From assembly GCA_017457005.1 (NCBI GenBank), contig JAFTII010000031.1, forward strand, positions 746 through 64,745: a stretch of 64,000 nucleotides of DNA, in the 5' to 3' direction. A model generated the notes under the pieces. The model was not told the DNA's origin and did not search any database. It worked only from the letters and a program-made list of their open reading frames with translations. This stretch comes from Alphaproteobacteria bacterium (GTDB lineage Bacteria; Pseudomonadota; Alphaproteobacteria; RF32; CAG-239). How positions within the stretch are numbered: the first letter of the stretch is position 1; each line of letters opens with the position of its first letter. Of this stretch, positions 1 through 64,000 are shown piece after piece. Both the position numbers and the translations under genes were made by a program.

Positions 1-788
1 GCTACACCAATTATGTTTCCCTTATCATCTATAATTAATCCGTTAGAATCTACTTTGCCGATAACATTACCATTAGTGTCACGAACAAACCCGTCTTCAT
101 CTATGTCACCTATAACTTTTCCGTCCGGTCCTATTGCCTTACGAACATTATGGCTGATTTTTTTGGTAGGAGCTGAAGCAGAAGTATCCTCACAAATAGT
201 ACAATCTTCTTTAGTCACAGCAGATCCGGTTACCGGTACTTTTGCAGATTTAACATTTGCTTGCCCCAAGCTAAGCTCGTACCACGAAACAATAAAATTA
301 TTTTGAACATTGCCGGCAATAACAGGCGCCCAATTCATTGTAATATGGCAAGTTTGGTTTCCACTCAAAGTTTTATCATTACAGCTATTATTAAATGTAA
401 AACCATCTGCCGGCGGTTCTGCTAATTCAACATTGACTATCTTTACAGCAACCTTGCCGTTAGTACCCAACGTAAGCACATTTTTGGCATCTGTCCCCAA
501 AACAACCTCTCCCATGGGAACAGGATTAGGCGTGGTTGTGAGAGGTATTTCGCCTTCAATGGTAGAAAATTCAATATTTTGTGCAAGTGGTGAAGCAGGA
601 TCTATATTTAACACATCTGCATTGTCATTAAAAACCGGAGCTACATACTCATTATCTGGTCTTTTACTTTTGATAAGCAAAAAAATACCAAAAATAAAAA
701 TCATTAATGAAACAAGACCAATCGTCAAAATAATACGATTAGTCTTTTTTACATATTGTTCAGAATGTGTTATATTTTCTTTTGCCAT
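1..788 (-). CDS. Bitopic membrane protein, 3' end beyond the window (ATG at 788, frame open to position 1). Positional candidate for VirB10/TrbI-like T4SS component: short cytoplasmic N-terminus, one TM helix, Pro-containing linker.
   Basis: I found this by reverse-complement translation; it is absent from the ORF track because it lacks a stop in the window. It begins MAKENITHSEQYVKKTNRIILTIGLVSLMIFIFGIFLLI and starts 10 nt after the VirB9-like gene. Assignment is by operon position and topology only. Confidence 0.35.
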   Translation of the reverse strand, partial: MAKENITHSEQYVKKTNRIILTIGLVSLMIFIFGIFLLIKSKRPDNEYVAPVFNDNADVLNIDPASPLAQNIEFSTIEGEIPLTTTPNPVPMGEVVLGTDAKNVLTLGTNGKVAVKIVNVELAEPPADGFTFNNSCNDKTLSGNQTCHITMNWAPVIAGNVQNNFIVSWYELSLGQANVKSAKVPVTGSAVTKEDCTICEDTSASAPTKKISHNVRKAIGPDGKVIGDIDEDGFVRDTNGNVIGKVDSNGLIIDDKGNIIGV

Positions 789-797
789 AGCTGTTTA

Positions 798-2408
798 TCA
801 CTGAGTTCTAACCACACTGCAAAATACACCATTACGCCCTAAAGTACCACAAACTTTATCTCCCTCAGACAACGAATCTAATTTACCGACACGTAAGTGG
901 AACAACTCTTTCCCTTGTCCGTCAGCAGGGGCATCTACAGAAAAGAACGGCTCATATTTGCCCAATTCATCAGGGTACTGAACTGTCAGCTTATCCCACA
1001 ACTTTTCAAGATTAGCAACATTATCATCTGTGCCCAGCTCAATTGAAATGTTAGAAGTATCTTCATCCGTAAAACCTGCACCATAGCCATATTCCGTCAG
1101 ATACGCCCTAGACGAAGGAGTTGCTGAATTCTTATTGGTTATCCTTTGCATTTTAGAGTAGTCAAAATTGGGGATACCGCCATTACGTCCAACTCCACTT
1201 GTTGCATATTGCGGAACAATAACTTCTCCCCCACCAACAGAGAATTCTTTTTCGCCAACAACTTGCGGGTATCCGGCAAAGGAATTAGCTTTAGCACTTA
1301 CCAGTGGTGTTTGCCCACCACCGGCATTTCCTTTTTGCATATCAGGATACGGAGGGGGAACATCCCAACTTGGAGGCAAGAAGTCTCTTGAATCAATTCC
1401 GTATTCTAATCCGGCATCATCAGCACGACGCAGTTTTATGCAAATAATGCGTTTACCGTTACGTAAAACCAAATCGCCGACACCTTCAACAATAATCAGA
1501 CGATTATCAGGTCCTTTGGTGCGGAAACCGACAGGCACTTCCACTCGCTCAACGATCATGGAGACAACAGGACGCTGCATCATGTTTAATGACTTCTTTC
1601 CTAAATCAATATATGTAAAGATATCATCTCTCCATACACGTTCAGGAGCTATAACCACATCATCAGGGTTTGGAACATAAACCTCTAAGTCAAATCTAAA
1701 CTTAGAAGGGTCTAAGGGGATACTCTTCAACCAATCGCTTTGTTGAAAACGACGTGTGTAATTAGCATCAACAGACTTTCCGCCAGAATTTACCCCTCCG
1801 GTATGAGCGCCCAATACCCCTCCGGATGCAGATCCGAAGTTTCCGTTTGCTCGCCCCTCATCATCTTTTATAACATCAATATCAATAATGGAGTTTGTCA
1901 AACGTTCGGTATTTACAGCTTCACTCTTAACATAAAATACATAACGATTTCCGGAACGTCCGAATACGATAATATTTGTATCTACCCCGACATTAGCGCC
2001 TTTACGAGGATACAACATTAATGAGTTAGGACTGGATATCTGTCCGTCAAAAGTAGCATTATCACCGATAAAAATATCTTCTACCATTTCCCATTCAGGA
2101 AAATTAAGTAAAGTGATCATTCCTTCGCGAACACGAATCGGCAAAACCAGATCCGGCGCCCAATAATAACGAGAATAAGCCGGTTTACTCTGCCCCTCAC
2201 CAAGGTTTTGCATAGGATCCAGCCACGCCTCCTGCGTCATTCCAAGAGAATTGAATCCCATATACCCCATATTCATCGGAGTATAATTTCCTTGAGCTTG
2301 ATCAGCACTGGCGTCCATCACCTGTCTGTTTACCTGTGCGGTAGCAACCGAAGAAAACAAACAACAACTCAACAATAATGATATTTTTATATTTTTAAGA
2401 AACAACAC
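798..2408 (-). CDS. Secreted 536-aa protein; positional candidate for VirB9-like outer-membrane core component of the T4SS
   Basis: N-terminal signal peptide (MLFLKNIKISLLLSCCLFSSVATAQ). Lies directly downstream of the VirB8/VirB7/VirB8 block and upstream of the VirB10-like candidate. Size exceeds typical VirB9; no motif verification was possible. Confidence 0.4.
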   Translation of the reverse strand: MLFLKNIKISLLLSCCLFSSVATAQVNRQVMDASADQAQGNYTPMNMGYMGFNSLGMTQEAWLDPMQNLGEGQSKPAYSRYYWAPDLVLPIRVREGMITLLNFPEWEMVEDIFIGDNATFDGQISSPNSLMLYPRKGANVGVDTNIIVFGRSGNRYVFYVKSEAVNTERLTNSIIDIDVIKDDEGRANGNFGSASGGVLGAHTGGVNSGGKSVDANYTRRFQQSDWLKSIPLDPSKFRFDLEVYVPNPDDVVIAPERVWRDDIFTYIDLGKKSLNMMQRPVVSMIVERVEVPVGFRTKGPDNRLIIVEGVGDLVLRNGKRIICIKLRRADDAGLEYGIDSRDFLPPSWDVPPPYPDMQKGNAGGGQTPLVSAKANSFAGYPQVVGEKEFSVGGGEVIVPQYATSGVGRNGGIPNFDYSKMQRITNKNSATPSSRAYLTEYGYGAGFTDEDTSNISIELGTDDNVANLEKLWDKLTVQYPDELGKYEPFFSVDAPADGQGKELFHLRVGKLDSLSEGDKVCGTLGRNGVFCSVVRTQ

Positions 2409-2412
2409 CTAA

Positions 2413-3135
2413 CTACTCCACCTTATTATAGGTCAATGAATATTTATCAACCGTGAATCCGACAGGATTTTTCAGCCTATCACCAAACTTAACTACTTTT
2501 CTCCGGTAACGAACACTTATAGCCGCCGTCCAATAATTAACTTCAGGCCGAACGGATTCAGGATACATATCTCTGGTTTCATACTCAACTTGCCAAATAC
2601 CATTGGCCAATTCATTAACCGAAAGTATCTTAACATCTCTGGTTAATCCGCGACTTTTAATAATATCAAGTGCTTTTTTAGCAGTATTGCGAACAAAATC
2701 ATCATAAATTCGCGGAGAAGACATTTCTTTAATCGGCCCGTCAGTACCCCAACGAGATTCCATTTCCGGAATATCGCGACTAAAAGTACTGCGCAACAAG
2801 ACATATTCCCGAACAAAGACCTCGGTTATCGCTTTTTGGCTCCGCAAACTTCCAACGATAGGGCGGATATGATAAACTTGCTCCGAACGATTTTGAAACG
2901 TCAGCAAAAACGGCTCCACACGATATAACGGCATTACCTGAAAAATAGCCAATATCAGAACTATATTGCAACATATACTAAGCGCTGTAATAATGGCAAA
3001 AGCACGTGCAGTCCACAAATAGCGTTTTTCTCCGGCATTTGCAACAAACAAATCCGAAGATGACGTATCAGGGCGCAAATTACCTCGCCCTTCTAAAAGC
3101 TTTTGTTTTCCATTCGTTCCGATTTGACTGACCAT
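2413..3135 (-). CDS. VirB8-family bitopic inner-membrane protein (T4SS), paralog 1
   Basis: 240 aa with a cytoplasmic N-terminus, one TM helix (FAIITALSICCNIVLILAIF) and a periplasmic domain ending in an NPxG motif (NPVGFTV), which is a VirB8 hallmark. Paralogous to 3442-4191 (shared VEPFLL, RNTF, RYWTA, NPxGFTV blocks). Confidence 0.6.
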   Translation of the reverse strand: MVSQIGTNGKQKLLEGRGNLRPDTSSSDLFVANAGEKRYLWTARAFAIITALSICCNIVLILAIFQVMPLYRVEPFLLTFQNRSEQVYHIRPIVGSLRSQKAITEVFVREYVLLRSTFSRDIPEMESRWGTDGPIKEMSSPRIYDDFVRNTAKKALDIIKSRGLTRDVKILSVNELANGIWQVEYETRDMYPESVRPEVNYWTAAISVRYRRKVVKFGDRLKNPVGFTVDKYSLTYNKVE

Positions 3136-3150
3136 ATACCGTTTCCTATG

Positions 3151-3339
3151 CTATATTGTTGCAACAAACCAGTCCGGAAGATTTTTAGGTAACTCAACCT
3201 CCATACAAGCACACGGAGAGAGTTTCAGCTCATTACTACCCCTACCAATACCAACCGGTTCCGGCTCATAATATGTACCAAAGCAACCGGACAATGCGAA
3301 TATAGCTATTAAAGCCAACAATTTGTAACTCATTCTCAT
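3151..3339 (-). CDS. Small lipoprotein (62 aa), VirB7-like by size and position
   Basis: Lipobox LSGC after a signal peptide. Lies between the two VirB8 paralogs, as rvhB7 does in Rickettsiales. Confidence 0.4.
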   Translation of the reverse strand: MRMSYKLLALIAIFALSGCFGTYYEPEPVGIGRGSNELKLSPCACMEVELPKNLPDWFVATI

Positions 3340-3441
3340 AATAAAATACTTTCTCTCAAGGTATCAATACTCTTATAGATATTATGAGGTTATACTCTTT
3401 TATTTTAAATGTCTAACAGCTTAATTATACTTATCAACAAA

Positions 3442-4191
3442 TTAGAAAATTTCTACTTCGGTTTGTGAGTATCTTACAACAGTAAAACCTAACGGATTAA
3501 GAAGTCTTCTAACCATAAACATTCGTTCTTTTATAAAATAAGCCGTAACTGACGCGGTCCAATAACGAACTCTTAATTCGGTCCTTTTTACTTCTGCATC
3601 GTAGTTGTTTACTAACTCATAAGTCTTAAAATCAACTTTCCAAATAGCACTTTTTTCTCCGCCTTGTTTCTTTAAACTGATTATTTCTACTTCTTTTGAA
3701 GTGGGGTCTTGAAACATATCTTGCCAACCGGCAGCAACTTTTTTGTAAAAAGCGTCGTAAACAGTAAATGCAGACAAATAATGGACAATTCCTCCGGGGA
3801 GCCAACGTGAGCGCATTTCCATCGCATCATTAATGAATGTATTGCGCAAAATAACATATTGACGAATAAAGGTTTCCATTAATTGCACTTTAGACGGCAT
3901 ATCAGATATAATCGGCTCGCTTCTGACAACCTCTGAAGAACTATCTTGGTTGATTATCAAAAAAGGCTCAACCGTTACCATCGGAGCTAAACGGAACAAT
4001 GCCAGAGATAAACTTATCAAAAACATTATGGAAACCGTAGCTGTCAAAACATAAAAACGAGACAACCACATATAGTATTTGTGTTTAAGGGTTTCCTTCT
4101 CTTTATCAAGTTTATTTAAAAACTCCGGAGCAGTTACGTTTCCAGTAATAACTTTTGTTTGAACGCCACTTTCTATTTGTTTATCTGCCAT
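3442..4191 (-). CDS. VirB8-family bitopic inner-membrane protein (T4SS), paralog 2
   Basis: 249 aa, single TM (VLTATVSIMFLISLSLALF), C-terminal NPLGFTVVRY (NPxG motif). Duplicated VirB8 is typical of Rickettsiales rvh systems. Confidence 0.6.
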   Translation of the reverse strand: MADKQIESGVQTKVITGNVTAPEFLNKLDKEKETLKHKYYMWLSRFYVLTATVSIMFLISLSLALFRLAPMVTVEPFLIINQDSSSEVVRSEPIISDMPSKVQLMETFIRQYVILRNTFINDAMEMRSRWLPGGIVHYLSAFTVYDAFYKKVAAGWQDMFQDPTSKEVEIISLKKQGGEKSAIWKVDFKTYELVNNYDAEVKRTELRVRYWTASVTAYFIKERMFMVRRLLNPLGFTVVRYSQTEVEIF

Positions 4192-4204
4192 TGTTTATTC
4201 CATA

Positions 4205-7200
4205 TTAATAGTTAGAACAGTATGGAGCTTCTACAATTTCTGAACCGCTCACACTTTCCCATGCGTTTTCATGTGTATCTGCGGTATCTTTGTTGGCTTT
4301 TGCAGATTTGATACGCGCATCCAAATCTTCTTTACTGCCAACATCATCTCCGATATTTACCATTTCATTTTTGTCTTGCTTAAGTCGGGCAATAACATTT
4401 TTTAGAGTATCAACTCGCTCTTTTACCACTTTATTATCTGAGCTTATGTTTATATTTGCCTGCAAATTCTCTGCTGCAACAATAAGCTCAGACTTAATAT
4501 CATCCAAGCTTGAACGAATACCTTCATAGATCTCTTCATCTGACAGATCTACATCTTCAGGCTTTTTACCTTCTGCCAACTCATAACCGTAATTAGTCAT
4601 AATATCAAACAATTCCGTTATCTTTCCCTTATAACTTTCTTCGGTTTCTTCTTTTTGCTCTTTCATTGTATGTTCATTTTCTTTGTAGAACAAATAATTT
4701 CCTATTTGGTTTTTGGATAAAGGCGCCAACTCAACAGAAGCTAAATCTTTTTTATGATTTTTACTGTCCTTTTTGTTGTTTTCTTCAGCCCATAAAGTAT
4801 AAAAAGCATCATATACTTCATCTTTGAACATCAGCTTGCCGTCATCAACCGTCAGTAACACTCCTAATTCACTGTATTTGCAGTTAGATGTGGCTGTTTT
4901 TTCTCCAGTTCTGACATTAACATCCAAAGCACCATGATAGAGTTTGCTTTTTTTGATGGTGATACCTGCACATTTATACAAATTCTTATCATTACCGATA
5001 GTAGCATACTCTCCTTTATTGTTAATATCTACCGCCGTATCATAGCCTACCTTACATGGTAATGTACCCTGACGGAAAAATGTTTCTCGTTCACATCCGA
5101 TAGATAATATATCTTTTAATGATATTTTGGTCTCAACAAAGGCATAATCCCTCAAAAGATACTTCCAAACTTTTGGAAGCTCACCTCCGTAGTTCAAAAA
5201 ATCTTTTGCTTTTATCGGAGTATTTTTCTTGTTTCGGCGTTTTGTAATAGGCTTAACATTTTGAAAATCAGTGCTATCAAAATGTACAACTTCTCGCACA
5301 TTGGGCAAATGTTGCTCAAACATCGCCATCGGAGCTTTCATATCTCTGGACTTTGCAGGACTTCCGACAAAATAATCCTCTGATTCAGGAGCAGAATCTG
5401 ATCCGGCAACTTTAGCAAACATGGCAATATTATTTACCGCAGGTAATATACCGCCACTGATATTTATAACCAGTCCCCCGATTTCTGTCAGCATTTGCTG
5501 ATGGATATCAACTATTCTTGAATGATTCTTAGGATTATATAGAGCATCGCCCATATTTAAGATACGCTGCAAAGCCTTATCAATAATAGCATTCATCTGC
5601 GCATAAGAATCGCTTAATGCCGTATTGGCAACTTTTTCAAGTGATACATATACCAGTTCGGGAGTAAGCATCGGATTGGGATTTTCCTCCAAAGCCGTGG
5701 CTATGATAGCCAATAATCTGTTTTTTGATTGTTTTTTGGCACTGATTTCTGCGGCACTTAGAGTATCAGCAACTTTATCAAACAAAGCTTGTTTTTTATT
5801 ATTAATCTCTGTCATTGTTGCAGAATCGGCATCTTGCATATTTAACTTATATTCACGAATATCATCATCAATATTGTTTAATTTTTCATCCAATTGCGTA
5901 ATCTCGGCTCGTAAATTATCAGCTTTTTGATTTAAGTTCTCAACTCCCAACTCAGCCTTATTTGATTGTGATTGAGAGGTAAATTGAGAAGAAAGAGTTG
6001 CAGTTGAAGATACCCCTACAATAGGAGAACTTTGCGGAGTGGGAGCATCTATATCTGTTGGGAAAGGCTCTACATAATTAACATTATCAAGCATTGATTG
6101 TCCGGCATCTTCTTGTGCTTTATCTCTGGCTACAGACAACTCATTCAAGACATCTTTTAGTTCCGCATTTAGATTTTCAAGTTTTTGGGCAATGCCTTCA
6201 CGCTTGGCCATCAACTCTTGCAAGCCGCTATCTGTGGCCGATGAAGTAATTAACTCTTCCAGATCCGCCTCCAGTTGAGACATTAAATTTGCACGTTTTT
6301 TCTGATATGGTGTGTCAGACAAACCTATAGGGTTCCCTTCAAAATGACTTGCCATAACATTCAAAACATCGGCAATAGTAAAAGTTTTTAAATACTCTTT
6401 TATATTTTCATATTTTTTAGTCAAATATTGCTTATAAAAATTTTTTTCGTCATTCCAAACCAGTCTATCTGTACTTTTGGCATTGTTTCCCCATTTTGAA
6501 GGCTCTGCAGCCAGCATTTTAGATGCCTCTGCACCGACTTGCCAAGCAAGCATTTCTGCTCGCCGAGATTCTTCAACTTGCTTTTCTGAATTACTGGTAG
6601 TGTTTACATTTGCTTCTTCTTTACTCAGGATTTCATTTGCAACTTTATTATCAGAATCATAGACATCAGAATTTTCTGACGCGGTTTCATAATCAATATC
6701 CGGAGATTGAACATCTTCGGTATCGATTGAAGATGTTTCGGCAGCTTTTGCCGCTTCATGATATTGTATTGCCCAACCGAGTATTCCGCTTTCGCCATCT
6801 TCTCCAAAGCAAATATTTTTACATTCTTGCGCAGTAGGATTATTAAAATAACTGCAAATATAATTTGAAGTACATTGTTCAGATAATCGTAGTGCTTCTA
6901 TTGCGGCTTGATGACGAAGCCTTGTATCTCTGACACTTTCTGCAGCATGTTTATAAGCACTTAAGCCATTTATGAGGTTATGCACTTCTCTTGCACCACT
7001 GACTTTTTCTTCCAAAGGGGCTATCTTATTAAGCTCTTCCATTTGATCTTCTACACTTACGTAAGCATGTTCTGACGGAGAATCTTTGGCAACGACAAAT
7101 CCGATTACTCCATCCGGTATCTCTATTTCTTCGGTGTCATCCGCTTGTGCTGCAGCTTTTTCTTTTTCAGCGGCCAACTCTTCTTGCAAAGCCTCCTCCG

Positions 7201-8068
7201 TTGAAGTATCATCTTGTGAAACTTGGGCAAAAGATATTTCTTCTTGGTGAGAAATTACCGTAGCAAGTTCAAATTCATTATTTTTGTTCAAAAAGGCTTG
7301 TTTATCAGATGTTTTTACATAATTTAACGGCCTGATATCACGCAAAGATTTTACAGCAATATATTGTGCTTTAAGTGCGGTAACTTTTAATAGCAACTCA
7401 TATAATTGGTCAACAGCTTCAAATGCTTTACCAACAACAAATGCCGCATCATTACTGGCATCAGGAGAACCAATACCGCATGTGTTTGCATCTCCGGTAA
7501 TACAGGCAATGGTTTCATCAAGCTTGGGTCCTATATCATTGGCCATTTCTGTCTCTAGTTCTCTTATGGTCGTATATATTTCCAACAAATTATCTACATA
7601 AAAATTTTCACGGCGTGTATCATAAGATTGCATATCCACAATAGAATTAGACGGATAGCGAAGCAATAATAACTGAATTAAATCAAAAACATCTTCTGAA
7701 GAGGTATTTTTATATTCTTTTCCTAAATATACACAATTTTCTAATCCTCTCTCACCAGCAGTTTCTCCTCCGCCTTCGTTATTGCCGCCACCTCCGGACT
7801 TGCCTGCAAATGATATTATCTTATTAATATTACCGGAAAACATACTTTTCGTTGAAGCAAAAAGATTATTTGCATCAGAAATAACCTGATTACCAAAACT
7901 TTGGACTTGCGTTCCTAAATCCGTAATATTGGTAAAAATAGAGCCAACCTGATCCAAAGGGTCCATCATCGGACAGAAATCCATCGGAGGACAATACGGC
8001 ATTGCCTTTACTGCAGAACTAAAAAGCATTATTATAATTGCCGGTATTATAAGAAGATGTTTTTTCAT
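4205..8068 (-). CDS. Very large (about 1287 aa) secreted protein, acidic and coiled-coil rich with Cys-containing N- and C-terminal modules; unknown function, T4SS-operon encoded
   Basis: Start probably the ATG at 8068 (MKKHLLIIPAIIIMLFSSAVKA signal peptide), preceded by GGGGAGG and overlapping the upstream stop (TAATG). No TM helices beyond the signal peptide. Cys motifs include CPPMDFCPMM and CTSNYICSYFNNPTAQECKNIC. Confidence 0.55.
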   Translation of the reverse strand: MKKHLLIIPAIIIMLFSSAVKAMPYCPPMDFCPMMDPLDQVGSIFTNITDLGTQVQSFGNQVISDANNLFASTKSMFSGNINKIISFAGKSGGGGNNEGGGETAGERGLENCVYLGKEYKNTSSEDVFDLIQLLLLRYPSNSIVDMQSYDTRRENFYVDNLLEIYTTIRELETEMANDIGPKLDETIACITGDANTCGIGSPDASNDAAFVVGKAFEAVDQLYELLLKVTALKAQYIAVKSLRDIRPLNYVKTSDKQAFLNKNNEFELATVISHQEEISFAQVSQDDTSTEEALQEELAAEKEKAAAQADDTEEIEIPDGVIGFVVAKDSPSEHAYVSVEDQMEELNKIAPLEEKVSGAREVHNLINGLSAYKHAAESVRDTRLRHQAAIEALRLSEQCTSNYICSYFNNPTAQECKNICFGEDGESGILGWAIQYHEAAKAAETSSIDTEDVQSPDIDYETASENSDVYDSDNKVANEILSKEEANVNTTSNSEKQVEESRRAEMLAWQVGAEASKMLAAEPSKWGNNAKSTDRLVWNDEKNFYKQYLTKKYENIKEYLKTFTIADVLNVMASHFEGNPIGLSDTPYQKKRANLMSQLEADLEELITSSATDSGLQELMAKREGIAQKLENLNAELKDVLNELSVARDKAQEDAGQSMLDNVNYVEPFPTDIDAPTPQSSPIVGVSSTATLSSQFTSQSQSNKAELGVENLNQKADNLRAEITQLDEKLNNIDDDIREYKLNMQDADSATMTEINNKKQALFDKVADTLSAAEISAKKQSKNRLLAIIATALEENPNPMLTPELVYVSLEKVANTALSDSYAQMNAIIDKALQRILNMGDALYNPKNHSRIVDIHQQMLTEIGGLVINISGGILPAVNNIAMFAKVAGSDSAPESEDYFVGSPAKSRDMKAPMAMFEQHLPNVREVVHFDSTDFQNVKPITKRRNKKNTPIKAKDFLNYGGELPKVWKYLLRDYAFVETKISLKDILSIGCERETFFRQGTLPCKVGYDTAVDINNKGEYATIGNDKNLYKCAGITIKKSKLYHGALDVNVRTGEKTATSNCKYSELGVLLTVDDGKLMFKDEVYDAFYTLWAEENNKKDSKNHKKDLASVELAPLSKNQIGNYLFYKENEHTMKEQKEETEESYKGKITELFDIMTNYGYELAEGKKPEDVDLSDEEIYEGIRSSLDDIKSELIVAAENLQANINISSDNKVVKERVDTLKNVIARLKQDKNEMVNIGDDVGSKEDLDARIKSAKANKDTADTHENAWESVSGSEIVEAPYCSNY

Positions 8069-9315
8069 TATAACATACCTCCCCATCCACTGTCTTCATC
8101 GCTATCATCTGTAGAATCATTGTCGGTATTTGTAGTACCGGTTTCTGTTTCGTTATTACCGTTTTTTTTATTACTGTTGTAGCCCACTTTTTCCGGGTCA
8201 GCATAATCACACAAATTAAATTTACCAGTAACCTCTTTTAGAGCAATCCCATTAATATTGTTTACATCTTGGGCGGTTTGTGTTTTCAGATCCTCAATAA
8301 GGACATCTACCAAATTGCGTATTACTCTTATTTGATTGGCTAGCGTTTCTCCAAGCGCATTTGAAGCCTCCGACTCACCGGGATATGTTGCTGCAACATC
8401 GGCGTTTGCATCAATATTATCTTTATCTACAACCATGCTGTTGCGAAGTTTTGCCATTTTTACCAATGCCTGACCGGAACTTTCTTGCATTTGCTTAATT
8501 CTTGCTTTTTTAATCTGAAGTTCTTCTTTAATGGATACTGCGTGAGTTTTAGCAGATATTTTATCAAGAGTATCTTTTATTGCTTCATCTGCACTTTTCT
8601 TTACTTTAGAAAGTCCTTTGTCAGCAAGATCTTTAGCAATTGCGGCAGCTATGGCAGCCAGTTCGGTAGCAAGAGCTTTGACCTCTGTATCTAAAGCGGT
8701 AATTTTGCTCTTATGCTCTTCATTTAATGCAACCAATTTATTATTTTGCACTTCAACATCTTGGTTAAGTTGGTTTTCTATTTGTGTGATTTGGTTGTGT
8801 ATGCTTTCAACCCCTGCAGTATCACCTCTTGTTTCCAGTACACCGATATTTTTACGTAAAGATTCTATATCAGCATCAGCTTCGGTTTTTAAGATTTCTA
8901 TTTCTTCTTCTATAGCCTTAACATCAGCCTGATTTTGTTCCTGAGCTTTTGACTTTTGTACTTCTAATTTTGCTATTTTAGTTGAGATTATAGCTGATTG
9001 CCCGACCGGACTTTGGACTACATTTTGAACCTTACCATATATATTATTTATTTTCTCTTTCATTCCGCTAATAAAACCTTTAGCTTCTTTTGCCTTTTCA
9101 ATACCTTTTCCTACAAATTTTCCAAATTGAGAATTTTGAATACCATCTAAAATTTCTTCTGCTTTTGTTTTGATATTTTGAATAGCATTAGTAAGTTTAG
9201 ATGGAGTTTTGCCCAAATCAAATTTAACAAAAAATGCAGAAGCATCTGATGCCGAATATGTAATTGCTATAAATAAGACCAAACAGAAACTGATATATCT
9301 AAGGAGTTTGTTCAT
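8068..9315 (-). CDS. Secreted all-helical coiled-coil protein (about 415 aa); possible elongated VirB5-like or pilus-associated protein
   Basis: Likely start MNKLLRYISFCLVLFIAITYSASDASA (ATG at 9315 after GAGGAGG), overlapping the stop of the upstream gene. Long heptad-like helical sequence with an acidic C-terminal tail. Confidence 0.5.
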   Translation of the reverse strand: MNKLLRYISFCLVLFIAITYSASDASAFFVKFDLGKTPSKLTNAIQNIKTKAEEILDGIQNSQFGKFVGKGIEKAKEAKGFISGMKEKINNIYGKVQNVVQSPVGQSAIISTKIAKLEVQKSKAQEQNQADVKAIEEEIEILKTEADADIESLRKNIGVLETRGDTAGVESIHNQITQIENQLNQDVEVQNNKLVALNEEHKSKITALDTEVKALATELAAIAAAIAKDLADKGLSKVKKSADEAIKDTLDKISAKTHAVSIKEELQIKKARIKQMQESSGQALVKMAKLRNSMVVDKDNIDANADVAATYPGESEASNALGETLANQIRVIRNLVDVLIEDLKTQTAQDVNNINGIALKEVTGKFNLCDYADPEKVGYNSNKKNGNNETETGTTNTDNDSTDDSDEDSGWGGML

Positions 9316-9316
9316 A

Positions 9317-9871
9317 TTATTCGTCCTCCTCACTAATGGGGGCAAAACTGGTATTAAAGGCTCTGAGAGCTAAAAAACCTTTAAGATTAGCTATTTCCGC
9401 TTCTAAATTTGCAATTTGTTTTAGTCGTAAAGCAATGTTTTTGTTATAATCTTTAACTTCGTTTTGCAAAATAGAGGTATTGTCTTGCGATATAGATGAA
9501 AACTTTTGCAAAATTGATTTGGCACCCTCCATTATTGCACCGGCTTGTCCGGGGAGATTTACTCCATCTAGTATAGTAGTATCACTTTCCGGTGATGATG
9601 ATCCCATCATATTAGCTCTGGTAGAAATAGCATCTGCATATAATTGCGTTGCATATTGTCGCAACATTTCATTGCTTTTCTGCTCCCACGCTTCCGCATC
9701 TTCTGAACTTTTAACTATCGGAGTATTTTCTTTAACGATAATTTCAATATTACCAGAAATATCTTGCGGATCTTCTATATACGCAGGTATGTCTAAAGCC
9801 TTAGTTTCACTTATAAGGCTAAAGAACATAAGTATTACCAATAAATTTATAGGATAACAAATTTTTATCAT
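9317..9871 (-). CDS. Secreted 184-aa helical protein, T4SS operon member (VirB5-like size class)
   Basis: Signal peptide, then helical sequence ending in a coiled coil (LKQIANLEAEIANLKGFLALRA). Has a 4-nt ATGA overlap with the upstream gene. Confidence 0.45.
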   Translation of the reverse strand: MIKICYPINLLVILMFFSLISETKALDIPAYIEDPQDISGNIEIIVKENTPIVKSSEDAEAWEQKSNEMLRQYATQLYADAISTRANMMGSSSPESDTTILDGVNLPGQAGAIMEGAKSILQKFSSISQDNTSILQNEVKDYNKNIALRLKQIANLEAEIANLKGFLALRAFNTSFAPISEEDE

Positions 9872-10377
9872 GGCAATACTCCTTCAAGTGTCGGGGCTTG
9901 TAAACCCTCTACCTTGTCTTTAACGTTTTCTACATTTTCTTTAACATCTTCTACTTTGTCTTTAAAATCATCTACTTTATCTTTAATCTCTTGCCCTTTA
10001 TCTTTAACTTGATCCATAGAGCTTTTAACCGATGTCTTGAGCATATTTATTCTAGCCTGTTCCCTCTTTATAGTCTCCTCAAGTCTGGCTTTTAATCTTT
10101 TACGATGTTCGTCCATCTCTGCCTTACGCTCTTTGAAAGCTTGTAGTTTTTGTTTTATTTTGGCGCCTTTATTACCATCTCCTAATTTACCGACTTTGTT
10201 ACTGACAAATTGTTGAGCTTTTGTGGTGAATTGTTCATATTTTTCAGTAACATTTTTTAAGATGCCATTTGCGGTATCCAAAACGTTAACAATCCAATCC
10301 GTAGAGGCATAACAATTTTTGCCGCTGAACATCAGCAACATCGCTACTGCAACAAATATGGCCCCTTTCTTTAACAT
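9868..10377 (-). CDS. Secreted 169-aa coiled-coil protein carrying the same DKVEDVK heptad repeat as the 927-aa neighbour
   Basis: Signal peptide MLKKGAIFVAVAMLLMFSG. Contains repeats KDKVDDFKDKVEDVKENVENVKDKVE, encoded by 21-nt DNA tandem repeats. Confidence 0.5.
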   Translation of the reverse strand: MLKKGAIFVAVAMLLMFSGKNCYASTDWIVNVLDTANGILKNVTEKYEQFTTKAQQFVSNKVGKLGDGNKGAKIKQKLQAFKERKAEMDEHRKRLKARLEETIKREQARINMLKTSVKSSMDQVKDKGQEIKDKVDDFKDKVEDVKENVENVKDKVEGLQAPTLEGVLP

Positions 10378-10390
10378 TTATAGTCTCCGG

Positions 10391-13117
10391 TTAGATGTTA
10401 ACATTTTTCCGATTATTAATATCCGTAGAATAAAAATTATGTATTTCGGATATGTTAATCATACTTGATAATATCTCTATCAAACGTATAGAGTTTTTAG
10501 CTGTTTGAGCAGACAATTTAATTAATTCACTTTGAAGTTTATTGATATCAGATCCTTCCGCACCTTCAGATGATGCGGGGCTTCCGCTTGCGCCACCGAA
10601 TTTTGCAGTCAAAACATCTTTTTGAACATCCTCAAAGTCTCCGGCTTCAGATTTTAACTTAAATGCGGTTTCTAAGTAATGTTTATTAATTTCATGCAAA
10701 ATTTGATCTCTTACCAAAACAAAGCCATCTTCCTCTTTTAAATTTGCAAGATAGTTTTTACATTCTTCCAATTTTGCAGAATCTTGAGCTGTTTCACTGT
10801 CTAATCCGCAAACCAAAGCCATTGTCGGAGGAATAATAAAAGTATCATCCGATGATGTTCCGTTATCTTTACCTCTATTGCCGGAAATTTTAATTTTTTT
10901 CAGTTCTTCTTCGCTATAATTTCTAAAAACAAAATTTTGATAATTAAAAATATTTGTCATTGCCAACTGCGAACTATATATTTTCAGTAATGAATTTATT
11001 TGCATATCTATACCTTTAGCTAATTCTACAATATTAGCATAGGCATCACTTTTGTGGGAATCAGCCGCATACAAAACCGGTTCAACATGTTTTTCTTCAA
11101 AAGCATCAGCATCATTTATAAGTTTGAACGCATCTGCAATAACTGCCGCGGCATAACGTGCCAAAACATCCATATAGAATTTCGGCGCTTCCGAAATTGA
11201 ATCGGTTTGCGCTTTTAGTCGCTCCTCATTATATTTAACTAAACATGCATTTATGACACCTTTTTCCAGAGCATCATTTGAGCTAATATTTCCACAAGAC
11301 ATTCCCATATTTTGAGGGATAATAAACGTACCATTTACGTCTGTACCGCCATCAGGAAGGCTTAGCGCCATCGCAAAAGCCATATTATCTTGATGATGTA
11401 TATTTGCGGCAATTGTTATACTATCTTTTTCCAACATGGACTTTTGAAAAGGTTTTAACGATTGTTTCTTATCGTCAATGACCCCTTGCATTGTTTTAAT
11501 TGAAGAAAGTGTCTCATCTTTCATCGGAATTTCAGCACTGACATCTAAGTCTTTATCTATTGTTAGGACCTTTGGCGCTTCTTCTGTTGTTTCTGTGGTA
11601 TCTTCAGCTTCTGTTTCTTCAGAAGCTGAAGCTTCTTCCGTCTCACTATCCGGAGTTTGGAACGGACTACGCAAACCTGTGCTACCTTCTTCAACATCTG
11701 CCGGAAGAGGGACAGAAAAACCTAACTCGTCATCCGAGGTCTCATCTTCCGTGTCTTCTATTTCTTCTTCTGATTTGATATCTTCCGGTATTACAAGCTC
11801 ATTCGTTATTGGCGGTAATACTCCTAAGTTTGCATTTGGCATATTTAAAGTATTCATCGGAGCATTGCCATAAGGCATCGGTGTGTTTATGCTTCCGGTG
11901 GTAGAATTTCTAAACCCTCTGCGACTAGTTGGCACTCTGTTATTGTTGGTTGTTCTTGGTTTGTTAAGTGTAGTACCGGATGTATTTGTTGAAGTTTGGG
12001 GAGTGATTGAAGATGATGTATCTTCTGTGACGGTACTTTCTTCCGTTTCTTCAGAAGTAGGATCTTCTCCTTTCGTTTCACTATCCGGAGTTTGGAACGG
12101 ACTGCGTAAACCTATAGTCTTTCCTTCAACATCTGTTGGAAGAGGAACAGAAAAACCTAACTCATCATCAGCTGTATCATCTTCATCATCAGTATCTTCA
12201 TCATCCGGAAGAGGTGTCTCATTTATTGGCGGCAACATTTCTTCCCCCTCAACAATAGGCAAGCCTAAAGTGTTTGTCGGAGTATCACCATAAGGTAATG
12301 GTGTGCTTATTTCTCCGCCGGAAGGAGTTATGAAACTATTGCGACTGGGGGTTATGGGCTTAGAGCTACCGCTTGAGCCTGAATTGCTAGGCATCATGGG
12401 CGGAGTTGCTTCGGAGGTTTCCGGCGAAACCTCAGGAACAGTCGTTTGTGGGGTGGGTTCTAATACAGGTTCTTCTTCCTCGCCTAAGGCTCCTTTTGCC
12501 ATATCGGCGTAATCTTCAACCTTATCCTTAATATCTTTTGCTTGCTCTATATAGCCTTCAGCTTGAGATTTAACATCTTCTACCTTGTCTTTGATATCTT
12601 CTACTTTGTCTTTTACGTCTTCTACTTTATCTTTGACATTTTGTACAGTTGATTTAGCCTGCTCCACATAGCCTTCAGCTTGAGATTTTATGTCTTCTAC
12701 CTTATTTTTGACATCTTCTACTTTGTCTTTGACCTCATCAACCTTATCTTTAACATCTTGTACTTTTTCTTCTATTTGACTTTTATATTTATCAAATTCT
12801 TTTTTGTAGTTTTCAGCTTTTTCTTTATAGTCATTAACTTTTTTAATTGCGGCGTCTATCTTTTTCTTATTCTCTACGACATATTCTTGCACTGTTGCTT
12901 TTGCGGTTCCAATTGCAGCAGAAGTTTTTTGCACGGTTTTCATCGCGTTGATTACTGTTTGAGACTGCTGAATTTGGGTAAACCATTGCTTGATGGTTTT
13001 AATAAAGCTCATTGAATCCAAGGCAGGCAATTGAGCATAAGCACCAGAAGGAAAACTAATACACATAAAACCAGCTAAAAACATTCCGATGATGTATGTT
13101 TTTGTTTTATTTTTCAT
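10391..13117 (-). CDS. Secreted repeat protein (about 908 aa) with four parts: coiled-coil heptad repeats, a duplicated acidic Pro-rich block, a Ser/Thr/Pro-rich linker and a duplicated Cys-containing C-terminal module; unknown function
   Basis: Start ATG at 13117 (MKNKTKTYIIGMFLAGFMCISFPSGAYAQ) after GGGAGGGTGAA. Repeats VEDVKDKVEDIK; duplicated DDELGFSVPLPxDVE...GLRSPFQTPDSET; C-terminal duplicated FIIPQNMGMSCG / FIIPPTMALVCG modules. No TM helices. Confidence 0.55.
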   Translation of the reverse strand: MKNKTKTYIIGMFLAGFMCISFPSGAYAQLPALDSMSFIKTIKQWFTQIQQSQTVINAMKTVQKTSAAIGTAKATVQEYVVENKKKIDAAIKKVNDYKEKAENYKKEFDKYKSQIEEKVQDVKDKVDEVKDKVEDVKNKVEDIKSQAEGYVEQAKSTVQNVKDKVEDVKDKVEDIKDKVEDVKSQAEGYIEQAKDIKDKVEDYADMAKGALGEEEEPVLEPTPQTTVPEVSPETSEATPPMMPSNSGSSGSSKPITPSRNSFITPSGGEISTPLPYGDTPTNTLGLPIVEGEEMLPPINETPLPDDEDTDDEDDTADDELGFSVPLPTDVEGKTIGLRSPFQTPDSETKGEDPTSEETEESTVTEDTSSSITPQTSTNTSGTTLNKPRTTNNNRVPTSRRGFRNSTTGSINTPMPYGNAPMNTLNMPNANLGVLPPITNELVIPEDIKSEEEIEDTEDETSDDELGFSVPLPADVEEGSTGLRSPFQTPDSETEEASASEETEAEDTTETTEEAPKVLTIDKDLDVSAEIPMKDETLSSIKTMQGVIDDKKQSLKPFQKSMLEKDSITIAANIHHQDNMAFAMALSLPDGGTDVNGTFIIPQNMGMSCGNISSNDALEKGVINACLVKYNEERLKAQTDSISEAPKFYMDVLARYAAAVIADAFKLINDADAFEEKHVEPVLYAADSHKSDAYANIVELAKGIDMQINSLLKIYSSQLAMTNIFNYQNFVFRNYSEEELKKIKISGNRGKDNGTSSDDTFIIPPTMALVCGLDSETAQDSAKLEECKNYLANLKEEDGFVLVRDQILHEINKHYLETAFKLKSEAGDFEDVQKDVLTAKFGGASGSPASSEGAEGSDINKLQSELIKLSAQTAKNSIRLIEILSSMINISEIHNFYSTDINNRKNVNI

Positions 13118-13192
13118 TTCACCCTCCCGCAAGACTTGATAGTTTAGTATATCATAGTCCACTATTTTAACCAAGAAAATAACTTCATTTTG

Positions 13193-15622
13193 CTAAATAT
13201 TTAAATATTTTGTAACAAAGTTATCTTCTCCATATTCTTTAATAAGTTCTTCAACCAGCAAAACATTTTTGCGGCCGGAATTATACAAGCGCAAATAAGG
13301 TCCTAAGCCGCTCAAATCCACATCAAGTATTACTGACTCTCCGGTTGCCGGACGAGATAATAAAATAGCATAAGGAAAATCACGATAACTTTTACCGAAA
13401 ATAAAATCTATTTCTGAGCCAGTTAAATTCCAGTTTTCGTAGTCTTCTACCGTTGCCTGAGGATTACGGAAAAAGATAACGGTTTGACATTGTCCGCGAA
13501 TAACTTCTCCAACGCCCAAACGGTCAATAATATTCGGCTGCTGGAATGCACACAAATATGCCTGACGTTTTTTACGACCTTCTTGCAAACCAATTACAAA
13601 ATAATCTCTAAACATCGGGTGCTTAAGCATTGGAGCCGTTTCATCAATCATGATAAGCGACGGAACACCGGTTTCTCCGGTTTCTGATTGGATACGGTGC
13701 ATAATATAGCTGATAACAGCAGGAGCTAACGTTTCATCCTCAAAAATATGAGTAAAATCAAATGCCATAAACCGTTTTGCTTTAAGGTCCAAACTATCAG
13801 TATCGCCGTTAAAAATTTTTCCGTATTGATCAGGATTAACCCACTTAAACAACTCCCTACGCATATTACCGGTAGGCGAAAAACAACTTTTATATAAGTT
13901 TGTCATCAGGCGTTCACTGGGACGTAAATAATCAAAAGCGGTTGTAACCGCACGAGCTATTTCTTTCTCAGAAATGGCGTCATCAACTAATGTGATAGCT
14001 CGCATCCATCTTCTTAAAAAAGCGCGGTTATTAGCATTATTTTCACAGTCAAACGGATTAAGCGAAACATTTTTTTCATCGCCCTCAAAACCAATGTATG
14101 CGCCCCCGATAGAACGAGTAAATATTTCTGCACCGCGGTGTCTGTCAAAGAAGAATACCTTTAAGTCATGATGGCGCATGGCCTGACCTGCCAAAAAGGT
14201 AAGCAACGTTGTCTTACCTTGACCGGTAGGACCGATAATACAACAGTGGGCAACAGCAGAATCATCGCCGGAAACATGGAACTGAAACCGGTATGCTGAT
14301 CCTGATGTTGTACGAAATACTGTAATAGCTCCCTTACCCCAGTCACTTTTAGCGAATCCTTCTGACGGTTTATCAAAACAAATTGCTGCTGCTACTACGC
14401 GGGACAAATAACGATAGGTCCGAGGCAGTACTTCATAAGTCGGAAACTGATTAAAAAACGTGGCTTGAGCAACCCAACCTTCTCTAACCGGGGTAACACC
14501 GAATAATCGGCAAATTCGTTGAACTTCACTTTCGGCAAATTCAATATCATCTTTGGTATCGCCTTGTAAAAGTATTGCCATTGCATATTCGGTCAGTGAT
14601 TGGTGATTGGCATCGCTATCTTCTATTGCTCCCAAAACTTCACTATATTGGTTGATTACATCTGAAGAAAAACTGGTCATTAAAGCCATACGTTGTTGTT
14701 GCATAAGCAACGCACGAGCTTGCGGCTTGAATATCGGACGAATATTGTGCAACAATACCAGCTCACTATCTATAGAGAGCAAGGAAGTTATCATGCTTTC
14801 ATCCATATAATCTCCGGATGAACGAATCCCCATTGCTGCCGCATATTTTTCCTTATCGCCGCTAAAAAAGCGGATAAGACCGTTTTCTCCGGTAAAATGA
14901 ATATGATCAGATGTCAAAAGCTCATTAAGATGATAGCCTTCCGCACTACCGATTTTTGGTTGAGGGCGGGTTATCGGACTACATATTTTTGCGTAAACAG
15001 AAAGAGGACCATCTTCTGCAGGACTTCCTTCAGCTTCAAAAAGTGTGGTTACACCATAATCATTAAGAGTGGCTATCAATGATTGAGAGGCATAATTTAA
15101 ATCTTTGAGATTATCATCTCTATCCACTACCGAAAGAACTATATAGTGAGAATTACTATATACACGGCTAAGATTAGAACTCCATGTATTGTCAATGTTC
15201 TCCAACAAAGCATTGTCAAAGTCTTTTTTATTTTCTTCCAGTGCCACACGTTCACGCAAAGTTATAATTCGGCAAGTTATTTGTAAGTCAGACATTCCGT
15301 CAATCCATGCTTTTCGGGCTTCCATCATGGATATAACTTTTTCATCAGTGACAAAGGCCAAATCAACTCCCGTTACTTTAAAAACACGCGCTAACGAACC
15401 GTTATAGCAACGGATAGTCATGCCATCGGACAACAACTTATTAAAAGGCAAAAAGTCCGAAACACGAGACTCTCTGGGATGTGGCAACACATAGTGCCCA
15501 AACTTGGTTGCCCAAAAACCGGCAAATGCCGCAGCAGAGACGAATCCTATTGCAGCAACAATAACTTCTAACGAACTTAAGCCTTGCACGAAAGTGCTAA
15601 AAAAATCAAAATCAGGGTGCAA
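13193..15622 (-). CDS. virB4: VirB4/TrbE/CagE-family T4SS ATPase
   Basis: 809 aa with N-terminal hydrophobic segments. Walker A GPTGQGKTT, DEAW-like box IMIDETAPML, and C-terminal RKKRQAYLCAFQQPNIIDRL (the RKxN...TQS..D motif). Overlaps virB3 by 11 nt. Confidence 0.85.
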   Translation of the reverse strand: MHPDFDFFSTFVQGLSSLEVIVAAIGFVSAAAFAGFWATKFGHYVLPHPRESRVSDFLPFNKLLSDGMTIRCYNGSLARVFKVTGVDLAFVTDEKVISMMEARKAWIDGMSDLQITCRIITLRERVALEENKKDFDNALLENIDNTWSSNLSRVYSNSHYIVLSVVDRDDNLKDLNYASQSLIATLNDYGVTTLFEAEGSPAEDGPLSVYAKICSPITRPQPKIGSAEGYHLNELLTSDHIHFTGENGLIRFFSGDKEKYAAAMGIRSSGDYMDESMITSLLSIDSELVLLHNIRPIFKPQARALLMQQQRMALMTSFSSDVINQYSEVLGAIEDSDANHQSLTEYAMAILLQGDTKDDIEFAESEVQRICRLFGVTPVREGWVAQATFFNQFPTYEVLPRTYRYLSRVVAAAICFDKPSEGFAKSDWGKGAITVFRTTSGSAYRFQFHVSGDDSAVAHCCIIGPTGQGKTTLLTFLAGQAMRHHDLKVFFFDRHRGAEIFTRSIGGAYIGFEGDEKNVSLNPFDCENNANNRAFLRRWMRAITLVDDAISEKEIARAVTTAFDYLRPSERLMTNLYKSCFSPTGNMRRELFKWVNPDQYGKIFNGDTDSLDLKAKRFMAFDFTHIFEDETLAPAVISYIMHRIQSETGETGVPSLIMIDETAPMLKHPMFRDYFVIGLQEGRKKRQAYLCAFQQPNIIDRLGVGEVIRGQCQTVIFFRNPQATVEDYENWNLTGSEIDFIFGKSYRDFPYAILLSRPATGESVILDVDLSGLGPYLRLYNSGRKNVLLVEELIKEYGEDNFVTKYLNI

Positions 15623-15902
15623 ATTTATTCCCCTTTTCTTTATATAGGTTATTAGATGTTTTGGCAGACTGACCGTAAGCCTGAATCATTGCGGAAACAT
15701 GAGGCTCTTTAGCCCCGATAGCTATGCAAACCAGATGCCCGATAACCAGTGAGCCCATAAACCACAGTGGGTTAGCATTAATTGTTCCGACACACATAAA
15801 CATTATCGGAAACTGGATACCCATATTAAGCAGAACCGGTAAAAACGGCCCCCACATAATTTTAGGCGGATTAGCTACGGCTTTGAGAATAATTTCACGC
15901 AT
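15612..15902 (-). CDS. virB3: VirB3/TrbD-like small membrane protein
   Basis: 96 aa with two hydrophobic helices, immediately upstream of and overlapping virB4. Size and position are typical of VirB3. Confidence 0.6.
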   Translation of the reverse strand: MREIILKAVANPPKIMWGPFLPVLLNMGIQFPIMFMCVGTINANPLWFMGSLVIGHLVCIAIGAKEPHVSAMIQAYGQSAKTSNNLYKEKGNKFAP

Positions 15903-16067
15903 GCTTACAATTCCGACACCAGAAGGTTAATACAACATTATGATACTATTATGTTTTTTTTATGCAACACCTACGATATTTTTATCCATCTGTTTTTGAT
16001 TGCGACAAAACACAAAAGTTTCTTGTTATATGATAGCTTTTTTTTATGAATAATGAGTTAATATTTC

Positions 16068-16100
16068 GGGTGCCGGAAATGATTTATCTTTCCGGCACCC
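16068..16100. promoter_or_regulatory. Perfect 12-bp GC-rich inverted repeat (GGGTGCCGGAAA n9 TTTCCGGCACCC) between the VirB2-fusion gene and virB3
   Basis: Seen directly in sequence. Not followed by a T-run on either strand, so it is not a canonical intrinsic terminator; possibly an RNA processing/attenuation element or a protein-binding site. Confidence 0.3.
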
Positions 16101-16121
16101 AAACAGCAAACCGCTTAGTGC

Positions 16122-18389
16122 TTAAAACAATACATTAACTAATCCGCCTAAAGTATTAAGCGCGTTATCAATTCCGTTCTTAATATTACCCATTGAATTG
16201 ATAGCTTTTTCAATACCGGCTTTGGTTTTGGTTGTTTCTTCACCATATTCGCCTTCAATGCCCCAAGTATTAGCTATCTGTTGATCTGCACTTGCTGTTC
16301 TATCCGCAATACCTTTAAGAGACTGCATTGCTTGATCTATATTAGAGCTAATCTGTCCTAATGAAGTCATCATAGCTTTGGGCTTGAGCGGATTTAAATT
16401 TTTGATTAATGACATAATGTTATTAACATTAGTAACAATACCTTCTCCAGCCGCCCCTATACCAACAGCGGTTTGTTTTACTGTGTTAATAGTATCTGTG
16501 GCATTTTTGATAACATTCATAATATCGTTTACGCAATCCATAATTTTACCACTCTTGCAGAAACCGCTTTTTTCATCAACCGGAACTTCTTCTTCCGGTA
16601 CTTCTTCTATATTAGGCAAGACTTCAGCCTTAGGCGGAGTTGGTTCATATATGGCGACAGGTTCAACGTATTCGTAATCGGCATCCGACAATACTTTTTT
16701 GATAGAATGTTTTTCCGTTTTATCGCCAAAAGAATCCAATGGTTTTGCAATAATTTCTTGCTTATCTTCAGCATTCGGATAAACCATATATTCTATCAGA
16801 CGTCCCATATTGGCGACCAAAAACAAACCGATAGAGATGTTAGCAAACCATTTCCAACTGATTTTATTAAAAACAGCAGCATAAGCAAACCCGACAAGAC
16901 CAAAGGCCGCCAGCAAATATGCTACAGGACGTAATCCGGCCAAAATTCTGGCTGCACGACGAGTAACAGAAGTAAAGACATCGTTATTTTTTGCATATAC
17001 AGTTTCATCAAGCTCTCCTTCTGATGCCATAAAATAATAGCCTTTTTCTTCATCGCTCAGCTTAGCAAATTCTGCGTCATACGCCTCTTTGGCAGCTTCA
17101 AGATCTTTATTAGCTTGATCAAGCCTATCTTTTAGTGTATCAGCCAAAGCGCAGAATTCTTCTCCGGTCATCATTGTGCCATCAGGGGTTCTATAGTATT
17201 TACTTTTATCCGCAGCTGCTTTACAGTTTGCAACAGCTTGGTCATACTGATTTTGCAGATTATTTACCTGAGAAGTCAGACTTTCATAATTACTTTTCTT
17301 TCCCTTCATATCTGCGGTCGGATTTTCCAGTAGAAAGGCATTTAGCTCTTCATCTGCCTTAAGTTTTTTGGCATAAGCTTCATCAGCTTTTGCTTTAAGC
17401 TCTGCTAATTTCTCTTTACTTTCTTCCATAGCAGCGCAAGCTTCTTTTTGTCCATGCGCACAAAGGAATGCAGCATCATAATAATCACTCTCGGTCTTTT
17501 GATAATCCTGCACAGCTTTGTTATAATCGTTATTTGCTTTGTCTGCGGCACTTTGTTTTTTTGCATATTCTTTAGCTATTTCTTCAGCACTTTTTTTTGG
17601 CTTATCAGAAGTTTCATCTTCATTAGAAGTGTCGGAATCTGAAGATCCTGATGATGTATCTTTAGGCTTTTCATCAGGATATTTGGAATAATAGTCATTT
17701 AGGCGATTTTGAGCCTCTTTGATATCATTTTCTGCCTTTGTCATTTTTTCTTTAGCATTTTCACACTTTTGCTTATCATAGCCACTACCGCTACATTTTT
17801 TAGCGATATTTTCTTTTGCTTTTTCCAAATCTTCTTGTGCGTTTTTTAAATCTTTTTCAGCATCTGCTTTAAAATCTTTAACATTATCAGCTGCCTTATT
17901 ATATGCTTTTTGCGCTTTATTTTTAGTGCTTTCTGCCTCTTTAAGAGCTTGTTTTAACTCATCTGTCTTATTGGCGGTCTCTAGATTTTTTCTTCCTGTT
18001 TCTGCAGCTTTATTTACCGCGTCAATCATAGCTTGCTTTTCTCCTTGAAGCTTAGCTAATTTTGCATGTTTCTCTGCACAACTTTCTTTACAGTTATCAA
18101 CTTCTTTTTGGGCATTTGCTATATCTTGATCATACTTCTGATTAGCCTTCGCCATTCCCTCTTGCTTAAATTTCTCAACCTGCTCATCTATGGCTTTTTC
18201 CACTTTATCCAAGGCCGCTTTTTTTTCATTATAATTTTGCTCTGCCTTGTCTAAGTCTGTTTTGGCAGAATTAAGTGCCGTTTCAACATCATCCATTGTC
18301 TCTTTTGCCGCCAAAGCACTTCCTGTAGGAACAGCAAGAAATACTAAAGCCAGTAATGTAATAAGGCTAAATGTTTTGATGTTTTTCAT
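16122..18389 (-). CDS. Fusion protein (about 755 aa): signal peptide, ~450-aa Lys/Glu-rich coiled coil, central VirB2-like two-helix pilin domain, ~220-aa C-terminal domain
   Basis: Start ATG at 18389 (MKNIKTFSLITLLALVFLAVPTGSALA) after AGGAGAA. Central segment LLAAFGLVGFAYAAVFNKISWKWFANISIGLFLVANMG matches the FGLVGVAFGAIFGKINWKWF motif of the two downstream VirB2-like genes. Confidence 0.5.
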   Translation of the reverse strand: MKNIKTFSLITLLALVFLAVPTGSALAAKETMDDVETALNSAKTDLDKAEQNYNEKKAALDKVEKAIDEQVEKFKQEGMAKANQKYDQDIANAQKEVDNCKESCAEKHAKLAKLQGEKQAMIDAVNKAAETGRKNLETANKTDELKQALKEAESTKNKAQKAYNKAADNVKDFKADAEKDLKNAQEDLEKAKENIAKKCSGSGYDKQKCENAKEKMTKAENDIKEAQNRLNDYYSKYPDEKPKDTSSGSSDSDTSNEDETSDKPKKSAEEIAKEYAKKQSAADKANNDYNKAVQDYQKTESDYYDAAFLCAHGQKEACAAMEESKEKLAELKAKADEAYAKKLKADEELNAFLLENPTADMKGKKSNYESLTSQVNNLQNQYDQAVANCKAAADKSKYYRTPDGTMMTGEEFCALADTLKDRLDQANKDLEAAKEAYDAEFAKLSDEEKGYYFMASEGELDETVYAKNNDVFTSVTRRAARILAGLRPVAYLLAAFGLVGFAYAAVFNKISWKWFANISIGLFLVANMGRLIEYMVYPNAEDKQEIIAKPLDSFGDKTEKHSIKKVLSDADYEYVEPVAIYEPTPPKAEVLPNIEEVPEEEVPVDEKSGFCKSGKIMDCVNDIMNVIKNATDTINTVKQTAVGIGAAGEGIVTNVNNIMSLIKNLNPLKPKAMMTSLGQISSNIDQAMQSLKGIADRTASADQQIANTWGIEGEYGEETTKTKAGIEKAINSMGNIKNGIDNALNTLGGLVNVLF

Positions 18390-18544
18390 CGCTGTTCTCC
18401 TGTAGTACAAGGCTCTATAAAATAGAGCATACGAATCCCTTTTGATTTATTATAACACATAAATTACTTATAAAGTGTTACAGTTTTTTGATTTTTTTGA
18501 AGGAATTTTCTAAAACTAAGGCAACTGAATTTATATTAGACTGC

Positions 18545-19306
18545 CTATTCTGCCGGTACTGCCGGTGTTTCTTGATCAACCGTAACACGCCTTGTTTCAC
18601 CCAGACCCGTTTCAAAAGTATCACCATAGAAAATTGTCGTTGTATCACCGGTAATATAAGTTACAATACCTCCGGCTGCCGCCAAAGCTGCCAACCCGAC
18701 AACAAGAGCTGCAAACCATTTCCAATTAATTTTGCCAAAGATAGCTCCAAAAGCCACACCAACAAGACCAAAACCGCCAACAATAAAGATAACAATCTTT
18801 AAATCTTTAAAAGTCTTAATTCCCTTATATAAAGCTAAGGTCAGAAGGGATGTTGTTGACTCTGCAAATGTTACAAAATTGGAACTGTCTGTATTCAGAG
18901 TATCTGTAATCATATTTTGGGTAAAGCCTTTGCAGCCGATAATCATATCAACAAGTTCTCCGGTACTGGCAATAACCACCAAAGAAATAACTATCGCTCC
19001 AAGCCACTTCCAGTTTAAGTTACCAAAGAATCCTCCGACAGCAACTCCGAGGATACCAAAGCCGGCAACAATATAGATTAAATCTCTAAGACCATTATAA
19101 ATTTTTATTCCGGTACCAACCAAACCCTCAAACAAGCCGCTTGAAGTGATACAACCGGTCATGGAAGTGTCTTGAGAGTTGCCTCCGGAATTTGTACCAC
19201 CGGATGCCGGTGGGGGAGTATCCTCAGCAAACACGGGGGCAACATAAGCACCAAAAGCAAAAGACAATGCGATAAGCATATATAGATATCTTAACCCTTT
19301 CATCAT
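18545..19306 (-). CDS. Tandem-duplicated VirB2/TrbC-like pilin (two pilin units in one polypeptide)
   Basis: Likely start MMKGLRY at 19306 after GGAGG. Signal peptide, then two repeats of the hydrophobic helix, K/N-x-NWKW(F/L) loop, hydrophobic helix pattern (GFGILGVAVGGFFGNLNWKWLGAIVISLVVIA and GGFGLVGVAFGAIFGKINWKWFAALVVGLAALA). Confidence 0.5.
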   Translation of the reverse strand: MMKGLRYLYMLIALSFAFGAYVAPVFAEDTPPPASGGTNSGGNSQDTSMTGCITSSGLFEGLVGTGIKIYNGLRDLIYIVAGFGILGVAVGGFFGNLNWKWLGAIVISLVVIASTGELVDMIIGCKGFTQNMITDTLNTDSSNFVTFAESTTSLLTLALYKGIKTFKDLKIVIFIVGGFGLVGVAFGAIFGKINWKWFAALVVGLAALAAAGGIVTYITGDTTTIFYGDTFETGLGETRRVTVDQETPAVPAE

Positions 19307-19434
19307 TGCCTCCGTATTATATGTTTGTGAAATTATGTTATTAAATTTCAACCAATTTTAATTGATTGAGGTTTAATAACACCAAATTAGAAAGTAATCC
19401 GGAGAGCCGGCAAGCTCTCCGGATCTTTATAATA

Positions 19435-19854
19435 CTATTCTCCTTCTCCGCCTTCAGTGTCTCCACCAGAATCAGCGGTAACGCCAATAGCGGCACCGGA
19501 ACTAGCACCAAAAGTATCGCCATAACGACCGGTTGTTGCATCACCGGTTGCGTAAGTTACGATAGCACCGGCAGCTGCCAAGATTGCCAAACCTACGGCA
19601 AGACCGGCAAACCATTTCCAGTTAATCTTACCAAAGATAGCTCCGAAAGCCACACCGACAAGACCAAAACCACCAACAATAAAGATAATGGTTCTTACGG
19701 CTCTAAAGGTATTAACACCCTTAGATGCAGCCAAAGACATTATTGAAGTATTTGAGTTGGCAGTGCCTTGAGCTAAAGCATCGCCGGACATTCCGAGCAG
19801 AGCAAAAACTGCTACCATAAAAAATGTCCAAAAATTGTTTTTAATAAATCGCAT
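19435..19854 (-). CDS. virB2: VirB2/TrbC-like T4SS pilin (single unit, 139 aa)
   Basis: Signal peptide ending ALAQG, then two Gly-rich hydrophobic helices separated by KINWKWF, resembling the ISWMFG loop of Agrobacterium VirB2. AGGAGAA Shine-Dalgarno. First gene of the minus-strand operon. Confidence 0.55.
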   Translation of the reverse strand: MRFIKNNFWTFFMVAVFALLGMSGDALAQGTANSNTSIMSLAASKGVNTFRAVRTIIFIVGGFGLVGVAFGAIFGKINWKWFAGLAVGLAILAAAGAIVTYATGDATTGRYGDTFGASSGAAIGVTADSGGDTEGGEGE

Positions 19855-20151
19855 AATCGTTCTCCTTTAAATTAATACAAAACTCTTTATACTCTTTTAG
19901 GATAAACCATTTCAATGGTAAAATCCAGTAAATTTGTTTATAAGCCAAAATAGTTAACATATTGTTTACGCTAACAAAAAATTACCGTAACAAAAAATTC
20001 ACACATCTTAAACTTTGGTTAACACGATTTGGCAGAAGTTTATCCGTAGCTTTTTTGCCACAAAAAAATCAACAAGGTTGTGCATATTTTTTGGGGACTC
20101 TTGCCAAGAGTCGCATTTTGATTTATCAAGTGTTTAGAGGGGTTTTGTTTT

Positions 20152-21690
20152 ATGCAAAAAACGGCTTTAAAAACTTTTGTTTATAGTTTTTCGGTGTCTT
20201 TGTTTGCGATTTTTGTTGCAAACGGAGCATATTGGCATGTTCGCCCCTCGGAAAGCAAGATCAAAATCCCTAATAAAAACATTACCTTATTTCTTAAATC
20301 TTCTCCTGCCGGCACTGCGGCTCCGGTCAAAAAAATTGCTCTTAATGTGTTACCGGAAATTGCCGTTTTGCCACAAGAAATGCCCGATGAAGAAATTATA
20401 ATGGCAGATACAGATTTGCCTTTAATTCCTTTTGAAGATAATATTTTGATACCGGAGGAAAATAATACCCCTCAAATATTACCTGAAAAGCCGAAAAAGA
20501 TAAAAACTGCGGCTTTAATACCGCCTCCTTTAGTCAAAAACAGCGAAGAAACCTCTCCACCGGCAATTTTTGCTCCGGAATCAAACGAAAAAATCGCCAT
20601 CCCCTTGGAAGCGCCAAAATCTACAATAAGCAAATTAAACATTGCAAAAAAAGAAAAGCCGGTAAAGGAACCTGCTCCTCAACCGTCAATTGCCGTTAAA
20701 ACTCCGGAACCTTTACTACCCTTAGAAAGAAACCCCAACCTGATGTATTTGGCTGACAGTACAGTCAAAATCGGAAATCCGGAAACATTAAGCCATGTAG
20801 CAACAACCGAAGTTAATATTCCGGTCAACAGTATCAGCGCAGAAACCGCAAACACCCCTAAAGAACCCGAAAAACAAAGAAACTGGCAACAGATGTCAGA
20901 AAAACAAAAAAGCTCCGATTCACCATGGTTGGTTGCTAAAGCAAGCGGTGCAGTGCAAAATCTGAAGCTTAAAGAGGAAAGTTTCCAAAAGCCCATTGAC
21001 GTTGCTCAAAATCAACCGGAGGGTATTAAAGTGGCTACTAACACTGTCCAAAACTTGTTAATCCCCATACCGGATGACATCATGGAAGAAGAAAACCTTG
21101 TTCCTAAGCTATCTATTGATGATGACAAAAAAAATACCGAAAAAAAAGAAAATGTTACGGCATTACCGGCAGAAGAATCGAAAAAGGAAGTTGCAACAAC
21201 CGAAAAGCCTAAAAAGGGGAATATTTTATCCTCTCTGTCTTCTATATTTGACAAAGGCAACAATAAAAATAAAGAAAAAGGCTCGGATAAAAAGCCCAAT
21301 ATCATAAATTCCATCAAGAAAAAGTTGTCAGAATCATCTGCCGGAAAAATAATGCCAAAAGAAATGCGGTTATCTTTCCAACCTAATCGTGCAGAAATAT
21401 CAGGACAAACCCTTCGTTGGGTACAGGCCTTTGCAACCAATGTGGCAAAAAGCTCTTCAACACAGTTGGAAATACGCATTGACGGAACAACAACCACAAA
21501 CTTGCAACAAAAGCGGCTAAACCTTCTCTATAATATATTGCGTAATAAAGGTGTTGAAGAACATAAAATAGACACAGTATTCACGCAAAGAGAAGCAAAT
21601 TCTTTTATTTTGAGATTAGCCCCCATAAAAAAAGAGGAAATCGTAAACGGATATAATAAAATCACAGCAACAAAGTACAAGCAATGGTAA
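20152..21690 (+). CDS. Pro/Lys-rich exported protein (512 aa), first gene of the pilus-side operon; unknown function
   Basis: N-terminal hydrophobic segment, long PEPL/PKKP low-complexity region, structured C-terminal ~130 aa. No family recognised. Confidence 0.45.
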   Translation: MQKTALKTFVYSFSVSLFAIFVANGAYWHVRPSESKIKIPNKNITLFLKSSPAGTAAPVKKIALNVLPEIAVLPQEMPDEEIIMADTDLPLIPFEDNILIPEENNTPQILPEKPKKIKTAALIPPPLVKNSEETSPPAIFAPESNEKIAIPLEAPKSTISKLNIAKKEKPVKEPAPQPSIAVKTPEPLLPLERNPNLMYLADSTVKIGNPETLSHVATTEVNIPVNSISAETANTPKEPEKQRNWQQMSEKQKSSDSPWLVAKASGAVQNLKLKEESFQKPIDVAQNQPEGIKVATNTVQNLLIPIPDDIMEEENLVPKLSIDDDKKNTEKKENVTALPAEESKKEVATTEKPKKGNILSSLSSIFDKGNNKNKEKGSDKKPNIINSIKKKLSESSAGKIMPKEMRLSFQPNRAEISGQTLRWVQAFATNVAKSSSTQLEIRIDGTTTTNLQQKRLNLLYNILRNKGVEEHKIDTVFTQREANSFILRLAPIKKEEIVNGYNKITATKYKQW

Positions 21691-21731
21691 TAAGTCTTTG
21701 GAGAAGCTTGATTATTTAAAATTCAGTATGT

Positions 21732-22460
21732 ATGATAGGAACAAAAATGATAAATTACAAACAAGGAACTGCCAAAATGAAAACTAAAATATTACAAAAC
21801 ATATCACTCTCAGCGCTTCTGCTCCTAGCCGGATGTGCATATAATGATATATTTGGCGCAAGCAATACTTATGTTGAGCAAGCTCCTGATGTGGCCATTG
21901 TTGTGCCGCCACAAACATCAGGACATACAAAATCGCCAATGTTGGCAGACAATAACCCTATTAACTACCGTCAGGTTGCAGCAGATTATAGAGAATTCGG
22001 CGAAAGAACTCCATCTGACCAAACCATTGTTACCAGCGGATTTGGAAGTAATTTATCAGCTTCTATCCCTCCAACAATTGAAGAAGAAGTAAGCGACTAC
22101 GAAAATGAAATTAATGCCGCTATCGCAGAAGCAGAAACGGAAGCAGAAGAAGCCTTGACCGCCGAAGCTAAACAATCTGCAACCGATGATCCGGTTGAAG
22201 ACTGGTTAGCCGAAGAAGGAACAACTTTGAAAGGGTTGTTAACAGATTGGAGCGAACGCGCCGGTTGGAGATTGATTTGGAATACAAATCGTAATTATAC
22301 ACTTTCTGCCGGAGCTATGTTTAGAGGCAGATTTGCAGATGTAAGCTCTGCATTAATAAGAACTTTTGCAAGAGCAAGGCCTGCTCCCATAGCAACATTC
22401 TATAAAGGTAATAGAGTTTTGGTTGTTGAAACCATGGAGGACGAGAATGCATACAATTAA
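21732..22460 (+). CDS. Lipoprotein with TcpQ/PilL-like C-terminal domain (secretin-associated pilotin-like protein of type IVb pili)
   Basis: Lipobox LLLLAGCA. C-terminus GTTLKGLLTDWSERAGWRLIWNTNRNYTLSAGAMFRGRFADVSSALIRTF resembles the TcpQ/PilL2 domain (GW.L.W....Y.L pattern). Directly precedes the secretin gene and overlaps it. Confidence 0.5.
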   Translation: MIGTKMINYKQGTAKMKTKILQNISLSALLLLAGCAYNDIFGASNTYVEQAPDVAIVVPPQTSGHTKSPMLADNNPINYRQVAADYREFGERTPSDQTIVTSGFGSNLSASIPPTIEEEVSDYENEINAAIAEAETEAEEALTAEAKQSATDDPVEDWLAEEGTTLKGLLTDWSERAGWRLIWNTNRNYTLSAGAMFRGRFADVSSALIRTFARARPAPIATFYKGNRVLVVETMEDENAYN

Positions 22461-24048
22461 TTGGAAAAAATTCAGTTTAGGATTATTAGCTGCAGTAATG
22501 GCGGCTTCCTGTTCTATTTCAACAAAAATGGATGCCACAATTGAACGTGAAGTTGAGGCAGCTTCAAAACTCAAAGAAACAGCTAAAGTTCCAACCGCTT
22601 TGGCCAACCAAGACCTTATAAAAGTAAAAGATGATATTTGGCTTGGCGATACCAGCGAGATAGAATATGAAGGAGAGCCTTTACCTGCTTATTTGGATGG
22701 CAAAAACGGCATCACTTTGGTTAGCAACCGACCGATTACTCTCTTTGAAATCGGAGATATGATTAATAAAACAACCTCCCTCGGTGTTCGTTATGCTCCG
22801 CAATTGGAATCTGACGTTAAAAGTAAAGGCGCTGCCAATAAGCCTACAGCAGAGGCCGTAAATTCTGATTGGGCCGAACCAGATAAAATGCTGGTTTCTT
22901 ATCAGGGACCTTTGAGCGGATTGTTAGATGAGATATCTTCTCGCTTCGGAATTTGGTGGAAATATGAAAATAAAGAAATTTATTTTTATAAGTTTATTAC
23001 CAAAACATTTGTAATTTACAGTTTGCCAACCAAACCGAATATGTCTGTTAATGTAGGCGGAAGCCAAAGCGGCGGTGGCGGCAGTTCTTCCGTTAACTTG
23101 AGTTCATCCGTAGAAGTGGAAATGTGGAGCAATATTGAAAAAAGCATAAACGCCATTATCGGAGAAGGATCTAAGTTAACAACATCTCCGGCGGACGGAA
23201 CCATAACTTTAACAGCAACTCCAAGCGATATTAAAAAGGTGGCAAAGTTTGTAAACGAACAAAATATTCGTTTATCAAGACAAGTTGCAATCAGCGTTAA
23301 AGTTTTGCAAGTATCCGTTACCGACACCAACAACTATGGTTTGGACTTAAAAGCAACATTTAATGACGGAGTTACGGCATTTAATGTGGCTGGTTCAACA
23401 AGTGTTGCGTCTTCAGGCGGATTAACCAACGGCTTGTCACTCGGCATCTTGAAAAAGAATTGGACTGCGGATGCAGCCATAAAAGCTCTTTCACAACGCA
23501 ATAGCACAGCCTTAGTTACCAGCGGTACGGTTACAACACTTAATAACAAACCGGCACCGATTCAAGTTACGCAAAAGCAAAATTATATTGCCGAAATGAC
23601 CAAAACAAATAGCGGTACAGACGGAAATAACTATGATATATCAGTTACTACAGAAGAAATAGAAACCGGATTTACGTTAGATGTATTGCCCCGCATTTTG
23701 GAACATGGTCGGATGTTAATTATGTTTAACATGACTTTGTCTGATTTGGTTGCTTTGGAAAAAGTTGAATTCGGCTCATCTGATGAAAACCAATATATTC
23801 AAAACCCAAAAGTGGAATCCAGAGCATTCTCACAAGAAGTTGCTTTGTTATCAGGAGAATCCTTAATTTTGACCGGATTTGAAAAAGTTGATAACTCTAC
23901 TTCTAAAGAAGGAACTGGCTCTGCGGATAATTCTTTGTTAGGCGGTTTTGCTAATGCAGAAAAAGATCGCAGTATCTTGGTTATTATCTTAACACCGGTG
24001 GTATTGGAATCGCCTTTGACACCTGAAACCAGAATGAATATGAACTAG
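22447..24048 (+). CDS. Lipoprotein secretin (type IVb pilus secretin, PilN/TcpC/BfpB-like)
   Basis: ATG at 22447 after GGAGG. Lipobox AASCS. C-terminal secretin domain ending RSILVIILTPVV (the canonical secretin C-terminal block); Gly/Ser-rich linker mid-protein. Confidence 0.75.
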   Translation: MHTINWKKFSLGLLAAVMAASCSISTKMDATIEREVEAASKLKETAKVPTALANQDLIKVKDDIWLGDTSEIEYEGEPLPAYLDGKNGITLVSNRPITLFEIGDMINKTTSLGVRYAPQLESDVKSKGAANKPTAEAVNSDWAEPDKMLVSYQGPLSGLLDEISSRFGIWWKYENKEIYFYKFITKTFVIYSLPTKPNMSVNVGGSQSGGGGSSSVNLSSSVEVEMWSNIEKSINAIIGEGSKLTTSPADGTITLTATPSDIKKVAKFVNEQNIRLSRQVAISVKVLQVSVTDTNNYGLDLKATFNDGVTAFNVAGSTSVASSGGLTNGLSLGILKKNWTADAAIKALSQRNSTALVTSGTVTTLNNKPAPIQVTQKQNYIAEMTKTNSGTDGNNYDISVTTEEIETGFTLDVLPRILEHGRMLIMFNMTLSDLVALEKVEFGSSDENQYIQNPKVESRAFSQEVALLSGESLILTGFEKVDNSTSKEGTGSADNSLLGGFANAEKDRSILVIILTPVVLESPLTPETRMNMN

Positions 24049-24067
24049 AAGCAAAAGGAGAACCCCT

Positions 24068-25348
24068 GTGCTTGAAGATGCCAAACTATTAGATGATGAT
24101 ATTGACGGCGCAACAGCTCAGCGCTCTTGGGGTACGTCAATTACAGTTGATGGTGTTCAATATGCCACCAGTCTGTTTTGGCAGCCGTTACAAAACGCAA
24201 GCGACCCGTTTCAGGAAGTGGAAGAAGCTTCTGCCGGTGTATTGGAAGGCGCAGACTTATTTTGTATTAAAGGCGGAAAAGCTCCTCAATTCGGTATATG
24301 TGTATCTCAGGAAGGGTATAAAAGCGGAGAAAATGTTGCCGCAGTCGCATTAGCAACCGCATTATCTAATGTAGGCTCATTTATCGCCGTATTTAAGACC
24401 AATGAAGGTTGGTGGTACACTTGTATTCGTAATGATATTATTCTTTCTGACGGTGATATGCTGTTCTTAACAGAAGAAGAAGCTAAAGAACAGTTTATGT
24501 CTATGTTGGCAGTTCCGGATTGGGGCAAAAAAATTGCACCCAAAGAATGGGGATTTGAAGACACTGAAGATGTTGATTTGGCCGAAATTTTAATTAGAGG
24601 TGCAAAATCAAGATTACAGAAGATTAAAGCGTTAAGAGGTACAAAGCTTTTATTAGTAGTGGCAATATCTGCCGTTGTCGGAATCTGGTTAATATCAAGC
24701 TTGGTTGATAAATTGTTTTTAACCCCAACCGTGAGACCTGTAGTGGTACCAATAAAACCTAAAGTGGCGCCTAAAGCAGCTCCGGTGGTTGAAGAACCAA
24801 AACCGTGGGAGAAAGTAGCTGACCCCAAAACAATTATGGAAAATTGCTATCAAGGAATAACTGATTTGAATCAGATTCTTCCGCCGGGTTGGAATATCGG
24901 AAATATTGCTTGCTCAGGGACAGCTGTGGCTACAAGTTGGGTTAGAAGTATCGGGCGAGTTTCTTGGGCGAAAAAAGCTCTTGATAAATCGGGACTAAAT
25001 TTTTCAGGATATACTTTTTCTTCCAATGGCGGAAATTTATCGGCCACATTACCGATATCTAAAGCTGAAGAAAAAATGTCTCCTCCTAAATATACTCTTG
25101 TAGATCTGCAAAATGAGCTTAACGACAAGTTTCAGGCAATAGGGGTTGCAATATCTTTATCTTCAGATACAGAAAAAACACCGGCCGGAAAAATGTACAG
25201 AAGACTGAATTTTTCTTTAAAGTCTGAATATAACCCACTAACTTGGATTGAAATGTTAACAAAATATTCAGGACTTCGGATTAAAATGATAACCTATTAT
25301 CCTAACGACAAAACTTGGCAATATGAGGGAGCTATCTATGTTTTGTAA
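24068..25348 (+). CDS. Bitopic inner-membrane pilus assembly protein (R64 PilO / BfpC-like architecture)
   Basis: 426 aa with a ~190-aa cytoplasmic domain, single TM (LLLVVAISAVVGIWLISSLV) and a periplasmic domain. Position matches pilO in R64/PAPI-1 pil operons, and the size is similar to the ~430 aa I recall for R64 PilO. Confidence 0.45.
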   Translation: MLEDAKLLDDDIDGATAQRSWGTSITVDGVQYATSLFWQPLQNASDPFQEVEEASAGVLEGADLFCIKGGKAPQFGICVSQEGYKSGENVAAVALATALSNVGSFIAVFKTNEGWWYTCIRNDIILSDGDMLFLTEEEAKEQFMSMLAVPDWGKKIAPKEWGFEDTEDVDLAEILIRGAKSRLQKIKALRGTKLLLVVAISAVVGIWLISSLVDKLFLTPTVRPVVVPIKPKVAPKAAPVVEEPKPWEKVADPKTIMENCYQGITDLNQILPPGWNIGNIACSGTAVATSWVRSIGRVSWAKKALDKSGLNFSGYTFSSNGGNLSATLPISKAEEKMSPPKYTLVDLQNELNDKFQAIGVAISLSSDTEKTPAGKMYRRLNFSLKSEYNPLTWIEMLTKYSGLRIKMITYYPNDKTWQYEGAIYVL

Positions 25349-26684
25349 AATTAAGAACTTTGTTACCGTATCAGCTTTAGCTTTAATAGTTTCTGCTACT
25401 AATTACGCAAATGCACAAGGATTGGTCACTCTTTCTGAAGAAGCTATGTTTGATGAAACTGAAGCTCCAAAAGAAAAAGAAACTCCTAAACCGGAGCTTA
25501 ACTCCGATGGTGGAGATGATGCACTAGGCAATATCGCTCCCAAAGCCGCCACTCCGGCTCCGATTGCAGAAAAAACAACACCGGAAGTTCCGGTTCAATC
25601 CCTCAAACAAGATACTAAAGAATCGACTAAATACCCGTCAGTTAACCCTGAAGCAATCCCTTCTTTTGAAGATATTGCAACAGAAGAAGAGAATCTTGTT
25701 GATAGTGAAGTTTTTCAAAAAATGTCTGATATTGAAAAACAAACAGCATTGTTAAATTTGGAATTGCGAAAAGAACGAGTAAGAAATGAAATTGAGGCTC
25801 TAAAAAATCAACGCCGACAAGCTGAACAGCAAGAAAAAGATGCCGAAGAAGAAAAAATTCGCAAACAAAAAGAATGGGAAAAAGAGCAAGAACGTAAAAT
25901 TTTGGAAGAACAACAGAAATTACGTGAATTAGATATCCAATTTGAAAAATATCGTCAGGAAAGACTGCTTAATTCCTATAAGAATGAAATGCTTAAAGCA
26001 AATCAGGAATGGATTGCGCATGAAAGCGGTTTATATAAGCAAATCAATGATTTGAAAGCTGAAAAACAGGCTTTGCTTAATGAAATGAAGAATAAATTGC
26101 AAAAAATAAAAAGCAACGCTTCTTCAATCCCTGCAAAAGCTAAAGAGTTGGTTGATGCATATAAAAAAGAACTGGAAAATAAAGATGTTCAAATATCTGT
26201 GTTGAGAGCTAGAAATGAAGCTCAAGAGAGAGAATTAGAAAAGAAGAATCCGTTTGCAGAAGGTGCATCCGAAGCAACCACAACTACCGGCTCACAAGCA
26301 ACTACTCCGGCAGAAGTAGAAGTTGAAGAATTAAAATTAATTAATTTGTATGCGGTAATGGAAATAAGAGGACAAAACGGAGAACTGATTGCCAAATTAA
26401 TTAATAAAGACGGAATGCCTTTTTATGTGAAAAAAGGTACAATGTTGCAGAGCGGGCATACTATCTCGGAAATTACATCTACATACGTAAAAGCCGAAAA
26501 AGATGGTACTGCTGACTATTTATACTTTGCAGCAGGTGGAATATTGCCTAAAGAGCAACCGTCAAATACTATTAAACAAAAGATATCCGAAGAGAACAAA
26601 GACGACAATTCTTCAGGAGGAACAACATCTTTTGTTGCCAGTACGGGGGTTCCCGGCATGGGTAAATCTATGATGGCCAGGTAA
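25323..26684 (+). CDS. Secreted protein with an acidic coiled coil and a PilP/GspC-HR-like C-terminal beta domain
   Basis: Signal peptide ending ANAQG. Lys/Glu-rich coiled coil. C-terminus LINLYAVMEIRGQNGELIAKLINKDGMPFYVKKGTMLQSGHTISEI resembles PilP secretin-binding domains. Confidence 0.45.
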   Translation: MRELSMFCKIKNFVTVSALALIVSATNYANAQGLVTLSEEAMFDETEAPKEKETPKPELNSDGGDDALGNIAPKAATPAPIAEKTTPEVPVQSLKQDTKESTKYPSVNPEAIPSFEDIATEEENLVDSEVFQKMSDIEKQTALLNLELRKERVRNEIEALKNQRRQAEQQEKDAEEEKIRKQKEWEKEQERKILEEQQKLRELDIQFEKYRQERLLNSYKNEMLKANQEWIAHESGLYKQINDLKAEKQALLNEMKNKLQKIKSNASSIPAKAKELVDAYKKELENKDVQISVLRARNEAQERELEKKNPFAEGASEATTTTGSQATTPAEVEVEELKLINLYAVMEIRGQNGELIAKLINKDGMPFYVKKGTMLQSGHTISEITSTYVKAEKDGTADYLYFAAGGILPKEQPSNTIKQKISEENKDDNSSGGTTSFVASTGVPGMGKSMMAR

Positions 26685-26691
26685 ATAAACA

Positions 26692-28383
26692 ATGGCAATA
26701 GATTCTGAAGAAGAAAATAATGATGTTTTAGAAAATCCGGCATCAGAAGATATTTCTGATGCCGCCGGCAATTCTTCAGAAGAAAAAAAATCCAACCCCG
26801 AACAAGAACATAAAGTATCTATTGTTGATAATTATTTTTCTAACGGAAATAAATTATTAACCTTGCCAGGTTCGTCTTTAGTTATAAATGATGATACACG
26901 TCGTTTATTGGCCTTGTTTTCGGATGGTCGTTTTTTAGTATCAGAAAATCATAAATTTGACGGACGCGTTCTCAGTTTTGAAGTTCTTGCTCGTAAAAAG
27001 AAACTGGCAATACTAAAGCCAACCTATGTTTCTCAAAATGAAATAAATGCAATTTACAGTATTGGTGAGCGAGCTCAAGCTTCCGTAGATGCCAGTGAAG
27101 ATACAGAGCTTGACCAACTGCAAATGCAAAAGGACTTTGTTAACGTTATTGCCAGGGCTGCAAGTCAAAAAGTTTCTGACGTACACGTTATTGTTGCAGA
27201 CAGCACGCAAATTATGTTCCGTGTAAACGGCATGATGACAACCGAAATGGAATATAATAAAGACTGGGGAGAAGCATTTGTTCGTGCAGCGTTTGCTTCT
27301 GCAGATGTGTCTGACTCAAACTATGCACAGAATGAATTTCAGGCTGCTCAAAAACTGGGAGCAACCCCCTTGCGTGGATCTAAAGGTAAATTAATGTTGC
27401 CTCACAATGTGTTGGCTATTCGTTTACAATTTAACCCTATTGCTTTCGGGTCTCAATATTTGGTAATGCGTTTATTATACGCAGATGATAATCCGGACGG
27501 TTCCGGTGACCTTGCCAGTTTAGGTTTTGGGGAATACGAAGAAAATTTATTTTATCGTTTGCGAGCAGTACCTGTCGGGTTAAGTGTAATTGCCGGCCCT
27601 ACCGGTTCAGGAAAATCAACAACATTGCAACGTAATATGATTAAGTTGTTGCAAGAAAAAAACTATGAAATCAACCTTATTACCGTGGAAGATCCTCCTG
27701 AATATCCTATCCCCGGAGCAAGACAAATGCCGGTGACAAATGCAAACACCGAAGAAGAAAAAGATGAACAATTTACAAAAGCTCTATCTGCAGCGTTACG
27801 TTCTGACCCTGATGTTATGATGGTTGGTGAGGTACGCTCTTTATCGGCTGCGCAGTTGACATTCAAAGGCGCATTATCAGGACATGGTGTTTGGACAACT
27901 TTGCATGCCAACTCTGCGCCTGCAATATTAATGCGTTTACGCGATATGGGAGTAGAAACATTTAAATTGCTTGACCCGGAATTGGTTAAAGGACTTATTT
28001 CTCAGCGTTTGTTCAGAAAATTGTGTCCACATTGCAGAATATCAGTAAAAGAACGATTAAACGAGCTTTCCGTGCAACGTCTAAAAACCGCTTTAGGTGA
28101 TTTTGGAATAGAAAATACCTATGTCAGAGGGCCGGGGTGTAAATTTTGCAACAATACCGGTATTAAAGGCCGAATGAGTGTTCCGGAAATTATTTTACCG
28201 GATGCAATTTTCTTGGAATTAATGATTAAGGGAGAAACTAGAAAAGCTATTGACTATTGGACCAGTGATTTAAATGGCAGAACCCTTAAAGAAGCGGCTA
28301 TAGAACGAATGCTAAAAGGTTTGATAGACTTAGATGAAGTAGAGCGTTGGTGCGGATTATTAGATCAACGTCCGGTTTATTAG
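26692..28383 (+). CDS. GspE/PilB-family pilus assembly ATPase (R64 PilQ / TcpT / BfpD-like)
   Basis: Walker A AGPTGSGKSTTL, Walker B/Asp box DPDVMMVGEVRS, His box TTLHANSA, and a C-terminal tetracysteine CPHC...CKFC zinc motif typical of extension ATPases. Confidence 0.85.
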   Translation: MAIDSEEENNDVLENPASEDISDAAGNSSEEKKSNPEQEHKVSIVDNYFSNGNKLLTLPGSSLVINDDTRRLLALFSDGRFLVSENHKFDGRVLSFEVLARKKKLAILKPTYVSQNEINAIYSIGERAQASVDASEDTELDQLQMQKDFVNVIARAASQKVSDVHVIVADSTQIMFRVNGMMTTEMEYNKDWGEAFVRAAFASADVSDSNYAQNEFQAAQKLGATPLRGSKGKLMLPHNVLAIRLQFNPIAFGSQYLVMRLLYADDNPDGSGDLASLGFGEYEENLFYRLRAVPVGLSVIAGPTGSGKSTTLQRNMIKLLQEKNYEINLITVEDPPEYPIPGARQMPVTNANTEEEKDEQFTKALSAALRSDPDVMMVGEVRSLSAAQLTFKGALSGHGVWTTLHANSAPAILMRLRDMGVETFKLLDPELVKGLISQRLFRKLCPHCRISVKERLNELSVQRLKTALGDFGIENTYVRGPGCKFCNNTGIKGRMSVPEIILPDAIFLELMIKGETRKAIDYWTSDLNGRTLKEAAIERMLKGLIDLDEVERWCGLLDQRPVY

Positions 28384-28393
28384 GAGATAAAAA

Positions 28394-29527
28394 ATGGCTG
28401 ATGAAAAAATAAAAAAGAAAGCAAAAGCTAAATCTATGCAACGAGCAATGATGAAGCTTAATGCTATTGAAGAATATTATGCCAAAATGATTATTGTTTT
28501 CTCCAATAAAGTACGCTTAAAATTATACAGAAAGATAGCATCTTTAATGAAGAATCGTTTTTCATTGATGGATGCTTTGGATATGTTATATGATGGTGCC
28601 AGTAACGGCGGAAAGAATCCGGGTGAGCCATTGGCAATTGCTATTGCAGCTTGGGGTAAAGCTCTTAATAACGGTAAAACTTTTTCTGATGCCTTAAAAG
28701 GTTGGGCGCCAAACCGTGAACGTCTAATGCTTTCTGTCGGCGATGTATCTGACTTAGAGAGCGCCTTACTGAATCTTATTAAAGTGACAGAAGGTTCTAC
28801 AAAAATGGTACGTCCGATTATCGGTGCAATTGCCTACCCGAGCTTTTTGACAATGATGTCGGTACTTATTATTTATGCAATCGGTGTTTATATGGTGCCT
28901 CCGATGATTGATGCAGCCCCCAACGTTGTTTGGCGCGGAATGGCCAAAGACTTGGTGGATTTATCTTATTGGATTAAAAACAACTGGTTTATTGCGTTTG
29001 CGACACTGCCGATTATTATGGCGGTTATCTATTTTACTATTGGAATTTGGACAGGACGTGTCAGAGCTGCTTTTGATAATATTCCACCTTGGTCTTTATA
29101 TAAAGTATTTACCGGTATCAGTTGGCTATTGGCTTTATCCGCTTTGGTTAAGGGCGGAACCCCTGTTTCTACGGCAATGCGTGCATTACGTAGAGATTCC
29201 AGCCGATACTTGAAAGAACGTATTGATAAGACTATGGTTTTTATTAACAATGGTGATAACTTAGGACAAGCTTTAGCAAAAACCAAACTTAATTTTCCTG
29301 ATACGGAAATTATAAGTGACTTAAAAATTTATTCAGAACTTGATAACTTTGAAGAGGCCTTGGATAACTTAGCAAACGAATGGTTAGAAGAATCTGTTTA
29401 TTTGATTGAGGAAAAAGCCGGAATTTTAAATATGCTGGCATTGTTGTCTATCGGTGCAGTAATTGCATGGGCCGTTATGGGAACATTTGAAATGCAAGAT
29501 CAGATTACCAGTGGAATGGGAGGATAA
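28394..29527 (+). CDS. GspF/PilC-family inner-membrane platform protein
   Basis: 377 aa with three hydrophobic segments in the spacing typical of T2SSF-domain platform proteins. Follows the ATPase gene. Confidence 0.7.
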   Translation: MADEKIKKKAKAKSMQRAMMKLNAIEEYYAKMIIVFSNKVRLKLYRKIASLMKNRFSLMDALDMLYDGASNGGKNPGEPLAIAIAAWGKALNNGKTFSDALKGWAPNRERLMLSVGDVSDLESALLNLIKVTEGSTKMVRPIIGAIAYPSFLTMMSVLIIYAIGVYMVPPMIDAAPNVVWRGMAKDLVDLSYWIKNNWFIAFATLPIIMAVIYFTIGIWTGRVRAAFDNIPPWSLYKVFTGISWLLALSALVKGGTPVSTAMRALRRDSSRYLKERIDKTMVFINNGDNLGQALAKTKLNFPDTEIISDLKIYSELDNFEEALDNLANEWLEESVYLIEEKAGILNMLALLSIGAVIAWAVMGTFEMQDQITSGMGG

Positions 29528-29529
29528 AA

Positions 29530-30144
29530 ATGAACAAAATAAAAGCTTTTATAAGAGGATTTATAAAGTTATCAACCATATTAATAAAAAAAATATGGGA
29601 AATATTCAGACGTTATCCTAAAAAAATACAAATTGCAATTTTAGCTGGATTAGCTCTTGTAATATTAGGGATTTCTTGGTTTTCTGCTCCATTGCCGATA
29701 GGAAAAGCAGTTAAAGAAATGGAGGCTTTAGCCGGTAATATCAGGCGATTATACCAAAACAGACCGGATTATTGGGGGCTAAATACGCAGTTGGTACTTG
29801 ACAAAAAAATATACCCTAATAAAATGGGAGAAAACAATAAGCTGACCAGTCTTTTGGGTAATAATGTCTTGGTTGGAGACGGACATTTAGGTAAAGTTCT
29901 CATGCCCGGTTCTCGTAACTTCGATATCACATATAGTGAACTAACCAGAAAACAATGTATTCAACTGGCTACTCACGATTTTGACAGCTCTTTTTGGTTA
30001 GTGGTAATGGGTGTTACCATTGTAAACAATGAAGAACAACAGCTGTTTTCTTGGGAAGACAAAGAATATAAGCTACCGATTAGCATGGCTCACGCTAAAA
30101 AGTTGTGCAAAGACGGAAGCGCTATTGTTTGGCATAATGACTAA
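29530..30144 (+). CDS. Bitopic protein with basic N-terminus, single TM and periplasmic domain carrying a C-terminal Cys pair (pilin-like accessory protein?)
   Basis: 204 aa. Lacks the G / x4-E prepilin signature, so it is not called a pilin. Cys residues in TRKQCIQLA and KKLCKDGS suggest a disulfide-bonded domain. Confidence 0.35.
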   Translation: MNKIKAFIRGFIKLSTILIKKIWEIFRRYPKKIQIAILAGLALVILGISWFSAPLPIGKAVKEMEALAGNIRRLYQNRPDYWGLNTQLVLDKKIYPNKMGENNKLTSLLGNNVLVGDGHLGKVLMPGSRNFDITYSELTRKQCIQLATHDFDSSFWLVVMGVTIVNNEEQQLFSWEDKEYKLPISMAHAKKLCKDGSAIVWHND

Positions 30145-30262
30145 GGGATTATAACTTTGGCAATAAAAAAACTAATAAATTATACTTTCGGTCAAGTATT
30201 TTATGACTAAGGATAAGATTGTTCATAATTTATTAATCTGTTATAGTTAAACTATACACAAA

Positions 30263-30928
30263 ATGGATTTTAGGAGAGATACTATGTATAATATGTATAA
30301 AAATGAGCAATCAGGACGTTCCATGGTGGAAATGCTTGGCGTGCTTGCAATTATCGGAGTGCTTTCGATAGGTGGTATCTCCGGTTATTCAAAAGCGATG
30401 GCAAAATATCGCGTTAATAAAACATTAGATCAGATATCTATGTTGGTTATGAATATCCGTTCTTTGTTCTCTGCCAGTGTAGATTATACAGGTTTATCTG
30501 ATCAGACTGCTATTCAGATGGGTATTATTCCGAGAGATATGTTACCACCAAACACAACCGAAGCAACAGCAACAAAAATCATGAATGCTTACCAAGGCGG
30601 TGTATTCTTATCTACAGGTAACAGTGGCGGAACCGGGCGTTCATTTATTGTACAATATTCCGGTCTTACTCGTGAAGCTTGCGTAGCAATTGCAACCGCA
30701 GATTGGGGTTCTCAAGCTGGTTCAGGTTTGGTCGGCATATCTATTAAAGCCGGTACAGGTACCGATAAAACAGCAAAGGTTGCTATGCCTACAATTACAG
30801 TTGGTACAGACCAAACTGCAAACGGAGTTTTCGGAATGGATCAAATGCCGATTACTTTAGCAGAAGCTGCTACTCACTGTGCTGCAACTACCGATGTAGG
30901 TAATGCTGTACAATGGGAATATTACTAA
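30263..30928 (+). CDS. Type IVb prepilin (major pilin candidate)
   Basis: 18-aa basic leader MDFRRDTMYNMYKNEQSG, then RSMVEMLGVLAIIGVLSIGGI. Gly at -1, Glu at +5, a hydrophobic alpha1 helix, and a C-terminal Cys pair (REACVAIA ... THCAATT) forming a D-region. Confidence 0.7.
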   Translation: MDFRRDTMYNMYKNEQSGRSMVEMLGVLAIIGVLSIGGISGYSKAMAKYRVNKTLDQISMLVMNIRSLFSASVDYTGLSDQTAIQMGIIPRDMLPPNTTEATATKIMNAYQGGVFLSTGNSGGTGRSFIVQYSGLTREACVAIATADWGSQAGSGLVGISIKAGTGTDKTAKVAMPTITVGTDQTANGVFGMDQMPITLAEAATHCAATTDVGNAVQWEYY

Positions 30929-30953
30929 GCTAGTAATCATAAAAAGTTTGAAA

Positions 30954-30978
30954 GGAGCTTGTATAAGCTCCTTTTTTT
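30954..30978 (+). terminator. Rho-independent terminator after the pilin gene
   Basis: GGAGCTT-GTATA-AGCTCC hairpin followed by TTTTTTT. Confidence 0.5.
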
Positions 30979-31000
30979 ATAAACAAATCAAGACAATAAT

Positions 31001-31032
31001 AAAAAAGAGGGGATTATAATCCCCTCAAAAAA
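31001..31032. terminator. Bidirectional hairpin terminator between the pilin operon and convergent gpsA
   Basis: GAGGGGATT-ATA-AATCCCCTC perfect stem flanked by an A-run upstream and an A/T-run downstream, so a T-run follows the hairpin on either strand. Confidence 0.45.
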
Positions 31033-31052
31033 TATTAGCAAACAAGATTATA

Positions 31053-32015
31053 TTAAAATTCTTGTTTTAATTGACGTTCAAACATACTGCGAATGGTGCT
31101 TTTTATATCAGCATTTTCATAAATAACCCGATACAAAGCTTGACAAATAGGCATATCAATATTTCGCTCATCAGCAATATGTTTTACAGCCTTTAAGGTA
31201 GCAACACCTTCTGCAAGTTTACCAAAATTTTCTCCGCGAGCAAAATTTTCGCCATAAGTACGATTATGACTATGTTTAGAGAATAGCGTAGCCTCATAAT
31301 CACCAAGATGTGATAATCCGTATGCGGTTCTGGAATCACCACCGAGAGCGGCAATAAAGCGTCCAACTTCAACCGGAGCCCTCGCCATCAAGGCGCCTTT
31401 TAATCCGTACCACTCCAGACCGTCTAAAATTCCGGCAGCAATACCGATAACGTTTTTAAGCGCTGCGCCGACTTGATTACCGATAAGATCTGCCCCATAA
31501 TAAAAACGAATTAAATCACTGGAAAGAGCTTTAATTAAAAGGTCTTTTGTAGCTTCCTCATCGCTATCTATTACCGCACAAGAGGGAACTTTTTTCATAT
31601 AGTCCTGAACGTGTCCAGGGCCGCCTAAAGTACCGATATGAATATCTTGTTTAATTTCTTGGCGCATAATATCAAGCATTGTAGAAGCATTGGGATATTC
31701 AAGCCCTTTCATTGCCAAAAGGAATGTCTTGCCGTTTAAGTCATAAGCAGACAATTCTTTACACAAACCACGAAAATACTGACACCCGATGGAAATTATA
31801 ATCATGTCATTATTCAGCACCGCTGCCAAATTATCATGTAAATACATATTGTCAGATAAACTTAAATATGGATTTTTGCGAGTATCACGCAGTTCTATAA
31901 AATTAGGAGATGTCGGTATATCATACATATCAACATCAAAACCACAATAGTTCGCAGCGTACCAGCCTAAAAAAGTACCCCAGCGCCCACATCCGATAAG
32001 AGAAATATTACTCAT
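31053..32015 (-). CDS. gpsA: NAD(P)H-dependent glycerol-3-phosphate dehydrogenase
   Basis: N-terminal Rossmann motif ISLIGCGRWGT; the ~320-aa length and overall sequence pattern are typical of GpsA. Confidence 0.75.
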   Translation of the reverse strand: MSNISLIGCGRWGTFLGWYAANYCGFDVDMYDIPTSPNFIELRDTRKNPYLSLSDNMYLHDNLAAVLNNDMIIISIGCQYFRGLCKELSAYDLNGKTFLLAMKGLEYPNASTMLDIMRQEIKQDIHIGTLGGPGHVQDYMKKVPSCAVIDSDEEATKDLLIKALSSDLIRFYYGADLIGNQVGAALKNVIGIAAGILDGLEWYGLKGALMARAPVEVGRFIAALGGDSRTAYGLSHLGDYEATLFSKHSHNRTYGENFARGENFGKLAEGVATLKAVKHIADERNIDMPICQALYRVIYENADIKSTIRSMFERQLKQEF

Positions 32016-32113
32016 AATAAGTTTCCTTTTGTTATAATTAATATATATTTAGTAGCCCATATAAAGAACTTTTGCAACAAAGATATTGCAAAAGCACACG
32101 GATATTATTAAAA

Positions 32114-32554
32114 CTAAAGAGAACTTTTTTTACTTCTTTGACGAGTAACTATTGCGCCAATATGGTCAAATTCCGTAAAAGAATGATATGCATAATCCAA
32201 GCTTTTTTTATCACAATCGTAAAACACTTGATTAGCTAAAGATTGAATAGCACTGTCTATACGCTTAAAGGCATTATTATAGTCGGAATTGTAATTATTT
32301 TTTTGTTTTTTTTGAACGATGAAATGATAAGCGGCGATTACTTTTGCGGTTTCTTCCGCTGAATTTGCATAACCTTTTTCTTCAAAGTCACGCATGATTC
32401 GTGCTGTTGTCTGATAAAAGCACTTATTAGTTAAAATACTCTTTTGCTTTTTATTATTACTATCAATTATCATCGCCTGATACCTATAGTTTAAGAGGTT
32501 ATGTAACACAAAATATAATAATTGGCAAGAGTTTTTACTAGGTTTAGGGTACAT
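32114..32554 (-). CDS. Hypothetical protein (146 aa)
   Basis: ORF only. Contains a T7-G-T8 homopolymer tract (32288-32304) in the coding region. Confidence 0.3.
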   Translation of the reverse strand: MYPKPSKNSCQLLYFVLHNLLNYRYQAMIIDSNNKKQKSILTNKCFYQTTARIMRDFEEKGYANSAEETAKVIAAYHFIVQKKQKNNYNSDYNNAFKRIDSAIQSLANQVFYDCDKKSLDYAYHSFTEFDHIGAIVTRQRSKKSSL

Positions 32555-32654
32555 TATTTAGTTTAAGAATCTGTTAATTTCAGTAAAAATTCTAAAGACA
32601 TAAAAAATTTGTTGCAAAATACAATCTTATCGGTTAGTTTAAGCTTTGTTTTGC

Positions 32655-32745
32655 GGATAGATGGCCGAGTGGTCGAAGGCGCACGATTGGAAATCGTGTG
32701 TACCTCCAAAGGGTACCGTGGGTTCGAATCCCACTCTATCCGCCA
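32655..32745 (+). tRNA. tRNA-Ser (anticodon GGA)
   Basis: Acceptor stem GGATAGA/TCTATCC, anticodon loop TTGGAAA, long variable arm, T-loop GGTTCGAATCC, 3' CCA encoded. Confidence 0.85.
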
Positions 32746-33030
32746 TTTACAAACCCACCTTTTGGTGGGTTTTATTAATAAAAATATCTCTTACACAACA
32801 AGAAGAATTGAAAAATGATATAAAAAATAAGGTGCGTGTATGTGAAATTCTTAAAAAATATGGAATCACTAAACCGACTTATTACAGATATAAAGAGAAT
32901 TTTGGGTTGTAATTATAAAGGGCGGATTTATTCCGCCTTTTGTTTCATAGTTTGTAATAGAACATATTTTATTGATTTTTAATTAGTCATATCTTAATCT
33001 ACATATAAATTTATTAAAAAGGAGTGTAAT

Positions 33031-33402
33031 ATGAGCAAATTTTTATGTTTTTGTCTTGGTGTAATATGCGGAATGATTGCGTTCCCCTTAATAGTGGGCA
33101 ATGTTAGTGATTATGACAATCCTTACGGAATAAAAGGATTAAGAATGTTAGAAAAAAAAGGTAGTTGTATAACTAATAAAAATCTTGAAATATTTCAAAA
33201 TCACGCAGAAGGTATAGCATTAGCACATCCAGTAAATGATTTTGAAACACTCGTATTACTTATTGATGAAAGCGGTAGATTGTTTTATGATGGAGAAACG
33301 GTTAAAAATCCATCAAAAAAATGTGCCAAACAAATTGGTGTCTACCAATATGAAACTAATGCAGGACCAATTAAAACTGTCCCTGCTGTAATAATTGAAT
33401 AA
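33031..33402 (+). CDS. Hypothetical membrane-anchored/exported protein (123 aa)
   Basis: N-terminal hydrophobic segment; no family recognised. Confidence 0.35.
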   Translation: MSKFLCFCLGVICGMIAFPLIVGNVSDYDNPYGIKGLRMLEKKGSCITNKNLEIFQNHAEGIALAHPVNDFETLVLLIDESGRLFYDGETVKNPSKKCAKQIGVYQYETNAGPIKTVPAVIIE

Positions 33403-33570
33403 TATGAGGGTATAATATGAAAAAAGTTTTTTTATTGTTTGCAATAGTTTTATTATCTGGATGCAATAGTTTTAGATGTGAATTTACTCATCCAAATAAT
33501 ATGACACCCGCAATGTTAGAATATTGTAAAGCAGCAGCAAGTTCGTCTGATGTATATGTAGCACGTTAAT

Positions 33571-34296
33571 ATGTCTGAATTGCTTGGTGTTATACTAATT
33601 TTCTTTTTAATTGGTTATGTCTTATATAAGAAAGCCAAAAGGGATGTTATACGAGAGCAATTACAACGACAAGAGAACATTGATTTAATTAGCAGTGTAA
33701 CACCTATATTTAGAGGAACATCTACTGAAAGATTCTTAATTTTAACTTTATTAAAACACGGTATAAATTCAAGAACTATATTTCACGACCTATACATATT
33801 TAAACCAGATGGGAAAACATCTCAAATTGACCTTGTTGTCGCCACAAGTGTTGGTATAATTGTTTTTGAAGTAAAAGATTATAGTGGTTGGATATATGGA
33901 AAAGGGAATCAACAAAAATGGACACAGGTATTATCTTATGGTAGAGAAAAACACCGCTTTTATAATCCTATATTACAAAATAAGTCTCATATATCTCAAT
34001 TACAAAGAATTTTGAAAGAAAAAGTCCCTTTTTATTCTGTTATTGTCTTTTATGGTAATTGTAGATTAGAAGATATTAGTTTTATCCCTCAAAACACATT
34101 TATTACTAAATCTTATAGAGTTCTTGATGTTGTAGAAAGTATATTACAAAATAATCCTATTGCTAATTATAAAGATAAACATAATGTTGTAAATCTTTTG
34201 AAAAAAGCTGTTACGAATGGGAGTAAAGATAATATTGAAGAAAAACATATTGATAATATCAAAGATATGTTAGGAGATGATAGAATTTTCAAATAA
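33571..34296 (+). CDS. NERD (nuclease-related domain) protein with N-terminal TM helix
   Basis: Central block DLVVATSVGIIVFEVKDYSGWIYGKGNQQKWTQ...RFYNPILQNKSHISQL resembles NERD-domain proteins. Confidence 0.45.
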   Translation: MSELLGVILIFFLIGYVLYKKAKRDVIREQLQRQENIDLISSVTPIFRGTSTERFLILTLLKHGINSRTIFHDLYIFKPDGKTSQIDLVVATSVGIIVFEVKDYSGWIYGKGNQQKWTQVLSYGREKHRFYNPILQNKSHISQLQRILKEKVPFYSVIVFYGNCRLEDISFIPQNTFITKSYRVLDVVESILQNNPIANYKDKHNVVNLLKKAVTNGSKDNIEEKHIDNIKDMLGDDRIFK

Positions 34297-34725
34297 ATTC
34301 CTACATCTCAACCACCGAATATTGCCCATTACAATACTTCACAATAGCAAAGTTTCTTCTATTAAGGGCCTGGAATACTACAATCCAAGCCCAACCATTA
34401 TTAAAAACAATTTGTCCGTCTTTCATTATGTAGGTGTATTTCTTATTAAATGTCATCAATTTATGATATGCGGTGGTTAATTCCATTTATTGACCTTTAC
34501 AAATATGATAATATTCTTTTGGTAATAATGCGTTGCCCTTTATCTATTAAATAATAAAGATTGCGATTTATTGCTTCTTTGTTATCAAATTCCTCATAAA
34601 GAAAATATAACTCATTTAGATTATGTAATAGATTGTTTATGGCATTGATTGCAGGTTTTCGTGATTCACATATTATTATTGAACTTTTTCTAATAGTTGT
34701 TCGTTTTTAAATACAGGTGTAAAAA

Positions 34726-35061
34726 ATGAAAGGAAAAACTATGAAAAAGTTTATGTTATCTTTATTGGCGATTACTCTAATATCTTCTCCGGTTACGGCA
34801 AAACCGATCAGACATCATCACAGACCTGCTCCGGCAAAGATCATTCATCATCACAAATCTCATCATAATGAACCTTTAGCTTTTGTTGCGGCAGGGGTAT
34901 TAGGGTTTACTTTAGGCAATATTATTTCTTATTCTTCCGGACAAACTAATTATACTGTAACAACTAACGATAAAGAATGTTTTTTGGTAGTTAGCAAATC
35001 AAGCGGTAATGTTACACAAAGATGTGTTGACGGCGATAACCAAGTACTTTATGTGGATTAA
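34726..35061 (+). CDS. Small secreted His-rich protein (111 aa)
   Basis: Signal peptide, then RHHHRPAPAKIIHHHKSHHNEP. Possible metal-binding periplasmic protein. Confidence 0.4.
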   Translation: MKGKTMKKFMLSLLAITLISSPVTAKPIRHHHRPAPAKIIHHHKSHHNEPLAFVAAGVLGFTLGNIISYSSGQTNYTVTTNDKECFLVVSKSSGNVTQRCVDGDNQVLYVD

Positions 35062-35064
35062 AAT

Positions 35065-35144
35065 TGGCGTCCCCGAGAGGACTTGAACCTCCTACCCACA
35101 GTTTAGGAAACTGTTGCTCTATCCTGATGAGCTACGGGGACACC
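35065..35144 (-). tRNA. tRNA-Arg (anticodon CCT)
   Basis: Reverse complement GGTGTCCCCGTAGCTCATCAGGATAGAGCAACAGTTTCCTAAACTGTGGGTAGGAGGTTCAAGTCCTCTCGGGGACGCCA; anticodon loop TTCCTAA. Confidence 0.85.
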
Positions 35145-35191
35145 TTAGTTTTTGATTATATTCAAACTAAATAAAAAGCAAGTAATTTTTA

Positions 35192-36385
35192 TTATTCTGC
35201 ATTATTTTTTCGCAGGGTTATATTCTTAAAAAAAGATCCTACTTTTTGATAAATCTTTTGCGACTGTTGAGGCAGTAGTTTTTCTAAAAATTTAATTTGA
35301 ATATCAGCTATTTGCAACACGGAATTAATATCCACAAATTCGCCGTCGGCATGCATTCCGTCACCACTACCGGAGTGCATTATAACCGTTGATCCTCTTA
35401 CAGCAAAAGCTCGGGAATCGGTTGCTCCTCCTTCGTATTCAAAGCTGAGAGGGAAACCTAAAACTTCTTCAGCTAAAGATTTATAAGCTAAAATATACTC
35501 ATTATCTTCACTCATAACAACCGGTGTTGAAGAAGATACTATTTGATATTCAACACCTGAAACCAATGAAGCCTTTAAATTTTCTTCCAACTGTTTTAGC
35601 GATGATGTTTCTATCAAACGTATATCACACAAAGCCTCACAATAATCGCTGATAACATTTGACACTTCTCCGCCTTTTATCTTGGCCACGTGCATGGTAT
35701 CAATCCATTTTTGGTCAGGAGTTATCCCATTCTTAGAATAATAAGGATATATTTGCCGTAAGTTAGCAATTGACTGCATTAACAGTTCATTTGCATCAAT
35801 TCCGTCCCAAGGGCGTGAGCCATGGGCAGCTTCGCCTTTGGCCGTTAATTTTACAAAAACGGGATTTTTACATTTAACTATCAGCTTACTGATATCACCA
35901 CCTACATCATTATCCAATACAATCTTGGATTTTAATCCGGTATGTGCCGCTAAAAATGCCTCTGTACCGTGACTGCCTTTTTCTTCATCAGAAGATAAGA
36001 TAACGCCAAATTTTATAGGCAAATTATGCTCTAAGACATATTCCATAGAGTTTAATGCAACTGCTGCAAAAGACTTCATGTCTAACGAGCCTCGTCCGTA
36101 CATTTTGTTACCATCTATTTTGGGTATATACATTTCTTCTTGTGCTGCAACAACATCTATATGACCTAATACAAGAACATCATAATCTTGAGAATCGCTA
36201 TTACTTATGAATAAAACCGGTGCTGAAGGGACTTGTTCAAATAACTCTATTTTTGCGCTACTATCAGCAAATAATGATTTAATATATGAAAAAACTTTAT
36301 TTATTTCTGATACATTTCCGGTTTCAGAACGAAAACGCATTAAATCTTGCGCAACTTTTATGATGTCCATATTTTTTCCTTTCAA
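35192..36385 (-). CDS. M20-family metallopeptidase (ArgE/DapE-like deacylase)
   Basis: 397 aa with the overall pattern of the ArgE/DapE M20 family (HIDVV metal-ligand region, Glu-rich catalytic region). Confidence 0.65.
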   Translation of the reverse strand: MKGKNMDIIKVAQDLMRFRSETGNVSEINKVFSYIKSLFADSSAKIELFEQVPSAPVLFISNSDSQDYDVLVLGHIDVVAAQEEMYIPKIDGNKMYGRGSLDMKSFAAVALNSMEYVLEHNLPIKFGVILSSDEEKGSHGTEAFLAAHTGLKSKIVLDNDVGGDISKLIVKCKNPVFVKLTAKGEAAHGSRPWDGIDANELLMQSIANLRQIYPYYSKNGITPDQKWIDTMHVAKIKGGEVSNVISDYCEALCDIRLIETSSLKQLEENLKASLVSGVEYQIVSSSTPVVMSEDNEYILAYKSLAEEVLGFPLSFEYEGGATDSRAFAVRGSTVIMHSGSGDGMHADGEFVDINSVLQIADIQIKFLEKLLPQQSQKIYQKVGSFFKNITLRKNNAE

Positions 36386-36464
36386 TAATATTTTTTTACA
36401 ATTTATTCACTTAATGTATTCATAATAAAATTAAATTGATAAAAAACTTTTAAAAGAGGATAAA

Positions 36465-36971
36465 ATGAAAACGATTTTTACTATTGTAGCAACTTTTTTA
36501 TTATCCGTCAGTAGTGTGTTCGCACAAGAAGCTCCTTCTTCCGGAGAAAGCGGACTTAAAATTCCTCGCTTTGTGTCCTTGCGCTCTAACCATATCAATA
36601 CCCGTTCAGGGCCGGGTTCCAGATACCCAATAGAATGGGTATATTTACAAAGTTCTGCACCGGTGGAAGTTATTGCGGAATTTGAGCTATGGAGAAAGAT
36701 TAAAGATTGGCAAGGATCTGAAAGTTGGGTTCATAAATCTATGCTTAGCGGAAAACGTGCAGTAAAAGTAATTGCGCCGGGTGAAAATAACTTATTTGCA
36801 AAAGATGATTACCAGTCTAAGGTTATTGCAAAAGTGGAAGATGAAGTTATCGGCGAAATAAAAAAATGTCCGGCAAACAATAATTTCTGCCTAATTCAAT
36901 TTGATTCCATCAGCGGATGGCTGCCCAGACATAGTTTATACGGCATATATCCTGATGAAATTATTGATTAG
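36465..36971 (+). CDS. Exported protein with bacterial SH3-like domain
   Basis: Signal peptide; low-complexity beta-rich domain. Weak call. Confidence 0.4.
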   Translation: MKTIFTIVATFLLSVSSVFAQEAPSSGESGLKIPRFVSLRSNHINTRSGPGSRYPIEWVYLQSSAPVEVIAEFELWRKIKDWQGSESWVHKSMLSGKRAVKVIAPGENNLFAKDDYQSKVIAKVEDEVIGEIKKCPANNNFCLIQFDSISGWLPRHSLYGIYPDEIID

Positions 36972-37563
36972 ATAATATTTTTGCCGTCCAACAATCGTCA
37001 TCATATATTATTTGGTATAAAGCAGTATTCGCCATTCGGTGCGGTAAGATTCCAAATTTCATCAGCAGATACCGGATAGAACTTCCATGTGAACAAACCC
37101 CTATTGTTTGCTCCGGTGTTTGAAGTAAGTCATGAAAAACGGCAAACATTCGGTCTTGCATTTGTTGCTTACTCTCTCCGTGCGGAAAAGCTATACTCAT
37201 ATCATTATCAGGAGAATACCATGCTTGGAAAATATCCGGATATGCATTTTCTACTTCTTGAGCTAATAATCCCTCTGCTTTTCCAAGATTGCCTTCTCGC
37301 AAATCCGGTATTATCTGAATCGGAACATCAAGCTTGGTTGCAACTATTGTAGAAGTTTGAAGTGCTCTCTTAAGAGCGCTGGAATATATGATTTCCAAAC
37401 CATTATTTTGCAATTTTTCTGCTAATTGAGCTGCCTGACGTTGTCCATTGAGATTCAACAGACTGTCTATACTGCACCCTTGCCAACGTTTTTCAAGATT
37501 ATACGAAGTCTCGCCATGACGAAATAAGTAAAAAATTTTAGCCATTTTTTTTAGTCTCTTCAA
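36961..37563 (-). CDS. Histidine phosphatase (phosphoglycerate mutase-like) family protein
   Basis: N-terminal RHGETSYN catalytic His motif. Confidence 0.7.
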   Translation of the reverse strand: MKRLKKMAKIFYLFRHGETSYNLEKRWQGCSIDSLLNLNGQRQAAQLAEKLQNNGLEIIYSSALKRALQTSTIVATKLDVPIQIIPDLREGNLGKAEGLLAQEVENAYPDIFQAWYSPDNDMSIAFPHGESKQQMQDRMFAVFHDLLQTPEQTIGVCSHGSSIRYLLMKFGILPHRMANTALYQIIYDDDCWTAKILSNQ

Positions 37564-38329
37564 TAGGGATATCCGGAAATAATTTATTGGCTACATTTTG
37601 ATAATGCTCATTCCATTTGCTGACTAAAAATCTATAAGACCTCTCGCGACTTAAAGTAATATCTATCTCAATATGGCGATCCAGATAATTTGCCAGCTTT
37701 GCGCCCATAAATTCATCTTGAGAAACAACCTCAACATCCGGCAATTCTTGACGAAAATAGTTCTTTAATAACGGATAGTGGGTGCAGCCTAAAATTAAAG
37801 AATCAACATCCGTAAAATTTGGCGCATAACTTTTGACTAATTGTTCGGCTCTACAAAAATCATCTTTTTCAATTGCTTGCACAAATTCAGGTGTTGCGAC
37901 CTCTTTTACTTCTAAATCAGGATTTATTTTTAATAATTCCTGCTTATATATATGAGAACGAATCGTGGCTCCGGTTGCGACAACACCGACTTTTTTGGCT
38001 CCCGATAACAATGCTGTTTCTACCGTTGGAATAACAACTCCGAGAACTTTAATATCCGGCGCAAACTCAGGAATAAACCTCTGTTGTATGTATCTTAAGG
38101 CTATAGAAGTTGCTGTATTGCATGCTATTATTATTAAACCGCATTTTTGGGAAATTAAAAACTTAACAGCGTCTATCGTATAACTTAGAATTTGAGCAGA
38201 GCTTTTTTCTCCGTAAGGCAGATTAGCTGTATCTCCATAATAAACATAGTCATATTCCGGAAGAGTTTCTATAAAAGATTTGGTTATAACCAATCCTCCC
38301 AAACCGGAATCAAAAACACCTATTCTCAT
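37538..38329 (-). CDS. murI: Glutamate racemase
   Basis: MRIGVFDSGLGGL N-terminus and a CNTAT-like block; 263 aa. Confidence 0.8.
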   Translation of the reverse strand: MRIGVFDSGLGGLVITKSFIETLPEYDYVYYGDTANLPYGEKSSAQILSYTIDAVKFLISQKCGLIIIACNTATSIALRYIQQRFIPEFAPDIKVLGVVIPTVETALLSGAKKVGVVATGATIRSHIYKQELLKINPDLEVKEVATPEFVQAIEKDDFCRAEQLVKSYAPNFTDVDSLILGCTHYPLLKNYFRQELPDVEVVSQDEFMGAKLANYLDRHIEIDITLSRERSYRFLVSKWNEHYQNVANKLFPDIPIEETKKNG

Positions 38330-38370
38330 GCTTGTTCTTTAAGATGAAAAATCGCATATACGAGTTATAA

Positions 38371-38446
38371 TGGTGGGTGTGGCTGGGATCGAACCAGCGA
38401 CCCCTACGATGTCAACGTAGTGCTCATACCACTGAGCTACACACCC
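38371..38446 (-). tRNA. tRNA-Val (anticodon GAC)
   Basis: Reverse complement GGGTGTGTAGCTCAGTGGTATGAGCACTACGTTGACATCGTAGGGGTCGCTGGTTCGATCCCAGCCACACCCACCA; anticodon loop TTGACAT. Confidence 0.85.
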
Positions 38447-38569
38447 TGTTATGACATTGCTTTTACTATAGAGATTTTGCTTTGGCAAGTGTTTTTATAA
38501 GTAAGTTAGTGAATATTTAAGCTTTTATTGGTATAATTTTGTTGTTTATTCCAATAAATCCGGTGGTGT

Positions 38570-39460
38570 ATGGTGAGTGATAAAAAATTAGACTTTAAAA
38601 TTGATTATCGTAACTTGAAAATTTTTGAAGAGTTTAATTCTCGTGATCCAAAGTTTCCGATTGTGTTGTCATCTCCTCACAGTGGGACTCTGTTTCCTGC
38701 CGAATTTTTAGAAAATGTGGCGATATCTAAAGATGAGCTGAGGTCGTCCGAAGACAGTTTTGTATCTGAAATCATTATGAATGCGTCAAACGCCGGGATC
38801 CCTCTGATAAGCATGAATATTCCTCGTACTTTTATTGATGTAAACAGGGACAAAATAGAGCTGGACGAATCGATGTTCAGTAATCCTCCTACAGACAACG
38901 GGACATCAACTTGCCGCAGATGTCGTGTCGGATTAGGTATTTTTCATAGAGTTGTGTATCCTAACAAAAATATATATGACGGACTTCTTTCTTATGAAGA
39001 AGGAATGGAACGGATTAAAAACGTATATGACCCTTATCATAAAAGATTAAAACAATTAGTTGATAAATGTACACGCAAATTCGGATTTTGTTTATTAATT
39101 GACTGCCACTCAATGCCATCTATGATTTGTAATATCATGAATGAAGAAAAAGCTTTAGATTTTTGTTTATGCACTTTATTTGATGAAAGTTGTCCTACTC
39201 AAATGTCTGAATTTTTAAGCAAATCCTTAGAAAAATATAAATACCGGGTAGATTTTAATCGCCCTTATGCCGGTGCGTACATAACATTTAATTACTGTCA
39301 GCCGAGAAAAAACATATACACCTTACAATTAGAAATTAATCGCGGCTTATATATGAATGAAAACAACTTTACAAAAAAAGAGGTTTTTCAAAGCGTTAGC
39401 AATAATATATGCCAAAGCATTTTAGATTTGGGAAAATTTTTGCTGGATTTTAAAAAATAA
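38570..39460 (+). CDS. N-formylglutamate amidohydrolase (FGase) family protein
   Basis: IVLSSPHSGTLFP matches the FGase S-x-PH-x-G N-terminal motif. Confidence 0.5.
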   Translation: MVSDKKLDFKIDYRNLKIFEEFNSRDPKFPIVLSSPHSGTLFPAEFLENVAISKDELRSSEDSFVSEIIMNASNAGIPLISMNIPRTFIDVNRDKIELDESMFSNPPTDNGTSTCRRCRVGLGIFHRVVYPNKNIYDGLLSYEEGMERIKNVYDPYHKRLKQLVDKCTRKFGFCLLIDCHSMPSMICNIMNEEKALDFCLCTLFDESCPTQMSEFLSKSLEKYKYRVDFNRPYAGAYITFNYCQPRKNIYTLQLEINRGLYMNENNFTKKEVFQSVSNNICQSILDLGKFLLDFKK

Positions 39461-39657
39461 TTGTGTTATAAGCCCATCTTGTTTTGAATTTATTTGTTAA
39501 TATTTATAACAAATAATGGGGTTTTGTTCGGCTTTATGCTCCACAAAATCTATGGATAACCAACCTTAGACTATTTTTTGTTTTGCCGCGTAGCAAGTTG
39601 AAATTGGCACATTTATTGCATCGGGATACTTGTTGGCTGGTCTAAGGGAGCAGAGGG

Positions 39658-40401
39658 ATGCGACTTATCGTATCATTAAATTTAATGTTTTTGTTAATAT
39701 TGCTGATGTTTATTCAGCCAGTACAAGCTCGGGCTTACACAGAATTTAGGGATGATGCTCTGGTTTGTATGAAAGCAACACAAAAATTTGAAGAAAAATA
39801 TCAAATAAAAGAACACTTACTTAGCACTATTGCAAATGTTGAAACAGGACGTTGGAATGAAAAACACCAACAAAAGCTTGCTTGGCCTTGGACAATTAAT
39901 GCTCAAGGCAAAGGAAAGTTTTTTAAAACTAAAGCTGAAGCCGTTCGTGAAATTAAACGTTTGCAAAAGGCCGGCGTGAAAAGTATAGATGTCGGTTGTA
40001 TGCAAATAAATTTAGCATACCACCCTAAAGCTTTTAAAAGCATAGAAGATGCTTTGGATCCGCATAAAAATGTTGAATACGGGGCCAGATTCTTGAAATC
40101 ATTGTATAAAAGAAAAGGCAACAATTGGATAAAAGCTGCTACTGCTTATCACTCCAGTGTTCCTAAAAAAGCAAAAGTATATAAGAAAAAACTGGTAAAT
40201 ACATACGCAAGTATAAAACAGGCTCTAAACAATTCTCGCAATACTTTCAGAAAAACAGAGCAAAAAACTGTCAAAACACTTGCAACCAAACATGCCTATG
40301 ATAAAAACAAACTAATAATTGAGCAAAAAATTGCAACAAAGGCAAATGCTTGGCGACAATCTAAACTTCAAGAATATCGCAATAGCAAGGTCTCTAATTA
40401 G
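39658..40401 (+). CDS. SLT-domain lytic transglycosylase (VirB1 / R64 PilT-like peptidoglycan hydrolase)
   Basis: Signal peptide; catalytic ANVETG (ES motif), GCMQIN and AYHS motifs of lysozyme-like SLT domains. Confidence 0.6.
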   Translation: MRLIVSLNLMFLLILLMFIQPVQARAYTEFRDDALVCMKATQKFEEKYQIKEHLLSTIANVETGRWNEKHQQKLAWPWTINAQGKGKFFKTKAEAVREIKRLQKAGVKSIDVGCMQINLAYHPKAFKSIEDALDPHKNVEYGARFLKSLYKRKGNNWIKAATAYHSSVPKKAKVYKKKLVNTYASIKQALNNSRNTFRKTEQKTVKTLATKHAYDKNKLIIEQKIATKANAWRQSKLQEYRNSKVSN

Positions 40402-40413
40402 TTAAGAGGTATT

Positions 40414-41925
40414 ATGGCTGATTTTTTATCTGAAGATGGTCTATATTGGCGTCCTTTGGGAGGCAACAATATAGACCAAATCAGCGGGCATTGTTACCAA
40501 TATACAGATACAAAATGCACATCTTCCGGATTTGTTACATCAACGATAATTGTAGATATCGGTAAATTTGACAACCACCAAGCTCTCGGAATCAAAAATT
40601 CTGTCGCAGCAGTTCCAGATATTAGAGAATTGTTGGCGTTGTTTAGTCCGTTAGGAATATTTTTAACTCACTCTCATCCTGATCACATAAACGGGATTGT
40701 TCATTATATCAATGCCGGATATAGATTTCCGCCATTATACGGCGGGCTATACACCAAACTGGTGTTGGAAGAATTATATAAAGAATTTGGAATATCTGAA
40801 GAAAAGCAGCCTCAATTTATTGTAATCAAAGAAGGCGACATCATAAACTGCGGCAGCTTAAAAGTAGAAATAATTCCATCCTCACATACCTGCCTTGATT
40901 CTTTCGGTTTATTAATAACCAATCATCAAAACATTTGTGTTTACCATACCGGAGATATGAAAACCGATAACAGTACTTATTTCAGACAACCGACGAATTT
41001 AAAACGCTTAAAAGAACTGAAAAATAAGGTTAATTTTGTGGTCGCTGACTTTTATGGCGCAAATAATGACGGTTTGGCGGTCAGAGAGGTTGAGACGTTT
41101 AAAAAACTTTCATTAATTATTTCCCAAAAAGCTCCGAACAAAGTATTTATTCCGGTATATCCTACACACGCTGAAATGTTTATTATCGCATTTTTGGCGG
41201 CTCTAAAGAATAAAAAAAATGTAATATTTTATGGAAACCAAGACTTTTACAGCTACATAAATCTGATTAAACTCAGAGGCATTGATTTTGAGCAAATTGC
41301 CAGAAACAGGATAAAAGTGAGTGTCGGTATTCCTCAGGATATTAGTGAATTTGACAATAATTTTGCGGTTATCGGTACTTTTAACAATATAGGAAATACT
41401 TTTAAAGAAACCCCTACGGATAGTTTGGGTATTATTACCTCTGGAACATTTTTTAATCCCTTGCGCGGTCAGCTTAATGCTCGCAACATACCTTTTACCG
41501 GTGTTGAAGAACACTCTGATTTACAAGGTTGCGGACATAGCTCTTGGGGAGATCTGGAAAAGATAAATACCATTTTAGAAAAGCCTGTATTTATTCCCAC
41601 GCACTGCCCGATATACTTGATAGAAGATTGTAGGCAATTGGCTAAAGAATCGGAACTAAACATTGCCGAACCAACGGCACATAACAATCATTTGTATAAA
41701 TTAAACGAATCGTCTTATAATGAAATATCTTGCAATCCGGCAAGCTGGCTAGTGGTAAATTATATTGCAGGTAAAGCTTTTTTTACGGAAGTTTGGCAAA
41801 GACCGACCTCCGGTTGCGGTTTTTTAAAAAGAACTTTCAGCAAACGCAGATCTTGTAATAATTTTAAAACCATGCTTTATAAAAGAAAAAAGAAGAGAAA
41901 CAGTCATGATAAAAAAATATGTTAA
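40414..41925 (+). CDS. Metallo-beta-lactamase-fold hydrolase (possibly RNase J-like)
   Basis: HSHPDH motif (LTHSHPDHINGI); 503 aa. Confidence 0.5.
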   Translation: MADFLSEDGLYWRPLGGNNIDQISGHCYQYTDTKCTSSGFVTSTIIVDIGKFDNHQALGIKNSVAAVPDIRELLALFSPLGIFLTHSHPDHINGIVHYINAGYRFPPLYGGLYTKLVLEELYKEFGISEEKQPQFIVIKEGDIINCGSLKVEIIPSSHTCLDSFGLLITNHQNICVYHTGDMKTDNSTYFRQPTNLKRLKELKNKVNFVVADFYGANNDGLAVREVETFKKLSLIISQKAPNKVFIPVYPTHAEMFIIAFLAALKNKKNVIFYGNQDFYSYINLIKLRGIDFEQIARNRIKVSVGIPQDISEFDNNFAVIGTFNNIGNTFKETPTDSLGIITSGTFFNPLRGQLNARNIPFTGVEEHSDLQGCGHSSWGDLEKINTILEKPVFIPTHCPIYLIEDCRQLAKESELNIAEPTAHNNHLYKLNESSYNEISCNPASWLVVNYIAGKAFFTEVWQRPTSGCGFLKRTFSKRRSCNNFKTMLYKRKKKRNSHDKKIC

Positions 41926-42640
41926 TGAATATGATATTCGCACTTATGAATGTGATAGGAATAACAATTTACGAATCCTTACCTTACTAAACATATTTCA
42001 AGATATGGCGGATAATCATGCCAAAACAATGGGGTTAGGAATAGATTACGTATTATCCAAAGGCTTGGCTTGGGTCGGCTCAAACTATGTTTTAGATATT
42101 GAGCGCTTGCCGAAAGTTCACGAAAAAATAAAAATTGAAACTTGGCCGGCAGAAGAAAAGAGAGTTGGCGCAATAAGAGATTTTGAAGTTTTTGGAGAAG
42201 ACGGAAAAAGTATTATTCAAGCATCAAGTCAATGGATATTGGTTGACTTCAGAAAAAAACGACCGGTCGGGTTACGGGAAAACCTTCCGGAATATATTAC
42301 CTTGCCAGAAAGAGCATTAAAAACTGATTTTGCAAAAATTCCCGAAGTAGAAAGAATTGATGAAGAAACAAAATTCAGAGTCCGTTTTGATGATATTGAT
42401 ATGAACAAACATGTCAACAATGCCGTATATGCACTATGGGCTTGTGAAGCGGTTGATCCGCTATTCAGATTGGAGCATGATCCCAAACATATTGAAATAG
42501 CTTTCAAAAAAGAAGGACTTATGGGAGAAAAGATCAAAGTATCCACGCAATGCGAAGGATTGCATACTTTTCACAGTATATGCACTTATGATAGTGATAA
42601 CAACCGCGAATTGGCAAGGGCTTATATAGAATGGAAATGA
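41906..42640 (+). CDS. Acyl-ACP thioesterase family (hotdog fold) protein
   Basis: Overall similarity in pattern to FatA-like acyl-ACP thioesterases (N-terminal hotdog with a YECD-type block, second hotdog with a NxHVNN block). Confidence 0.5.
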   Translation: MIKKYVNEYDIRTYECDRNNNLRILTLLNIFQDMADNHAKTMGLGIDYVLSKGLAWVGSNYVLDIERLPKVHEKIKIETWPAEEKRVGAIRDFEVFGEDGKSIIQASSQWILVDFRKKRPVGLRENLPEYITLPERALKTDFAKIPEVERIDEETKFRVRFDDIDMNKHVNNAVYALWACEAVDPLFRLEHDPKHIEIAFKKEGLMGEKIKVSTQCEGLHTFHSICTYDSDNNRELARAYIEWK

Positions 42641-42667
42641 AAAAAGACGGCAGAAAGCCGTCTTTAA

Positions 42668-43165
42668 TTAAAACTTACTTGCAACTTCACGATAAAGCTC
42701 CCAAAGATTCTCCTCCGGATGCTCGGCAATGTATTTGTCCAGCTCATCTAAAATAATTTTACAGCTTTCCGAATCTAAGTAATCCAGAAATGCACCTTGA
42801 TCCGATGAGTATGCAGAGACAAGCCACTCAACAATTTCTCTCGGAGACTTAAGGCCATGCCGTTTTACTAATATTACATGGTGCCGATACTCAAGCACAT
42901 TAACCAATAAGATTAATGTGAAAATGAGTATAACTATCACGCTTCCGTAGAATGCCTCATTGGCTCCGACAAAGAAGCTCACTTCTGCAAAAATGAAGCT
43001 GAGAATAATCAGCACAAGCAACATTACTTTAACTTTTTTGTAAAGTTTCACATCTGTTTTCATAATAATTAGTTTATAGATTAATAATTTAAGAATATTA
43101 ATTGGTAATGCTAAAATAACGTATTTTATAAAAATAGCAAGAACTTTAAAACCAAAGGTGTTCAA
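42668..43165 (-). CDS. Hypothetical membrane protein
   Basis: Multiple hydrophobic segments; no family recognised. Confidence 0.35.
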   Translation of the reverse strand: MNTFGFKVLAIFIKYVILALPINILKLLIYKLIIMKTDVKLYKKVKVMLLVLIILSFIFAEVSFFVGANEAFYGSVIVILIFTLILLVNVLEYRHHVILVKRHGLKSPREIVEWLVSAYSSDQGAFLDYLDSESCKIILDELDKYIAEHPEENLWELYREVASKF

Positions 43166-43709
43166 TTAAAATTTTGCATCCTAACAAAATAAGAATAATA
43201 CCGGCAGTTATCTCCAATAACCGAAATGGTATGTTCTTAAAGATATAACAAAGATTAAACCCTATTATTGACGACAAAAATGCAACAATTCCTATTATTG
43301 CCGATGAATCGTATATTGCCGTATCAGTAAAGAATAACATTGTTCCGCTTACAAAAGCATCTATTGATGTTGCCAACCCGATAAGAATCAAATGTTTCAA
43401 TTTAAGTTCTCGGTACAACTTATCATGTCCGTTTTCTGAACTTAAAGCATCTTGTATAATTTTTATTCCTAACGCAAGGAACACCAAAAAAGCAATCCAG
43501 TGATCTATTTGTTCTATGTATCGGTATATATTTTCTGTCCCGAACCAACCTAAAATAGGCAAAAGGAATTGCCCTAAACCAACAGATAAAGCTATTTTTA
43601 GAGATGTTTTACACCTGTTTTTTGATACCACCAACCCATAAGAAAAAGAAACGATAAAAGCATCAACCGCTAATGCGAGGGCCAGAATAATAACTTCAGC
43701 AAACGTCAT
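43146..43709 (-). CDS. mntP: Manganese efflux pump MntP family
   Basis: 187 aa. Duplicated DAF-containing TM repeats (LALAVDAFIVSF ... ATSIDAFVSG) as in MntP/DUF204. Confidence 0.65.
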   Translation of the reverse strand: MTFAEVIILALALAVDAFIVSFSYGLVVSKNRCKTSLKIALSVGLGQFLLPILGWFGTENIYRYIEQIDHWIAFLVFLALGIKIIQDALSSENGHDKLYRELKLKHLILIGLATSIDAFVSGTMLFFTDTAIYDSSAIIGIVAFLSSIIGFNLCYIFKNIPFRLLEITAGIILILLGCKILIEHLWF

Positions 43710-43775
43710 AAACGTTCTCCTTTATTGTATTTTTTATTTTTATGTTATAATATCCTAATCTGAAAAGAGGTATTT

Positions 43776-44504
43776 ATGACAGATTATAGCGAAGATTATT
43801 TATTAGACAAGCGGATTAAAATGTTTCAACCGCAGGACGGATATCGTGCCTCAAGTGATGCAGTACTTTTAGCGGCTGCCGCGCATAGAATATCTGCCCA
43901 AGATAAAATTTTGGATGTCGGATCCGGTACGGGGGCAATAAGCTTATGTATTGCCGAGCGTTTCAAACATCTTTCGCCCCAAATAACCGGAATTGAACTC
44001 CAATCAGAGTTGGCAAATTTAGCAAATTTAAGCGCTCATGCAAACGGATTTAAAAACTTAAATTATATAAATGCTGATATTTTTAATTCCGGATTGGATT
44101 TCTGTTCTTTTAATCATGTGTTTTCTAATCCTCCTTATTTTACACCCAATATGCCGACCTCACCGCTTAAAGGTAAAGCAACCGCCCATACATTTACATC
44201 CTCAAACATTGAAGATTGGATTACCCTTTGTATAAAAATGCTTTGTCCACACGGTTACTTTTATATGATTAACCGTGCAGAAGCCTTAAAAGATATTATA
44301 AAAGTCACAGAAAATCGTTTGGGTGAAATTTGTATTTTTCCGGTGTATTCTAAGAAAGAACAAAATGCCAAAAGAATTATTATCAGAGCAAGAAAAGATT
44401 CTAAAGCGCCTTTGCAAATTATGCCTCCTTTACAGATTCATGATGACAATGGCGAATATACCGCAAAAGCACAAGAAATATTACGTAAAGGTTTGGCAAT
44501 CTAA
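43776..44504 (+). CDS. SAM-dependent methyltransferase of the tRNA1(Val) m6A37 (TrmN6/YfiC) type
   Basis: GSGTGAISL SAM-binding motif and NPPYF catalytic motif. Confidence 0.55.
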   Translation: MTDYSEDYLLDKRIKMFQPQDGYRASSDAVLLAAAAHRISAQDKILDVGSGTGAISLCIAERFKHLSPQITGIELQSELANLANLSAHANGFKNLNYINADIFNSGLDFCSFNHVFSNPPYFTPNMPTSPLKGKATAHTFTSSNIEDWITLCIKMLCPHGYFYMINRAEALKDIIKVTENRLGEICIFPVYSKKEQNAKRIIIRARKDSKAPLQIMPPLQIHDDNGEYTAKAQEILRKGLAI

Positions 44505-44609
44505 ATTTTTGTTGACAGTTTCAGAATAAAACTTTATAAACAGGTTTGTCCGAGGACCTTAGTCTTTTAGCTAAGGCTTTAAATAACAATAATTAACCGG
44601 AGAAAAATA

Positions 44610-44744
44610 ATGAAACGTACCTATCAACCAAGTAAACTGGTTAGAGCTCGTCGTCATGGTTTCCGTACTCGTATGGCAACCGCAGGCGGTCGTAAAGTTT
44701 TGGCTGCCCGTAGAGCAAGAGGCCGTAAAAAAATCTCGGCCTAA
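44610..44744 (+). CDS. rpmH: 50S ribosomal protein L34
   Basis: 44-aa [47 protein letters not shown]. It is below the ORF-track size cutoff, so I found it by eye. Immediately upstream of rnpA. Confidence 0.9.
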
Positions 44745-44747
44745 GAG

Positions 44748-45119
44748 ATGAAAATTTTTATCTTAAAAAAAAGAAAAGATTTTATTAGAGCCGCTCAAGG
44801 AGTTAAGTCGGTCCAGTCCAGCTTAATTTTGCAAGCGGCTCCAAGTTTATCCGCACCCAAAAAAATTGTCTGCGATGATACCTGTTATGTAGGATATACG
44901 GCAACAAAGAAACTAGGCAAAGCACATGTAAGGAATCGGGTTAAACGTCGTTTACGAGCCGCCGTAGCATGTGTATTTTCGTCTCAAGCTTGCGAAAAAA
45001 TTGATTATGTTCTTATCGGAAGATTCAAAACGGCATCAGCTCCTTTTGCAAAAATTATTGAAGACTTACAGAATGCCTTAAATGAAGTAAAGTCACAACT
45101 GACCGAAAAAAATGAGTAA
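44748..45119 (+). CDS. rnpA: RNase P protein component
   Basis: 123 aa basic protein in the conserved rpmH-rnpA-yidD-yidC context, with the RNR-like basic motif KRRLR. Confidence 0.8.
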
Positions 45120-45124
45120 CGAAC

Positions 45125-45352
45125 ATGAAAAGACTGATGATTGCACTTATCAGATTTTATCAATATTGTATATCACCGATATTACCTAATGTCTGCCGTT
45201 ACAAACCAAGCTGTTCGGAATATTTTATTCAAGCTCTGCAAATCCATGGCGTATGCAAAGGATTTGTTTTAGGGGTTAAACGCTTACTACGCTGTCATCC
45301 GTGGGGAGGTTCAGGATATGATCCGGTTCCTACTAAAAACAATAAAAAATAA
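45125..45352 (+). CDS. yidD: Membrane protein insertion efficiency factor YidD
   Basis: 75 aa, conserved YQ..ISP...C...PSCS.Y block. Confidence 0.8.
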
Positions 45353-45418
45353 TTTATGTGCTTGCTTTGACTGATAATATGTTTTAAACATAAACAAGTT
45401 ATATTTTGATTTTGGAGA

Positions 45419-47089
45419 TTGCATTTTATGAAAGAAGAAATGAAAGGCTTATACGCCGCTATATTAGCTTCATTAGTCGTTATCTTGCTTGCTAATTGGT
45501 TGTTTCCTAGAAACAATTCGGCAAATCAACAGCAAATACCTGCAGAATCTGTTTCCGTAGAAGTAAAGCCTGAAACCGGTGTTAATAATGAAGAGATATT
45601 AACCGTTGATGAAGCTCTTAATCAAAACGCCAGAATCAAAATATCTAACGACATGTTAAAAGGGTCTTTACGAATTAAAGGCGCCCGTTTTGATGAATTG
45701 TATTTGAAAAAATATAAAGAGAACCTTAATCCTGATAGTCAGGATGTAGAATTGCTGGCGCCTGAGCAAACAGCTAACCCTTATTATTTTGAATTTGGGT
45801 GGGTTTCTGCAAAAGAAGATTTAAAGCTACCTAATGCCGATACAAACTGGAAACACCGCGGAGGAAATTTAACTCCCCAAACCCCGTTAACTTTAGAGTG
45901 GAATAATAACCAAGGGCTAAAATTTATACGTAAAATAACTTTAGATGATAACTATATGTTTAAAATTGAACAAGTTGTTGAAAACAACACTAATCAAAAC
46001 ATATCCCTATACCCTTACGGCTTAATAAACTTAAAACCTCATCACAATGAAAATTCAACAAAAGTTGTTCACGAAGGTTTTGTCGGTGTAATTGACTCTA
46101 CTTTGAAAGAAATAAAACTTCCTAATTTGAAAAAAGATAAAAAACAAGAATTTAAAACTACCGGCGGTTGGATAGGTTTTTCCGATCATTATTGGTTGGG
46201 CGCTTTGATCCTTGATAACAACGTTGAAACCGCTGTTAAGTTTGCTCAAACAGGCGACAATACTTTTCAGGCAGATTTTGTCGGCCAACCTATAGACGTA
46301 GCTGCGGGCAGTGTTGCCACATATAGCACTAATTTCTTTGCCGGAGCAAAAGAAATACGCCTGTTAGACGCTTATACTAAAAAGCTGAATATTGATAAAT
46401 TTGATTTGGCTGTTGATTTTGGCTGGTATTATTTTCTTACTAAGCCGTTCTTTTATATTTTAGATTTTCTATACAGATTTATAGGCAATATGGGATGGGC
46501 AATTTTATTATTTGCAGCTTTATTACGATTAGCAATGTTCCCCATTGCCAACAAATCTTTTGAAAGCATGTCAAAAATGAAAAAAATACAGCCTAAAATC
46601 AAAGAGCTGCAAGAAAAGTTTCAAAATGACAAAGTAAAACTGCAAACAGAAATGATGAATCTTTATAAAAAAGAAAAAATTAATCCTGCTTCAGGATGTC
46701 TGCCTATGCTTATTCAAATTCCTGTATTCTTTTCTTTATATAAAGTTCTGAATATTGCTATTGAGATAAGACATGCTCCATTTATCGGATGGATAAAAGA
46801 TTTATCCGCACCGGATCCGATGACAATATCAAAACTTACACATCTTCCGTTGCCGGCATTTTTGGATATTGGTATTTGGCCTATCTTGATGGGATTAACA
46901 ATGTATATTCAACAAAAATTAAATCCTGCACCGGCAAATAAGGATCAAGCAAGAATGTTTGCATTGATGCCATTGTTGTTTATGTTTATGTTAGGACATT
47001 TTGCGTCCGGTTTGGTTATTTATTGGACACTAAGCAATATCCTTTCAATAATCCAACAACGTGTTATTATGAAAAAAATAGGAGTTTAA
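45419..47089 (+). CDS. yidC: Membrane protein insertase YidC
   Basis: 556 aa. N-terminal TM, large periplasmic domain, C-terminal five-TM core with the conserved block LLFAALLRLAMFPIANKSFESMSKMKKIQPKIKELQEKF. Confidence 0.9.
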   Translation: MHFMKEEMKGLYAAILASLVVILLANWLFPRNNSANQQQIPAESVSVEVKPETGVNNEEILTVDEALNQNARIKISNDMLKGSLRIKGARFDELYLKKYKENLNPDSQDVELLAPEQTANPYYFEFGWVSAKEDLKLPNADTNWKHRGGNLTPQTPLTLEWNNNQGLKFIRKITLDDNYMFKIEQVVENNTNQNISLYPYGLINLKPHHNENSTKVVHEGFVGVIDSTLKEIKLPNLKKDKKQEFKTTGGWIGFSDHYWLGALILDNNVETAVKFAQTGDNTFQADFVGQPIDVAAGSVATYSTNFFAGAKEIRLLDAYTKKLNIDKFDLAVDFGWYYFLTKPFFYILDFLYRFIGNMGWAILLFAALLRLAMFPIANKSFESMSKMKKIQPKIKELQEKFQNDKVKLQTEMMNLYKKEKINPASGCLPMLIQIPVFFSLYKVLNIAIEIRHAPFIGWIKDLSAPDPMTISKLTHLPLPAFLDIGIWPILMGLTMYIQQKLNPAPANKDQARMFALMPLLFMFMLGHFASGLVIYWTLSNILSIIQQRVIMKKIGV

Positions 47090-47090
47090 A

Positions 47091-47732
47091 ATGGATTTTT
47101 TGCCACCTGAATTTTCAGAACAGCAAATCATACTGGCAAACTCTTTATTTGCCGGAAGTTGTGAATTTGTATTGGGGGTTGCAAAATTAGAACAATTGCC
47201 TTTAACAGAAATGCCGGAAGTTGCTTTAGCCGGTAGGTCTAATGTCGGAAAATCAAGTTTAATAAATGCGATAACCAATAAACGTGGACTGGCAAAAACA
47301 TCTAATACTCCGGGAAGAACTCAACAATTAAATTATTTTAATTTAGCAGATAAGATACATATTGTTGATTTGCCGGGATATGGATATGCGCAAGCTCCCG
47401 AACATTTGGTAAAACAGTGGCAAAAGGTTATTTTTGCTTATTTACAAGGCAGGGTTAACCTTAAACGGGTATTGCTATTGATAGATTCTCGCCATGGAAT
47501 TAAGAAAACCGATAAAGAAGTAATGGAAATGCTGGACAAAGCCGCTGTTACTTATCAAATTGTTTTAACAAAAACAGATAAAATTACAAAAGCCGATTTG
47601 GAAAAAGTAAAATCCAGTATTGAAGAAGAAATTACCAAACATGCTGCTGCATATTCTCGTGTTTTGCTGACAAGTTCCGAAAAAAAGACCGGAATTGAAA
47701 TGGTCAGAGCAGAAATAGCTTCACTGATTTAA
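47091..47732 (+). CDS. engB: Ribosome biogenesis GTP-binding protein YihA/EngB
   Basis: G1 motif GRSNVGKSS, G3 DLPGYG, G4 TKTDK. The yidC-engB linkage is typical of Alphaproteobacteria. Confidence 0.85.
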   Translation: MDFLPPEFSEQQIILANSLFAGSCEFVLGVAKLEQLPLTEMPEVALAGRSNVGKSSLINAITNKRGLAKTSNTPGRTQQLNYFNLADKIHIVDLPGYGYAQAPEHLVKQWQKVIFAYLQGRVNLKRVLLLIDSRHGIKKTDKEVMEMLDKAAVTYQIVLTKTDKITKADLEKVKSSIEEEITKHAAAYSRVLLTSSEKKTGIEMVRAEIASLI

Positions 47733-48286
47733 CATATATCTTCCAATATACAACTAAAACTTCTTTTTTGTGGGGAGCATGCGTATGCTCCTATTTTTAT
47801 ACTATCTTCAGCTTGCGGAAAATAAAATATTCTTACACGCTCAAAAGTACTTCCATCTAAAGAAAAAGACAGTGCAAAATCTTGCCCCTTTCTAACTAAT
47901 CTGAACCATAATTCGTTTGGAAGATAATTTAAGGGATAAGTCGCCCAATCAGAATATCCTCCATCTGTAACAATGCTTCCTATTTGCAATTTACGCATAT
48001 CCGTACTAAGCAAGCTTATTTTGGCCCAATTACGATTATCAATACGCATCATCAATCCACATTGGTCGGAAGCAATCATATCTGAAAAACGCCATTTTAC
48101 CGTAGTAACAAAATCACCTTGCTTAGTATTATAAAAAAAATGTCCGTTATCTCTATGTAAATTATATGCGGCGTTTTGCCAAAAATCAGTTTCAGGAACA
48201 GTGTTAATTAACATTCCGTTTTCAACAAAACGAACATTAAGAGGTTCATTATACCAGCAAAAATCCTTTAGTGCATCTAATAACAT
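47729..48286 (-). CDS. DUF1349-like (concanavalin-type beta-sandwich) protein
   Basis: Weak family impression only. Confidence 0.35.
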   Translation of the reverse strand: MLLDALKDFCWYNEPLNVRFVENGMLINTVPETDFWQNAAYNLHRDNGHFFYNTKQGDFVTTVKWRFSDMIASDQCGLMMRIDNRNWAKISLLSTDMRKLQIGSIVTDGGYSDWATYPLNYLPNELWFRLVRKGQDFALSFSLDGSTFERVRIFYFPQAEDSIKIGAYACSPQKRSFSCILEDIC

Positions 48287-49191
48287 CAGAAATTTCTAAC
48301 CTTTTCATCCGGTGAATTGCGCAAGACTTCTTCAAGCTTTTTATCGGGTTTGTCAGGAGAAACTATATTTAAAATAATTATTTGATCTCCACCTTTAATT
48401 CCTTTACCTTTTAGACGGAGTTTTTCTTGACTTGAGGCGTATGCCGGTATGTTTACCGCCACCTTTCCACTTATGGTGGGAACAGTTACCTTTGCACCTA
48501 AAACAGCTTCTTTTATAGTTATCGGCAACTCAATCACAATATTATTGCCATCTCTGATAAAATACGGGTGCTTATCAATATTTAGGGTTATCAGTACGTC
48601 TCCGGCGCTTCCTCCGTTAATACTAGGATGTCCAAGACCTTTGAGACGCAGAGTTTGTCCGTCCGTTGTTCCTTCCGGAATTTTGACATTTATATTCTTC
48701 CCGTTAATGTTAACGTTTTTCTCATCTCCGCGTGCCGCAGATAAGAAATCTATTCGCATAGAATAGTTTATATCTTCTCCTTTACGAGGTCTTCTTGGCG
48801 ATGATGAAAATCCACCTCCTTGAAACCCACCTCTGCCACCGGTAAATTGAGAAAAAATATCGCTGCCAAAGATGGATGAAAAATCAAAATCTCCTCCTCC
48901 GGTACTATAATATCCGCCGCCCTGTCCGAAAGGATTAGATCCAAAACCTGCGCCAAAACCGGTAGGCTTACCATCTGAATCTATTTCATTATTATCATAT
49001 TTTTGGCGTTTTTCTTTATCTCCTAAAATATCATAAGCAGAAGAAATTTCTTTAAACTTTTCAGCGGCTTCCGGATTGTCTTTATTTAAGTCCGGATGAT
49101 ATTTACGAGCCAACTTACGATAAGCAGATTTAATTTCCGCTTCACTTGAGCTTTTAGATACACCAAGAATATGATATAAATTTTTATTCAT
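48286..49191 (-). CDS. cbpA: DnaJ-domain co-chaperone (CbpA-like: J domain, Gly-rich region, DnaJ C-terminal domain, no zinc finger)
   Basis: J domain with HPD ([13 protein letters not shown]), G/F-rich region, C-terminal substrate-binding domain. Confidence 0.7.
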
Positions 49192-49252
49192 TTTTACTTC
49201 CTCTCTTATACGCTATATAGGAAGAAAAAAAACTTATTGCAAGCCATAGGTA

Positions 49253-49555
49253 CTAAAATTCAGGTAATTTTTGACAAACAAATGTTACTCGGCGGTAATT
49301 ATCCGGACGCAGTATTATTTCGTATAAAGAAGCTTGCTTTCCCCCTTTATCTTGGCAATATAAAGCTGCTACAGGGGCGATTTCATCTACACGAATATCT
49401 TTATATTCATAAACAACATGTGAAGGAGATTTATCTACAACTCTGGCATGAGCCGCAATATAATTATAATCAGGTTCTTCCCAAATAGCATATTCACTTT
49501 CTGATGCACAAGAAACCAATACAAACAACGCAAAAAGAATTACAATTTTTTTCAT
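49253..49555 (-). CDS. Hypothetical lipoprotein (100 aa)
   Basis: Signal peptide with LVSCA lipobox. Confidence 0.3.
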   Translation of the reverse strand: MKKIVILFALFVLVSCASESEYAIWEEPDYNYIAAHARVVDKSPSHVVYEYKDIRVDEIAPVAALYCQDKGGKQASLYEIILRPDNYRRVTFVCQKLPEF

Positions 49556-49773
49556 TAATTTATCTCCTGTGTCTTTTGCTGTTTTCCTTTTTGCTGATCC
49601 GAATTTGATTTTAGTTCTAATGGGGTCAAGCCTTCAACACTCTCTCCACCTTTTTGAATAATTACTTTAAGGCGCAAGTTGCTAATTCTCTTGGTTGCTT
49701 CCGTATAGTTATATTCCATGCGAGCCTCCTTGGTTATTTGCCATTATATTATCACTTTTTGGTTAACCAATGT

Positions 49774-50091
49774 TTAATCTAACAGATTGTATATATCTTT
49801 GCCTGCTTGCAATAAAATATTATATACTTTTTTGTTCGTAGAATTCTTATTACGAGTATTTTGAAGCTCATTCAACATATTTTGCAGATGACGATTAAAA
49901 CGTTCGTTTTGCCTTAATTTTTCAATATCACTTATATTCTCTTCGTCATCAATTTTATAGTTAACAACTGCTTTGAGGGTTGCTATGTACATCGCTTCTT
50001 TTTGAGATGTGTATTGTGCAGATGTTGTATCAATACCTACCAAAACTAACAAAAAGCTTAATATTAACAAGCGCATTGTGAGCTTCTCCAT
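49774..50091 (-). CDS. Hypothetical secreted protein (105 aa)
   Basis: Signal peptide; helical. Confidence 0.3.
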   Translation of the reverse strand: MEKLTMRLLILSFLLVLVGIDTTSAQYTSQKEAMYIATLKAVVNYKIDDEENISDIEKLRQNERFNRHLQNMLNELQNTRNKNSTNKKVYNILLQAGKDIYNLLD

Positions 50092-50174
50092 AAAAATGTT
50101 GTTTTTCGTAAAATTTATAAATATACTACTATTATTATATTTCTTTGACTATTGCTTTTTGAAAGTTATTAAAC

Positions 50175-51149
50175 ATGAAAAAAACTTTATGGGCTTTATT
50201 GGATGACCGTGTCGGTAGTGTCGGACAAGCCAGAGGTGTTTTGCAAGTTCTTGAGAAGCACTTAGACATTACAGAAAAACAACTGGTATATACTAAATGG
50301 GCTAAATTACCTAATTTTATAAAAGGTCGTTCATTAATCGGCATTGATACTCAAAACAGTGCTGAAATAAACGCTCCATTTCCGGATATAGTTTTATCTA
50401 CCAGCAGGCGAACAACCCCCGTTGCTCGTTTGATAAAAAAACAATCAAAAGGAAAGACTAAAATAGTTCAGTTAATGTTCCCTGGTAATACGGGTATTCG
50501 TGACATAGACTTGATAATTGTACCTGAACACGATACTATCAAACATAAAAACGAAAAGTTTTTTACGGTTACCGGTTGCCCACATCGTGTAACATCACAA
50601 AAACTAAAAGAAGCCGAAGATAAATGGGCGGATGTTTTTGCCGATCTTCCAAGACCTTTTACCAGTGTTATCATCGGCGGCTCAATAAAAGGAAAGCCAT
50701 TCAGCAAACAAAATGCTGAAGATTTAGCTATGCAAATTAAGCAGCTCCACAATAAACTCGGAGGCTCTCTGCTGATTACAACCTCACGCCGAACCGGAGA
50801 GGAAGCTCAAAATATAATTATGAATAAACTTACGGGTATCCCAATGCATACGTTTTTGTGGGGTGAAAAAAAAGAAAACCCCTATATGGGATATTTAGCT
50901 TGTGCCGATAAAATACTGATTACAGGAGATTCTGTCTCAATGTGTTCTGAGGCTTGCGGGACAGGAAAACCAATATTGATCTTTGAAGGACATAATTGGC
51001 TGACACCTAAACACTTACGCTTTACAAAATCATTATTCAGCGGAGGTTTTGCTACCCCCGTTTATGCAGATAATGCCCTAGACTTTGAACCGTCAAAAAC
51101 TCTAAATACGGCAGAACTGATAGCCGGCAAGATATTAGAAATCAGGTAG
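50175..51149 (+). CDS. ELM1/DUF1022-family (mitochondrial fission ELM1-like, glycosyltransferase-like) protein
   Basis: N-terminus LWALLDDRVGSVGQARGV is typical of bacterial ELM1-like proteins, which are common in Rickettsiales-type Alphaproteobacteria. Confidence 0.55.
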   Translation: MKKTLWALLDDRVGSVGQARGVLQVLEKHLDITEKQLVYTKWAKLPNFIKGRSLIGIDTQNSAEINAPFPDIVLSTSRRTTPVARLIKKQSKGKTKIVQLMFPGNTGIRDIDLIIVPEHDTIKHKNEKFFTVTGCPHRVTSQKLKEAEDKWADVFADLPRPFTSVIIGGSIKGKPFSKQNAEDLAMQIKQLHNKLGGSLLITTSRRTGEEAQNIIMNKLTGIPMHTFLWGEKKENPYMGYLACADKILITGDSVSMCSEACGTGKPILIFEGHNWLTPKHLRFTKSLFSGGFATPVYADNALDFEPSKTLNTAELIAGKILEIR

Positions 51150-51878
51150 GGAATTATTTTCTGCTTGAAAAGAATCTGCTTCTATCGCCTGCTCTATCGG
51201 GCTACTCTTTTTGGTTGCAACCAATCGTTGGAACATACCGCCAAAATAGGTGCTTTTTCTCCATAAAAAATTAGGACGATTTTGGGCGTAGTTTTCTATA
51301 CCTCTATCCCAAAGTTTTTCCGCAAACGGATGATACAAACGATTATACATACGAACCCAATAACGTAACGGATGCCAAGCACAAGGATTGTGATAATCTA
51401 TAAAAATTACTTTGCCTCCGGGCTTTGCCGCACGGAGAGCATTGTTAATTATTTTTGATTTGGTAGCAGACGGAACTTCTTGTAAAAGCATAAAACAAAG
51501 AACCACATCATATTTATTCTCAAACTTCATTGTGGCCGCATCTTCTCTGAAAATGTTAAGGCACGGATAAATATGCCCGTACTTTTCTTGATTTCTTGCA
51601 ACTTGAAAAGGATTTATATCTATAAGATCATATTGCCCATACGCACCAATCAATTGTGCAACTTCGTCTATTTGATAACCAAAGACCTGCCCTAATTGTA
51701 AAACAGTTTGATTTTGAGATATACCATGAAGCGCTGATGAAACTAATCTTCCGTATTGAAAAAAAGAACGCAAATTAGCAGAAAACCTCGTATCAAGCTC
51801 TGAGCTTCGTTCAATACTATTATATATATCTCCATATACCTTAGTCGTATATGCCGGAAGTTTTTTGTTATTCTTCAT
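51135..51878 (-). CDS. Class I SAM-dependent methyltransferase (UbiE/RquA-like)
   Basis: Methyltransferase fold blocks (VLQLGQVFGYQIDEV... DVVLCFMLLQEV... GGKVIFIDY). Confidence 0.45.
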   Translation of the reverse strand: MKNNKKLPAYTTKVYGDIYNSIERSSELDTRFSANLRSFFQYGRLVSSALHGISQNQTVLQLGQVFGYQIDEVAQLIGAYGQYDLIDINPFQVARNQEKYGHIYPCLNIFREDAATMKFENKYDVVLCFMLLQEVPSATKSKIINNALRAAKPGGKVIFIDYHNPCAWHPLRYWVRMYNRLYHPFAEKLWDRGIENYAQNRPNFLWRKSTYFGGMFQRLVATKKSSPIEQAIEADSFQAENNSLPDF

Positions 51879-52224
51879 TTTCTTGCTCCATCATCAATAA
51901 ATATTGTTTTACGGCGGTTATCTGTTCGGTATAACATTCACGACATTCATTTATAAGCTGTATTGCTTTTTCTGTTCGGCAATTAATGATACAATCTTCT
52001 GCACGCTGACAAAGAGTTGAAAATTTATCCATCCCAAAAATCTTACTACCTGAACGCCAATTATGAAAAACATATCTTTTTTTGGCAAATTCAATATTAT
52101 CCATATTTTGCCAATTTTCTGCCGAACAATTAAGAAACTCATTCCAAAGACCACAAAACTTATCTTTTCCAAAAACAGATAAGTAACGCTCTATTTCTTC
52201 GTAATTTATTTCTTTTTTAATCAT
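51868..52224 (-). CDS. Hpt-domain histidine phosphotransfer protein
   Basis: HNWRSGSKIFG resembles the Hpt H-x-x-KG-s phosphoacceptor motif. Adjacent and overlapping the response regulator gene. Confidence 0.45.
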   Translation of the reverse strand: MIKKEINYEEIERYLSVFGKDKFCGLWNEFLNCSAENWQNMDNIEFAKKRYVFHNWRSGSKIFGMDKFSTLCQRAEDCIINCRTEKAIQLINECRECYTEQITAVKQYLLMMEQENEE

Positions 52225-52885
52225 GAATTAATCCTAATTTTGTTGCCTCTACGACAGCTCCCGTACGGTTATAAACATTAAGAAGTTTTAATATTGCCGT
52301 AACGTGTAATTTTACAGTTCCTTCTGTAAGTCCGAGTTCATAGGCTATTTGCTTATTAGATTTTCCCTTAGAAATTAAACGAATAACATCAATTTGCCGA
52401 GGAGATAAAATTTTCAAATTATCTTCAACATTTTTTGCAACAGGTAATTTTTCAACTTGCTTGAGCAGATCAAACTCATTTTGATCTGTATGATGTAACA
52501 GCTCCGGCGGAATATATACCCCACCTGACACCACTAAATTTATGGCACTTATAATAATAGCATTAGATGAGGTTTTAGGAATATAGCCGGCAGCTCCGAT
52601 TTCTATAGTTTTTTGCACCACTTCTTTATCAAAAACCGCAGATAAAATGATAATCGGGGTTTCCGGAAGGCTTTCGTGAATACTGGTTATTGCATCAAGC
52701 CATCGTGAACCGGGCATAGCCAAGTCGGTAAGTACCAATCCGAAATCATTATCTCTTTTTAAGATAGAAAAAATCTCTGTATAGCTTTTGGCCGATACTA
52801 TCTCCCATTCAGGATTATAGTCTTTTAAGACCATTTCTAAGCCTTTAAGAAATAACTCGTGATCATCTGCAATAAGTATTTTCAT
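52217..52885 (-). CDS. NarL/FixJ-family response regulator (REC + LuxR-type HTH)
   Basis: N-terminal MKILIADDHELF receiver with phosphoacceptor Asp (LVLTDLAMPG), C-terminal LuxR HTH (LSPRQIDVIRLISKGKSNKQIAYELGLTEGTVKLHV). Confidence 0.8.
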   Translation of the reverse strand: MKILIADDHELFLKGLEMVLKDYNPEWEIVSAKSYTEIFSILKRDNDFGLVLTDLAMPGSRWLDAITSIHESLPETPIIILSAVFDKEVVQKTIEIGAAGYIPKTSSNAIIISAINLVVSGGVYIPPELLHHTDQNEFDLLKQVEKLPVAKNVEDNLKILSPRQIDVIRLISKGKSNKQIAYELGLTEGTVKLHVTAILKLLNVYNRTGAVVEATKLGLIHD

Positions 52886-52895
52886 TGTATTCTCC

Positions 52896-53630
52896 TTACT
52901 TCCAATCTCCTGACAGAGCTTGCCATACTGATAGTGCTGCCGTTGCAGCTGTTTCTGCTCGCAAAATACGCGGACCTAAAGAAACCGCAGTTACAAACGG
53001 CAAATTATAAAGCATTTCCGCTTCAGAATCAGAGAATCCTCCTTCAGGACCTATAAGCAATGCGGTTTTACTTGCCGACTTATCAGAAAAAGCATCTGCA
53101 CAAGTACGCCCTTTGCCTCTTTCATCAAAAAAGAATATTCTCCGAGATGTATCCCATTGCTTTAGCAATTCTTCTATTTTTGCTACAGGCCTTAAAACCG
53201 GAGTGTCCAGCCTCTCACATTGCTCTGCTGCTTCTCTCATTTGTGTTTGAATACGATCTTGCCTCAGTTTATCAGTTATTCCATATTGTGTGATAACCGG
53301 CTGTAAAACAGAAACCCCCAGTTCAACGCTTTTTTCAACCAAAAAATCCATACAGTCTTTCTTTAATGGAGAAAAAACAAGCCAAACATCAGGAGACTTC
53401 ACTGCTTCACGTATCTTTGCATTTAAGTTTATTGATGTTTGTTTTTTATGAATTGTGCCGATAATAGCTGAAAATTCTCCGCATTTTTCATTGAAACAAC
53501 TTATTTTACTACCACTTTTAAGGCGCATAACATTACACAAATAATGTGACTGCATCTCGTTCAAAACTAAAGGGATGCCTTCTTTCAGCTCATCTTCAAC
53601 ATAAAGACGTATTTTAGAATTACTACTCAT
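52896..53630 (-). CDS. rsmE: 16S rRNA (uracil1498-N3)-methyltransferase
   Basis: LLIGPEGGFS and LGPRILRAETAA blocks match RsmE. Confidence 0.75.
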   Translation of the reverse strand: MSSNSKIRLYVEDELKEGIPLVLNEMQSHYLCNVMRLKSGSKISCFNEKCGEFSAIIGTIHKKQTSINLNAKIREAVKSPDVWLVFSPLKKDCMDFLVEKSVELGVSVLQPVITQYGITDKLRQDRIQTQMREAAEQCERLDTPVLRPVAKIEELLKQWDTSRRIFFFDERGKGRTCADAFSDKSASKTALLIGPEGGFSDSEAEMLYNLPFVTAVSLGPRILRAETAATAALSVWQALSGDWK

Positions 53631-54181
53631 TTTTTTGCTCTTATGTTAAATCTGATAATTTTGCTTTGCGAAACTTCCGGTTCTCCATTTTCGCTGACAT
53701 GCTTGTCTAAAAAAACCTTATAAACACCTGTTTGCAGTGCTTTGAACTCAAATGTTCTGATATTTCCCGACACGTAAGAAGCGACCATTTCTATAGCCTC
53801 TTGCGGAAAATCACACTTCCAAACACCTTTATCCGCAACAGGTAAATCAACTTTAACCGTCTGATCTACTTTCATTTTGATTTTCAGTCCATCAATCTCT
53901 CGCATATCAACATTCGGAAACGGTTGAGGTTCAACCAAAATTTTATTGGCAATTTTCAGATAATCTATTTCTATCGTTTTCGCCGGCAATGCTCTCTTCT
54001 TTTTCACGCTCGGACTTTGGTATGAACCTCCGGTTGATCTGGCTATATTTCTATAAGAAAAGGCACTGCCGGAATCTTGAACTACATAGGCATTAACCGG
54101 ATATACAAAGCACATGCTTAACAAAATTATACATAATTTAACTATTGTTTTCATTCTAATGTCTTTCATTTTTCTGGGCAT
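53627..54181 (-). CDS. Hypothetical exported protein (184 aa)
   Basis: Signal peptide; beta-rich. Confidence 0.35.
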   Translation of the reverse strand: MPRKMKDIRMKTIVKLCIILLSMCFVYPVNAYVVQDSGSAFSYRNIARSTGGSYQSPSVKKKRALPAKTIEIDYLKIANKILVEPQPFPNVDMREIDGLKIKMKVDQTVKVDLPVADKGVWKCDFPQEAIEMVASYVSGNIRTFEFKALQTGVYKVFLDKHVSENGEPEVSQSKIIRFNIRAKK

Positions 54182-54277
54182 AAGGAATAATTAAGCTTTT
54201 TTATACATTATTTGTGAGTTATCTTAACTCAAGAAAGTAAAATTTTTATTACACACTAAATCTTAACGGATTGAAAA

Positions 54278-54949
54278 ATGATTATAACCATAGACGGTCC
54301 GGCATCTGCCGGCAAAGGAACTTTGGCACAAAGCCTCTCTCAAAAATATCAAATGGCTTACTTTGATACCGGTATGGTATATCGGGCAGTCGGCTTAAAA
54401 TTAGTCTTAAAAGGCATATCCCCCGATAACGAATCGGAAGCGGAAAAAGCTGCATTGTCTTTAGATTTCCCTCAAATGATCAACCTGTCAAAGGAAGCGG
54501 ATTTTCGGTCAGATGTGGGAGGAAGAGCGGCCTCTATTGTAGCGGCTAATCCGGCGGTAAGAACAGCTTTGCTTAAAATGCAACAAGATTTTGCAAACAA
54601 TCCGGTGTTTGGTGATGGGACACCGGCCAAAGGTGCTATTTATGACGGCAGAGATACCGGAACCGTCGTATGCCCGAATGCCGATATAAAACTATATGTT
54701 ACAGCTTCTCCAGAGGTTAGAGCGGAACGAAGACATAAAGAATTTCTAGCCAAAGGAATCAATAAAACTTTTGAAGAAGTATTGGCTCAAATTAAAGAAC
54801 GAGATGAAAGAGATCAGCAACGTGCGGCTGCACCGCTAAAACCGGCAGATGATGCCATAATTATTGACACATCAATATATGATGCAAAACAGGTTTTTAA
54901 TAAAGTTTGCGAAATAATTGATTCTTTTCAAAAAAAGCTTGAAAAATAA
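54278..54949 (+). CDS. cmk: Cytidylate kinase
   Basis: IITIDGPASAGKGT P-loop; the cmk-rpsA linkage is conserved. Confidence 0.85.
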   Translation: MIITIDGPASAGKGTLAQSLSQKYQMAYFDTGMVYRAVGLKLVLKGISPDNESEAEKAALSLDFPQMINLSKEADFRSDVGGRAASIVAANPAVRTALLKMQQDFANNPVFGDGTPAKGAIYDGRDTGTVVCPNADIKLYVTASPEVRAERRHKEFLAKGINKTFEEVLAQIKERDERDQQRAAAPLKPADDAIIIDTSIYDAKQVFNKVCEIIDSFQKKLEK

Positions 54950-55043
54950 ATATTTAAGTGTATAAACAAAACACCCTATGCAAAAGGGTGCGCTTTTGTT
55001 TGGGAATGTTTAACTTCGCACAAGACCTCCTCATTATATAAAT

Positions 55044-56759
55044 TTGAGGAATGGCATTTTGAAATTTATGAAATATATGATTAATACAGATATTAAAATT
55101 CCGGAAACAAATGAAAACTTTGAAGCCTTGCTGAATGAACAATTCGGCGACAAAGGCATTACCGGATCTGTTGTTAAAGGTACAGTTATTAAACTTACTT
55201 CTGATTTTGCAACTGTTGATGTAGGCCTGAAATCTGAAGGCCGTATTCCGATGAGAGAATTCGGTCAAAACGCAGAGCTTAAAATCGGCGATGTTATTGA
55301 AGTTTATGTTGATCGTTATGAAGATAAAGACGGCAACATTGTTCTTTCTCGTGAAAAAGCTCGCCGCGAAGAAGCTTGGTTGGATTTGGAAAAATGTCTC
55401 AATTCAGGCGAAAGAGTTAACGGCGTTATCTTTGGCCGTGTTAAAGGTGGATTTACCGTTGATTTGAACGGTGCAATTGCTTTCTTGCCCGGCTCTCAAA
55501 TTGATATTCGTCCTATTCGCGATATTACTCCGTTAATGGGTATTACTCAACCTTTCCAAATCTTGAAGATGGATAAAGTCAGAGGAAATATCGTTGTTTC
55601 TCGTCGTGTTGTTTTGGAAGAAACTCGCGCAGAAGCTCGCGCAGAATTAATTGATACCCTCAAAGAAGGCTCTGTTTTGGATGGTGTTGTTAAAAACATT
55701 ACAGATTACGGTGCATTTATTGATTTGGGCGGTGTTGACGGATTATTACATGTTACGGATATCTCTTGGAAAAGAATTAATCATCCGGCAGAACTCCTTT
55801 CTGTTGGTCAAACCGTAAAAGTTCAAGTTATTAAATTTAACGAAGATAATCAAAGAATATCTTTGGGTATGAAACAACTTGAATCTGATCCATGGCAATC
55901 TGTTGCCAATAAGTACCAAGTCGGCGAAATCTATAACGGTAAAGTTACCAATATTACCGATTATGGTGCTTTTGTTGAATTGGAAGACGGTATTGAAGGT
56001 TTAGTTCACGTTTCTGAAATGAGCTGGACACGCAAAAACGTTCATCCGGGTAAGATTGTTTCTACCTCTCAAGAAGTACAAGTTAAAGTTTTGGAAGTTG
56101 ATGCTGACAAACGTCGCATTTCTTTAGGTATTAAACAATGTACTCCGAATCCTTGGGCTGCTTATATTGAAGAACATGCTGTCGGATCTGTTATTGAAGG
56201 AAAAATCAAAAACATTACCGAATTTGGTTTGTTTATCGGTTTATCTGATGAAATTGACGGCATGATTCATTTATCTGATATCTCTTGGGAAAAATCAGGT
56301 GAAGAAGCTGTTAAAGACTATGTAAAAGGTCAAGATATCCAAGCTAAAATTATTGACGTTGATGTAGATAAAGAACGTATCAGCCTCGGTATCAAACAAT
56401 TAACAGAAGACACAAACGGCGCTGCTCTTGCAGCCTTCAAAAAAGGTGACGTTGTAAAAGCAACCGTTAAAGGTATTGACGACAAAGGCGTTATTGCTGA
56501 AGTTAACGGTGCCGCAGCTTACATCAAAAAAGCTGACCTCTCTAAAGAGAAATCAGCTCAAAGCCCTGAAAATTATAAAGAAGGGGATGTTTTAGAAGCT
56601 AAAATTACTTCTGTTGATAAGAAAAACGGAAAATTAAACCTCTCTGTTAAGGCTTTAGAGATTGAAGAAGAGAAAAAAGCATTGGAAGAATATGCTTCAT
56701 CTACCGGAAACTCTGCTTTAGGAGATGCTTTAGGCGAAGCTCTTAAAAAGAATGCCTAA
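55044..56759 (+). CDS. rpsA: 30S ribosomal protein S1 (six S1 domains)
   Basis: Repeated S1-domain blocks (G.V..i.d.GaFv.l..g..Gl.H.S.....). Exact start uncertain: the ORF track uses TTG at 55044; ATG at 55068 or 55077 is also possible. Confidence 0.9.
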   Translation: MRNGILKFMKYMINTDIKIPETNENFEALLNEQFGDKGITGSVVKGTVIKLTSDFATVDVGLKSEGRIPMREFGQNAELKIGDVIEVYVDRYEDKDGNIVLSREKARREEAWLDLEKCLNSGERVNGVIFGRVKGGFTVDLNGAIAFLPGSQIDIRPIRDITPLMGITQPFQILKMDKVRGNIVVSRRVVLEETRAEARAELIDTLKEGSVLDGVVKNITDYGAFIDLGGVDGLLHVTDISWKRINHPAELLSVGQTVKVQVIKFNEDNQRISLGMKQLESDPWQSVANKYQVGEIYNGKVTNITDYGAFVELEDGIEGLVHVSEMSWTRKNVHPGKIVSTSQEVQVKVLEVDADKRRISLGIKQCTPNPWAAYIEEHAVGSVIEGKIKNITEFGLFIGLSDEIDGMIHLSDISWEKSGEEAVKDYVKGQDIQAKIIDVDVDKERISLGIKQLTEDTNGAALAAFKKGDVVKATVKGIDDKGVIAEVNGAAAYIKKADLSKEKSAQSPENYKEGDVLEAKITSVDKKNGKLNLSVKALEIEEEKKALEEYASSTGNSALGDALGEALKKNA

Positions 56760-56781
56760 GTAGGTTGATTTATATAAGAAA

Positions 56782-56812
56782 AGCAGGCTTTTCAGCCTGC
56801 TTTTCTTATTTG
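56782..56812 (+). terminator. Rho-independent terminator after rpsA
   Basis: AGCAGGCT-TTTC-AGCCTGCT hairpin followed by TTTCTTATTT. Confidence 0.5.
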
Positions 56813-56876
56813 CGTTTTTTTAATATATTTGTGACATAATATAATAAAACTAATTTTAATTCTTAGGAAACACGTT

Positions 56877-57842
56877 ATGGCAAATATAACCGATACATCT
56901 TTTTCAGATATTTATATTACTCCGGATAAAAAAGCATATATCCCTGATTTACAAACCATGAATGCTTTAAAATTATATGAACCAGAAGATTTTGAGATAT
57001 TTTTTGAACAAATTGCTAATTCTTGGGATGGGAAAAACCCCAGCTATTCTGTAGTATATAACGGAATATATTACAGAATAGAGAGAACGGTTACTTTAGA
57101 CGGTGTACAGTATTGTGCAAGGAAAATGCCGGAAGAAGTACCGTCTTTTATGTCTTTGGGCTACCCTCGCCAATTAGAAAAATATATGTTGTCTTTAAAA
57201 AATGCTTCAGGATTAATACTTTGGAGCGGACCAACCGGTTCAGGAAAAACAACTTCAATCTCAAGCTTGCTAAAAGAATACCTTATGAATGAAGGTGGTT
57301 TTGCATACACTATTGAAGATCCAAATGAACAACCTCTTGATGGAATATATAATGCAGTTAACGGCGGTTTAGGTTTATGCAAACAAACTATGCCGGCAAA
57401 CGGGAATTGGGGAGAATCTTTAAAATCGGCTCTTCGTTCTCACCCCAGATATATAATGGTTGGAGAAATAAGAACACCGGATACGGCATCTGAAGTTTTG
57501 CGTGCGGCAACCTCAGGTCACTTAGTATTATCTACAATTCACGCTAACAACCTGACTGATGCAATTAACTCTGTTGTAAAATATGCCTCATCCAGCGGTA
57601 TGAGTGAAGAGTTGGCTTATGACTTGTTTTCAAGAGGAATGCTAGCGGTTTTGCACCAAACTCTGGTAGGCACATCCGTAAAAAGAGCATCTGTTTCTTG
57701 TTTGTTTGCAAATGCAGATACAACCAAAGGCGACCAAGTACGAGGCATTATTAAATCAGGCAAGCTAAATTTAGCAACATCCATTGAAACTCAAATGACC
57801 AGAATGGCTCGCGGGCTTCCTTTGTTTTCAGATATTTCTTAA
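56877..57842 (+). CDS. Stand-alone PilT/VirB11-superfamily secretion ATPase (321 aa)
   Basis: Walker A GPTGSGKTTSI, Asp box/Walker B region IMVGEIRT, His box VLSTIHANN. Small size and lack of an N1 extension or tetracysteine fit a retraction-type or VirB11-like ATPase rather than GspE. Confidence 0.6.
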   Translation: MANITDTSFSDIYITPDKKAYIPDLQTMNALKLYEPEDFEIFFEQIANSWDGKNPSYSVVYNGIYYRIERTVTLDGVQYCARKMPEEVPSFMSLGYPRQLEKYMLSLKNASGLILWSGPTGSGKTTSISSLLKEYLMNEGGFAYTIEDPNEQPLDGIYNAVNGGLGLCKQTMPANGNWGESLKSALRSHPRYIMVGEIRTPDTASEVLRAATSGHLVLSTIHANNLTDAINSVVKYASSSGMSEELAYDLFSRGMLAVLHQTLVGTSVKRASVSCLFANADTTKGDQVRGIIKSGKLNLATSIETQMTRMARGLPLFSDIS

Positions 57843-58270
57843 TCCCAAGGAAAGACGACCCATTTATCGGGTAGAGATATTGTTTGAAAATCAGCAATTT
57901 CTCTTCCTTGCGGTTTGGCATATACACAAGCAAAGCTTGCTGACGGGTACAAGTTTTTCAGCATTTTAACGGTTCTACCGCTATCTGCCAAGTCATCAAC
58001 TATTAAAGTTTCTGCCCCATAGTTCATTGACTTACTGATAATTTCAACATCTTTATCAGAACGTTGCTTACTATCATCATAACTTGAAACATTAATTAAT
58101 TCACAATTTCTTATATTTAATTCATAAGATAAAATACCGGCAGGAAGCAAGCCTCCTCGGCTAACTGCAACTATTTGCTTAAAATCTTTTGTTGATGACT
58201 TTATTTGCTCGGCTAATAACTTAACGTGCTGATGAAAATCTGACCAACTTATATATATTTTTTCAGTCAT
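57839..58270 (-). CDS. gpt: Xanthine-guanine phosphoribosyltransferase
   Basis: 143 aa; the PRPP-binding block LIVDDLADSGRT and the overall pattern are typical of Gpt. Confidence 0.75.
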   Translation of the reverse strand: MTEKIYISWSDFHQHVKLLAEQIKSSTKDFKQIVAVSRGGLLPAGILSYELNIRNCELINVSSYDDSKQRSDKDVEIISKSMNYGAETLIVDDLADSGRTVKMLKNLYPSASFACVYAKPQGREIADFQTISLPDKWVVFPWD

Positions 58271-58275
58271 TTAAC

Positions 58276-58800
58276 TTATCCTTGTTGAGCCTTTAATTTA
58301 TAAATATATTCAACGACATCATCATCATCCCAATCTACCGTACCGCTAATACGACCGATTTCTTCGCCTGATTTATTAATTAAGACAGTGTGAGGATATG
58401 AAAAAACACCAAAATCTCCGGCTAATGTTCCTTTTTTATCAATATAATATTTTACATCTGTAGCTCCATATTTTTGAAGCAATTGGCGTTGTTCCCATAT
58501 TCCTGTCCATTCCTCACTGTTAGAAACCAGTAAAACCTTTATACCGTTATTTTGGGTTTTATTGACAAATGTATTAATCTCATCAAGTTCTTTTATACAT
58601 GGTGCGCAATATCGTGACCAAAACATAACCAATACAAAATCACCCCGAAGATCATTTAAGCGCAAAGATATGCCCTCCGGAGAATATATCGGAGATTGCG
58701 GAGCCGGACGAGAATAGGCAAAAATATTGATTCCGCTTTTTGCCATTACTAAATTTGCACAGACACAAAATAAAACTATAAGCAATATTTTTTTTATCAT
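58276..58800 (-). CDS. TlpA/ResA-like periplasmic thiol:disulfide oxidoreductase (thioredoxin fold)
   Basis: Signal peptide; WSRYCAPC CxxC active site. Confidence 0.65.
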   Translation of the reverse strand: MIKKILLIVLFCVCANLVMAKSGINIFAYSRPAPQSPIYSPEGISLRLNDLRGDFVLVMFWSRYCAPCIKELDEINTFVNKTQNNGIKVLLVSNSEEWTGIWEQRQLLQKYGATDVKYYIDKKGTLAGDFGVFSYPHTVLINKSGEEIGRISGTVDWDDDDVVEYIYKLKAQQG

Positions 58801-59021
58801 CGTTTTCTCTGCATAACTTAATTTTTGCTTAACTCTTATCAGCTATATATTTATATTATACCCATAACAAGTAAAGGAATGGTTATGAAAAAATATTTAT
58901 CTTTGATATTTTTATTTACAATTTTTTGCATGGTGGCCGCTTGTGGTAAAATATCTAATCCGGAAGCTGTACCTAATAGCGGATATCCGCATACTTACCC
59001 ATACAGATAAGGAGATTTATA

Positions 59022-59705
59022 ATGGCCGAAAACTCTTTTGAAAACGAGCTTATTCCTTATGTTGAATTTGCCGATAATGCAAATGAACGCACTCCTTGTG
59101 TATTGGTTTTGGATTGTTCCGGTTCAATGCGAGGAGAACCCATCAAGCAATTAAATGCGGGGTTAAAAGCCTTAGAAAAAGAATTAAAAGAAGATATTGA
59201 TGCCAGCTCAAGAGTACAACTTCTGATTATTAAAGCTTTCGGTAAAGATGAAGCTATTATTGCTTCTGATTGGATTGATGCTATGAATTTTGAAGCTCCT
59301 ACAATGGAAGCCGGCGGGCTGACCCCTCTCGGAAAAGCAATGGAATTGGCTCTACAAAAAATAGAAGAACAAAAATGTCTTTATGACAGTTGCGGAATAA
59401 CATCTAAAAGACCTTGGGTATTTTTGATAAGTGACGGTGAGCCGACTGATTATGACTGGGAAATAATTGCTAAAAAATGTCGCTATGCTCAAGATAATAA
59501 AAAAGTCGTTGTTCATGCCGTTGGCACACAGGGTGCAAACTTAGAAAAACTCGCAAAATTTTCAACAATGTCTCCCAAGCGACTTACCGGATTAAAATTT
59601 ACAGAATTTTTCTTATGGCTCAGCAGAAGTGTATCTTGCATTTCCAGAGCTGCTCCCAATACCCCTGACCTGCTAGAAGATACCGGAGAATGGGATGAAG
59701 AATAA
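59022..59705 (+). CDS. vWA-domain protein (TerY-like)
   Basis: MIDAS motif VLDCSGSM, then LISDGEPTD. First gene of a vWA-PP2C-kinase triad. Confidence 0.65.
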   Translation: MAENSFENELIPYVEFADNANERTPCVLVLDCSGSMRGEPIKQLNAGLKALEKELKEDIDASSRVQLLIIKAFGKDEAIIASDWIDAMNFEAPTMEAGGLTPLGKAMELALQKIEEQKCLYDSCGITSKRPWVFLISDGEPTDYDWEIIAKKCRYAQDNKKVVVHAVGTQGANLEKLAKFSTMSPKRLTGLKFTEFFLWLSRSVSCISRAAPNTPDLLEDTGEWDEE

Positions 59706-60432
59706 ACCCCGAATCGTTGCAGCCAGTGTGAGAGGTTCTCTCCATTCCATGTATCAATTGCCTTGCCAAGATTATAACCGCCATGCAATCGGGAAAAATT
59801 TGGTGGCAGTCGTGTCTGATGGAGCAGGATCTGCCAAATTCGGAAAAACAGGGGCAAAAATCATTTGTGATACGATATGTAATATCTTGAAAAATGCCAA
59901 ATTCAAAAATATAAAAAAAGATATAATATCCGCAATACATCTTTCCAGAGAAAAATTAATCTTACATCGTAAAAACAACAGCAAGTCTGAAATCGGCATA
60001 AGTGATTTTGCAGCAACATTAGTCGGGGTTGTTTATCATAAAAACAATGGTATTTTTTTTCATATCGGAGATGGCGCAGCCATTGCCTTAAAAAACGGAC
60101 ATAATGAGGCAATAATTTCAAAACCGGAAAATGGGGATTTCAGTTGTGAAACTTATTTTTATACTCAACAAGAATGGAGAGAAAATCTGCGTTTTACATC
60201 ATTTGATAATGTAAATTCTATTTTTTTGATGAGTGATGGAGTAACTACATTTTCGCTCAGTTCTGATTTTCATAATATAAAAAATAATTTTATTACCCCT
60301 ATAGATACTTTTCTGCGTGAAACTCAAAACAAAATCAAAGCCGTAAAAGCCCTTGCAAATACATTAAATACGCCCAAAGCACAAAAAATCAACACCGATG
60401 ATAAAACGTTGGTTTGGATAAAGGTAAACTAA
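59695..60432 (+). CDS. PP2C-family serine/threonine phosphatase
   Basis: VSDGAGSAKFG and LMSDGV metal-binding Asp motifs. Overlaps the vWA gene by 11 nt. Confidence 0.6.
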   Translation: MKNKPRIVAASVRGSLHSMYQLPCQDYNRHAIGKNLVAVVSDGAGSAKFGKTGAKIICDTICNILKNAKFKNIKKDIISAIHLSREKLILHRKNNSKSEIGISDFAATLVGVVYHKNNGIFFHIGDGAAIALKNGHNEAIISKPENGDFSCETYFYTQQEWRENLRFTSFDNVNSIFLMSDGVTTFSLSSDFHNIKNNFITPIDTFLRETQNKIKAVKALANTLNTPKAQKINTDDKTLVWIKVN

Positions 60433-60433
60433 A

Positions 60434-61894
60434 ATGCAAAAAACACCTCATTCTATATTCAATGCCGTATATGCAGATGGAAATTTTGAAAAAATAACTC
60501 TCGGAAAAATATTAAATCGGGGAGGCGCTTCCGGAAAAATTTATGAGGTTGAAAATCATCCGCAATTAGTAGCTAAAATTTTTCATAACACAAAAAACAG
60601 TCCTACCAATCGCAAAAAATTAGAAGCAATGCTGTTAAATAAACCAAGTTTCCCGCCGGTAGTGGAGACAGATGGCGTAGAATATACTCAAATTGCTTGG
60701 CCGGAAGCTTTGTTAGAAAACGAACAAGGATTTTGTGTCGGCTACTTAATGCCTCTCATTAACATGACTGAAGCAGTTTCTTTAGATCATCTTATGCAAA
60801 AAGCTGTCCGAAAGAAACTCGGACTTCCGGAAAAATATGCTTATCGTATATTTGCAGCATATAATGTTGCCTCAATGATTACATCTTTACACAAATGCGG
60901 GCATTATATGGTTGATTTAAAGCCATCTAATGTTTCTGTTTATAAAAGTAATATGTTAGTCGCAATGGTGGATTGTGACGGTTTTTCCATTAAAGGCGAA
61001 AATGACAGATATCCTGCTGAATTTGTGAGCGAAGAGTATATATATCCGGAAGGAATGACACTATCTTGTCAAGAGATGGGAGAAGAACAAGATAAATTTG
61101 CTTTAGCCGTTATTATATTCCGTTTACTAAACAACGGAATCCATCCTTTCTCCGGCACGCCCAGAAAAAATGATGCAGAAATGTTAACCATTCAAAACCG
61201 AATAGAAAAATATCATTATGCTTACGGATTATGGCCGGATAAATATCAAGCCCCTCACCCTTACAGTCTTCATGAATATTTTGATAAAACGACTTTAGAA
61301 ATGTTTGAAAGGGCTTTTGTAAAAGGCGAAAACCGACCTACAGCCTATGAATGGCAAGAACATTTATGGAAAATAATGCATAATCTGAAACAATGTAAAA
61401 ACAATCCAAATCATGTGTATTTTACATCTAAAGGCTGTGGACTGTGTATGAATGAAGATAAATTTTATCATGAAATCAGCAAAATAAAACAACAAAAACA
61501 AACCCCACCTAAAATACGAGGTATTAAAGTTGATGATTTGGCAAATGAAAAAATAACCATAAATAATACAATTAAAAAAGCTCTTGAATCCAAAATGCAC
61601 CGTATTGTGTTGGGAATTATTGTTTGCTATATGTTATTTTTCGGTATGCTATATAAAATATTAGCTCCGCTTAAAGAGTTGTTGGACAATGTCGGAATCG
61701 GCGTGCAGGCAATCTTAACAACATTTTTGCTTTTAGGAATTAACAAGCTTATTTCAAAATATCAAACGTTGTTCCCTTTATTAAAAAATAAAGCTTTAAC
61801 AGATATGTTGCAAGTATATGCGCTAATTTGCATAATTATTGCGCTTGTATCTGTTAATGATATTCCTAATAATTTACTTGAATTAGATTTTTAA
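60434..61894 (+). CDS. Ser/Thr protein kinase with C-terminal membrane helices
   Basis: Gly-rich loop GGASGKIYEV, catalytic loop HYMVDLKPSNVSV, DCDGFS (DFG-equivalent), C-terminal hydrophobic segments (IVLGIIVCYMLFFGMLYKIL ...). Confidence 0.65.
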   Translation: MQKTPHSIFNAVYADGNFEKITLGKILNRGGASGKIYEVENHPQLVAKIFHNTKNSPTNRKKLEAMLLNKPSFPPVVETDGVEYTQIAWPEALLENEQGFCVGYLMPLINMTEAVSLDHLMQKAVRKKLGLPEKYAYRIFAAYNVASMITSLHKCGHYMVDLKPSNVSVYKSNMLVAMVDCDGFSIKGENDRYPAEFVSEEYIYPEGMTLSCQEMGEEQDKFALAVIIFRLLNNGIHPFSGTPRKNDAEMLTIQNRIEKYHYAYGLWPDKYQAPHPYSLHEYFDKTTLEMFERAFVKGENRPTAYEWQEHLWKIMHNLKQCKNNPNHVYFTSKGCGLCMNEDKFYHEISKIKQQKQTPPKIRGIKVDDLANEKITINNTIKKALESKMHRIVLGIIVCYMLFFGMLYKILAPLKELLDNVGIGVQAILTTFLLLGINKLISKYQTLFPLLKNKALTDMLQVYALICIIIALVSVNDIPNNLLELDF

Positions 61895-61940
61895 AAAAAT
61901 TATATTGCTAGGGTAAATATTTACTTTTAAGGAAAAAACA

Positions 61941-63329
61941 TTGAAAAATCTTAATCCGATTATGATTTCCGGAAAGGAAGTTCTTCCTTTAATAGAAGGA
62001 GGAAAGGGTATCAACGCCAGTGATGGTCGCTCGTCCGGAGCGTGGGCTCATGAAAATTGTGTAGGTACATTTTCCGGTGTCAGTCCTGATTACTATGATG
62101 AAAACGGAAAAGTCATTCCAGAACATTATTTAACAAAAAACAGATTAACCAGACATGTCGAAATGGTTGAGCAATCAATAAAAGGTTGTTTGGCTCAAGC
62201 GAAAATTGCTCATGAAATATCCGGCGGAAACGGTCGTATTCACATGAATATGTTATGGGAACTTGCAGGTTCTCAACAAATTTTGACCGGTGTGCTGGAA
62301 AAAGCAAAAGGCTTAATAAACGGCGTAACTTGTGGTGCAGGATTACCCTATAATTTAGGAGAAATTGCCTCCAAATTCGGAGTTTATTACTATCCGATTA
62401 TCTCATCAGCTCGTGCTTTTCAAGTTCTATGGAAAAGAGCTTATAATCGCTTTATGGAGTATTTGGGCGGGGTTGTTTATGAGGATCCTTGGTTGGCCGG
62501 TGGCCATAACGGGTTATCAAATGCAGAAGATCCGCAGACTCCACAAACACCTTATGAACGTCTTGTAGAGTTGCGAAAAACCATGAATAGCGTGGGTTTA
62601 CATGAAAAACCGATAATTTTAGCCGGCGGTGTATGGGCTTTAGAAGATTGGCAAGACTATATTGATAACCCTGATATAGGAAAAATCGCATTTCAGTTTG
62701 GAACACGTCCAATGATAACAAAAGAAAGTCCGATTAGTGATGCTTGGAAGAAATTGATGTTGCAAGTAAAAAAAGGCGATGTGATTTTACAAAAATTCAG
62801 TCCTACCGGTTTCTTTTCCTCTGCTATAAAAAACACTTTCTTATCGCGTTTGATGGAACGTAAACAAGGAGAAATAACCTTCCAAAAAGAAGCTTCCGAT
62901 GAATATTCTTATCCTTTAGAAATAAGCGAAACAAAAAAGATTTTTATTAAACCGGAAGATGCAGAAAAAGCAAATAAGCAAATTGCAGCAGGGTACTCCG
63001 AAATAAAAGAAACTCCCGATGATACGGTTGTATTTTTATCTGCTGATGAATGGGTGCAAATGAAAGAAGATCGGAAGAATTGTGTCGGTTGCTTATCGCA
63101 ATGCCAATTCTCAGCTTGGTCTCAAGCAAAAGGGAACTCCGGAAGGCTTCCTGACCCAAGATCTTACTGCATACACAAAACTTTATATGATGTAAGCCAT
63201 AACGGCAGTATTGTAGATAATCTGCTTTTTGCCGGACATCAGGTTTATCGTTTTGCAACAGATCCTTTATACAGAAACGGAATACCGTCTGTAAAAGAAC
63301 TGATAGAAAGGATAAAAACCGGAAAATAA
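61941..63329 (+). CDS. Nitronate monooxygenase (NMO)/FabK-like FMN-dependent TIM-barrel oxidoreductase with Cys-rich C-terminal extension
   Basis: LAGGHNG and ILAGGVW blocks resemble the NMO EAGGH and AAGGI motifs; C-terminal CVGCLSQC. Moderate-to-weak call. Confidence 0.4.
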   Translation: MKNLNPIMISGKEVLPLIEGGKGINASDGRSSGAWAHENCVGTFSGVSPDYYDENGKVIPEHYLTKNRLTRHVEMVEQSIKGCLAQAKIAHEISGGNGRIHMNMLWELAGSQQILTGVLEKAKGLINGVTCGAGLPYNLGEIASKFGVYYYPIISSARAFQVLWKRAYNRFMEYLGGVVYEDPWLAGGHNGLSNAEDPQTPQTPYERLVELRKTMNSVGLHEKPIILAGGVWALEDWQDYIDNPDIGKIAFQFGTRPMITKESPISDAWKKLMLQVKKGDVILQKFSPTGFFSSAIKNTFLSRLMERKQGEITFQKEASDEYSYPLEISETKKIFIKPEDAEKANKQIAAGYSEIKETPDDTVVFLSADEWVQMKEDRKNCVGCLSQCQFSAWSQAKGNSGRLPDPRSYCIHKTLYDVSHNGSIVDNLLFAGHQVYRFATDPLYRNGIPSVKELIERIKTGK

Positions 63330-63437
63330 AATTTTACCCCTTGTTATTCAAACAAGGGGTTTTTTATATTAACCAATATTAAACCTGTAATAATTATACT
63401 ATAGTGAACAACAACATTAACTTTATCGGTATATTAC

Positions 63438-64000
63438 ATGTTAAGTTTAAAGCATTTATCCATAAGTTCATTTAATGAAAACATTGCTTATATTCATAAG
63501 GACTGCAATGCGTATAAAGTAGATGATGTTTCTTCTCTCACAAAAGTAGAAATTCATGGCGGGATGAAACCCATCTATGCTTTTTTGCAAATTGTAGATG
63601 ATGAAGATATTGTTCAGCCTACAGAAATCGGTTTAAATAATGAAGCGTTTGAAAAAATCAACATTCCCGAAGGTGCTAATGTATCTATGACTATAGCTCC
63701 TTCAGCTCCAAGCTTGGTTTCCATAAAAAGGAAAATAAACGGAAACATATTAAACGCCGGAGAATACTCGTCTATAATCAATGACATAACATCTCATCGT
63801 TATTCAAATATGGATATTGCTTCTTTTTTAGTGGCTTCCGGTTCATTTATGATTGCTCCGGAAGTGCTTGCTTTAACAGAATCACTTATCGGAGAAAATA
63901 CATTTCACTGGGATAATGAGAATATTGTTGTTGATTTTCATTGTTTGGGCGGTGTTCCGGGTAATAAGACAGATATTATAATTGCAGCGATTGTTGCGGC
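63438..64000 (+). CDS. Thymidine phosphorylase-family protein (glycosyltransferase family 3), 5' part only; ORF continues beyond the window
   Basis: VDFHCLGGVPGNKTDIIIAAIVA aligns with the DKHSTGGVGD...GPMVAA phosphate-binding motif of DeoA-type enzymes. N-terminal ~100-aa extension as in putative thymidine phosphorylases. Absent from the ORF track because it has no stop in the window. Confidence 0.55.
   Translation, partial: MLSLKHLSISSFNENIAYIHKDCNAYKVDDVSSLTKVEIHGGMKPIYAFLQIVDDEDIVQPTEIGLNNEAFEKINIPEGANVSMTIAPSAPSLVSIKRKINGNILNAGEYSSIINDITSHRYSNMDIASFLVASGSFMIAPEVLALTESLIGENTFHWDNENIVVDFHCLGGVPGNKTDIIIAAIVA

Follow-up and report, generated by a model that had tools for sequence, protein, structure and literature searches.

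VirB2 is usually seen as a minimal subunit of ~75 residues, with adhesion and tip roles given to separate proteins such as VirB5. An ordinary VirB2 is about 100-150 aa long and its signal peptide abuts the pilin. The Trw system of Bartonella carries tandem pilins and VirB5 proteins of normal size. Its multiple trwL (VirB2) and trwJ (VirB5) copies have been implicated in host-specific adhesion to erythrocytes (PMC2883598, PMC3406051), and VirB5 is a secreted helical pilus-tip protein of ~220 aa that nucleates assembly on VirB6 (PMC12857230). In Rickettsiales, VirB6, a core part of type IV secretion systems (T4SS), occurs in extended forms with very large hydrophilic extensions, in chromosomal systems that are inherited vertically (PMC12857230, PMC7648143). 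A 2025 review mentions extended VirB6 but not extended VirB2 (PMC12857230), and our literature search yielded no account of a T4SS in RF32/CAG-495 or of a VirB2 in extended or fused form.

Here we analyse an extended VirB2, the class C pilin paralog of an alphaproteobacterial T4SS locus, in a stretch of 64,000 nucleotides (the window; all features below are given in its coordinates and lie on the minus strand). The protein comprises 755 aa, with ~435 aa between signal peptide and pilin and 219 aa after the pilin. The locus resembles Bartonella Trw in being, most probably, a chromosomal VirB/Trw-type system of an animal-associated alphaproteobacterium in which several VirB2 paralogs follow one another and surface components vary; unlike in Bartonella, what varies here are large domains that a single pilin paralog carries as fusions. 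It likewise recalls the extended VirB6 of Rickettsiales, except that, in place of the polytopic VirB6 or VirB10, the expanded part is the pilin, whose membrane-embedded portion is a two-helix hairpin only. The combination that defines extended VirB6 (at least five hydrophobic helices together with large hydrophilic domains) was found neither in the window protein nor in 19 extended relatives ("giants"), the only hydrophobic segments in these 20 proteins being the signal peptide and the hairpin. CagY of H. pylori is another size-expanded T4SS part. The pilin itself belongs to a known family, and the architecture is one for which we found no description in the VirB2 family.

A locus with three pilin classes

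Three pilin genes precede virB3-virB4, of classes A (short), B and C (extended), and the class C gene (16122-18389) comes last. The same three classes stand ahead of virB3-virB4 in related loci (n = 36) from mostly gut, uncultured Alphaproteobacteria, with class C present in nearly all of them. The class A gene (19435-19854) encodes a short pilin of 139 aa, the presumed major pilin, which scores above the PF04956 cut-off (33.5 bits) and has an ortholog in every locus. It is directly followed on its 3' side by a strong GC-rich stem-loop with a 13-bp stem (19396-19425), and an equivalent hairpin of different sequence (dG -22 to -31 kcal/mol) was detected in 21 of 22 loci (L001-L023); this conserved element fits strong expression of class A and weaker expression of the other two classes. 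The second gene (18545-19351) encodes a di-pilin, composed of a class B unit (GGFFGNLNWKWLGA) and a second, class A-like unit, which are recognised as two HMM domains (two PF04956 stretches, 39.2 bits); use of the start annotated in relatives would give a protein of 252 aa.

The original prediction placed the extended pilin first in a translational unit with virB3 and virB4. This did not hold: two pilin genes come before it, and a 219-nt gap separates it from virB3 on the same strand. This gap contains a 12-bp stem-loop (GGGTGCCGGAAA…TTTCCGGCACCC; 16068-16100) just past the class C stop codon, read from the sequence and partly caught by the scan. The overlap is confined to virB3 and virB4, which encode a VirB3-like protein of 96 aa with two transmembrane (TM) segments (15612-15902; PF05101, E = 0.018) and a VirB4 ATPase of 809 aa (13193-15622; TIGR00929, E = 1e-115). 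The synteny of virB3-virB4 with the pilin genes is kept in every locus long enough to show gene order. The VirB3-like protein is 98% identical in the same-species locus L001 and 63-85% identical in loci L002-L036; across the latter, VirB4 is 77-93% identical, against 22-57% for accessory proteins. The only solved structures matched by VirB4 were those of TrwK of R388 (E = 1.3e-42). Both the position of the class C gene just upstream of virB3-virB4 and this nearest solved relative of VirB4 are as expected for a type IVA VirB2, and the system is most likely a chromosomal, vertically inherited VirB/Trw-type (type IVA) T4SS with a conserved core. VirB6, VirB10 and VirD4 genes were not found in the window, profile and ORF scans of the locus recognised neither VirB5 nor VirB6, and no coupling protein or relaxase was seen near the locus, a further likeness to Bartonella Trw.

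The three pilin classes share the first helix and the loop (GFG…F(G/N)(K/N)…WKW), and look like parts of one machinery. They are ancient orthologous groups and not recent tandem copies. Within each class the hairpin is 75-81% identical, which rules out that the class C hairpin is better conserved than those of A and B.

A complete pilin domain between two helical extensions

The class C open reading frame runs uninterrupted from an ATG; an alternative TTG start at 18410 would lengthen it, and all orthologs start with MKNIK. Full-length orthologs (n = 5; 40-98% identity) each have an unbroken reading frame, dN/dS is 0.1-0.4 over the whole gene, and a near-identical protein (MBQ9732378.1) is listed at NCBI as a hypothetical protein. 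As had been anticipated, the protein starts with a signal peptide (aa 1-27, MKNIKTFSLITLLALVFLAVPTGSALA; 18309-18389), with a hydrophobic segment at residues 9-27 and predicted cleavage at …GSALA/AKE; a signal-like N-terminal segment is kept in all giants.

A two-helix segment, LLAAFGLVGFAYAAVFNKISWKWFANISIGLFLVANMG, had been singled out in the original prediction as homologous to the hairpin of the neighbouring genes. The homology was borne out by BLASTP against the 139-aa pilin (E = 2e-12) and the 268-aa di-pilin (E = 6e-12) and by Pfam; its extent had been underestimated, as it covers the whole mature pilin of ~74 aa and not the hairpin only. The domain (aa 463-536; 16782-17003) consists of an outer helix (DVFTSVTRRAARILAGLRP), TM helix 1, the loop NKISWKW and TM helix 2. 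PF04956 (TrbC/VirB2) matches aa 463-526 with E = 1.2e-5 and 25.9 bits, 2 bits short of the gathering cut-off of 27.9; the same family appears in the precomputed Pfam annotation of three orthologs (P0001-P0003), and a class C relative of 689 aa scores 30.6 bits. Compared with TrbC/VirB2 pilins (PF04956; A. tumefaciens VirB2, R388 TrwL and, at 117 aa, the VirB2 encoded by plasmid pMVF16-3 of Microvirga sp. VF16), the embedded unit of 74 aa matches the mature pilin over its entire length. For the Microvirga protein (RefSeq WP_203447090.1, "TrbC/VirB2 family protein"), which comes from the nearest plasmid T4SS found, the alignment spans 73 aa (BLASTP E = 6.6e-13), and this plasmid pilin was the sole tblastn match among 72,556 plasmids. 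Neither the pilin profile nor the class A pilin retrieved a solved VirB2 in sequence searches of the PDB, the sequences therefore being too divergent.

The topology is that of VirB2: an amphipathic helix (463-487) precedes two hydrophobic helices (TM1, ~488-507; TM2, 514-536), which are joined by the short basic loop NKISWKW (K509, K513). The domain was modelled as a helical hairpin, and its mean pairwise identity among class C proteins is 75% (32 loci). Judged by its sequence, the domain embedded here is a VirB2 pilin in its entirety.

On the N-terminal side, residues 28-445 (~420 aa) are rich in Lys (14-20%), Ala (16-19%) and Glu (11-12%) and were modelled as long helices (AF2 pLDDT 70-90). 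The composition and helicity of the ~450-aa Lys/Glu/Ala-rich coiled coil originally proposed thus stand; in place of one continuous coiled coil, the model shows two intramolecular antiparallel helical modules that turn at conserved cysteine pairs and are separated by a Ser/Asp-rich linker. A strain-variable distal module (aa 28-260; 17610-18308) includes helical module 1 (aa 32-236; AF2 pLDDT 80-90), with helices 32-98, 105-198 and 206-236 and the pairs C100/C104 and C199/C209. The Ser/Asp/Lys-rich linker (aa 238-268; 17586-17678) is disordered judging by composition and by pLDDT <50 for residues 244-266. Helical module 2 (aa 269-445; 17055-17585; AF2 pLDDT 70-83), the module closest to the pilin domain in sequence, has four helices and a short beta-hairpin, with the invariant pairs C310/C318 and C389/C413. 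It is kept across species, and tblastn matches elsewhere start at aa 144-340.

On the C-terminal side, the Gly/Asn/Ile-rich part of ~220 aa that had been described resolves into 219 aa, made up of a linker and a domain. The linker (aa 537-609, 73 aa; 16563-16781) is acidic and proline-rich (net charge -11, 9 Pro), disordered in both models, and contains a conserved motif, FGD…D.EY.WV…PY.P. The Ile/Asn/Gly-rich domain (aa 610-755, 146 aa; 16125-16562) has four helices (pLDDT 60-76) and opens with the invariant disulfide motif GFC…C.(K/N)D (C611/C619); in giants of other species it is conserved up to about aa 707-740. Searches with it gave generic helical-bundle matches only. Being helical and of similar size, it invites comparison with VirB5 (PF07996; pKM101 TraC, TrwJ). 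PF07996 gave no match to aa 601-755 (E threshold 1) or to the entire protein (E threshold 0.1). A single pairwise BLASTP comparison with the Microvirga protein in the VirB5 position gave E = 0.001, which profile-profile comparison did not uphold (probabilities of 2% and 11%, the latter by hhalign against the family of this Microvirga protein, with E = 0.0028 over 46 columns); the domain is at most a tentative candidate for a VirB5 homolog.

Ten cysteines are invariant, paired and located at modelled helix turns. In 20 of 20 giants the number of cysteines is even in both the N- and the C-terminal extension and zero in the hairpin; both extensions therefore would lie outside the cytoplasm, and both appear to be disulfide-bonded. 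Confidence in the structure models is low to moderate, with mean pLDDT values of 55 and 64, and the hairpin scored poorly in the full-length model. Pfam and NCBIfam gave coiled-coil noise only for the extensions of the window protein, and domain searches with seven larger relatives returned TrbC and two sub-threshold, chance-level matches. Fold searches retrieved generic helical bundles only, and therefore no adhesin or receptor-binding fold was identified.

Family distribution and strain variation

With a threshold of E≤1e-30, the family numbers at least 203 clusters. Among the 150 best representative clusters, a search for the fusion architecture found ~63 with the embedded form, with relatives of up to 2138 aa and extensions of about 150 to >1200 aa across species. 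Family members checked at NCBI carry only the names hypothetical protein or generic TrbC/VirB2 family protein, and the host organisms are known from metagenomes only.

Within one species, residues 28-260 are swapped for old alleles by recombination. Compared with strain L037, whose flanking DNA is 98.5% identical, this module is only 30-39% identical (dS 1.35); a second allele, in strain L041, is 60-78% identical (dS 0.93). For aa 261-545, dS is 0.03-0.06. In a sister lineage, 51 clusters differ by >10%, mainly in the last 120 aa. In the variable module dS is saturated and dN/dS is 0.2-0.4; these values do not support positive selection and point to allele exchange. No silent cassettes for the module were found in the window.

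Role of the extended pilin

The presence of apparently disulfide-bonded extensions, the outward orientation of VirB2 termini and the hypervariability of terminal modules within species favour an exposed, pilus-associated role. We propose that class C is a minor pilin that would co-assemble with class A and display the variable domains, a reading to which we give a probability of about one half. After Sec export and cleavage of the signal peptide, as predicted from the sequence, the hairpin would reside in the inner membrane with the NKISWKW loop in the cytoplasm, a topology that the even cysteine counts support. Residues 28-445 and 537-755 would then be periplasmic, with their cysteine pairs forming disulfides. 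The T4SS would treat class C as it does an ordinary pilin and pull it out of the membrane, and a few copies would join a pilus consisting mainly of class A. Since VirB2 termini face outward in the solved T-pilus (bioRxiv 10.1101/2022.09.25.509369), both extensions would project from the surface or tip of the filament on flexible linkers. The distal module (aa 28-260, or the C-terminal end in the sister lineage), for which exchange is seen directly, may provide a variable surface for binding or antigenicity. A densely packed pilus might have little room for two bulky domains on each subunit, unless such subunits are few or sit at its tip.

Alternatively, the protein might never leave the cell: the hairpin would anchor it at the inner-membrane complex of the T4SS, for instance the VirB6/VirB3/VirB4 platform, and the helical domains would act as a stalk, cage or spacer. 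The hairpin is indeed the sole membrane element, both domains would be periplasmic before assembly, and the helices are long enough for periplasmic distances; pilins are needed by most Gram-negative T4SSs even where no pilus is made (PMC12857230), and with VirB5 and VirB6 not recognised in the locus some structural roles are unassigned. Nevertheless, same-species alleles of aa 28-260 that are as little as 30-39% identical would be unusual in a buried machine part, as would the hypervariable C-terminus of the sister lineage. A plain anchor would have no need of a mature pilin kept in full, with its outer helix and the WKW loop that classes A and B share, and extensions ranging from ~150 to >1200 aa are hard to square with a fixed periplasmic geometry. 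We consider such a permanently anchored protein rather unlikely.

P-type pilins (RP4 TrbC; T-pilin) are processed at both ends, as reportedly described by Eisenbrandt in 1999, and class C could in principle be a precursor that is cut both before and after the pilin domain, freeing an ordinary pilin and soluble periplasmic or secreted fragments. Flexible low-complexity linkers on the C-terminal side of the pilin domain and ahead of N-terminal module 2 would suit such processing. Against it, no conserved AxA signal-peptidase-like site precedes the pilin in giants (the junctions read VYAKNND, IDYSNTGD and ELYTNTDD), a TraF-like peptidase was not seen among the ORFs scanned (a scan that was not exhaustive), a third pilin made by way of a precursor seems unnecessary next to two pilin genes of ordinary size, and the conserved FGD…EY.WV…PY.P just past the hairpin suggests continued attachment. 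Such processing is improbable.

Still less credible, and in our judgement very improbable, is a membrane-inserting effector or toxin of the ClyA/Hbl/MakA alpha-pore-forming type that would enter a target-cell membrane. The matches that bring it to mind (Hbl L1, E = 0.038; ClyA, Hbl-B and AhlC by Foldseek, E >0.5) are generic, non-significant and typical of any helical bundle, and neither sequence nor fold comparison related class C significantly to this family; the hairpin, moreover, is clearly a VirB2 homolog inside a pilin gene array. Finally, the caveat attached to the original prediction, a pseudogene in decay or a pilin gene joined to a coiled-coil gene through an error of sequencing or assembly, has a negligible chance of being correct: nothing was found in its favour, and it is excluded because five full-length orthologs are unbroken, assemblies made independently from different samples and species show the same unbroken architecture, class C occurs in nearly all 36 loci and 63 of the 150 best representative clusters have the embedded form, to which the dN/dS of 0.1-0.4 throughout the gene and the invariant cysteine pairs may be added. 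The class C gene is real and conserved, and encodes a complete pilin between two large secreted helical domains.

The minor-pilin reading can be taken further, in a form that we regard as unlikely and put forward as speculation. The pilus might be a three-class heteropolymer in which five class C subunits make up the tip-most layer; their fused domains would form a tip fibre that replaces the VirB5 pentamer in its nucleating and adhesive role, and swaps of the distal module would retarget or disguise the tip. If true, this would be a new design of conjugative-type pilus tip and a device for recognising host or prey in a common uncultured gut lineage.

A conserved pilin whose two outward ends carry from hundreds to thousands of additional residues would change the view of VirB2 as a minimal subunit. 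It would imply that large cargo is tolerated by the lattice of the T4SS pilus or by the platform that assembles it, and would hint at a way of engineering display on conjugative pili. For a widespread gut lineage of Alphaproteobacteria, the extended pilin points to a strain-variable surface structure.

A pilin domain embedded in a 755-aa protein

Positions 16122-18389 of the minus strand hold a single open reading frame of 755 codons with an ATG start, and the N-terminus of its product (MKNIK…) is common to all orthologs. Its signal peptide covers aa 1-27, and a region rich in Lys, Ala and Glu extends over aa 28-445. A helix and the hydrophobic two-helix segment that it precedes occupy aa 463-536; after them come a stretch rich in acidic residues and proline (aa 537-609) and an Ile/Asn/Gly-rich domain (aa 610-755). 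The original prediction had thus described the protein correctly in substance. Homology of the two-helix segment to the neighbouring VirB2-like pilins, also proposed there, is borne out: the Pfam TrbC/VirB2 model matches aa 463-526 (E=1.2e-5; 25.9 bits, 2 bits below the Pfam curated cut-off), and pairwise BLASTP aligns the protein with the neighbouring 139-aa pilin (E=2e-12) and 268-aa protein (E=6e-12). The sole tblastn match among 72,556 plasmids was a 'TrbC/VirB2 family protein' gene on plasmid pMVF16-3 of Microvirga sp. VF16, whose 117-aa product, from the first residue past the signal peptide through to the C-terminus, matches aa 466-538 of the window protein (E=6.6e-13). Because the Microvirga protein aligns over its whole mature length, the embedded unit is a complete mature pilin, more than the hairpin of two hydrophobic helices to which the similarity had initially been confined. 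Sequence searches reached no solved VirB2 structure. Despite its homologous domain, the window protein departs from the small-size architecture that defines the VirB2 family.

The suspicion of a fusion artefact is excluded, since the same frame is free of frameshifts and stops in all five full-length orthologs (98, 87, 74, 46 and 40% identity). The fusion architecture also has further homologs: 203 clusters at E≤1e-30 emerged when 1.84 billion representatives were searched exhaustively with HMMER, and in 63 of the best 150 the hairpin is preceded by more than 150 residues (lengths 458-2138 aa, some possibly fragments). A near-identical protein is labelled hypothetical at NCBI.

Scanning one genome per species yielded 35 loci, every one from uncultured Alphaproteobacteria; most record titles name a gut or faecal source (human cohorts, roe deer, water deer, rabbit). 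When all ORFs of these loci were searched with a hairpin HMM, three, rarely four, tandem VirB2-domain genes were found before virB3-virB4 in every locus of sufficient length. Each belongs to one of three orthologous classes, recognisable by its signature: the short class A (FGK(I/V)NWKWF), class B with an N-terminal extension (GGFFGNLNWKWLGA) and class C (AIFNKISWKWFANIAIGLFLVANMG), to which the window gene belongs. Class C proteins span 689-1752 aa in about 20 species, with the hairpin embedded in most of them. A more distant group (loci L024-L036) has class C proteins of mostly 150-260 aa, in which the hairpin directly follows the signal peptide and precedes a cysteine-rich tail; locus L024 carries an additional 689-aa copy of this kind. 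Some 50 weak matches of the first search represent a sister lineage (loci L038-L040, proteins P0006-P0056; for example, a 1.9-Mb contig in GCA_041324995.1) with the architecture and synteny of the window. Its class C protein measures 903-966 aa, the hairpin falling near aa 400-450 (…FNKISWKHLANL…), and class C and virB3 are separated there by an additional gene (505 aa) on the opposite strand.

Secretion genes and the pilin set

The locus is chromosomal, the window encoding YidC, ribosomal protein S1, NAD-dependent glycerol-3-phosphate dehydrogenase and other housekeeping Pfam domains. The minus strand reads class A, stem-loop, class B+A di-pilin, class C, a 219-nt gap with a stem-loop, and virB3, which overlaps virB4; five secreted proteins lacking any recognisable domain (927, 169, 184, 425 and 1293 aa), two virB8 genes and virB9 follow. 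The duplicated virB8 (249 and 240 aa) and the 536-aa CagX/VirB9-like gene occupy 798-4191 (minus strand), and a gene for a 321-aa VirB11-like ATPase (56877-57842, plus strand) stands alone 40 kb away, adjoining the ribosomal protein S1 gene. The 64-kb window contains neither a VirB6-like polytopic protein nor VirB10, VirD4 or a relaxase. The scattered layout of these T4SS genes resembles that of Rickettsiales. Divergent from the T4SS pilin genes lies a type IVb pilus cluster (20152-30928, plus strand; TcpQ, secretin, T2SSE ATPase, T2SSF platform and two bundlin/PilS-like pilins), a pairing kept in nearly all sufficiently long related loci, which recalls the T4SS and thin pilus of IncI plasmids but is chromosomal.

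Across related loci, T4SS gene order and the neighbouring type IVb cluster are kept; identity is 77-93% for VirB4 versus 22-57% for accessory proteins. Because the only solved structure matched by VirB4 is TrwK of R388, and the conjugative-type cluster of pMVF16-3, the closest plasmid system found, has one ordinary VirB2, the three-class pilin set and its extensions are elaborations of a standard type IVA layout.

The di-pilin gene (18545-19351, minus strand; 268 aa, or 252 aa by relatives' gene calls) carries a class B unit and, after it, a second class A-like unit, each a complete pilin domain. Since the next closest species (locus L002) keeps the first two pilin genes separate (135 aa each), this tandem is a recent, species-specific fusion. 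Directly 3' of the class A stop codon is a GC-rich, 13-bp stem-loop (19396-19425, minus strand), found in 21 of 22 loci within L001-L023 with its structure kept and its sequences differing (dG -22 to -31 kcal/mol in relatives), and absent from the L029-L036 group, where the gap is 38 nt. It may be an attenuator or an mRNA-stabilising hairpin setting pilin stoichiometry, and its conserved structure suggests that class A is produced in larger amounts than B and C.

Topology and allelic variation of class C

A full-length AlphaFold model (mean pLDDT 64, built on only six sequences) comprises a first module of three long helices (aa 32-236, pLDDT 80-90), a disordered Ser/Asp linker (aa 244-266) and a second module of four helices and a small beta-hairpin (aa 268-441, pLDDT 70-83); the C-terminal region, modelled separately (pLDDT 55), forms a disordered linker and then a four-helix domain. 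The spacing of ten cysteines invariant among orthologs suggests five pairs, of which C100/C104, C199/C209 and C310/C318 sit at modelled helix turns, C389/C413 flank the small beta-hairpin and C611/C619 mark the start of the C-terminal domain. In 20 long class C proteins the signal peptide and hairpin are the only hydrophobic segments, and cysteines number 2-12 in each N-extension, 2-6 in each C-extension, always even, and zero in the hairpin. As even counts are a signature of disulfide bonding, both extensions are predicted to lie outside the cytoplasm, which matches standard VirB2 topology (cytoplasmic loop, both ends outside).

Two same-species strains carry further alleles. In flanking DNA, L037 matches the window at 98.5% identity, yet its class C protein shares only 30-39% identity over aa 28-260 against 95-99% over aa 261-755; for L041 the corresponding values are 60-78% and 91-99% elsewhere. 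Over aa 28-260, dS reaches 1.35 (dN/dS 0.38) against L037 and 0.93 (dN/dS 0.20) against L041, compared with 0.00-0.06 against either strain over aa 261-445 and 446-545 (dN/dS 0.14-0.23 where calculable) and 0.22 (dN/dS 0.14) against L041 over aa 546-755. This pattern reflects recombinational replacement of aa 28-260 by old, divergent alleles; fast point-mutational change was rejected on the same values. In the sister lineage, variation among 51 clusters that are more than 10% different is concentrated in the C-terminal 120 residues. Both lineages vary at the end of an extension, far from the hairpin in sequence. Allele swapping of this sort is typical for exposed surface proteins, and points indirectly toward surface exposure.

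The 927-aa secreted protein after virB4 (10391-13174, minus strand) has low-complexity Ser/Thr/Pro/acidic regions and 21-nt and 117-nt tandem repeats (VKDKVEDVKDKVEDIK…; 12536-12771); its counterpart measures 764 aa in two same-species strains, making the gene a second variable spot of the operon. Its N-terminus weakly resembles a Microvirga protein in the VirB5 position (BLASTP E=0.008). The 1293-aa protein (4205-8086, minus strand), also among the five between virB4 and virB8, is conserved in position, its identity being only 22-48% outside the same-species locus.

Putative role of the extended pilin

Most likely, class C is a minor pilin that would be extracted from the membrane and enter the T4SS pilus together with the class A pilin. 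Assembly is favoured over a plain membrane anchor because the full pilin, including its outer helix, is retained, because the first helix and WKW loop are common to all three classes, and because the stem-loop suggests class A excess. Given co-assembly, the filament would carry both extensions outward on flexible linkers, displayed at the surface for a putative binding function. A hairpin-anchored scaffold in the periplasm is less likely, as it fits poorly with module replacement within one species and with extensions that vary between about 150 and more than 1200 aa. A processed precursor is improbable, as the sequence before the pilin domain has no conserved cleavage site, and a pore-forming protein is suggested by non-significant helical-bundle matches only.

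For the minor pilin, a tip position is attractive, because the pilus grows from its base beneath a VirB5 tip complex (2025 review, PMC12857230) and no VirB5 was recognised at this locus. The C-terminal domain (16122-16589, minus strand; aa 601-744) gave a single pairwise BLASTP match (E=0.001, 23% over 148 aa) to a secreted protein of 273 aa whose gene directly follows virB4 on pMVF16-3 (locus L042, 14351-15172) and which faintly matches PF07996 (VirB5; E=0.17). Profile-profile comparison did not confirm this similarity (probability only 11%), leaving a VirB2-VirB5-like fusion as a candidate.

The literature searched describes neither a T4SS from this lineage nor any VirB2 that is extended or fused, and the comprehensive 2025 review covers extended VirB6 and multi-pilin arrays, not extended pilins (PMC12857230). 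A conserved pilin with up to about 2000 extra residues would surprise a T4SS specialist.

Follow-up and report, generated by a model that had tools for sequence, protein, structure and literature searches.

The locus described here raises the question of why one gene of a T4SS operon should encode two VirB2-type pilin units in a single polypeptide, and what might become of its product. We examined it in the window, that is, the whole stretch of 64,000 nucleotides under analysis, and in related loci, which were collected by a genome scan with an alignment of A-type pilins.

A three-pilin T4SS of gut Alphaproteobacteria

The T4SS operon of the window begins with three pilin genes that hold four hairpins in total. 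The genes lie on one strand in the order g1-g2-g3-VirB3-VirB4, followed by two paralogous VirB8 genes and VirB9, and the related loci display the same order. The two-unit gene, g2, is flanked by the following features.

19435..19854, minus strand: g1, pilin A, a TrbC/VirB2 pilin of 139 aa (Pfam TrbC 33.5 bits; signal peptide ...GDALA/QG)
19396..19425, minus strand: terminator-like stem-loop of 13 bp with 7 G-C pairs, directly 3' of the g1 stop codon
18432..18497, minus strand: conserved intergenic element upstream of g3, with TATAAT-like hexamers
16122..18389, minus strand: g3, pilin C, 755 aa (TrbC 26 bits, E 1e-5)
16812-17003, minus strand: VirB2-like hairpin of g3 (aa 463-526)
15612..15902, minus strand: VirB3-like protein of 96 aa with 2 TM segments (Pfam VirB3 E 0.018, a weak match)
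13193..15622, minus strand: VirB4 ATPase, 809 aa (Pfam CagE_TrbE_VirB 57 bits; NCBIfam VirB4_CagE E 1e-115)

The position and the 96-aa size of the VirB3-like gene are conserved in the related loci. Of the 80 related loci, almost all stem from MAGs of gut, rumen or faecal origin that bear the labels Alphaproteobacteria, 'uncultured Azospirillum' or Ca. Scatocola (Rhodospirillales in the NCBI taxonomy). The window itself carries ordinary housekeeping genes of a free-living bacterium. The host is an uncultured gut or rumen alphaproteobacterium. The first-pass annotation had viewed the pilin genes against the background of the Anaplasmataceae, a frame that has to be abandoned: the relatives are gut and rumen MAGs, and the host does not qualify as a member of the Rickettsiales or Anaplasmataceae. 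In the loci that were read, the T4SS genes adjoin a type IVb pilus cluster. This chromosomal T4SS is a core trait of one clade of uncultured Alphaproteobacteria from gut and rumen; across about 70 related species it begins with three orthologous pilin genes, namely a short A, a B with a variable N-terminal extension and a giant C with a single embedded hairpin. These are ancient, functionally distinct orthogroups and not recent lineage-specific amplifications.

The gene g1 is the orthologue of the first-position pilin gene of the related loci (40/40 best matches). In its product, a signal peptide precedes two helices, the first of them Gly-rich, that are joined by a KINWKW loop. This layout, together with the PF04956 score of g1, bears out the earlier reading of 19435..19854 as a VirB2-like pilin. 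A-type homologues are uniform in size (110-124 aa), and those listed all carry a precomputed PF04956 match. In most related loci the A gene is followed by a strong hairpin (median MFE -22 kcal/mol; shuffled sequences, -9.7), which fits high expression of A and attenuated read-through into the genes behind it. Based on the uniform size and on this conserved hairpin after the stop codon, A is probably the major pilin.

B is a putative minor pilin. Its usual C-terminus (...ITDTLK) is highly conserved, and many B orthologues extend 10-80 aa past the conserved [IV][TQ][DN]TL motif, indicating that B tolerates additions at this end. All 40 best matches of the third gene, g3, are third-position genes, which identifies it as their orthologue; the products of these genes range from 340 to 2060 aa. 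In the g3 protein, the signal peptide is followed by some 430 aa of coiled-coil-like sequence rich in K, E and A, the hairpin and a conserved C-terminal region of about 230 aa; its hairpin is the fourth of the window and was absent from the first-pass annotation. A Pfam scan of 32 giant C proteins detected TrbC and no other domain, and NCBIfam returned no match for the pilin genes of the window. The element upstream of g3 is 91% identical to its counterpart in L013, the locus of the nearest species found, compared with 75-79% for the flanking genes, and is a putative promoter.

Structure and origin of the two-unit gene

The gene g2 and its parts, all on the minus strand, are as follows.

18545..19306, minus strand: g2, tandem pilin B-A', of 253 aa if the ATG at 19306 is used, or 252 aa with the ATG at 19303
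19229..19306, minus strand: signal peptide, aa 1-26, with a predicted cleavage site ...APVFA/ED and a hydrophobic segment at aa 7-28
18896..19141, minus strand: unit 1, B-type core, aa ~56-137, helix-loop-helix with the tail ...MITDTL
18842..18895, minus strand: linker, aa 138-155, NTDSSNFVTFAESTTSLL, polar, with no Met, ribosome-binding site or signal-peptide hydrophobic core
18641..18841, minus strand: unit 2, A', aa 156-222, a complete mature A-type domain (alpha1 and helix-loop-helix)
18545..18640, minus strand: C-terminal tail of A', aa 223-253, with a YGDTF motif, and the stop codon

The start at 19303 is the likelier one, given its better spacing to GGAGG, and the resulting 252 aa agree with the gene calls in other assemblies. 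The loops read GNLNWKW in unit 1 (aa 95-101) and GKINWKW in unit 2 (aa 191-197), and the YGDTF motif of the tail is shared with g1 and with the A protein of L013. Two cysteines that are nearly invariant among close B homologues, C52 and C125, flank the hairpin of unit 1; by analogy, this pair may staple the ends of the hairpin much as cyclisation does in VirB2 and TrbC. Hydropathy indicates a signal peptide and 2 TM segments for g1, and a signal peptide and 4 TM segments for g2, with no signal-like hydrophobic segment in the g2 linker. An internal translation start for unit 2 was ruled out, as the linker contains no Met, Shine-Dalgarno sequence or signal peptide.

Both genes belong with the TrbC/VirB2 pilins. 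Against PF04956, which has a gathering cut-off of 27.9 bits, g1 scored 33.5 bits, and g2 matched in two stretches with 40.1 bits. When scanned singly, the units of g2 were each significant and each below that cut-off (unit 1, 22.6 bits, E 1.2e-4; unit 2, 25.3 bits, E 1.8e-5). The two hairpins and the two-stretch match agree with the earlier description of two pilin units in one polypeptide. Furthermore, g1 and the g2 units show the family architecture (a signal peptide with predicted cleavage, two hydrophobic helices and a short basic loop) and the virB2-virB3-virB4 genomic association. The Pfam TrbC matches and the position directly upstream of VirB3-VirB4 speak for TrbC/VirB2-type units, and not for the generic glycine-zipper 2TM domains that had been considered as an alternative.

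Structure prediction was in line with a helix-loop-helix architecture of each unit. AF2 models of g2 built on a B-rich MSA gave a helical hairpin for unit 1 (pLDDT 80-87), and those built on an A-only MSA gave helices at 144-189 and 195-219 (pLDDT 75-83). MAFFT stacked the homologous hairpins onto one unit with any input, leaving no MSA that spans both, and the models are confident just for the hairpin that the MSA covers; with a whole-model mean pLDDT of 56-57, they are not informative on the packing of the units. For comparison with solved T4SS pilins (T-pilus VirB2, F TraA and pKM101 TraM), the PDB was searched by Foldseek with the g2 model, itself of low confidence; this yielded chance helical matches and none with E < 1, helical hairpins being poor discriminators. 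PDB chains likewise returned no pilin match to the g1 sequence or to a profile of the A-type alignment.

Four further independent assemblies carried the same g2 ORF, with 94-98.6% nucleotide identity to the window, and within its 90% cluster 16 contigs hold 9 protein variants. Samples that carry the organism include those behind ERZ28633346, ERZ27297789 and SRR12711153. An assembler misled by the repeated core could in principle produce a collapsed repeat or miss a stop between two single genes. However, different samples and assemblies, with scaffold-type and k141-type contigs, gave the same ORF with an intact frame and 12 nucleotide differences. The units are also too divergent to collapse (73-78% identical DNA, with a longest common run of 16 nt), and unit 2 lacks a start codon, a ribosome-binding site and a signal peptide of its own. 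We therefore regard an artefact, which had been raised as a caveat before, as scarcely credible. Across the variants there are just 7 variable residues. The 12 differences between the window and one strain (L001) divide into 9 synonymous and 3 non-synonymous changes (dN/dS ~0.11), and dN/dS among strains is about 0.1-0.2. Judging from these sequences, g2 looks like a genuine, selected two-unit gene.

The DNA of the three units is related far beyond chance: g1 and unit 2 are 78% identical over 226 nt (E 2e-50), g1 and unit 1 are 77% identical over 79 nt, and units 1 and 2 are 72.6% identical over 117 nt. The high identity previously pointed out for g1 and unit 2 was confirmed, as the quoted core of about 90 nt is ~90-93% identical. 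Nevertheless, the three units do not form one paralogue array, as the first-pass annotation had it, but fall into two widely conserved orthogroups. All of the 40 best matches of unit 1 are second-position (B) genes, and 39 of the 40 best matches of unit 2 are A genes, its amino acid identity to g1 being 72%. In the search of 1.84 billion proteins, the best matches of unit 1 were ~55-76% identical and aligned with query aa ~27-137, and the B homologues' own C-terminus fell at g2 aa 137-138. In L013, the stop codon of B (after ...ADTLKE) lies exactly where the linker starts, and the window carries about 300 extra nt at this place. From these alignments, g2 reads as a B gene to which an A-type mature domain has been added exactly at the normal stop of B.

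This addition was not recent, contrary to what had been suggested. Between g1 and unit 2, dS is ~0.87 (0.47 in the core and 1.1 in the flanks), and their 72% amino acid identity compares with 84% between g1 and its L013 orthologue; by this measure the duplication is old. Nor did we find support for the proposal that the repeats serve as a substrate for gene conversion or recombination. The longest identical run between g1 and unit 2 is 16 nt, the strain polymorphisms of unit 2 are scattered point changes, and no conversion tract was found. A 44-nt stretch of unit 2 does hold 5 of the 12 differences between strains in g2, 4 of which match g1, but this tract is only 30/44 identical to g1, which indicates point changes that g1 polarises into ancestral and derived states. 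The lower dS of the core, which conversion might also account for, reflects 7 against 32 synonymous changes and is explained equally well by purifying or codon constraint.

Among the matches listed, the B-A' fusion occurred in one species-level cluster only; the best 120-150 matches per search were inspected, in databases of 5.8 billion clustered proteins and 1.84 billion representatives. It was absent from all 80 of the related species loci that were examined. The fusion is thus dispensable for the system in general. Such a restricted distribution would also suit a neutral or decaying fusion, in which A' is the passenger of an old duplication with no function of its own, as would the fact that A' has diverged from g1 further than g1 from its L013 orthologue. 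On the other hand, the copy has kept all 21 invariant residues of the A family despite its age (dS ~0.9), it lacks the signal-peptide core exactly as a correct topology requires, and the low dN/dS among strains is accompanied by a complete lack of stops and frameshifts in 10 variants. We judge a decaying fusion very improbable.

Tandem pilins and the fate of the product

Other tandem VirB2 proteins were detected in our searches. A two-unit A'-C family has at least 7 members (P0166, P0249 and P0375-P0379; 48-76% identity), with Gly/Ser-rich linkers and a locus position before VirB3-VirB4 like that of g2. In addition, we found a 3-unit protein (P0186) with G/S/T linkers and a 6-unit protein (P0149). 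Where the linkers are soluble, as in four families, the downstream unit is joined on at its mature N-terminus, and no linker of the multi-unit proteins found contains a signal-peptide-like hydrophobic segment. These proteins are annotated as hypothetical, with the exception of P0186, which JGI names a VirB2 pilin. The A'-C and other tandem pilins arose independently of B-A'.

We postulate, at a probability of about 0.5, that g2 is a genuine and selected hetero-tandem VirB2-type pilin, B-A', which acts as a covalent two-protomer minor pilin. The mature domain of an A-type copy would have been fused in frame to the end of B, a polar linker of about 18 aa taking the place of its signal peptide. 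The addition of A' without a signal peptide would preserve the membrane topology. After signal-peptide cleavage, the predicted product is an inner-membrane protein with four TM segments, in which the N-terminus, the linker and the C-terminus are periplasmic and both K/W-rich loops are cytoplasmic, so that one pilin hairpin follows the other and both have the correct orientation. VirB2 and TraA pilins have both termini in the periplasm while in the membrane and on the outer surface once in the pilus, which makes a C-to-N tether between neighbours geometrically plausible. The g2 protein might then be extracted and polymerised as a single piece that fills the places of two adjacent protomers in the pilus or stalk. 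Its A' half would make A-type lattice contacts, and the B module would be tied covalently, in a constant 1:1 proportion, to the A polymer.

The main rival to a covalent tandem is cleavage into two separate pilins. As a polyprotein precursor, g2 would use the second TM segment of B to export A', and a periplasmic protease would cut the linker to release equal amounts of B and A' pilins. RP4 TrbC and Ti VirB2 are trimmed proteolytically at both ends and cyclised, as is well established, so linker cleavage is conceivable for this family. The end of the linker (...VTFA/ES) resembles a signal-peptidase site and aligns with that of g1 (...DALA/QG), the NFVTF of the linker weakly recalls the NFWTF that opens the g1 signal peptide (possibly by chance), and the highly conserved C-terminus of B (...ITDTLK) could be a recognition site. 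However, the putative site is located about 24 residues past the end of the TM helix, which is far for signal peptidase I, and the window ORFs that we scanned include no TraF-like peptidase. Moreover, the linkers of the independent tandem families are Gly/Ser-rich and flexible or 2-10 aa long, more like tethers than cleavage sites. We consider processing unlikely, although it is the strongest of the competing explanations.

Alternatively, the four-TM product might remain in the inner membrane without being polymerised, where it could belong to the T4SS platform or act as a regulator or chaperone of the pilin pool, and might even replace VirB6. By hydropathy, the window operon contains no multi-TM VirB6 candidate between VirB4 and VirB8, and an operon without a polytopic VirB6 may follow an assembly pathway different from that of model systems. 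Furthermore, P0149, with linkers of 2-10 aa at 3/5 of its junctions, looks like a 12-TM polytopic protein. Against a membrane-resident role, both g2 units retain pilin-specific conserved residues, VirB6 may simply be encoded elsewhere, and the operon is the same in related species without the fusion, showing that the fusion fills no general gap. This role seems to us less probable still than processing.

Implications and comparison with known systems

If g2 is a selected covalent pilin dimer, it would constrain models of assembly: two hairpins would have to be extracted jointly and placed no further apart than a linker of ~20-35 aa reaches. A constraint of this kind would also come from the 3- and 6-unit proteins. 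To our knowledge, assembly of a pilus from pre-linked VirB2 protomers has been described for no T4SS. The extraction of VirB2 from the inner membrane and its addition to a growing T4SS pilus are still only a model, and the g2 fusion could show how these pili assemble. According to a 2025 nomenclature review, the VirB6-platform model remains untested (PMC12857230).

Tentatively, and with clearly less assurance than for g2 itself, we suggest that the T4SS pili or stalks of this clade are heteropolymers of a major pilin and of 'modular' VirB2 pilins. If so, the modular pilins would include giants of up to ~2000 aa, each held in place by the one hairpin embedded in it, and covalent concatemers of 2-6 hairpins that join the filament as pre-linked protomers and would thereby set the neighbours of given subunits in the lattice. 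The analysis has also brought to light a three-pilin T4SS (A, B and giant C) that had not been characterised. It is conserved across about 70 uncultured species of gut Alphaproteobacteria, and it points to a surface structure that is likely relevant for gut colonisation or cell-cell contact. Of practical value are the natural concatemers, for structural work, and the predicted tryptic peptide that spans the B/A' junction, GFTQNMITDTLNTDSSNFVTFAESTTSLLTLALYK, which provides a directly testable prediction.

With the TrbC/VirB2 pilins such as Agrobacterium VirB2, RP4 TrbC and R388 TrwL, the window genes share a signal peptide, a short N-terminal helix, a two-helix hairpin with a basic/aromatic loop, and a location directly upstream of virB3-virB4. 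Known members have one hairpin per polypeptide, whereas g2 has two, from different orthogroups and joined by a linker. Nor did the searches give a sequence-level match to any solved pilin chain, and the B-type units carry a conserved flanking Cys pair. A duplicated VirB8 and several VirB2 genes are reminiscent of the rvh-type T4SS of Rickettsiales, a resemblance and not a sign of membership.

No published covalent tandem-pilin fusion was found in the literature searched on tandem or fused VirB2 and on the T4SS of the gut clade, in agreement with the first-pass annotation, which knew of none. This literature gave multi-gene arrays only, namely the virB2 genes of Anaplasmataceae, trwL1-8 of Bartonella and the 2-11 genes of Patescibacteria (PMC12102498, PMC12857230). 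Here too divergent VirB2 paralogues stand side by side, implying heteropolymeric or variable pili. In those arrays, however, the genes are separate and each has its own signal peptide, while the two units of g2 are covalently joined; the three pilin genes of the window, in turn, belong to ancient orthogroups spread over about 70 species.

A close likeness to g2 is found in the A'-C family, P0186 and P0149, which carry tandem VirB2 hairpins in one chain without an internal signal peptide. The A'-C family also shares the type of T4SS locus, but its A' is N-terminal to a C-type unit, whereas in g2 A' is C-terminal to B. The type IV minor pilins PilB and PilC of Streptococcus sanguinis reportedly combine, in one protein, a pilin module with a functional one. 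They resemble the present system in bearing an extra covalent module on a polymerisation module, just as B and C vary at their N- or C-terminal ends, although they belong to an unrelated filament superfamily with the type IV pilin fold and not the VirB2 hairpin. Unlike in PilB and PilC, the module added in g2 is itself a second polymerisation module.

A two-unit VirB2-type pilin in a chromosomal secretion operon

Two adjacent genes of the window, g1 and g2, encode VirB2-like pilins. Their reading frames and translations, as given in the first-pass annotation, were borne out on re-reading, including the presence of two pilin units in the single polypeptide of g2. Below, unit 1 and unit 2 are the first (B-type) and second (A-type, hence A') hairpins of g2.

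Features of the window discussed in the text
19435-19854, minus: g1, pilin A gene, 139 aa; signal peptide, N-terminal helix, then a hairpin of hydrophobic helix, KINWKW loop and helix
19396-19425: stem-loop of 13 bp after g1
18545-19306, minus: g2, two-unit pilin gene B-A', 253 aa; two hairpins with loops GNLNWKW and GKINWKW
about 19151-19153 and 18932-18934: codons of C52 and C125 of g2
18432-18497, minus: intergenic element upstream of g3
16122-18389, minus: g3, pilin C gene, 755 aa, from an ATG with a good ribosome-binding site
798-13174, minus: region downstream of VirB4, with large ORFs, two VirB8 paralogues and a 536-aa VirB9/CagX-like protein
20152-30928, plus: complete-looking type IVb pilus cluster, divergent from the T4SS pilin genes

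The start of g2 is probably its second ATG (19303), since a GGAGG lies 5 nt before it and it yields the 252-aa product called in other assemblies. Against Pfam TrbC/VirB2 (PF04956, gathering cut-off 27.9 bits), g1 scored 33.5 bits and g2 40.1 bits over two stretches; scanned singly, the units of g2 scored 22.6 bits (E 1.2e-4) and 25.3 bits (E 1.8e-5). The genes g1, g2 and g3 are followed immediately by a VirB3-like gene and VirB4 and, farther downstream on that strand, by the two VirB8 paralogues and VirB9. These matches, together with the genomic context, indicate that the units are VirB2-type pilin domains, as initially proposed, and not generic two-TM domains. A further VirB2-like hairpin, in g3, had gone unseen.

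The window is chromosomal, has a GC content of 36.8%, and carries housekeeping genes such as those for YidC, ribosomal protein S1, GpsA, a DnaJ-domain (DnaJ/CbpA-type) protein and cytidylate kinase. Among the latter, about 37 kb from the T4SS operon, is a separate 321-aa T2SSE-family ATPase (56877-57842, plus), which could be VirB11-like or pilus-related. A three-gene cluster (59022-61894, plus) encodes a vWA protein, a PP2C phosphatase and a Ser/Thr kinase. We scanned one genome per species with an alignment of A-type units, which gave 324 confirmed loci, of which 80 were kept. Nearly all of these come from MAGs of gut, rumen or faeces that carry the labels Alphaproteobacteria, 'uncultured Azospirillum sp.', Azospirillaceae or Ca. 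Scatocola (Rhodospirillales in NCBI taxonomy). The host does not belong to Anaplasmataceae.

The large ORFs downstream of VirB4 (927, 169, 184, 425 and 1293 aa) are non-membrane, coiled-coil-like or without Pfam match, and no polytopic VirB6-like protein, VirB5, VirB10 or VirD4 was recognised in the T4SS operon. The divergent type IVb pilus cluster encodes a TcpQ/PilL-like protein, a PilN-type secretin, a T2SSE ATPase, a T2SSF platform protein and two PilS/bundlin-type pilins, and is syntenic in the relatives inspected (L001, L005 and L009). Such pairing of a type IVb pilus with a T4SS resembles that of IncI plasmids and PAPI-1, although here it is chromosomal.

Three pilin types ahead of VirB3 and VirB4

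ORFs were called in all 80 loci and hairpins counted with an HMM built from the family. A triad of pilin genes, A-B-C, precedes VirB3-VirB4 in 70 of these loci. Best-hit analysis assigned g1 to first-position, g2 unit 1 to second-position and g3 to third-position genes (40/40 in each case), while unit 2 matched first-position genes in 39/40. By this measure, A, B and C form three clean orthogroups.

A is a short pilin, and its homologues have a uniform length of 110-124 aa (best 120 of 1619 hits). A strong stem-loop lies 3' of the A gene in most loci, with a median MFE of -22 kcal/mol versus -9.7 for shuffles. We infer that A is the major pilin. The last ~15 residues of g1 are nearly all different between strains otherwise about 97% identical (GVTADSGGDTEGGEGE vs GVTTGETTGDVPAEGGL); relative to the related contig L001 (5447-5869), 22 of 29 nucleotide differences fall within the last 70 nt (window 19435-19500, minus). 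The pattern suggests an exposed tail that is hypervariable between strains.

B-type proteins carry a variable soluble extension of 70-350 aa before the hairpin and a conserved C-terminal motif, [IV][TQ][DN]TL. Many continue for 10-80 aa past the TL, so additions there are tolerated. In the B sub-clade containing the window, two nearly invariant Cys, absent from A-type pilins, lie just outside the two helices; the pair, C52 and C125 in g2, occurs in the B-type genes of 28/70 loci. By analogy, these residues may form a disulfide tying the hairpin ends, with a role akin to head-to-tail cyclisation in VirB2/TrbC.

Meanwhile, C-type proteins are 340-2060 aa long, with exactly one embedded hairpin, a conserved segment after it and no Pfam domain besides TrbC. 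In g3 the hairpin (aa 463-526; TrbC 26 bits, E 1e-5) stands between about 430 aa of coiled-coil-like N-terminal sequence and a conserved C-terminal region of about 230 aa. The giant C protein could serve as a pilus-anchored adhesin or as a tip protein. Upstream of g3, the intergenic element shares 91% identity with that of L013, the nearest species found, versus 75-79% for the flanking genes. It contains TATAAT-like hexamers and may be a conserved promoter or regulatory site.

Origin and age of the two-unit pilin

Whether the two-unit ORF might be an assembly artefact had been raised earlier; it proved genuine. Four further assemblies, made from different samples, encode the 252-aa protein (P0001, 99% identical); their DNA shares 94-98.6% identity with the window, and two of them show unchanged gene order on contigs of 73 kb and 54 kb. 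In its 90% cluster, g2 has 9 different protein variants, found on 16 contigs; one is NCBI MBQ9732379.1 ('hypothetical protein'). Among these variants and the window copy (10 sequences) only 7 residues differ, and none has a frameshift or stop. The longest identical run between the two units is 16 nt, which makes repeat collapse implausible and an artefact a minor concern. Between the window and L001, g2 shows 9 synonymous and 3 non-synonymous differences (dN/dS about 0.11; unit 2 alone, 3 and 2), indicating at the sequence level that g2 is under purifying selection; a neutral fusion is likewise a minor alternative.

An exhaustive HMMER search with g2 covered 1.84 billion representatives; its best hits (about 55-76% identity) all aligned to aa about 27-137, where the matching proteins reach their own C-terminus. 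The L013 locus, fully syntenic at 75-79% nucleotide identity, makes the difference visible. Its B protein ends in ...FTQDMIADTLKE-stop, while g2 reads ...FTQNMITDTL at the same point and continues with NTDSSNFVTFAESTTSLL. After this linker comes a complete A-type mature domain (alpha1, hairpin and YGDTF tail motif), and the conserved element upstream of C lies about 300 nt later than in L013. Taken together, these comparisons identify g2 as B extended at its end by A', the mature part of an A copy that lacks the signal-peptide core. Unit 2 keeps 21/21 residues invariant in an alignment of 70 A-type pilins.

The A' copy is not recent, contrary to the duplication first proposed, but by sequence divergence old or fast-evolving. 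DNA identity is 78% over 226 nt between g1 and unit 2, 77% over 79 nt between g1 and unit 1, and 72.6% over 117 nt between the two units. For g1 versus unit 2, dS is 0.87 (0.47 in a 29-codon core with 7 synonymous changes, 1.1 in the flanks) and amino acid identity 72%, versus 84% between g1 and the A protein of L013. Nor did the suggested substrate for gene conversion or recombination find support: the differences between strains that fall in unit 2 are concentrated in the alpha1 region, where only 30/44 positions are identical to g1; they form no g1-like tract and give no evidence of ongoing conversion.

Tandem pilins and their place in the pilus

The B-A' fusion was found only in the window's species-level cluster, with no other such protein among the best 120 of 310 hits, the best 150 of 471 hits or the 80 species loci. 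The design nevertheless recurs independently. P0166 (216 aa, three assemblies), at the third position of the same locus type, joins A' to a C-type unit; together, P0166, P0249 and P0375-P0379 make up a family that counts at least 7 clusters (48-76% identity), all with two hairpins, Gly/Ser-rich linkers and the same neighbours. P0186 (308 aa; JGI name VirB2 pilin) has three units with G/S/T-rich linkers. P0149 (399 aa; L012 4760-5959, NCBI GCA_045655105.1, contig JAZOOQ010000066.1) has six tandem A-like hairpins. Its signal peptide is followed by 12 TM segments, and most of its linkers measure just 2-10 aa; its gene adjoins a single TrbC gene away from VirB4, and a related protein, P0238, contains two units. 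In P0203 and P0248 (about 800 aa), about 130 aa separate the two hairpins. Which units are joined, and in what order, varies from family to family, which we read as a sign of independent origins, and retention of a fusion at identities as low as 48% argues for tandem pilins being functional.

In the tandem proteins with a soluble linker, the junction is always at the mature N-terminus of the next unit, and no linker examined holds a signal-peptide-like segment. The g2 linker has no Met, Shine-Dalgarno sequence or hydrophobic stretch, and unit 2 thus cannot be made or exported alone. Topology prediction places four TM segments after a signal peptide, with N-terminus, linker and C-terminus periplasmic and both basic loops cytoplasmic. 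An extra signal-peptide helix would have inverted unit 2, so a functional fusion requires that none be present.

VirB2/TraA pilins expose both termini to the periplasm while in the membrane; in the pilus, both lie on the outer face. On this basis, a mature g2 product of about 23 kDa would be handled as one piece and fill two neighbouring protomer positions, with the A' half providing A-type contacts that would couple B to the A polymer. Cleavage in the linker, giving two pilins, is the main rival: processing of TrbC/VirB2 is known, and a ...VTFA|E remnant aligns with the signal-peptidase site of g1, but this site is distant from the membrane, the linkers of other tandem families are tether-like, and no TraF-like peptidase was recognised among the window ORFs scanned. 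A membrane-resident role is a minor alternative to the one-piece protomer pair.

We found no published description of several VirB2 hairpins in one polypeptide or of a VirB2 hairpin embedded in giant proteins, and the latter appears undescribed; literature coverage was incomplete, and this is absence of evidence only. The finding does not overturn T4SS biology, but natural concatemers constrain pilus-assembly models, and the loci reveal that a common gut lineage has an unstudied T4SS with three pilins. Arrays of several VirB2 genes are well documented in Anaplasmataceae, Bartonella Trw and Patescibacteria, the last with 2-11 genes (PMC12102498, PMC12857230). Those arrays consist of several genes, whereas g2 places two hairpins in one polypeptide.

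Follow-up and report, generated by a model that had tools for sequence, protein, structure and literature searches.

Several type IVb pilus (T4bP) systems provide the frame for the locus described here. The Bfp genes of EPEC lie on the virulence plasmid pMAR2 in the order bfpA-G-B-C-U-D-E-F-P-H-I-J-K-L. In P. aeruginosa, the PAPI-1/pKLC102 locus, ordered pilL2-N2-O2-P2-Q2-R2-S2-T2-V2-M2, is located on an ICE with a G-type T4SS and has a role in conjugation. The start of assembly in the known T4bP systems requires minor pilins and a PilV/TcpB-type tip protein. PAPI-1 lacks a peptidase in its own locus and borrows PilD, and the chromosomal T4bP Tfp7 of Burkholderia pseudomallei, which has a TcpQ-type protein and by its published description is an R64 variant with PilV2 and PilM2, also has no peptidase of its own and carries pilT2 outside the operon; T4bP loci with these two features thus have precedent (PMC3984277). 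The closest relatives in the plasmid collection are the T4bP loci of Bosea sp. RAC05 pBSY19_1 and of the Methylorubrum extorquens AM1 megaplasmid, for which no experimental study was found in the literature.

A related set of nine plus-strand ORFs occupies positions 20152-30928 of the 64,000-nucleotide window analysed here, and an ORF check confirmed the coordinates of all nine. The genes are tightly packed, the single gap of more than 100 nt being that before the pilin gene, and ORF1 is followed by the genes for two lipoproteins, one TcpQ/BfpG-like and the other a secretin of the PilN/BfpB type, then by those for a bitopic protein (PilO2/BfpC-type), a PilP-like protein, an ATPase of the BfpD type, the platform protein, a paralog of the pilin and the type IVb prepilin itself; a terminator hairpin closes the set. 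Family assignments and gene order bear out the earlier note, which had proposed a type IVb pilus locus with the pilL-N-O-P-Q-R-S order of R64 and PAPI-1 in an alphaproteobacterial background. The same nine genes are found in identical order in 77 species-level genomes (gut or rumen MAGs), which excludes chance. Conservation across these genomes falls from the ATPase through the platform protein, secretin and PilO2 to the pilin, and ATPase identity among related loci goes down to 62%. The locus is chromosomal, in a widespread uncultured lineage of gut Alphaproteobacteria, with the housekeeping genes gpsA, rnpA, yidC, cmk and rpsA around it, and its inheritance is vertical, since divergence is graded across the 77 species as vertical descent predicts. 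These identities, order and conservation lead us to regard the locus as probably encoding an envelope-spanning machine that would assemble a retractile Bfp/PAPI-1-class pilus, serving most likely in adhesion or cell contact.

The outer-membrane part begins with ORF2 (21732..22460; 242 aa, or 237 aa from the called start at 21747), a TcpQ/BfpG/PilL-type lipoprotein and secretin partner with the lipobox LLAGC, which matches PF10671 TcpQ (E 1.7e-15) as well as Bosea TcpQ (5e-20), BfpG (7e-18), PilL2 (5e-8) and IncI PilL (2e-6). ORF3 (22423..24048; 541 aa, 533 aa as called) is a lipoprotein secretin of the PilN/BfpB family with the lipobox AASC; its best model is TIGR02520 (PilN type IVB) at 270.7 bits, below the cutoff of 287.65, PF00263 is also matched, and BfpB (6e-56) and IncI PilN (8e-55) align over the full length. 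ORF4 (24068..25348; 426 aa) is a PilO2/BfpC-type bitopic protein whose cytoplasmic actin-like domain is joined to a periplasmic domain by a TM segment near residue 195. Profile comparison of its N-terminal domain with the PDB returned BfpC (3vhj, E 1.8e-4) and PilO2Bp (4byz), the C-terminal domain aligned with IncI PilO in hhalign (94%, E 8.6e-8), and blastp found BfpC (6e-9 over 418 aa) and Bosea PilO2 (8e-29). Less certain is ORF5 (25323..26684; 453 aa), in which a signal peptide, a variable Pro-rich region and a coiled-coil region (the two regions together ~300 residues) precede a C-terminal PilP-like beta domain. It occupies the operon position of PilP and BfpU and may be the PilP counterpart, a weak assignment that draws on TIGR03021 pilP_fam (E 4e-6, 27.9 bits, below the cutoff of 34.65) and IncI PilP (hhalign E 3.5e-4, probability 37%).

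Assignment of the extension motor is firmer. ORF6 (26692..28383; 563 aa) is a BfpD/PilQ2-type T2SSE ATPase for pilus extension, carrying both a Walker A motif and the tetracysteine CPHC...CKFC. Among PDB matches BfpD scored 324 bits, the next best being PilF (166 bits) and GspE (163), and blastp gave 321 bits for BfpD, 275 for PilQ2 and 177 for IncI PilQ. In an NJ tree ORF6 groups with BfpD, Bosea and Methylorubrum (87%), away from GspE, so both the PDB matches and the tree place it with T4bP ATPases and not with the type II secretion enzymes that the earlier note had considered. ORF7 (28394..29527; 377 aa) is a polytopic platform protein of the BfpE/PilR type that matches PF00482 T2SSF (E 1e-22), BfpE (199 bits), PilR2 (147 bits) and IncI PilR (107 bits).

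Two pilin-related genes close the operon. ORF8 (29530..30144; 204 aa) is a membrane-anchored pilin paralog with a single TM segment, a Bundlin/PilS fold (alpha1C plus globular domain) and two invariant Cys; its family aligns with the pilin family in hhalign (99.7%, E 8.9e-26) and its profile matches bundlin 1zwt (1.8e-8). No conserved G(-1)/E(+5) prepilin cleavage motif was present in it across 29 species. ORF9 (30284..30928), the major type IVb prepilin, carries PilS (E 2.5e-14) and Bundlin (E 1e-11) domains and matches BfpA over its full length (9e-10). Its start is most likely the ATG at 30284, because this is preceded by the Shine-Dalgarno sequence AGGAGA, giving the called 214-aa product (221 aa from 30263). 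The leader MYNMYKNEQSG is followed by the predicted mature N-terminus RSMVEMLGVLAIIGVLS. All 27 species compared share G11, R12, E16 and an unchanged alpha1N helix, the C-terminal half being hypervariable with indels; the homologs thus keep an invariant G|RSMVE motif, a class III signal that marks the leader as predicted to be cleavable. Arg at the mature N-terminus and a short leader (11 aa here) are both atypical for T4b pilins, and these two features count against our preferred explanation. Tandem pilin paralogs are present in relatives. A promoter-like site (TTGGCA, 18 nt, TATACT; 30157..30186, plus strand), identified by a consensus scan alone, lies in the gap 5′ of the pilin gene. The terminator that had been placed at the locus end is borne out by a plus-strand hairpin with a T-run at 30951..30979, read from sequence as AAAGGAGCTT-GTAT-AAGCTCCTTT and likely the intrinsic terminator of the pilin transcript; the scan gives the same hairpin on the minus strand.

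At the opposite end, ORF1 (20152..21690; 512 aa) opens the operon in nearly all related loci. It had been described simply as an exported protein, a label that holds only in part: the protein is bitopic, with a TM helix at residues 3-30 and a C-terminal OmpA/Pal/MotB-fold domain (404-491) joined by a disordered Pro/Lys/Glu-rich linker of ~370 residues. It has no Pfam or NCBIfam match, and its family of 962 proteins is without any Pfam domain, the few source-named members being hypothetical proteins of Alphaproteobacteria MAGs. The AF2 model of the C-terminal domain has a pLDDT of ~74-88, and all 49 Foldseek PDB matches at E<1e-3 are OmpA-like domains or chains containing one; on this modelled fold we propose that ORF1 may serve as a peptidoglycan anchor of the pilus machine. 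Directly 5′ of ORF1, on the plus strand at 20101..20151, lies a conserved element consisting of TTGCCA, a 17-nt spacer, TATCAA and then AGAGGGG 8-10 nt ahead of the ATG. Across 29 species it can be aligned almost without variation, unlike the DNA on either side, which cannot be aligned; each of 40 loci has a single copy, as does the window, where 0 would be expected by chance. The element probably acts as a promoter or operator.

In functional terms the locus as drawn in the earlier note is too short, because a tenth component was overlooked. This 321-aa small ATPase (56877..57842, plus strand) has a Walker A motif and no tetracysteine, and matches BfpF (32% over 334 aa, 1e-43), the in-operon second ATPase of Bosea (34%, 2e-53) and pKLC102 PilT2 (28%, 7e-34), with which it forms a 98% clade in the NJ tree. 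In 39 of 63 related loci an ortholog comes just after the pilin genes, within 6 kb 3′ of the platform gene, and in Bosea, bfp and pKLC102 the small ATPase gene is part of the homologous operon itself. It is a putative retraction motor, and with it the gene set for a retractable type IVb pilus looks complete. Searches for an A24 prepilin peptidase, covering the window, ~81 kb of the source contig and 10 kb on either side in the 77 genomes, found none, and neither minor pilins bearing a class III signal nor a tip protein of the PilV/TcpB type turned up in homolog searches of the locus and its surroundings. These absences, together with the weak PilP assignment, also count against the preferred explanation.

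Taken together, the components suggest how such a machine would work. A prepilin peptidase whose gene lies at another site in the genome would cleave the ORF9 prepilin behind Gly11, and ORF6, docked on the ORF7 platform and ORF4, would drive its polymerisation. ORF5 would join this inner-membrane complex to the ORF3 secretin, assembled with the ORF2 lipoprotein, while the OmpA-fold domain of ORF1 would tether the machine to the cell wall and the detached ATPase would retract the fibre. The pilus would most likely serve adhesion and cell-cell contact, and may also draw the cell near enough to a target for T4SS action, a cooperation that we infer because T4SS adjacency is frequent.

The T4SS in question is a VirB-like operon (798..19854, minus strand) recognised by Pfam and NCBIfam matches, and its divergent adjacency to the pilus locus is confirmed. 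It comprises three VirB2-domain proteins, VirB3, VirB4, large secreted/coiled-coil proteins, two VirB8 and VirB9; VirB10 and VirB11 run past the window start, and the continuation was observed in locus L005. A crude hydropathy scan gave no polytopic VirB6 candidate, the 927-aa and 1293-aa proteins having 1-2 predicted TM segments each, and the label 'Rvh-type' is unsupported for lack of polytopic VirB6 paralogs in that scan. The T4SS lies divergently upstream in 51 of 62 genomes (82%) and is absent from that side in 11, so the two machines are not obligatorily linked. Quite possibly, though we lean the other way, the pilus mediates adhesion or aggregation on its own, without the T4SS, in the way that Bfp serves the formation and dispersal of EPEC microcolonies, with the adjacency a historical accident. 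Bfp is indeed the closest studied system, retraction ATPase included, the pilus operon retains its own conserved upstream element in loci without an upstream T4SS (e.g. L016, L019, L023, L024 and L083), and a motif search found no regulatory motif common to the operon and other genes. However, adjacency in 82% of loci despite such deep ATPase divergence is above expectation for unrelated neighbours.

The same adjacency, the gene order pilL-N-O-P-Q-R-S(-T2) shared with R64 and pKLC102, and a G+C content over 14-30 kb slightly above that of DNA further downstream would suit a pilus with a conjugative role, holding mating pairs together while the T4SS transfers DNA, within an integrated conjugative element or its remnant. 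We consider this unlikely: searches of the window, 9 kb upstream and the related loci gave no relaxase, VirD4 or TraG, integrase, PilV adhesin or shufflon, core housekeeping genes flank the locus, its graded divergence fits vertical descent, and its components are nearer to Bfp than to conjugative systems. Nothing therefore points to the conjugation-related element raised earlier. Less probable still is a T4bP-derived device for secreting a soluble colonisation factor, on the model of TcpF export by Tcp and CofJ export by Cof, in place of a primarily adhesive fibre. The apparently uncleavable ORF8 suggests an unusual fibre, as does the absence of recognisable minor pilins, but no gene in the operon is a candidate for a secreted substrate, a putative retraction ATPase belongs to the set, and the hypervariable pilin surface and tandem paralogs fit an exposed fibre. 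A DNA-uptake pilus is very improbable. In its favour, the machine looks retractile and the best model for VirB10 of the adjacent T4SS is that of ComB10, NF038092 (113.9 bits, below the cutoff of 300), but the VirB10 score is nearly equal, Pfam scans of the window showed no ComEA, ComEC or DprA, and no T4bP is known to be a competence pilus. The reading of an adhesive or cell-contact pilus is thus retained: a vertically inherited chromosomal pilus set, usually beside an odd T4SS, points to a cell-contact lifestyle and not to a conjugative element.

Comparison with the known systems places the locus accordingly. Its lineage-specific parts are ORF1 with its MotB-like, OmpA-fold domain, a PilP with a 300-residue extension and the membrane-anchored pilin paralog without a cleavage motif. 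The IncI1 R64 thin pilus (pilI-V) is collinear over pilL-N-O-P-Q-R-S, and the best IncI Pil match of each ORF is its positional counterpart except for ORF1, which has none, and ORF5, whose PilP match (E 0.26) ranks below a chance-level PilV match. It is nonetheless the most distant system compared (PilQ 177 bits, PilR 107 bits), is without a retraction ATPase, and has PilM, PilT (transglycosylase), PilU (peptidase) and PilV with its shufflon, all absent here. PAPI-1/pKLC102 shares the order up to the pilin and then the small ATPase PilT2 after the platform gene (PilQ2 275 bits, PilT2 7e-34) and, like the present locus, contains no peptidase; its PilV2 and PilM2 have no counterparts found here. 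Bfp, plasmid-borne in a pathogen where the present locus is chromosomal in a commensal lineage, is collinear over the core G-B-C-(U)-D-E and is the best studied match for every assignable part (BfpG, BfpB, BfpC, BfpD at 321 bits, BfpE, BfpA and BfpF, 32% full-length). Searches of the locus turned up nothing homologous to BfpP (peptidase), BfpI/J/K (minor pilins) or BfpL and, for BfpH, a single weak match (E 0.0067), an SLT protein encoded 9 kb downstream; extra to the Bfp set are ORF1, ORF8 and, in the place of BfpU/PilP, a protein three times as long. The Bosea and Methylorubrum loci, plasmid-borne where this one is chromosomal, are closer in sequence (ATPase 38-39% identity, 334-350 bits; platform 240 bits; PilO2 8e-29; second small ATPase 34%); that of Bosea has PilV and lacks ORF1 and ORF8 homologs. 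For every component the similarity ranking runs from the Bosea megaplasmid through EPEC Bfp and pKLC102/PAPI-1 to IncI/R64, and the R64/PAPI-1 style first suggested therefore stands for gene order but not for kinship, the closest studied system being Bfp and not R64.

The nine plus-strand open reading frames that fill the interval 20152-30928, referred to as ORF1 to ORF9, constitute a real type IVb pilus (T4bP) machine, a hybrid of the Bfp and PAPI-1 systems with three lineage-specific parts (ORF1, ORF5 and ORF8). The genes overlap or are spaced by a few bases, except for a gap of 118-139 nt before the last one. The nine-gene pilus locus put forward in the earlier note is thereby borne out, all nine frames being present and seven of them being assigned directly by profile searches. 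Briefly, ORF2 (21732-22460) carries a TcpQ domain and a lipobox and matches BfpG at 7e-18. ORF3 (22423-24048) is a secretin, likewise with a lipobox, whose best model is the type IVB PilN family TIGR02520 at 270.7 bits against a cutoff of 287.65, i.e., 17 bits below it, and which matches BfpB and PilN over their full length. ORF4 (24068-25348) is a bitopic protein with an actin-like cytoplasmic domain, and its match to BfpC spans 418 residues. Because its family profile matches the N-domain of BfpC (3vhj) and PilO2Bp (4byz), and the periplasmic part can be aligned over its full extent with IncI PilO (94%), it is placed in the PilO2/BfpC family, as redefined in PMC3984277. In ORF5 (25323-26684) a signal peptide is followed by a variable Pro-rich stretch, a coiled coil and, at the C-terminus, a weakly PilP-like part that scores below the curated cutoff; the equivalence of ORF5 to BfpU is one of position only. 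ORF6 (26692-28383) is the T2SSE ATPase with a CPHC...CKFC motif, for which the best solved structure is BfpD (324 bits), followed in the PDB by PilF (166 bits) and GspE (163 bits). ORF7 (28394-29527) is the polytopic platform protein (T2SSF, E 1e-22; BfpE, 199 bits), ORF8 (29530-30144) contains a Bundlin/PilS domain, and ORF9 (30284-30928) is the prepilin (PilS, E 2.5e-14; Bundlin, E 1e-11), matching BfpA over its full length and followed by a hairpin with a T-run. Several of these parts already have names in automated annotation, the JGI label for the ATPase being bfpD, so a pilus of this kind is already known; in the literature searched, neither the present variant nor the lineage that hosts it is described.

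The locus is a fixed chromosomal feature of an uncultured lineage that is prevalent in the gut. The window belongs to a 112-kb metagenome scaffold, and the remainder of it encodes gpsA, three tRNAs, rnpA, yidC, engB, a DnaJ-type gene, cmk and rpsA, housekeeping surroundings from which the locus is judged to be chromosomal. Relatives of the ATPase with 62-91% identity were retrieved from 77 species-level genomes, labelled as uncultured Alphaproteobacteria and including 'Proteobacteria bacterium CAG:495' and Candidatus Scatocola faecigallinarum; the samples are human, Hadza, mouse, rabbit, chicken, deer and rumen. We take these 77 relatives to belong to order RF32, family CAG-239 of the GTDB. 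Nearly all of the 77 loci keep the nine genes in one and the same order, with identity falling from the ATPase through the platform, secretin, PilO2-like, TcpQ-like and PilP-like proteins to ORF1, ORF8 and finally the pilin. One cluster of the ATPase is found on at least 1000 contigs, and the lineage, represented for instance by CAG:495 and Candidatus Scatocola, is common in human, rodent, bird and ruminant guts. A full-text literature search for pili or secretion systems of RF32, CAG-239 or CAG-495 returned nothing relevant. The longest contigs suggest that the genome of this lineage is small. Two of the related loci, L043 and L047, come from MAGs titled 'Lactobacillaceae bacterium' and 'Lachnospiraceae bacterium' and hold the alphaproteobacterial locus in full synteny, which suggests a binning or labelling error in these records.

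The earlier note had made its pilin assignment depend on a leader cleavable by prepilin peptidase that is shared by homologs, and the alignment displays the motif expected of such a leader. Over its first ~40 residues ORF9 hardly varies, G(-1), R(+1) and E(+5) included, and 27 species share an unchanged G11|RSMVE16 motif and alpha1N, while the C-terminal half is hypervariable with indels. Fourteen related loci possess two or three tandem pilin genes. The invariant N-terminus, the hypervariable C-terminal half and the tandem genes together mark ORF9 as a major type IV pilin that is exposed. In tandem paralogs such as those at L013:13413-15476 and L017:13559-15492, the N-termini are identical and the globular domains divergent. 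Four other loci (L026, L029, L034 and L086) have no pilin gene within the locus. Type IVb prepilins typically bear a leader of ~13-30 residues and a residue other than Phe at +1; the +1 residue here is Arg, non-Phe but unusual, and the leader measures 11 residues from the start supported by a Shine-Dalgarno sequence or 18 from an upstream ATG. The most likely start is the ATG at 30284, preceded by AGGAGA, which yields the 214-aa product called on the source contig.

ORF8 is clearly a pilin paralog from alpha1C to its C-terminus (family hhalign 99.7%, E 8.9e-26), whereas its N-terminus is a plain transmembrane segment in which the G(-1)/E(+5) pair occurs in none of 29 species. To our knowledge, it has no counterpart in the four reference operons used for comparison, namely the IncI (R64-type) operon, EPEC bfp, pKLC102/PAPI-1 and a Bosea megaplasmid locus.

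The second lineage-specific part, ORF1 (20152-21690), belongs to no sequence family; a Pfam domain is absent from all 962 homologs, of which the few with a name are called hypothetical proteins. The AF2 model comprises a transmembrane helix, ~370 disordered residues and a confident beta-alpha-beta-alpha-beta-beta domain, the latter identified by fold search only, in which all 49 significant PDB matches were OmpA/Pal/MotB domains or chains containing one. Judging from the modelled fold, in which the canonical loop spacing is shortened, ORF1 is a putative MotB-like peptidoglycan anchor. A relationship with PilL, PilK or PilM was also considered and rejected, as blastp gave no signal and neither hhalign against PilL nor a profile search of PDB sequences returned anything.

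Directly 5' of ORF1 (window region 20040-20151) lies a 50-nt element that is nearly invariant in 29 aligned species, follows the pattern TTGCCAAGAGTCGCATTTTGATTTATC(A/T)AG..TTTAGAGGGGTTT..ATG and reads as a candidate -35 box, 17-nt spacer, imperfect -10 box and Shine-Dalgarno sequence. It is preceded by a half-palindrome, ATCCACAAA/TTTGTG, which looks like a possible operator for a dimeric regulator. Since the element is kept where the upstream type IV secretion system (T4SS) is absent, it is read as part of the pilus operon. One copy occurs per locus (40 loci), and this single-copy state dismisses a regulon motif common to the pilin, the small ATPase described below or the T4SS. A separate promoter-like site is predicted before the pilin gene.

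Aside from the nine-gene locus, the machine includes a component that the earlier list had missed, a 321-aa ATPase of BfpF/PilT2 type encoded between rpsA and xpt (56877-57842). Aligned along its entire length, it shares 32% identity with BfpF, the retraction ATPase of Bfp; identity is 34% to the second ATPase inside the Bosea operon and 28% to pKLC102 PilT2, and these four proteins form one clade (98%). In 39 of 63 related loci an ortholog comes shortly after the pilin genes, no more than 6 kb beyond the platform gene, and PilT2 occupies this position in PAPI-1. Given this relationship and this PilT2-like position, retraction is predicted for the pilus, in contrast to the R64 thin pilus.

In the present genome the small ATPase lies 26 kb from the pilus locus, having moved with its block, which reads small ATPase, xpt, tlpA, vWA, PP2C, kinase and an NMO-family gene. 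In the closest relatives (L010 and L025) this block sits between the pilin gene and gpsA, whereas here ~26 kb of housekeeping genes (31053-56876) separate the pilin gene from it, an arrangement that indicates a chromosomal rearrangement and not an inserted mobile element. The genes for vWA (227 aa), PP2C phosphatase (245 aa) and Ser/Thr kinase (486 aa) at 59022-61894 (with 57839-58800 on the minus strand) co-travel with the small ATPase, with xpt and a TlpA-like thiol-disulfide oxidoreductase in between, and follow the pilin genes in ~30 related loci; the block presumably resembles the TerY-type vWA/PP2C/kinase triad. The stretch with the lowest G+C of the window (0.30), at 32000-35200, contains a tRNA-Ser, small ORFs without family match, a NERD nuclease-domain protein and a tRNA-Arg, and may be a small island beside the rearrangement point.

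Two classes of component expected of such a machine were sought in vain near the locus. The earlier note had proposed that a prepilin peptidase be looked for on the contig; none appeared in the Pfam scans of the window, which took its main ORFs of at least 100 aa, or among the contig neighbours as far as record position 102 kb. Searches for an A24 peptidase with phmmer (IncI PilU and BfpP) and a two-sequence HMM among ORFs of at least 70 aa likewise returned nothing from the window or from the fetched related loci L001-L089. Neither this peptidase nor PilV, PilM or BfpI/J/K/L was detected in the window, in 9 kb upstream or 8 kb downstream of it, or within 10 kb of the locus in the 77 genomes. 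PAPI-1 and the B. pseudomallei Tfp7 system also have no peptidase of their own, PAPI-1 using the PilD of another system, and in Tfp7 pilT2 is detached from the locus; a T4bP can thus depend on a peptidase encoded elsewhere (PMC3984277). Leaving aside an N-terminal chance match in VirB4, the pilin alone among the ORFs of the window has a class III signal, and the want of minor pilins bearing this signal is the most serious gap in the model. The sole BfpH-like candidate is a 247-aa SLT transglycosylase-domain protein at 39658-40401, weakly similar to BfpH (E 0.0067) and to TrbN (E 3.4e-5); in L023, a homolog of this protein is found ~5 kb beyond the pilus locus. On thin evidence, the protein may assist either machine by remodelling the cell wall.

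Divergent from the pilus operon and adjacent to it, as the earlier note had claimed, is a T4SS operon on the minus strand (798-19854), found upstream of the pilus locus in 51 of the 62 loci with enough flank and downstream of it in two (L018 and L049). It encodes VirB2-domain proteins of 139, 268 and 762 aa, VirB3, one VirB4, two VirB8, one VirB9 and four proteins without family match, and continues beyond the window start with a beta-flower protein, a 1493-aa VirB10 with beta-flower repeats and VirB11; all of these family matches are well below curated cutoffs. At 16122-19854 (minus strand), the VirB2 domain of the 762-aa product is set inside a coiled-coil protein, and the 268-aa protein has two VirB2-like hydrophobic pairs. 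In the locus L005 (13839-20236) the 1493-aa VirB10 has nine beta-flower repeats and adjoins a 619-aa beta-flower protein. The VirB2 domains in the 268- and 762-aa proteins and the 1493-aa VirB10, together with the absence of VirB6 and VirD4 from the operon, make the system atypical; no VirD4 was found within 9 kb beyond the operon either, and no relaxase was seen near it.

The VirB/Rvh-type designation proposed earlier stands in its first half and not in its second. The system is VirB-like. Rvh systems are characterized by duplicated scaffold genes (VirB8, VirB9 and VirB4), by VirD4 and by several large polytopic VirB6-like paralogs; the present operon has two VirB8 and three VirB2-domain genes, with VirB4 and VirB9 single and no VirD4. 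Its 927-aa and 1293-aa proteins have no VirB6/TrbL Pfam match and are not polytopic VirB6-like paralogs, since a crude hydropathy scan predicts only one and two transmembrane segments, respectively. The literature searched gave no earlier case of a T4bP next to a T4SS of VirB type. The Y. ruckeri plasmid pYR4, considered as a T4bP beside a non-I-type T4SS, was discarded because its tra genes are R64/Dot-Icm-like, i.e., I-type.

The pilus probably serves adhesion or contact, possibly on behalf of the T4SS. That the retractile pilus and the atypical VirB-like T4SS are inherited together as a single module for cell contact, with ORF8 replacing the minor pilins, is an unlikely proposal. The pilus would grab a target cell, whether host epithelium, a protist or another bacterium, and pull the bacterium onto it, so that the T4SS could deliver its cargo; ORF8, as an uncleavable pilin paralog, would sit at the base of the pilus or prime it, a novel type of subunit in place of minor pilins. 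If this is true, bacteria that now count as ordinary commensals would lead an attached, epibiotic or predatory life. A conserved retractile pilus next to a conserved T4SS suggests, as a hypothesis, that the ecology of these bacteria relies on touching other cells. To the pilus field, the locus offers a natural experiment, a T4bP without recognisable minor pilins or its own peptidase in the locus that, as far as sequence can tell, has gained a putative peptidoglycan-anchoring MotB-like protein and an apparently non-processable pilin paralog.

Comparison with the four reference operons determines which T4bP this is. Every assignable protein ranks in the order Bosea, Bfp, pKLC102 and IncI, as exemplified by the ATPase (334, 321, 275 and 177 bits) and the platform protein (240, 199, 147 and 107 bits); the exception is the secretin, which scores higher with IncI PilN (186 bits) than with pKLC102 PilN2 (160 bits). 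In a neighbor-joining tree of the ATPase with limited sampling, leaving out TcpT, PilB and TadA, the lineage groups with BfpD, Bosea and Methylorubrum (87%), and this group joins R64, PAPI-1 and Glomeribacter (87%) apart from GspE. The ATPase thus falls in a T4bP clade that excludes GspE, and this tree, with GspE as its comparison, and the Bfp/BfpD similarity ranking argue against the grouping with Tad/Flp or type II secretion that the earlier note had named as refuting its reading. Its R64/PAPI-1-style label holds for the gene order, while the closest studied relative by sequence is Bfp. The sequences of IncI/R64 are the most distant of the compared systems, and R64 has PilM, the lytic transglycosylase PilT, PilU, PilV with its shufflon and I-type conjugation, none of which was detected here. 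Bfp shares the G-B-C-U-D-E core and the retraction ATPase BfpF, but bfpA comes first in its operon, and BfpP, BfpI/J/K and BfpL, present in bfp, are not part of the locus. PAPI-1/pKLC102 has the order L2-N2-O2-P2-Q2-R2-S2 followed by the small ATPase T2, the same as in 39 of 63 relatives; it carries PilV2 and PilM2 on an ICE with a G-type T4SS, whereas the present locus is without these and sits in a chromosomal housekeeping context. The locus bridges two variants of the type IVb pilus, with Bfp-like sequences in the gene order of PAPI-1.
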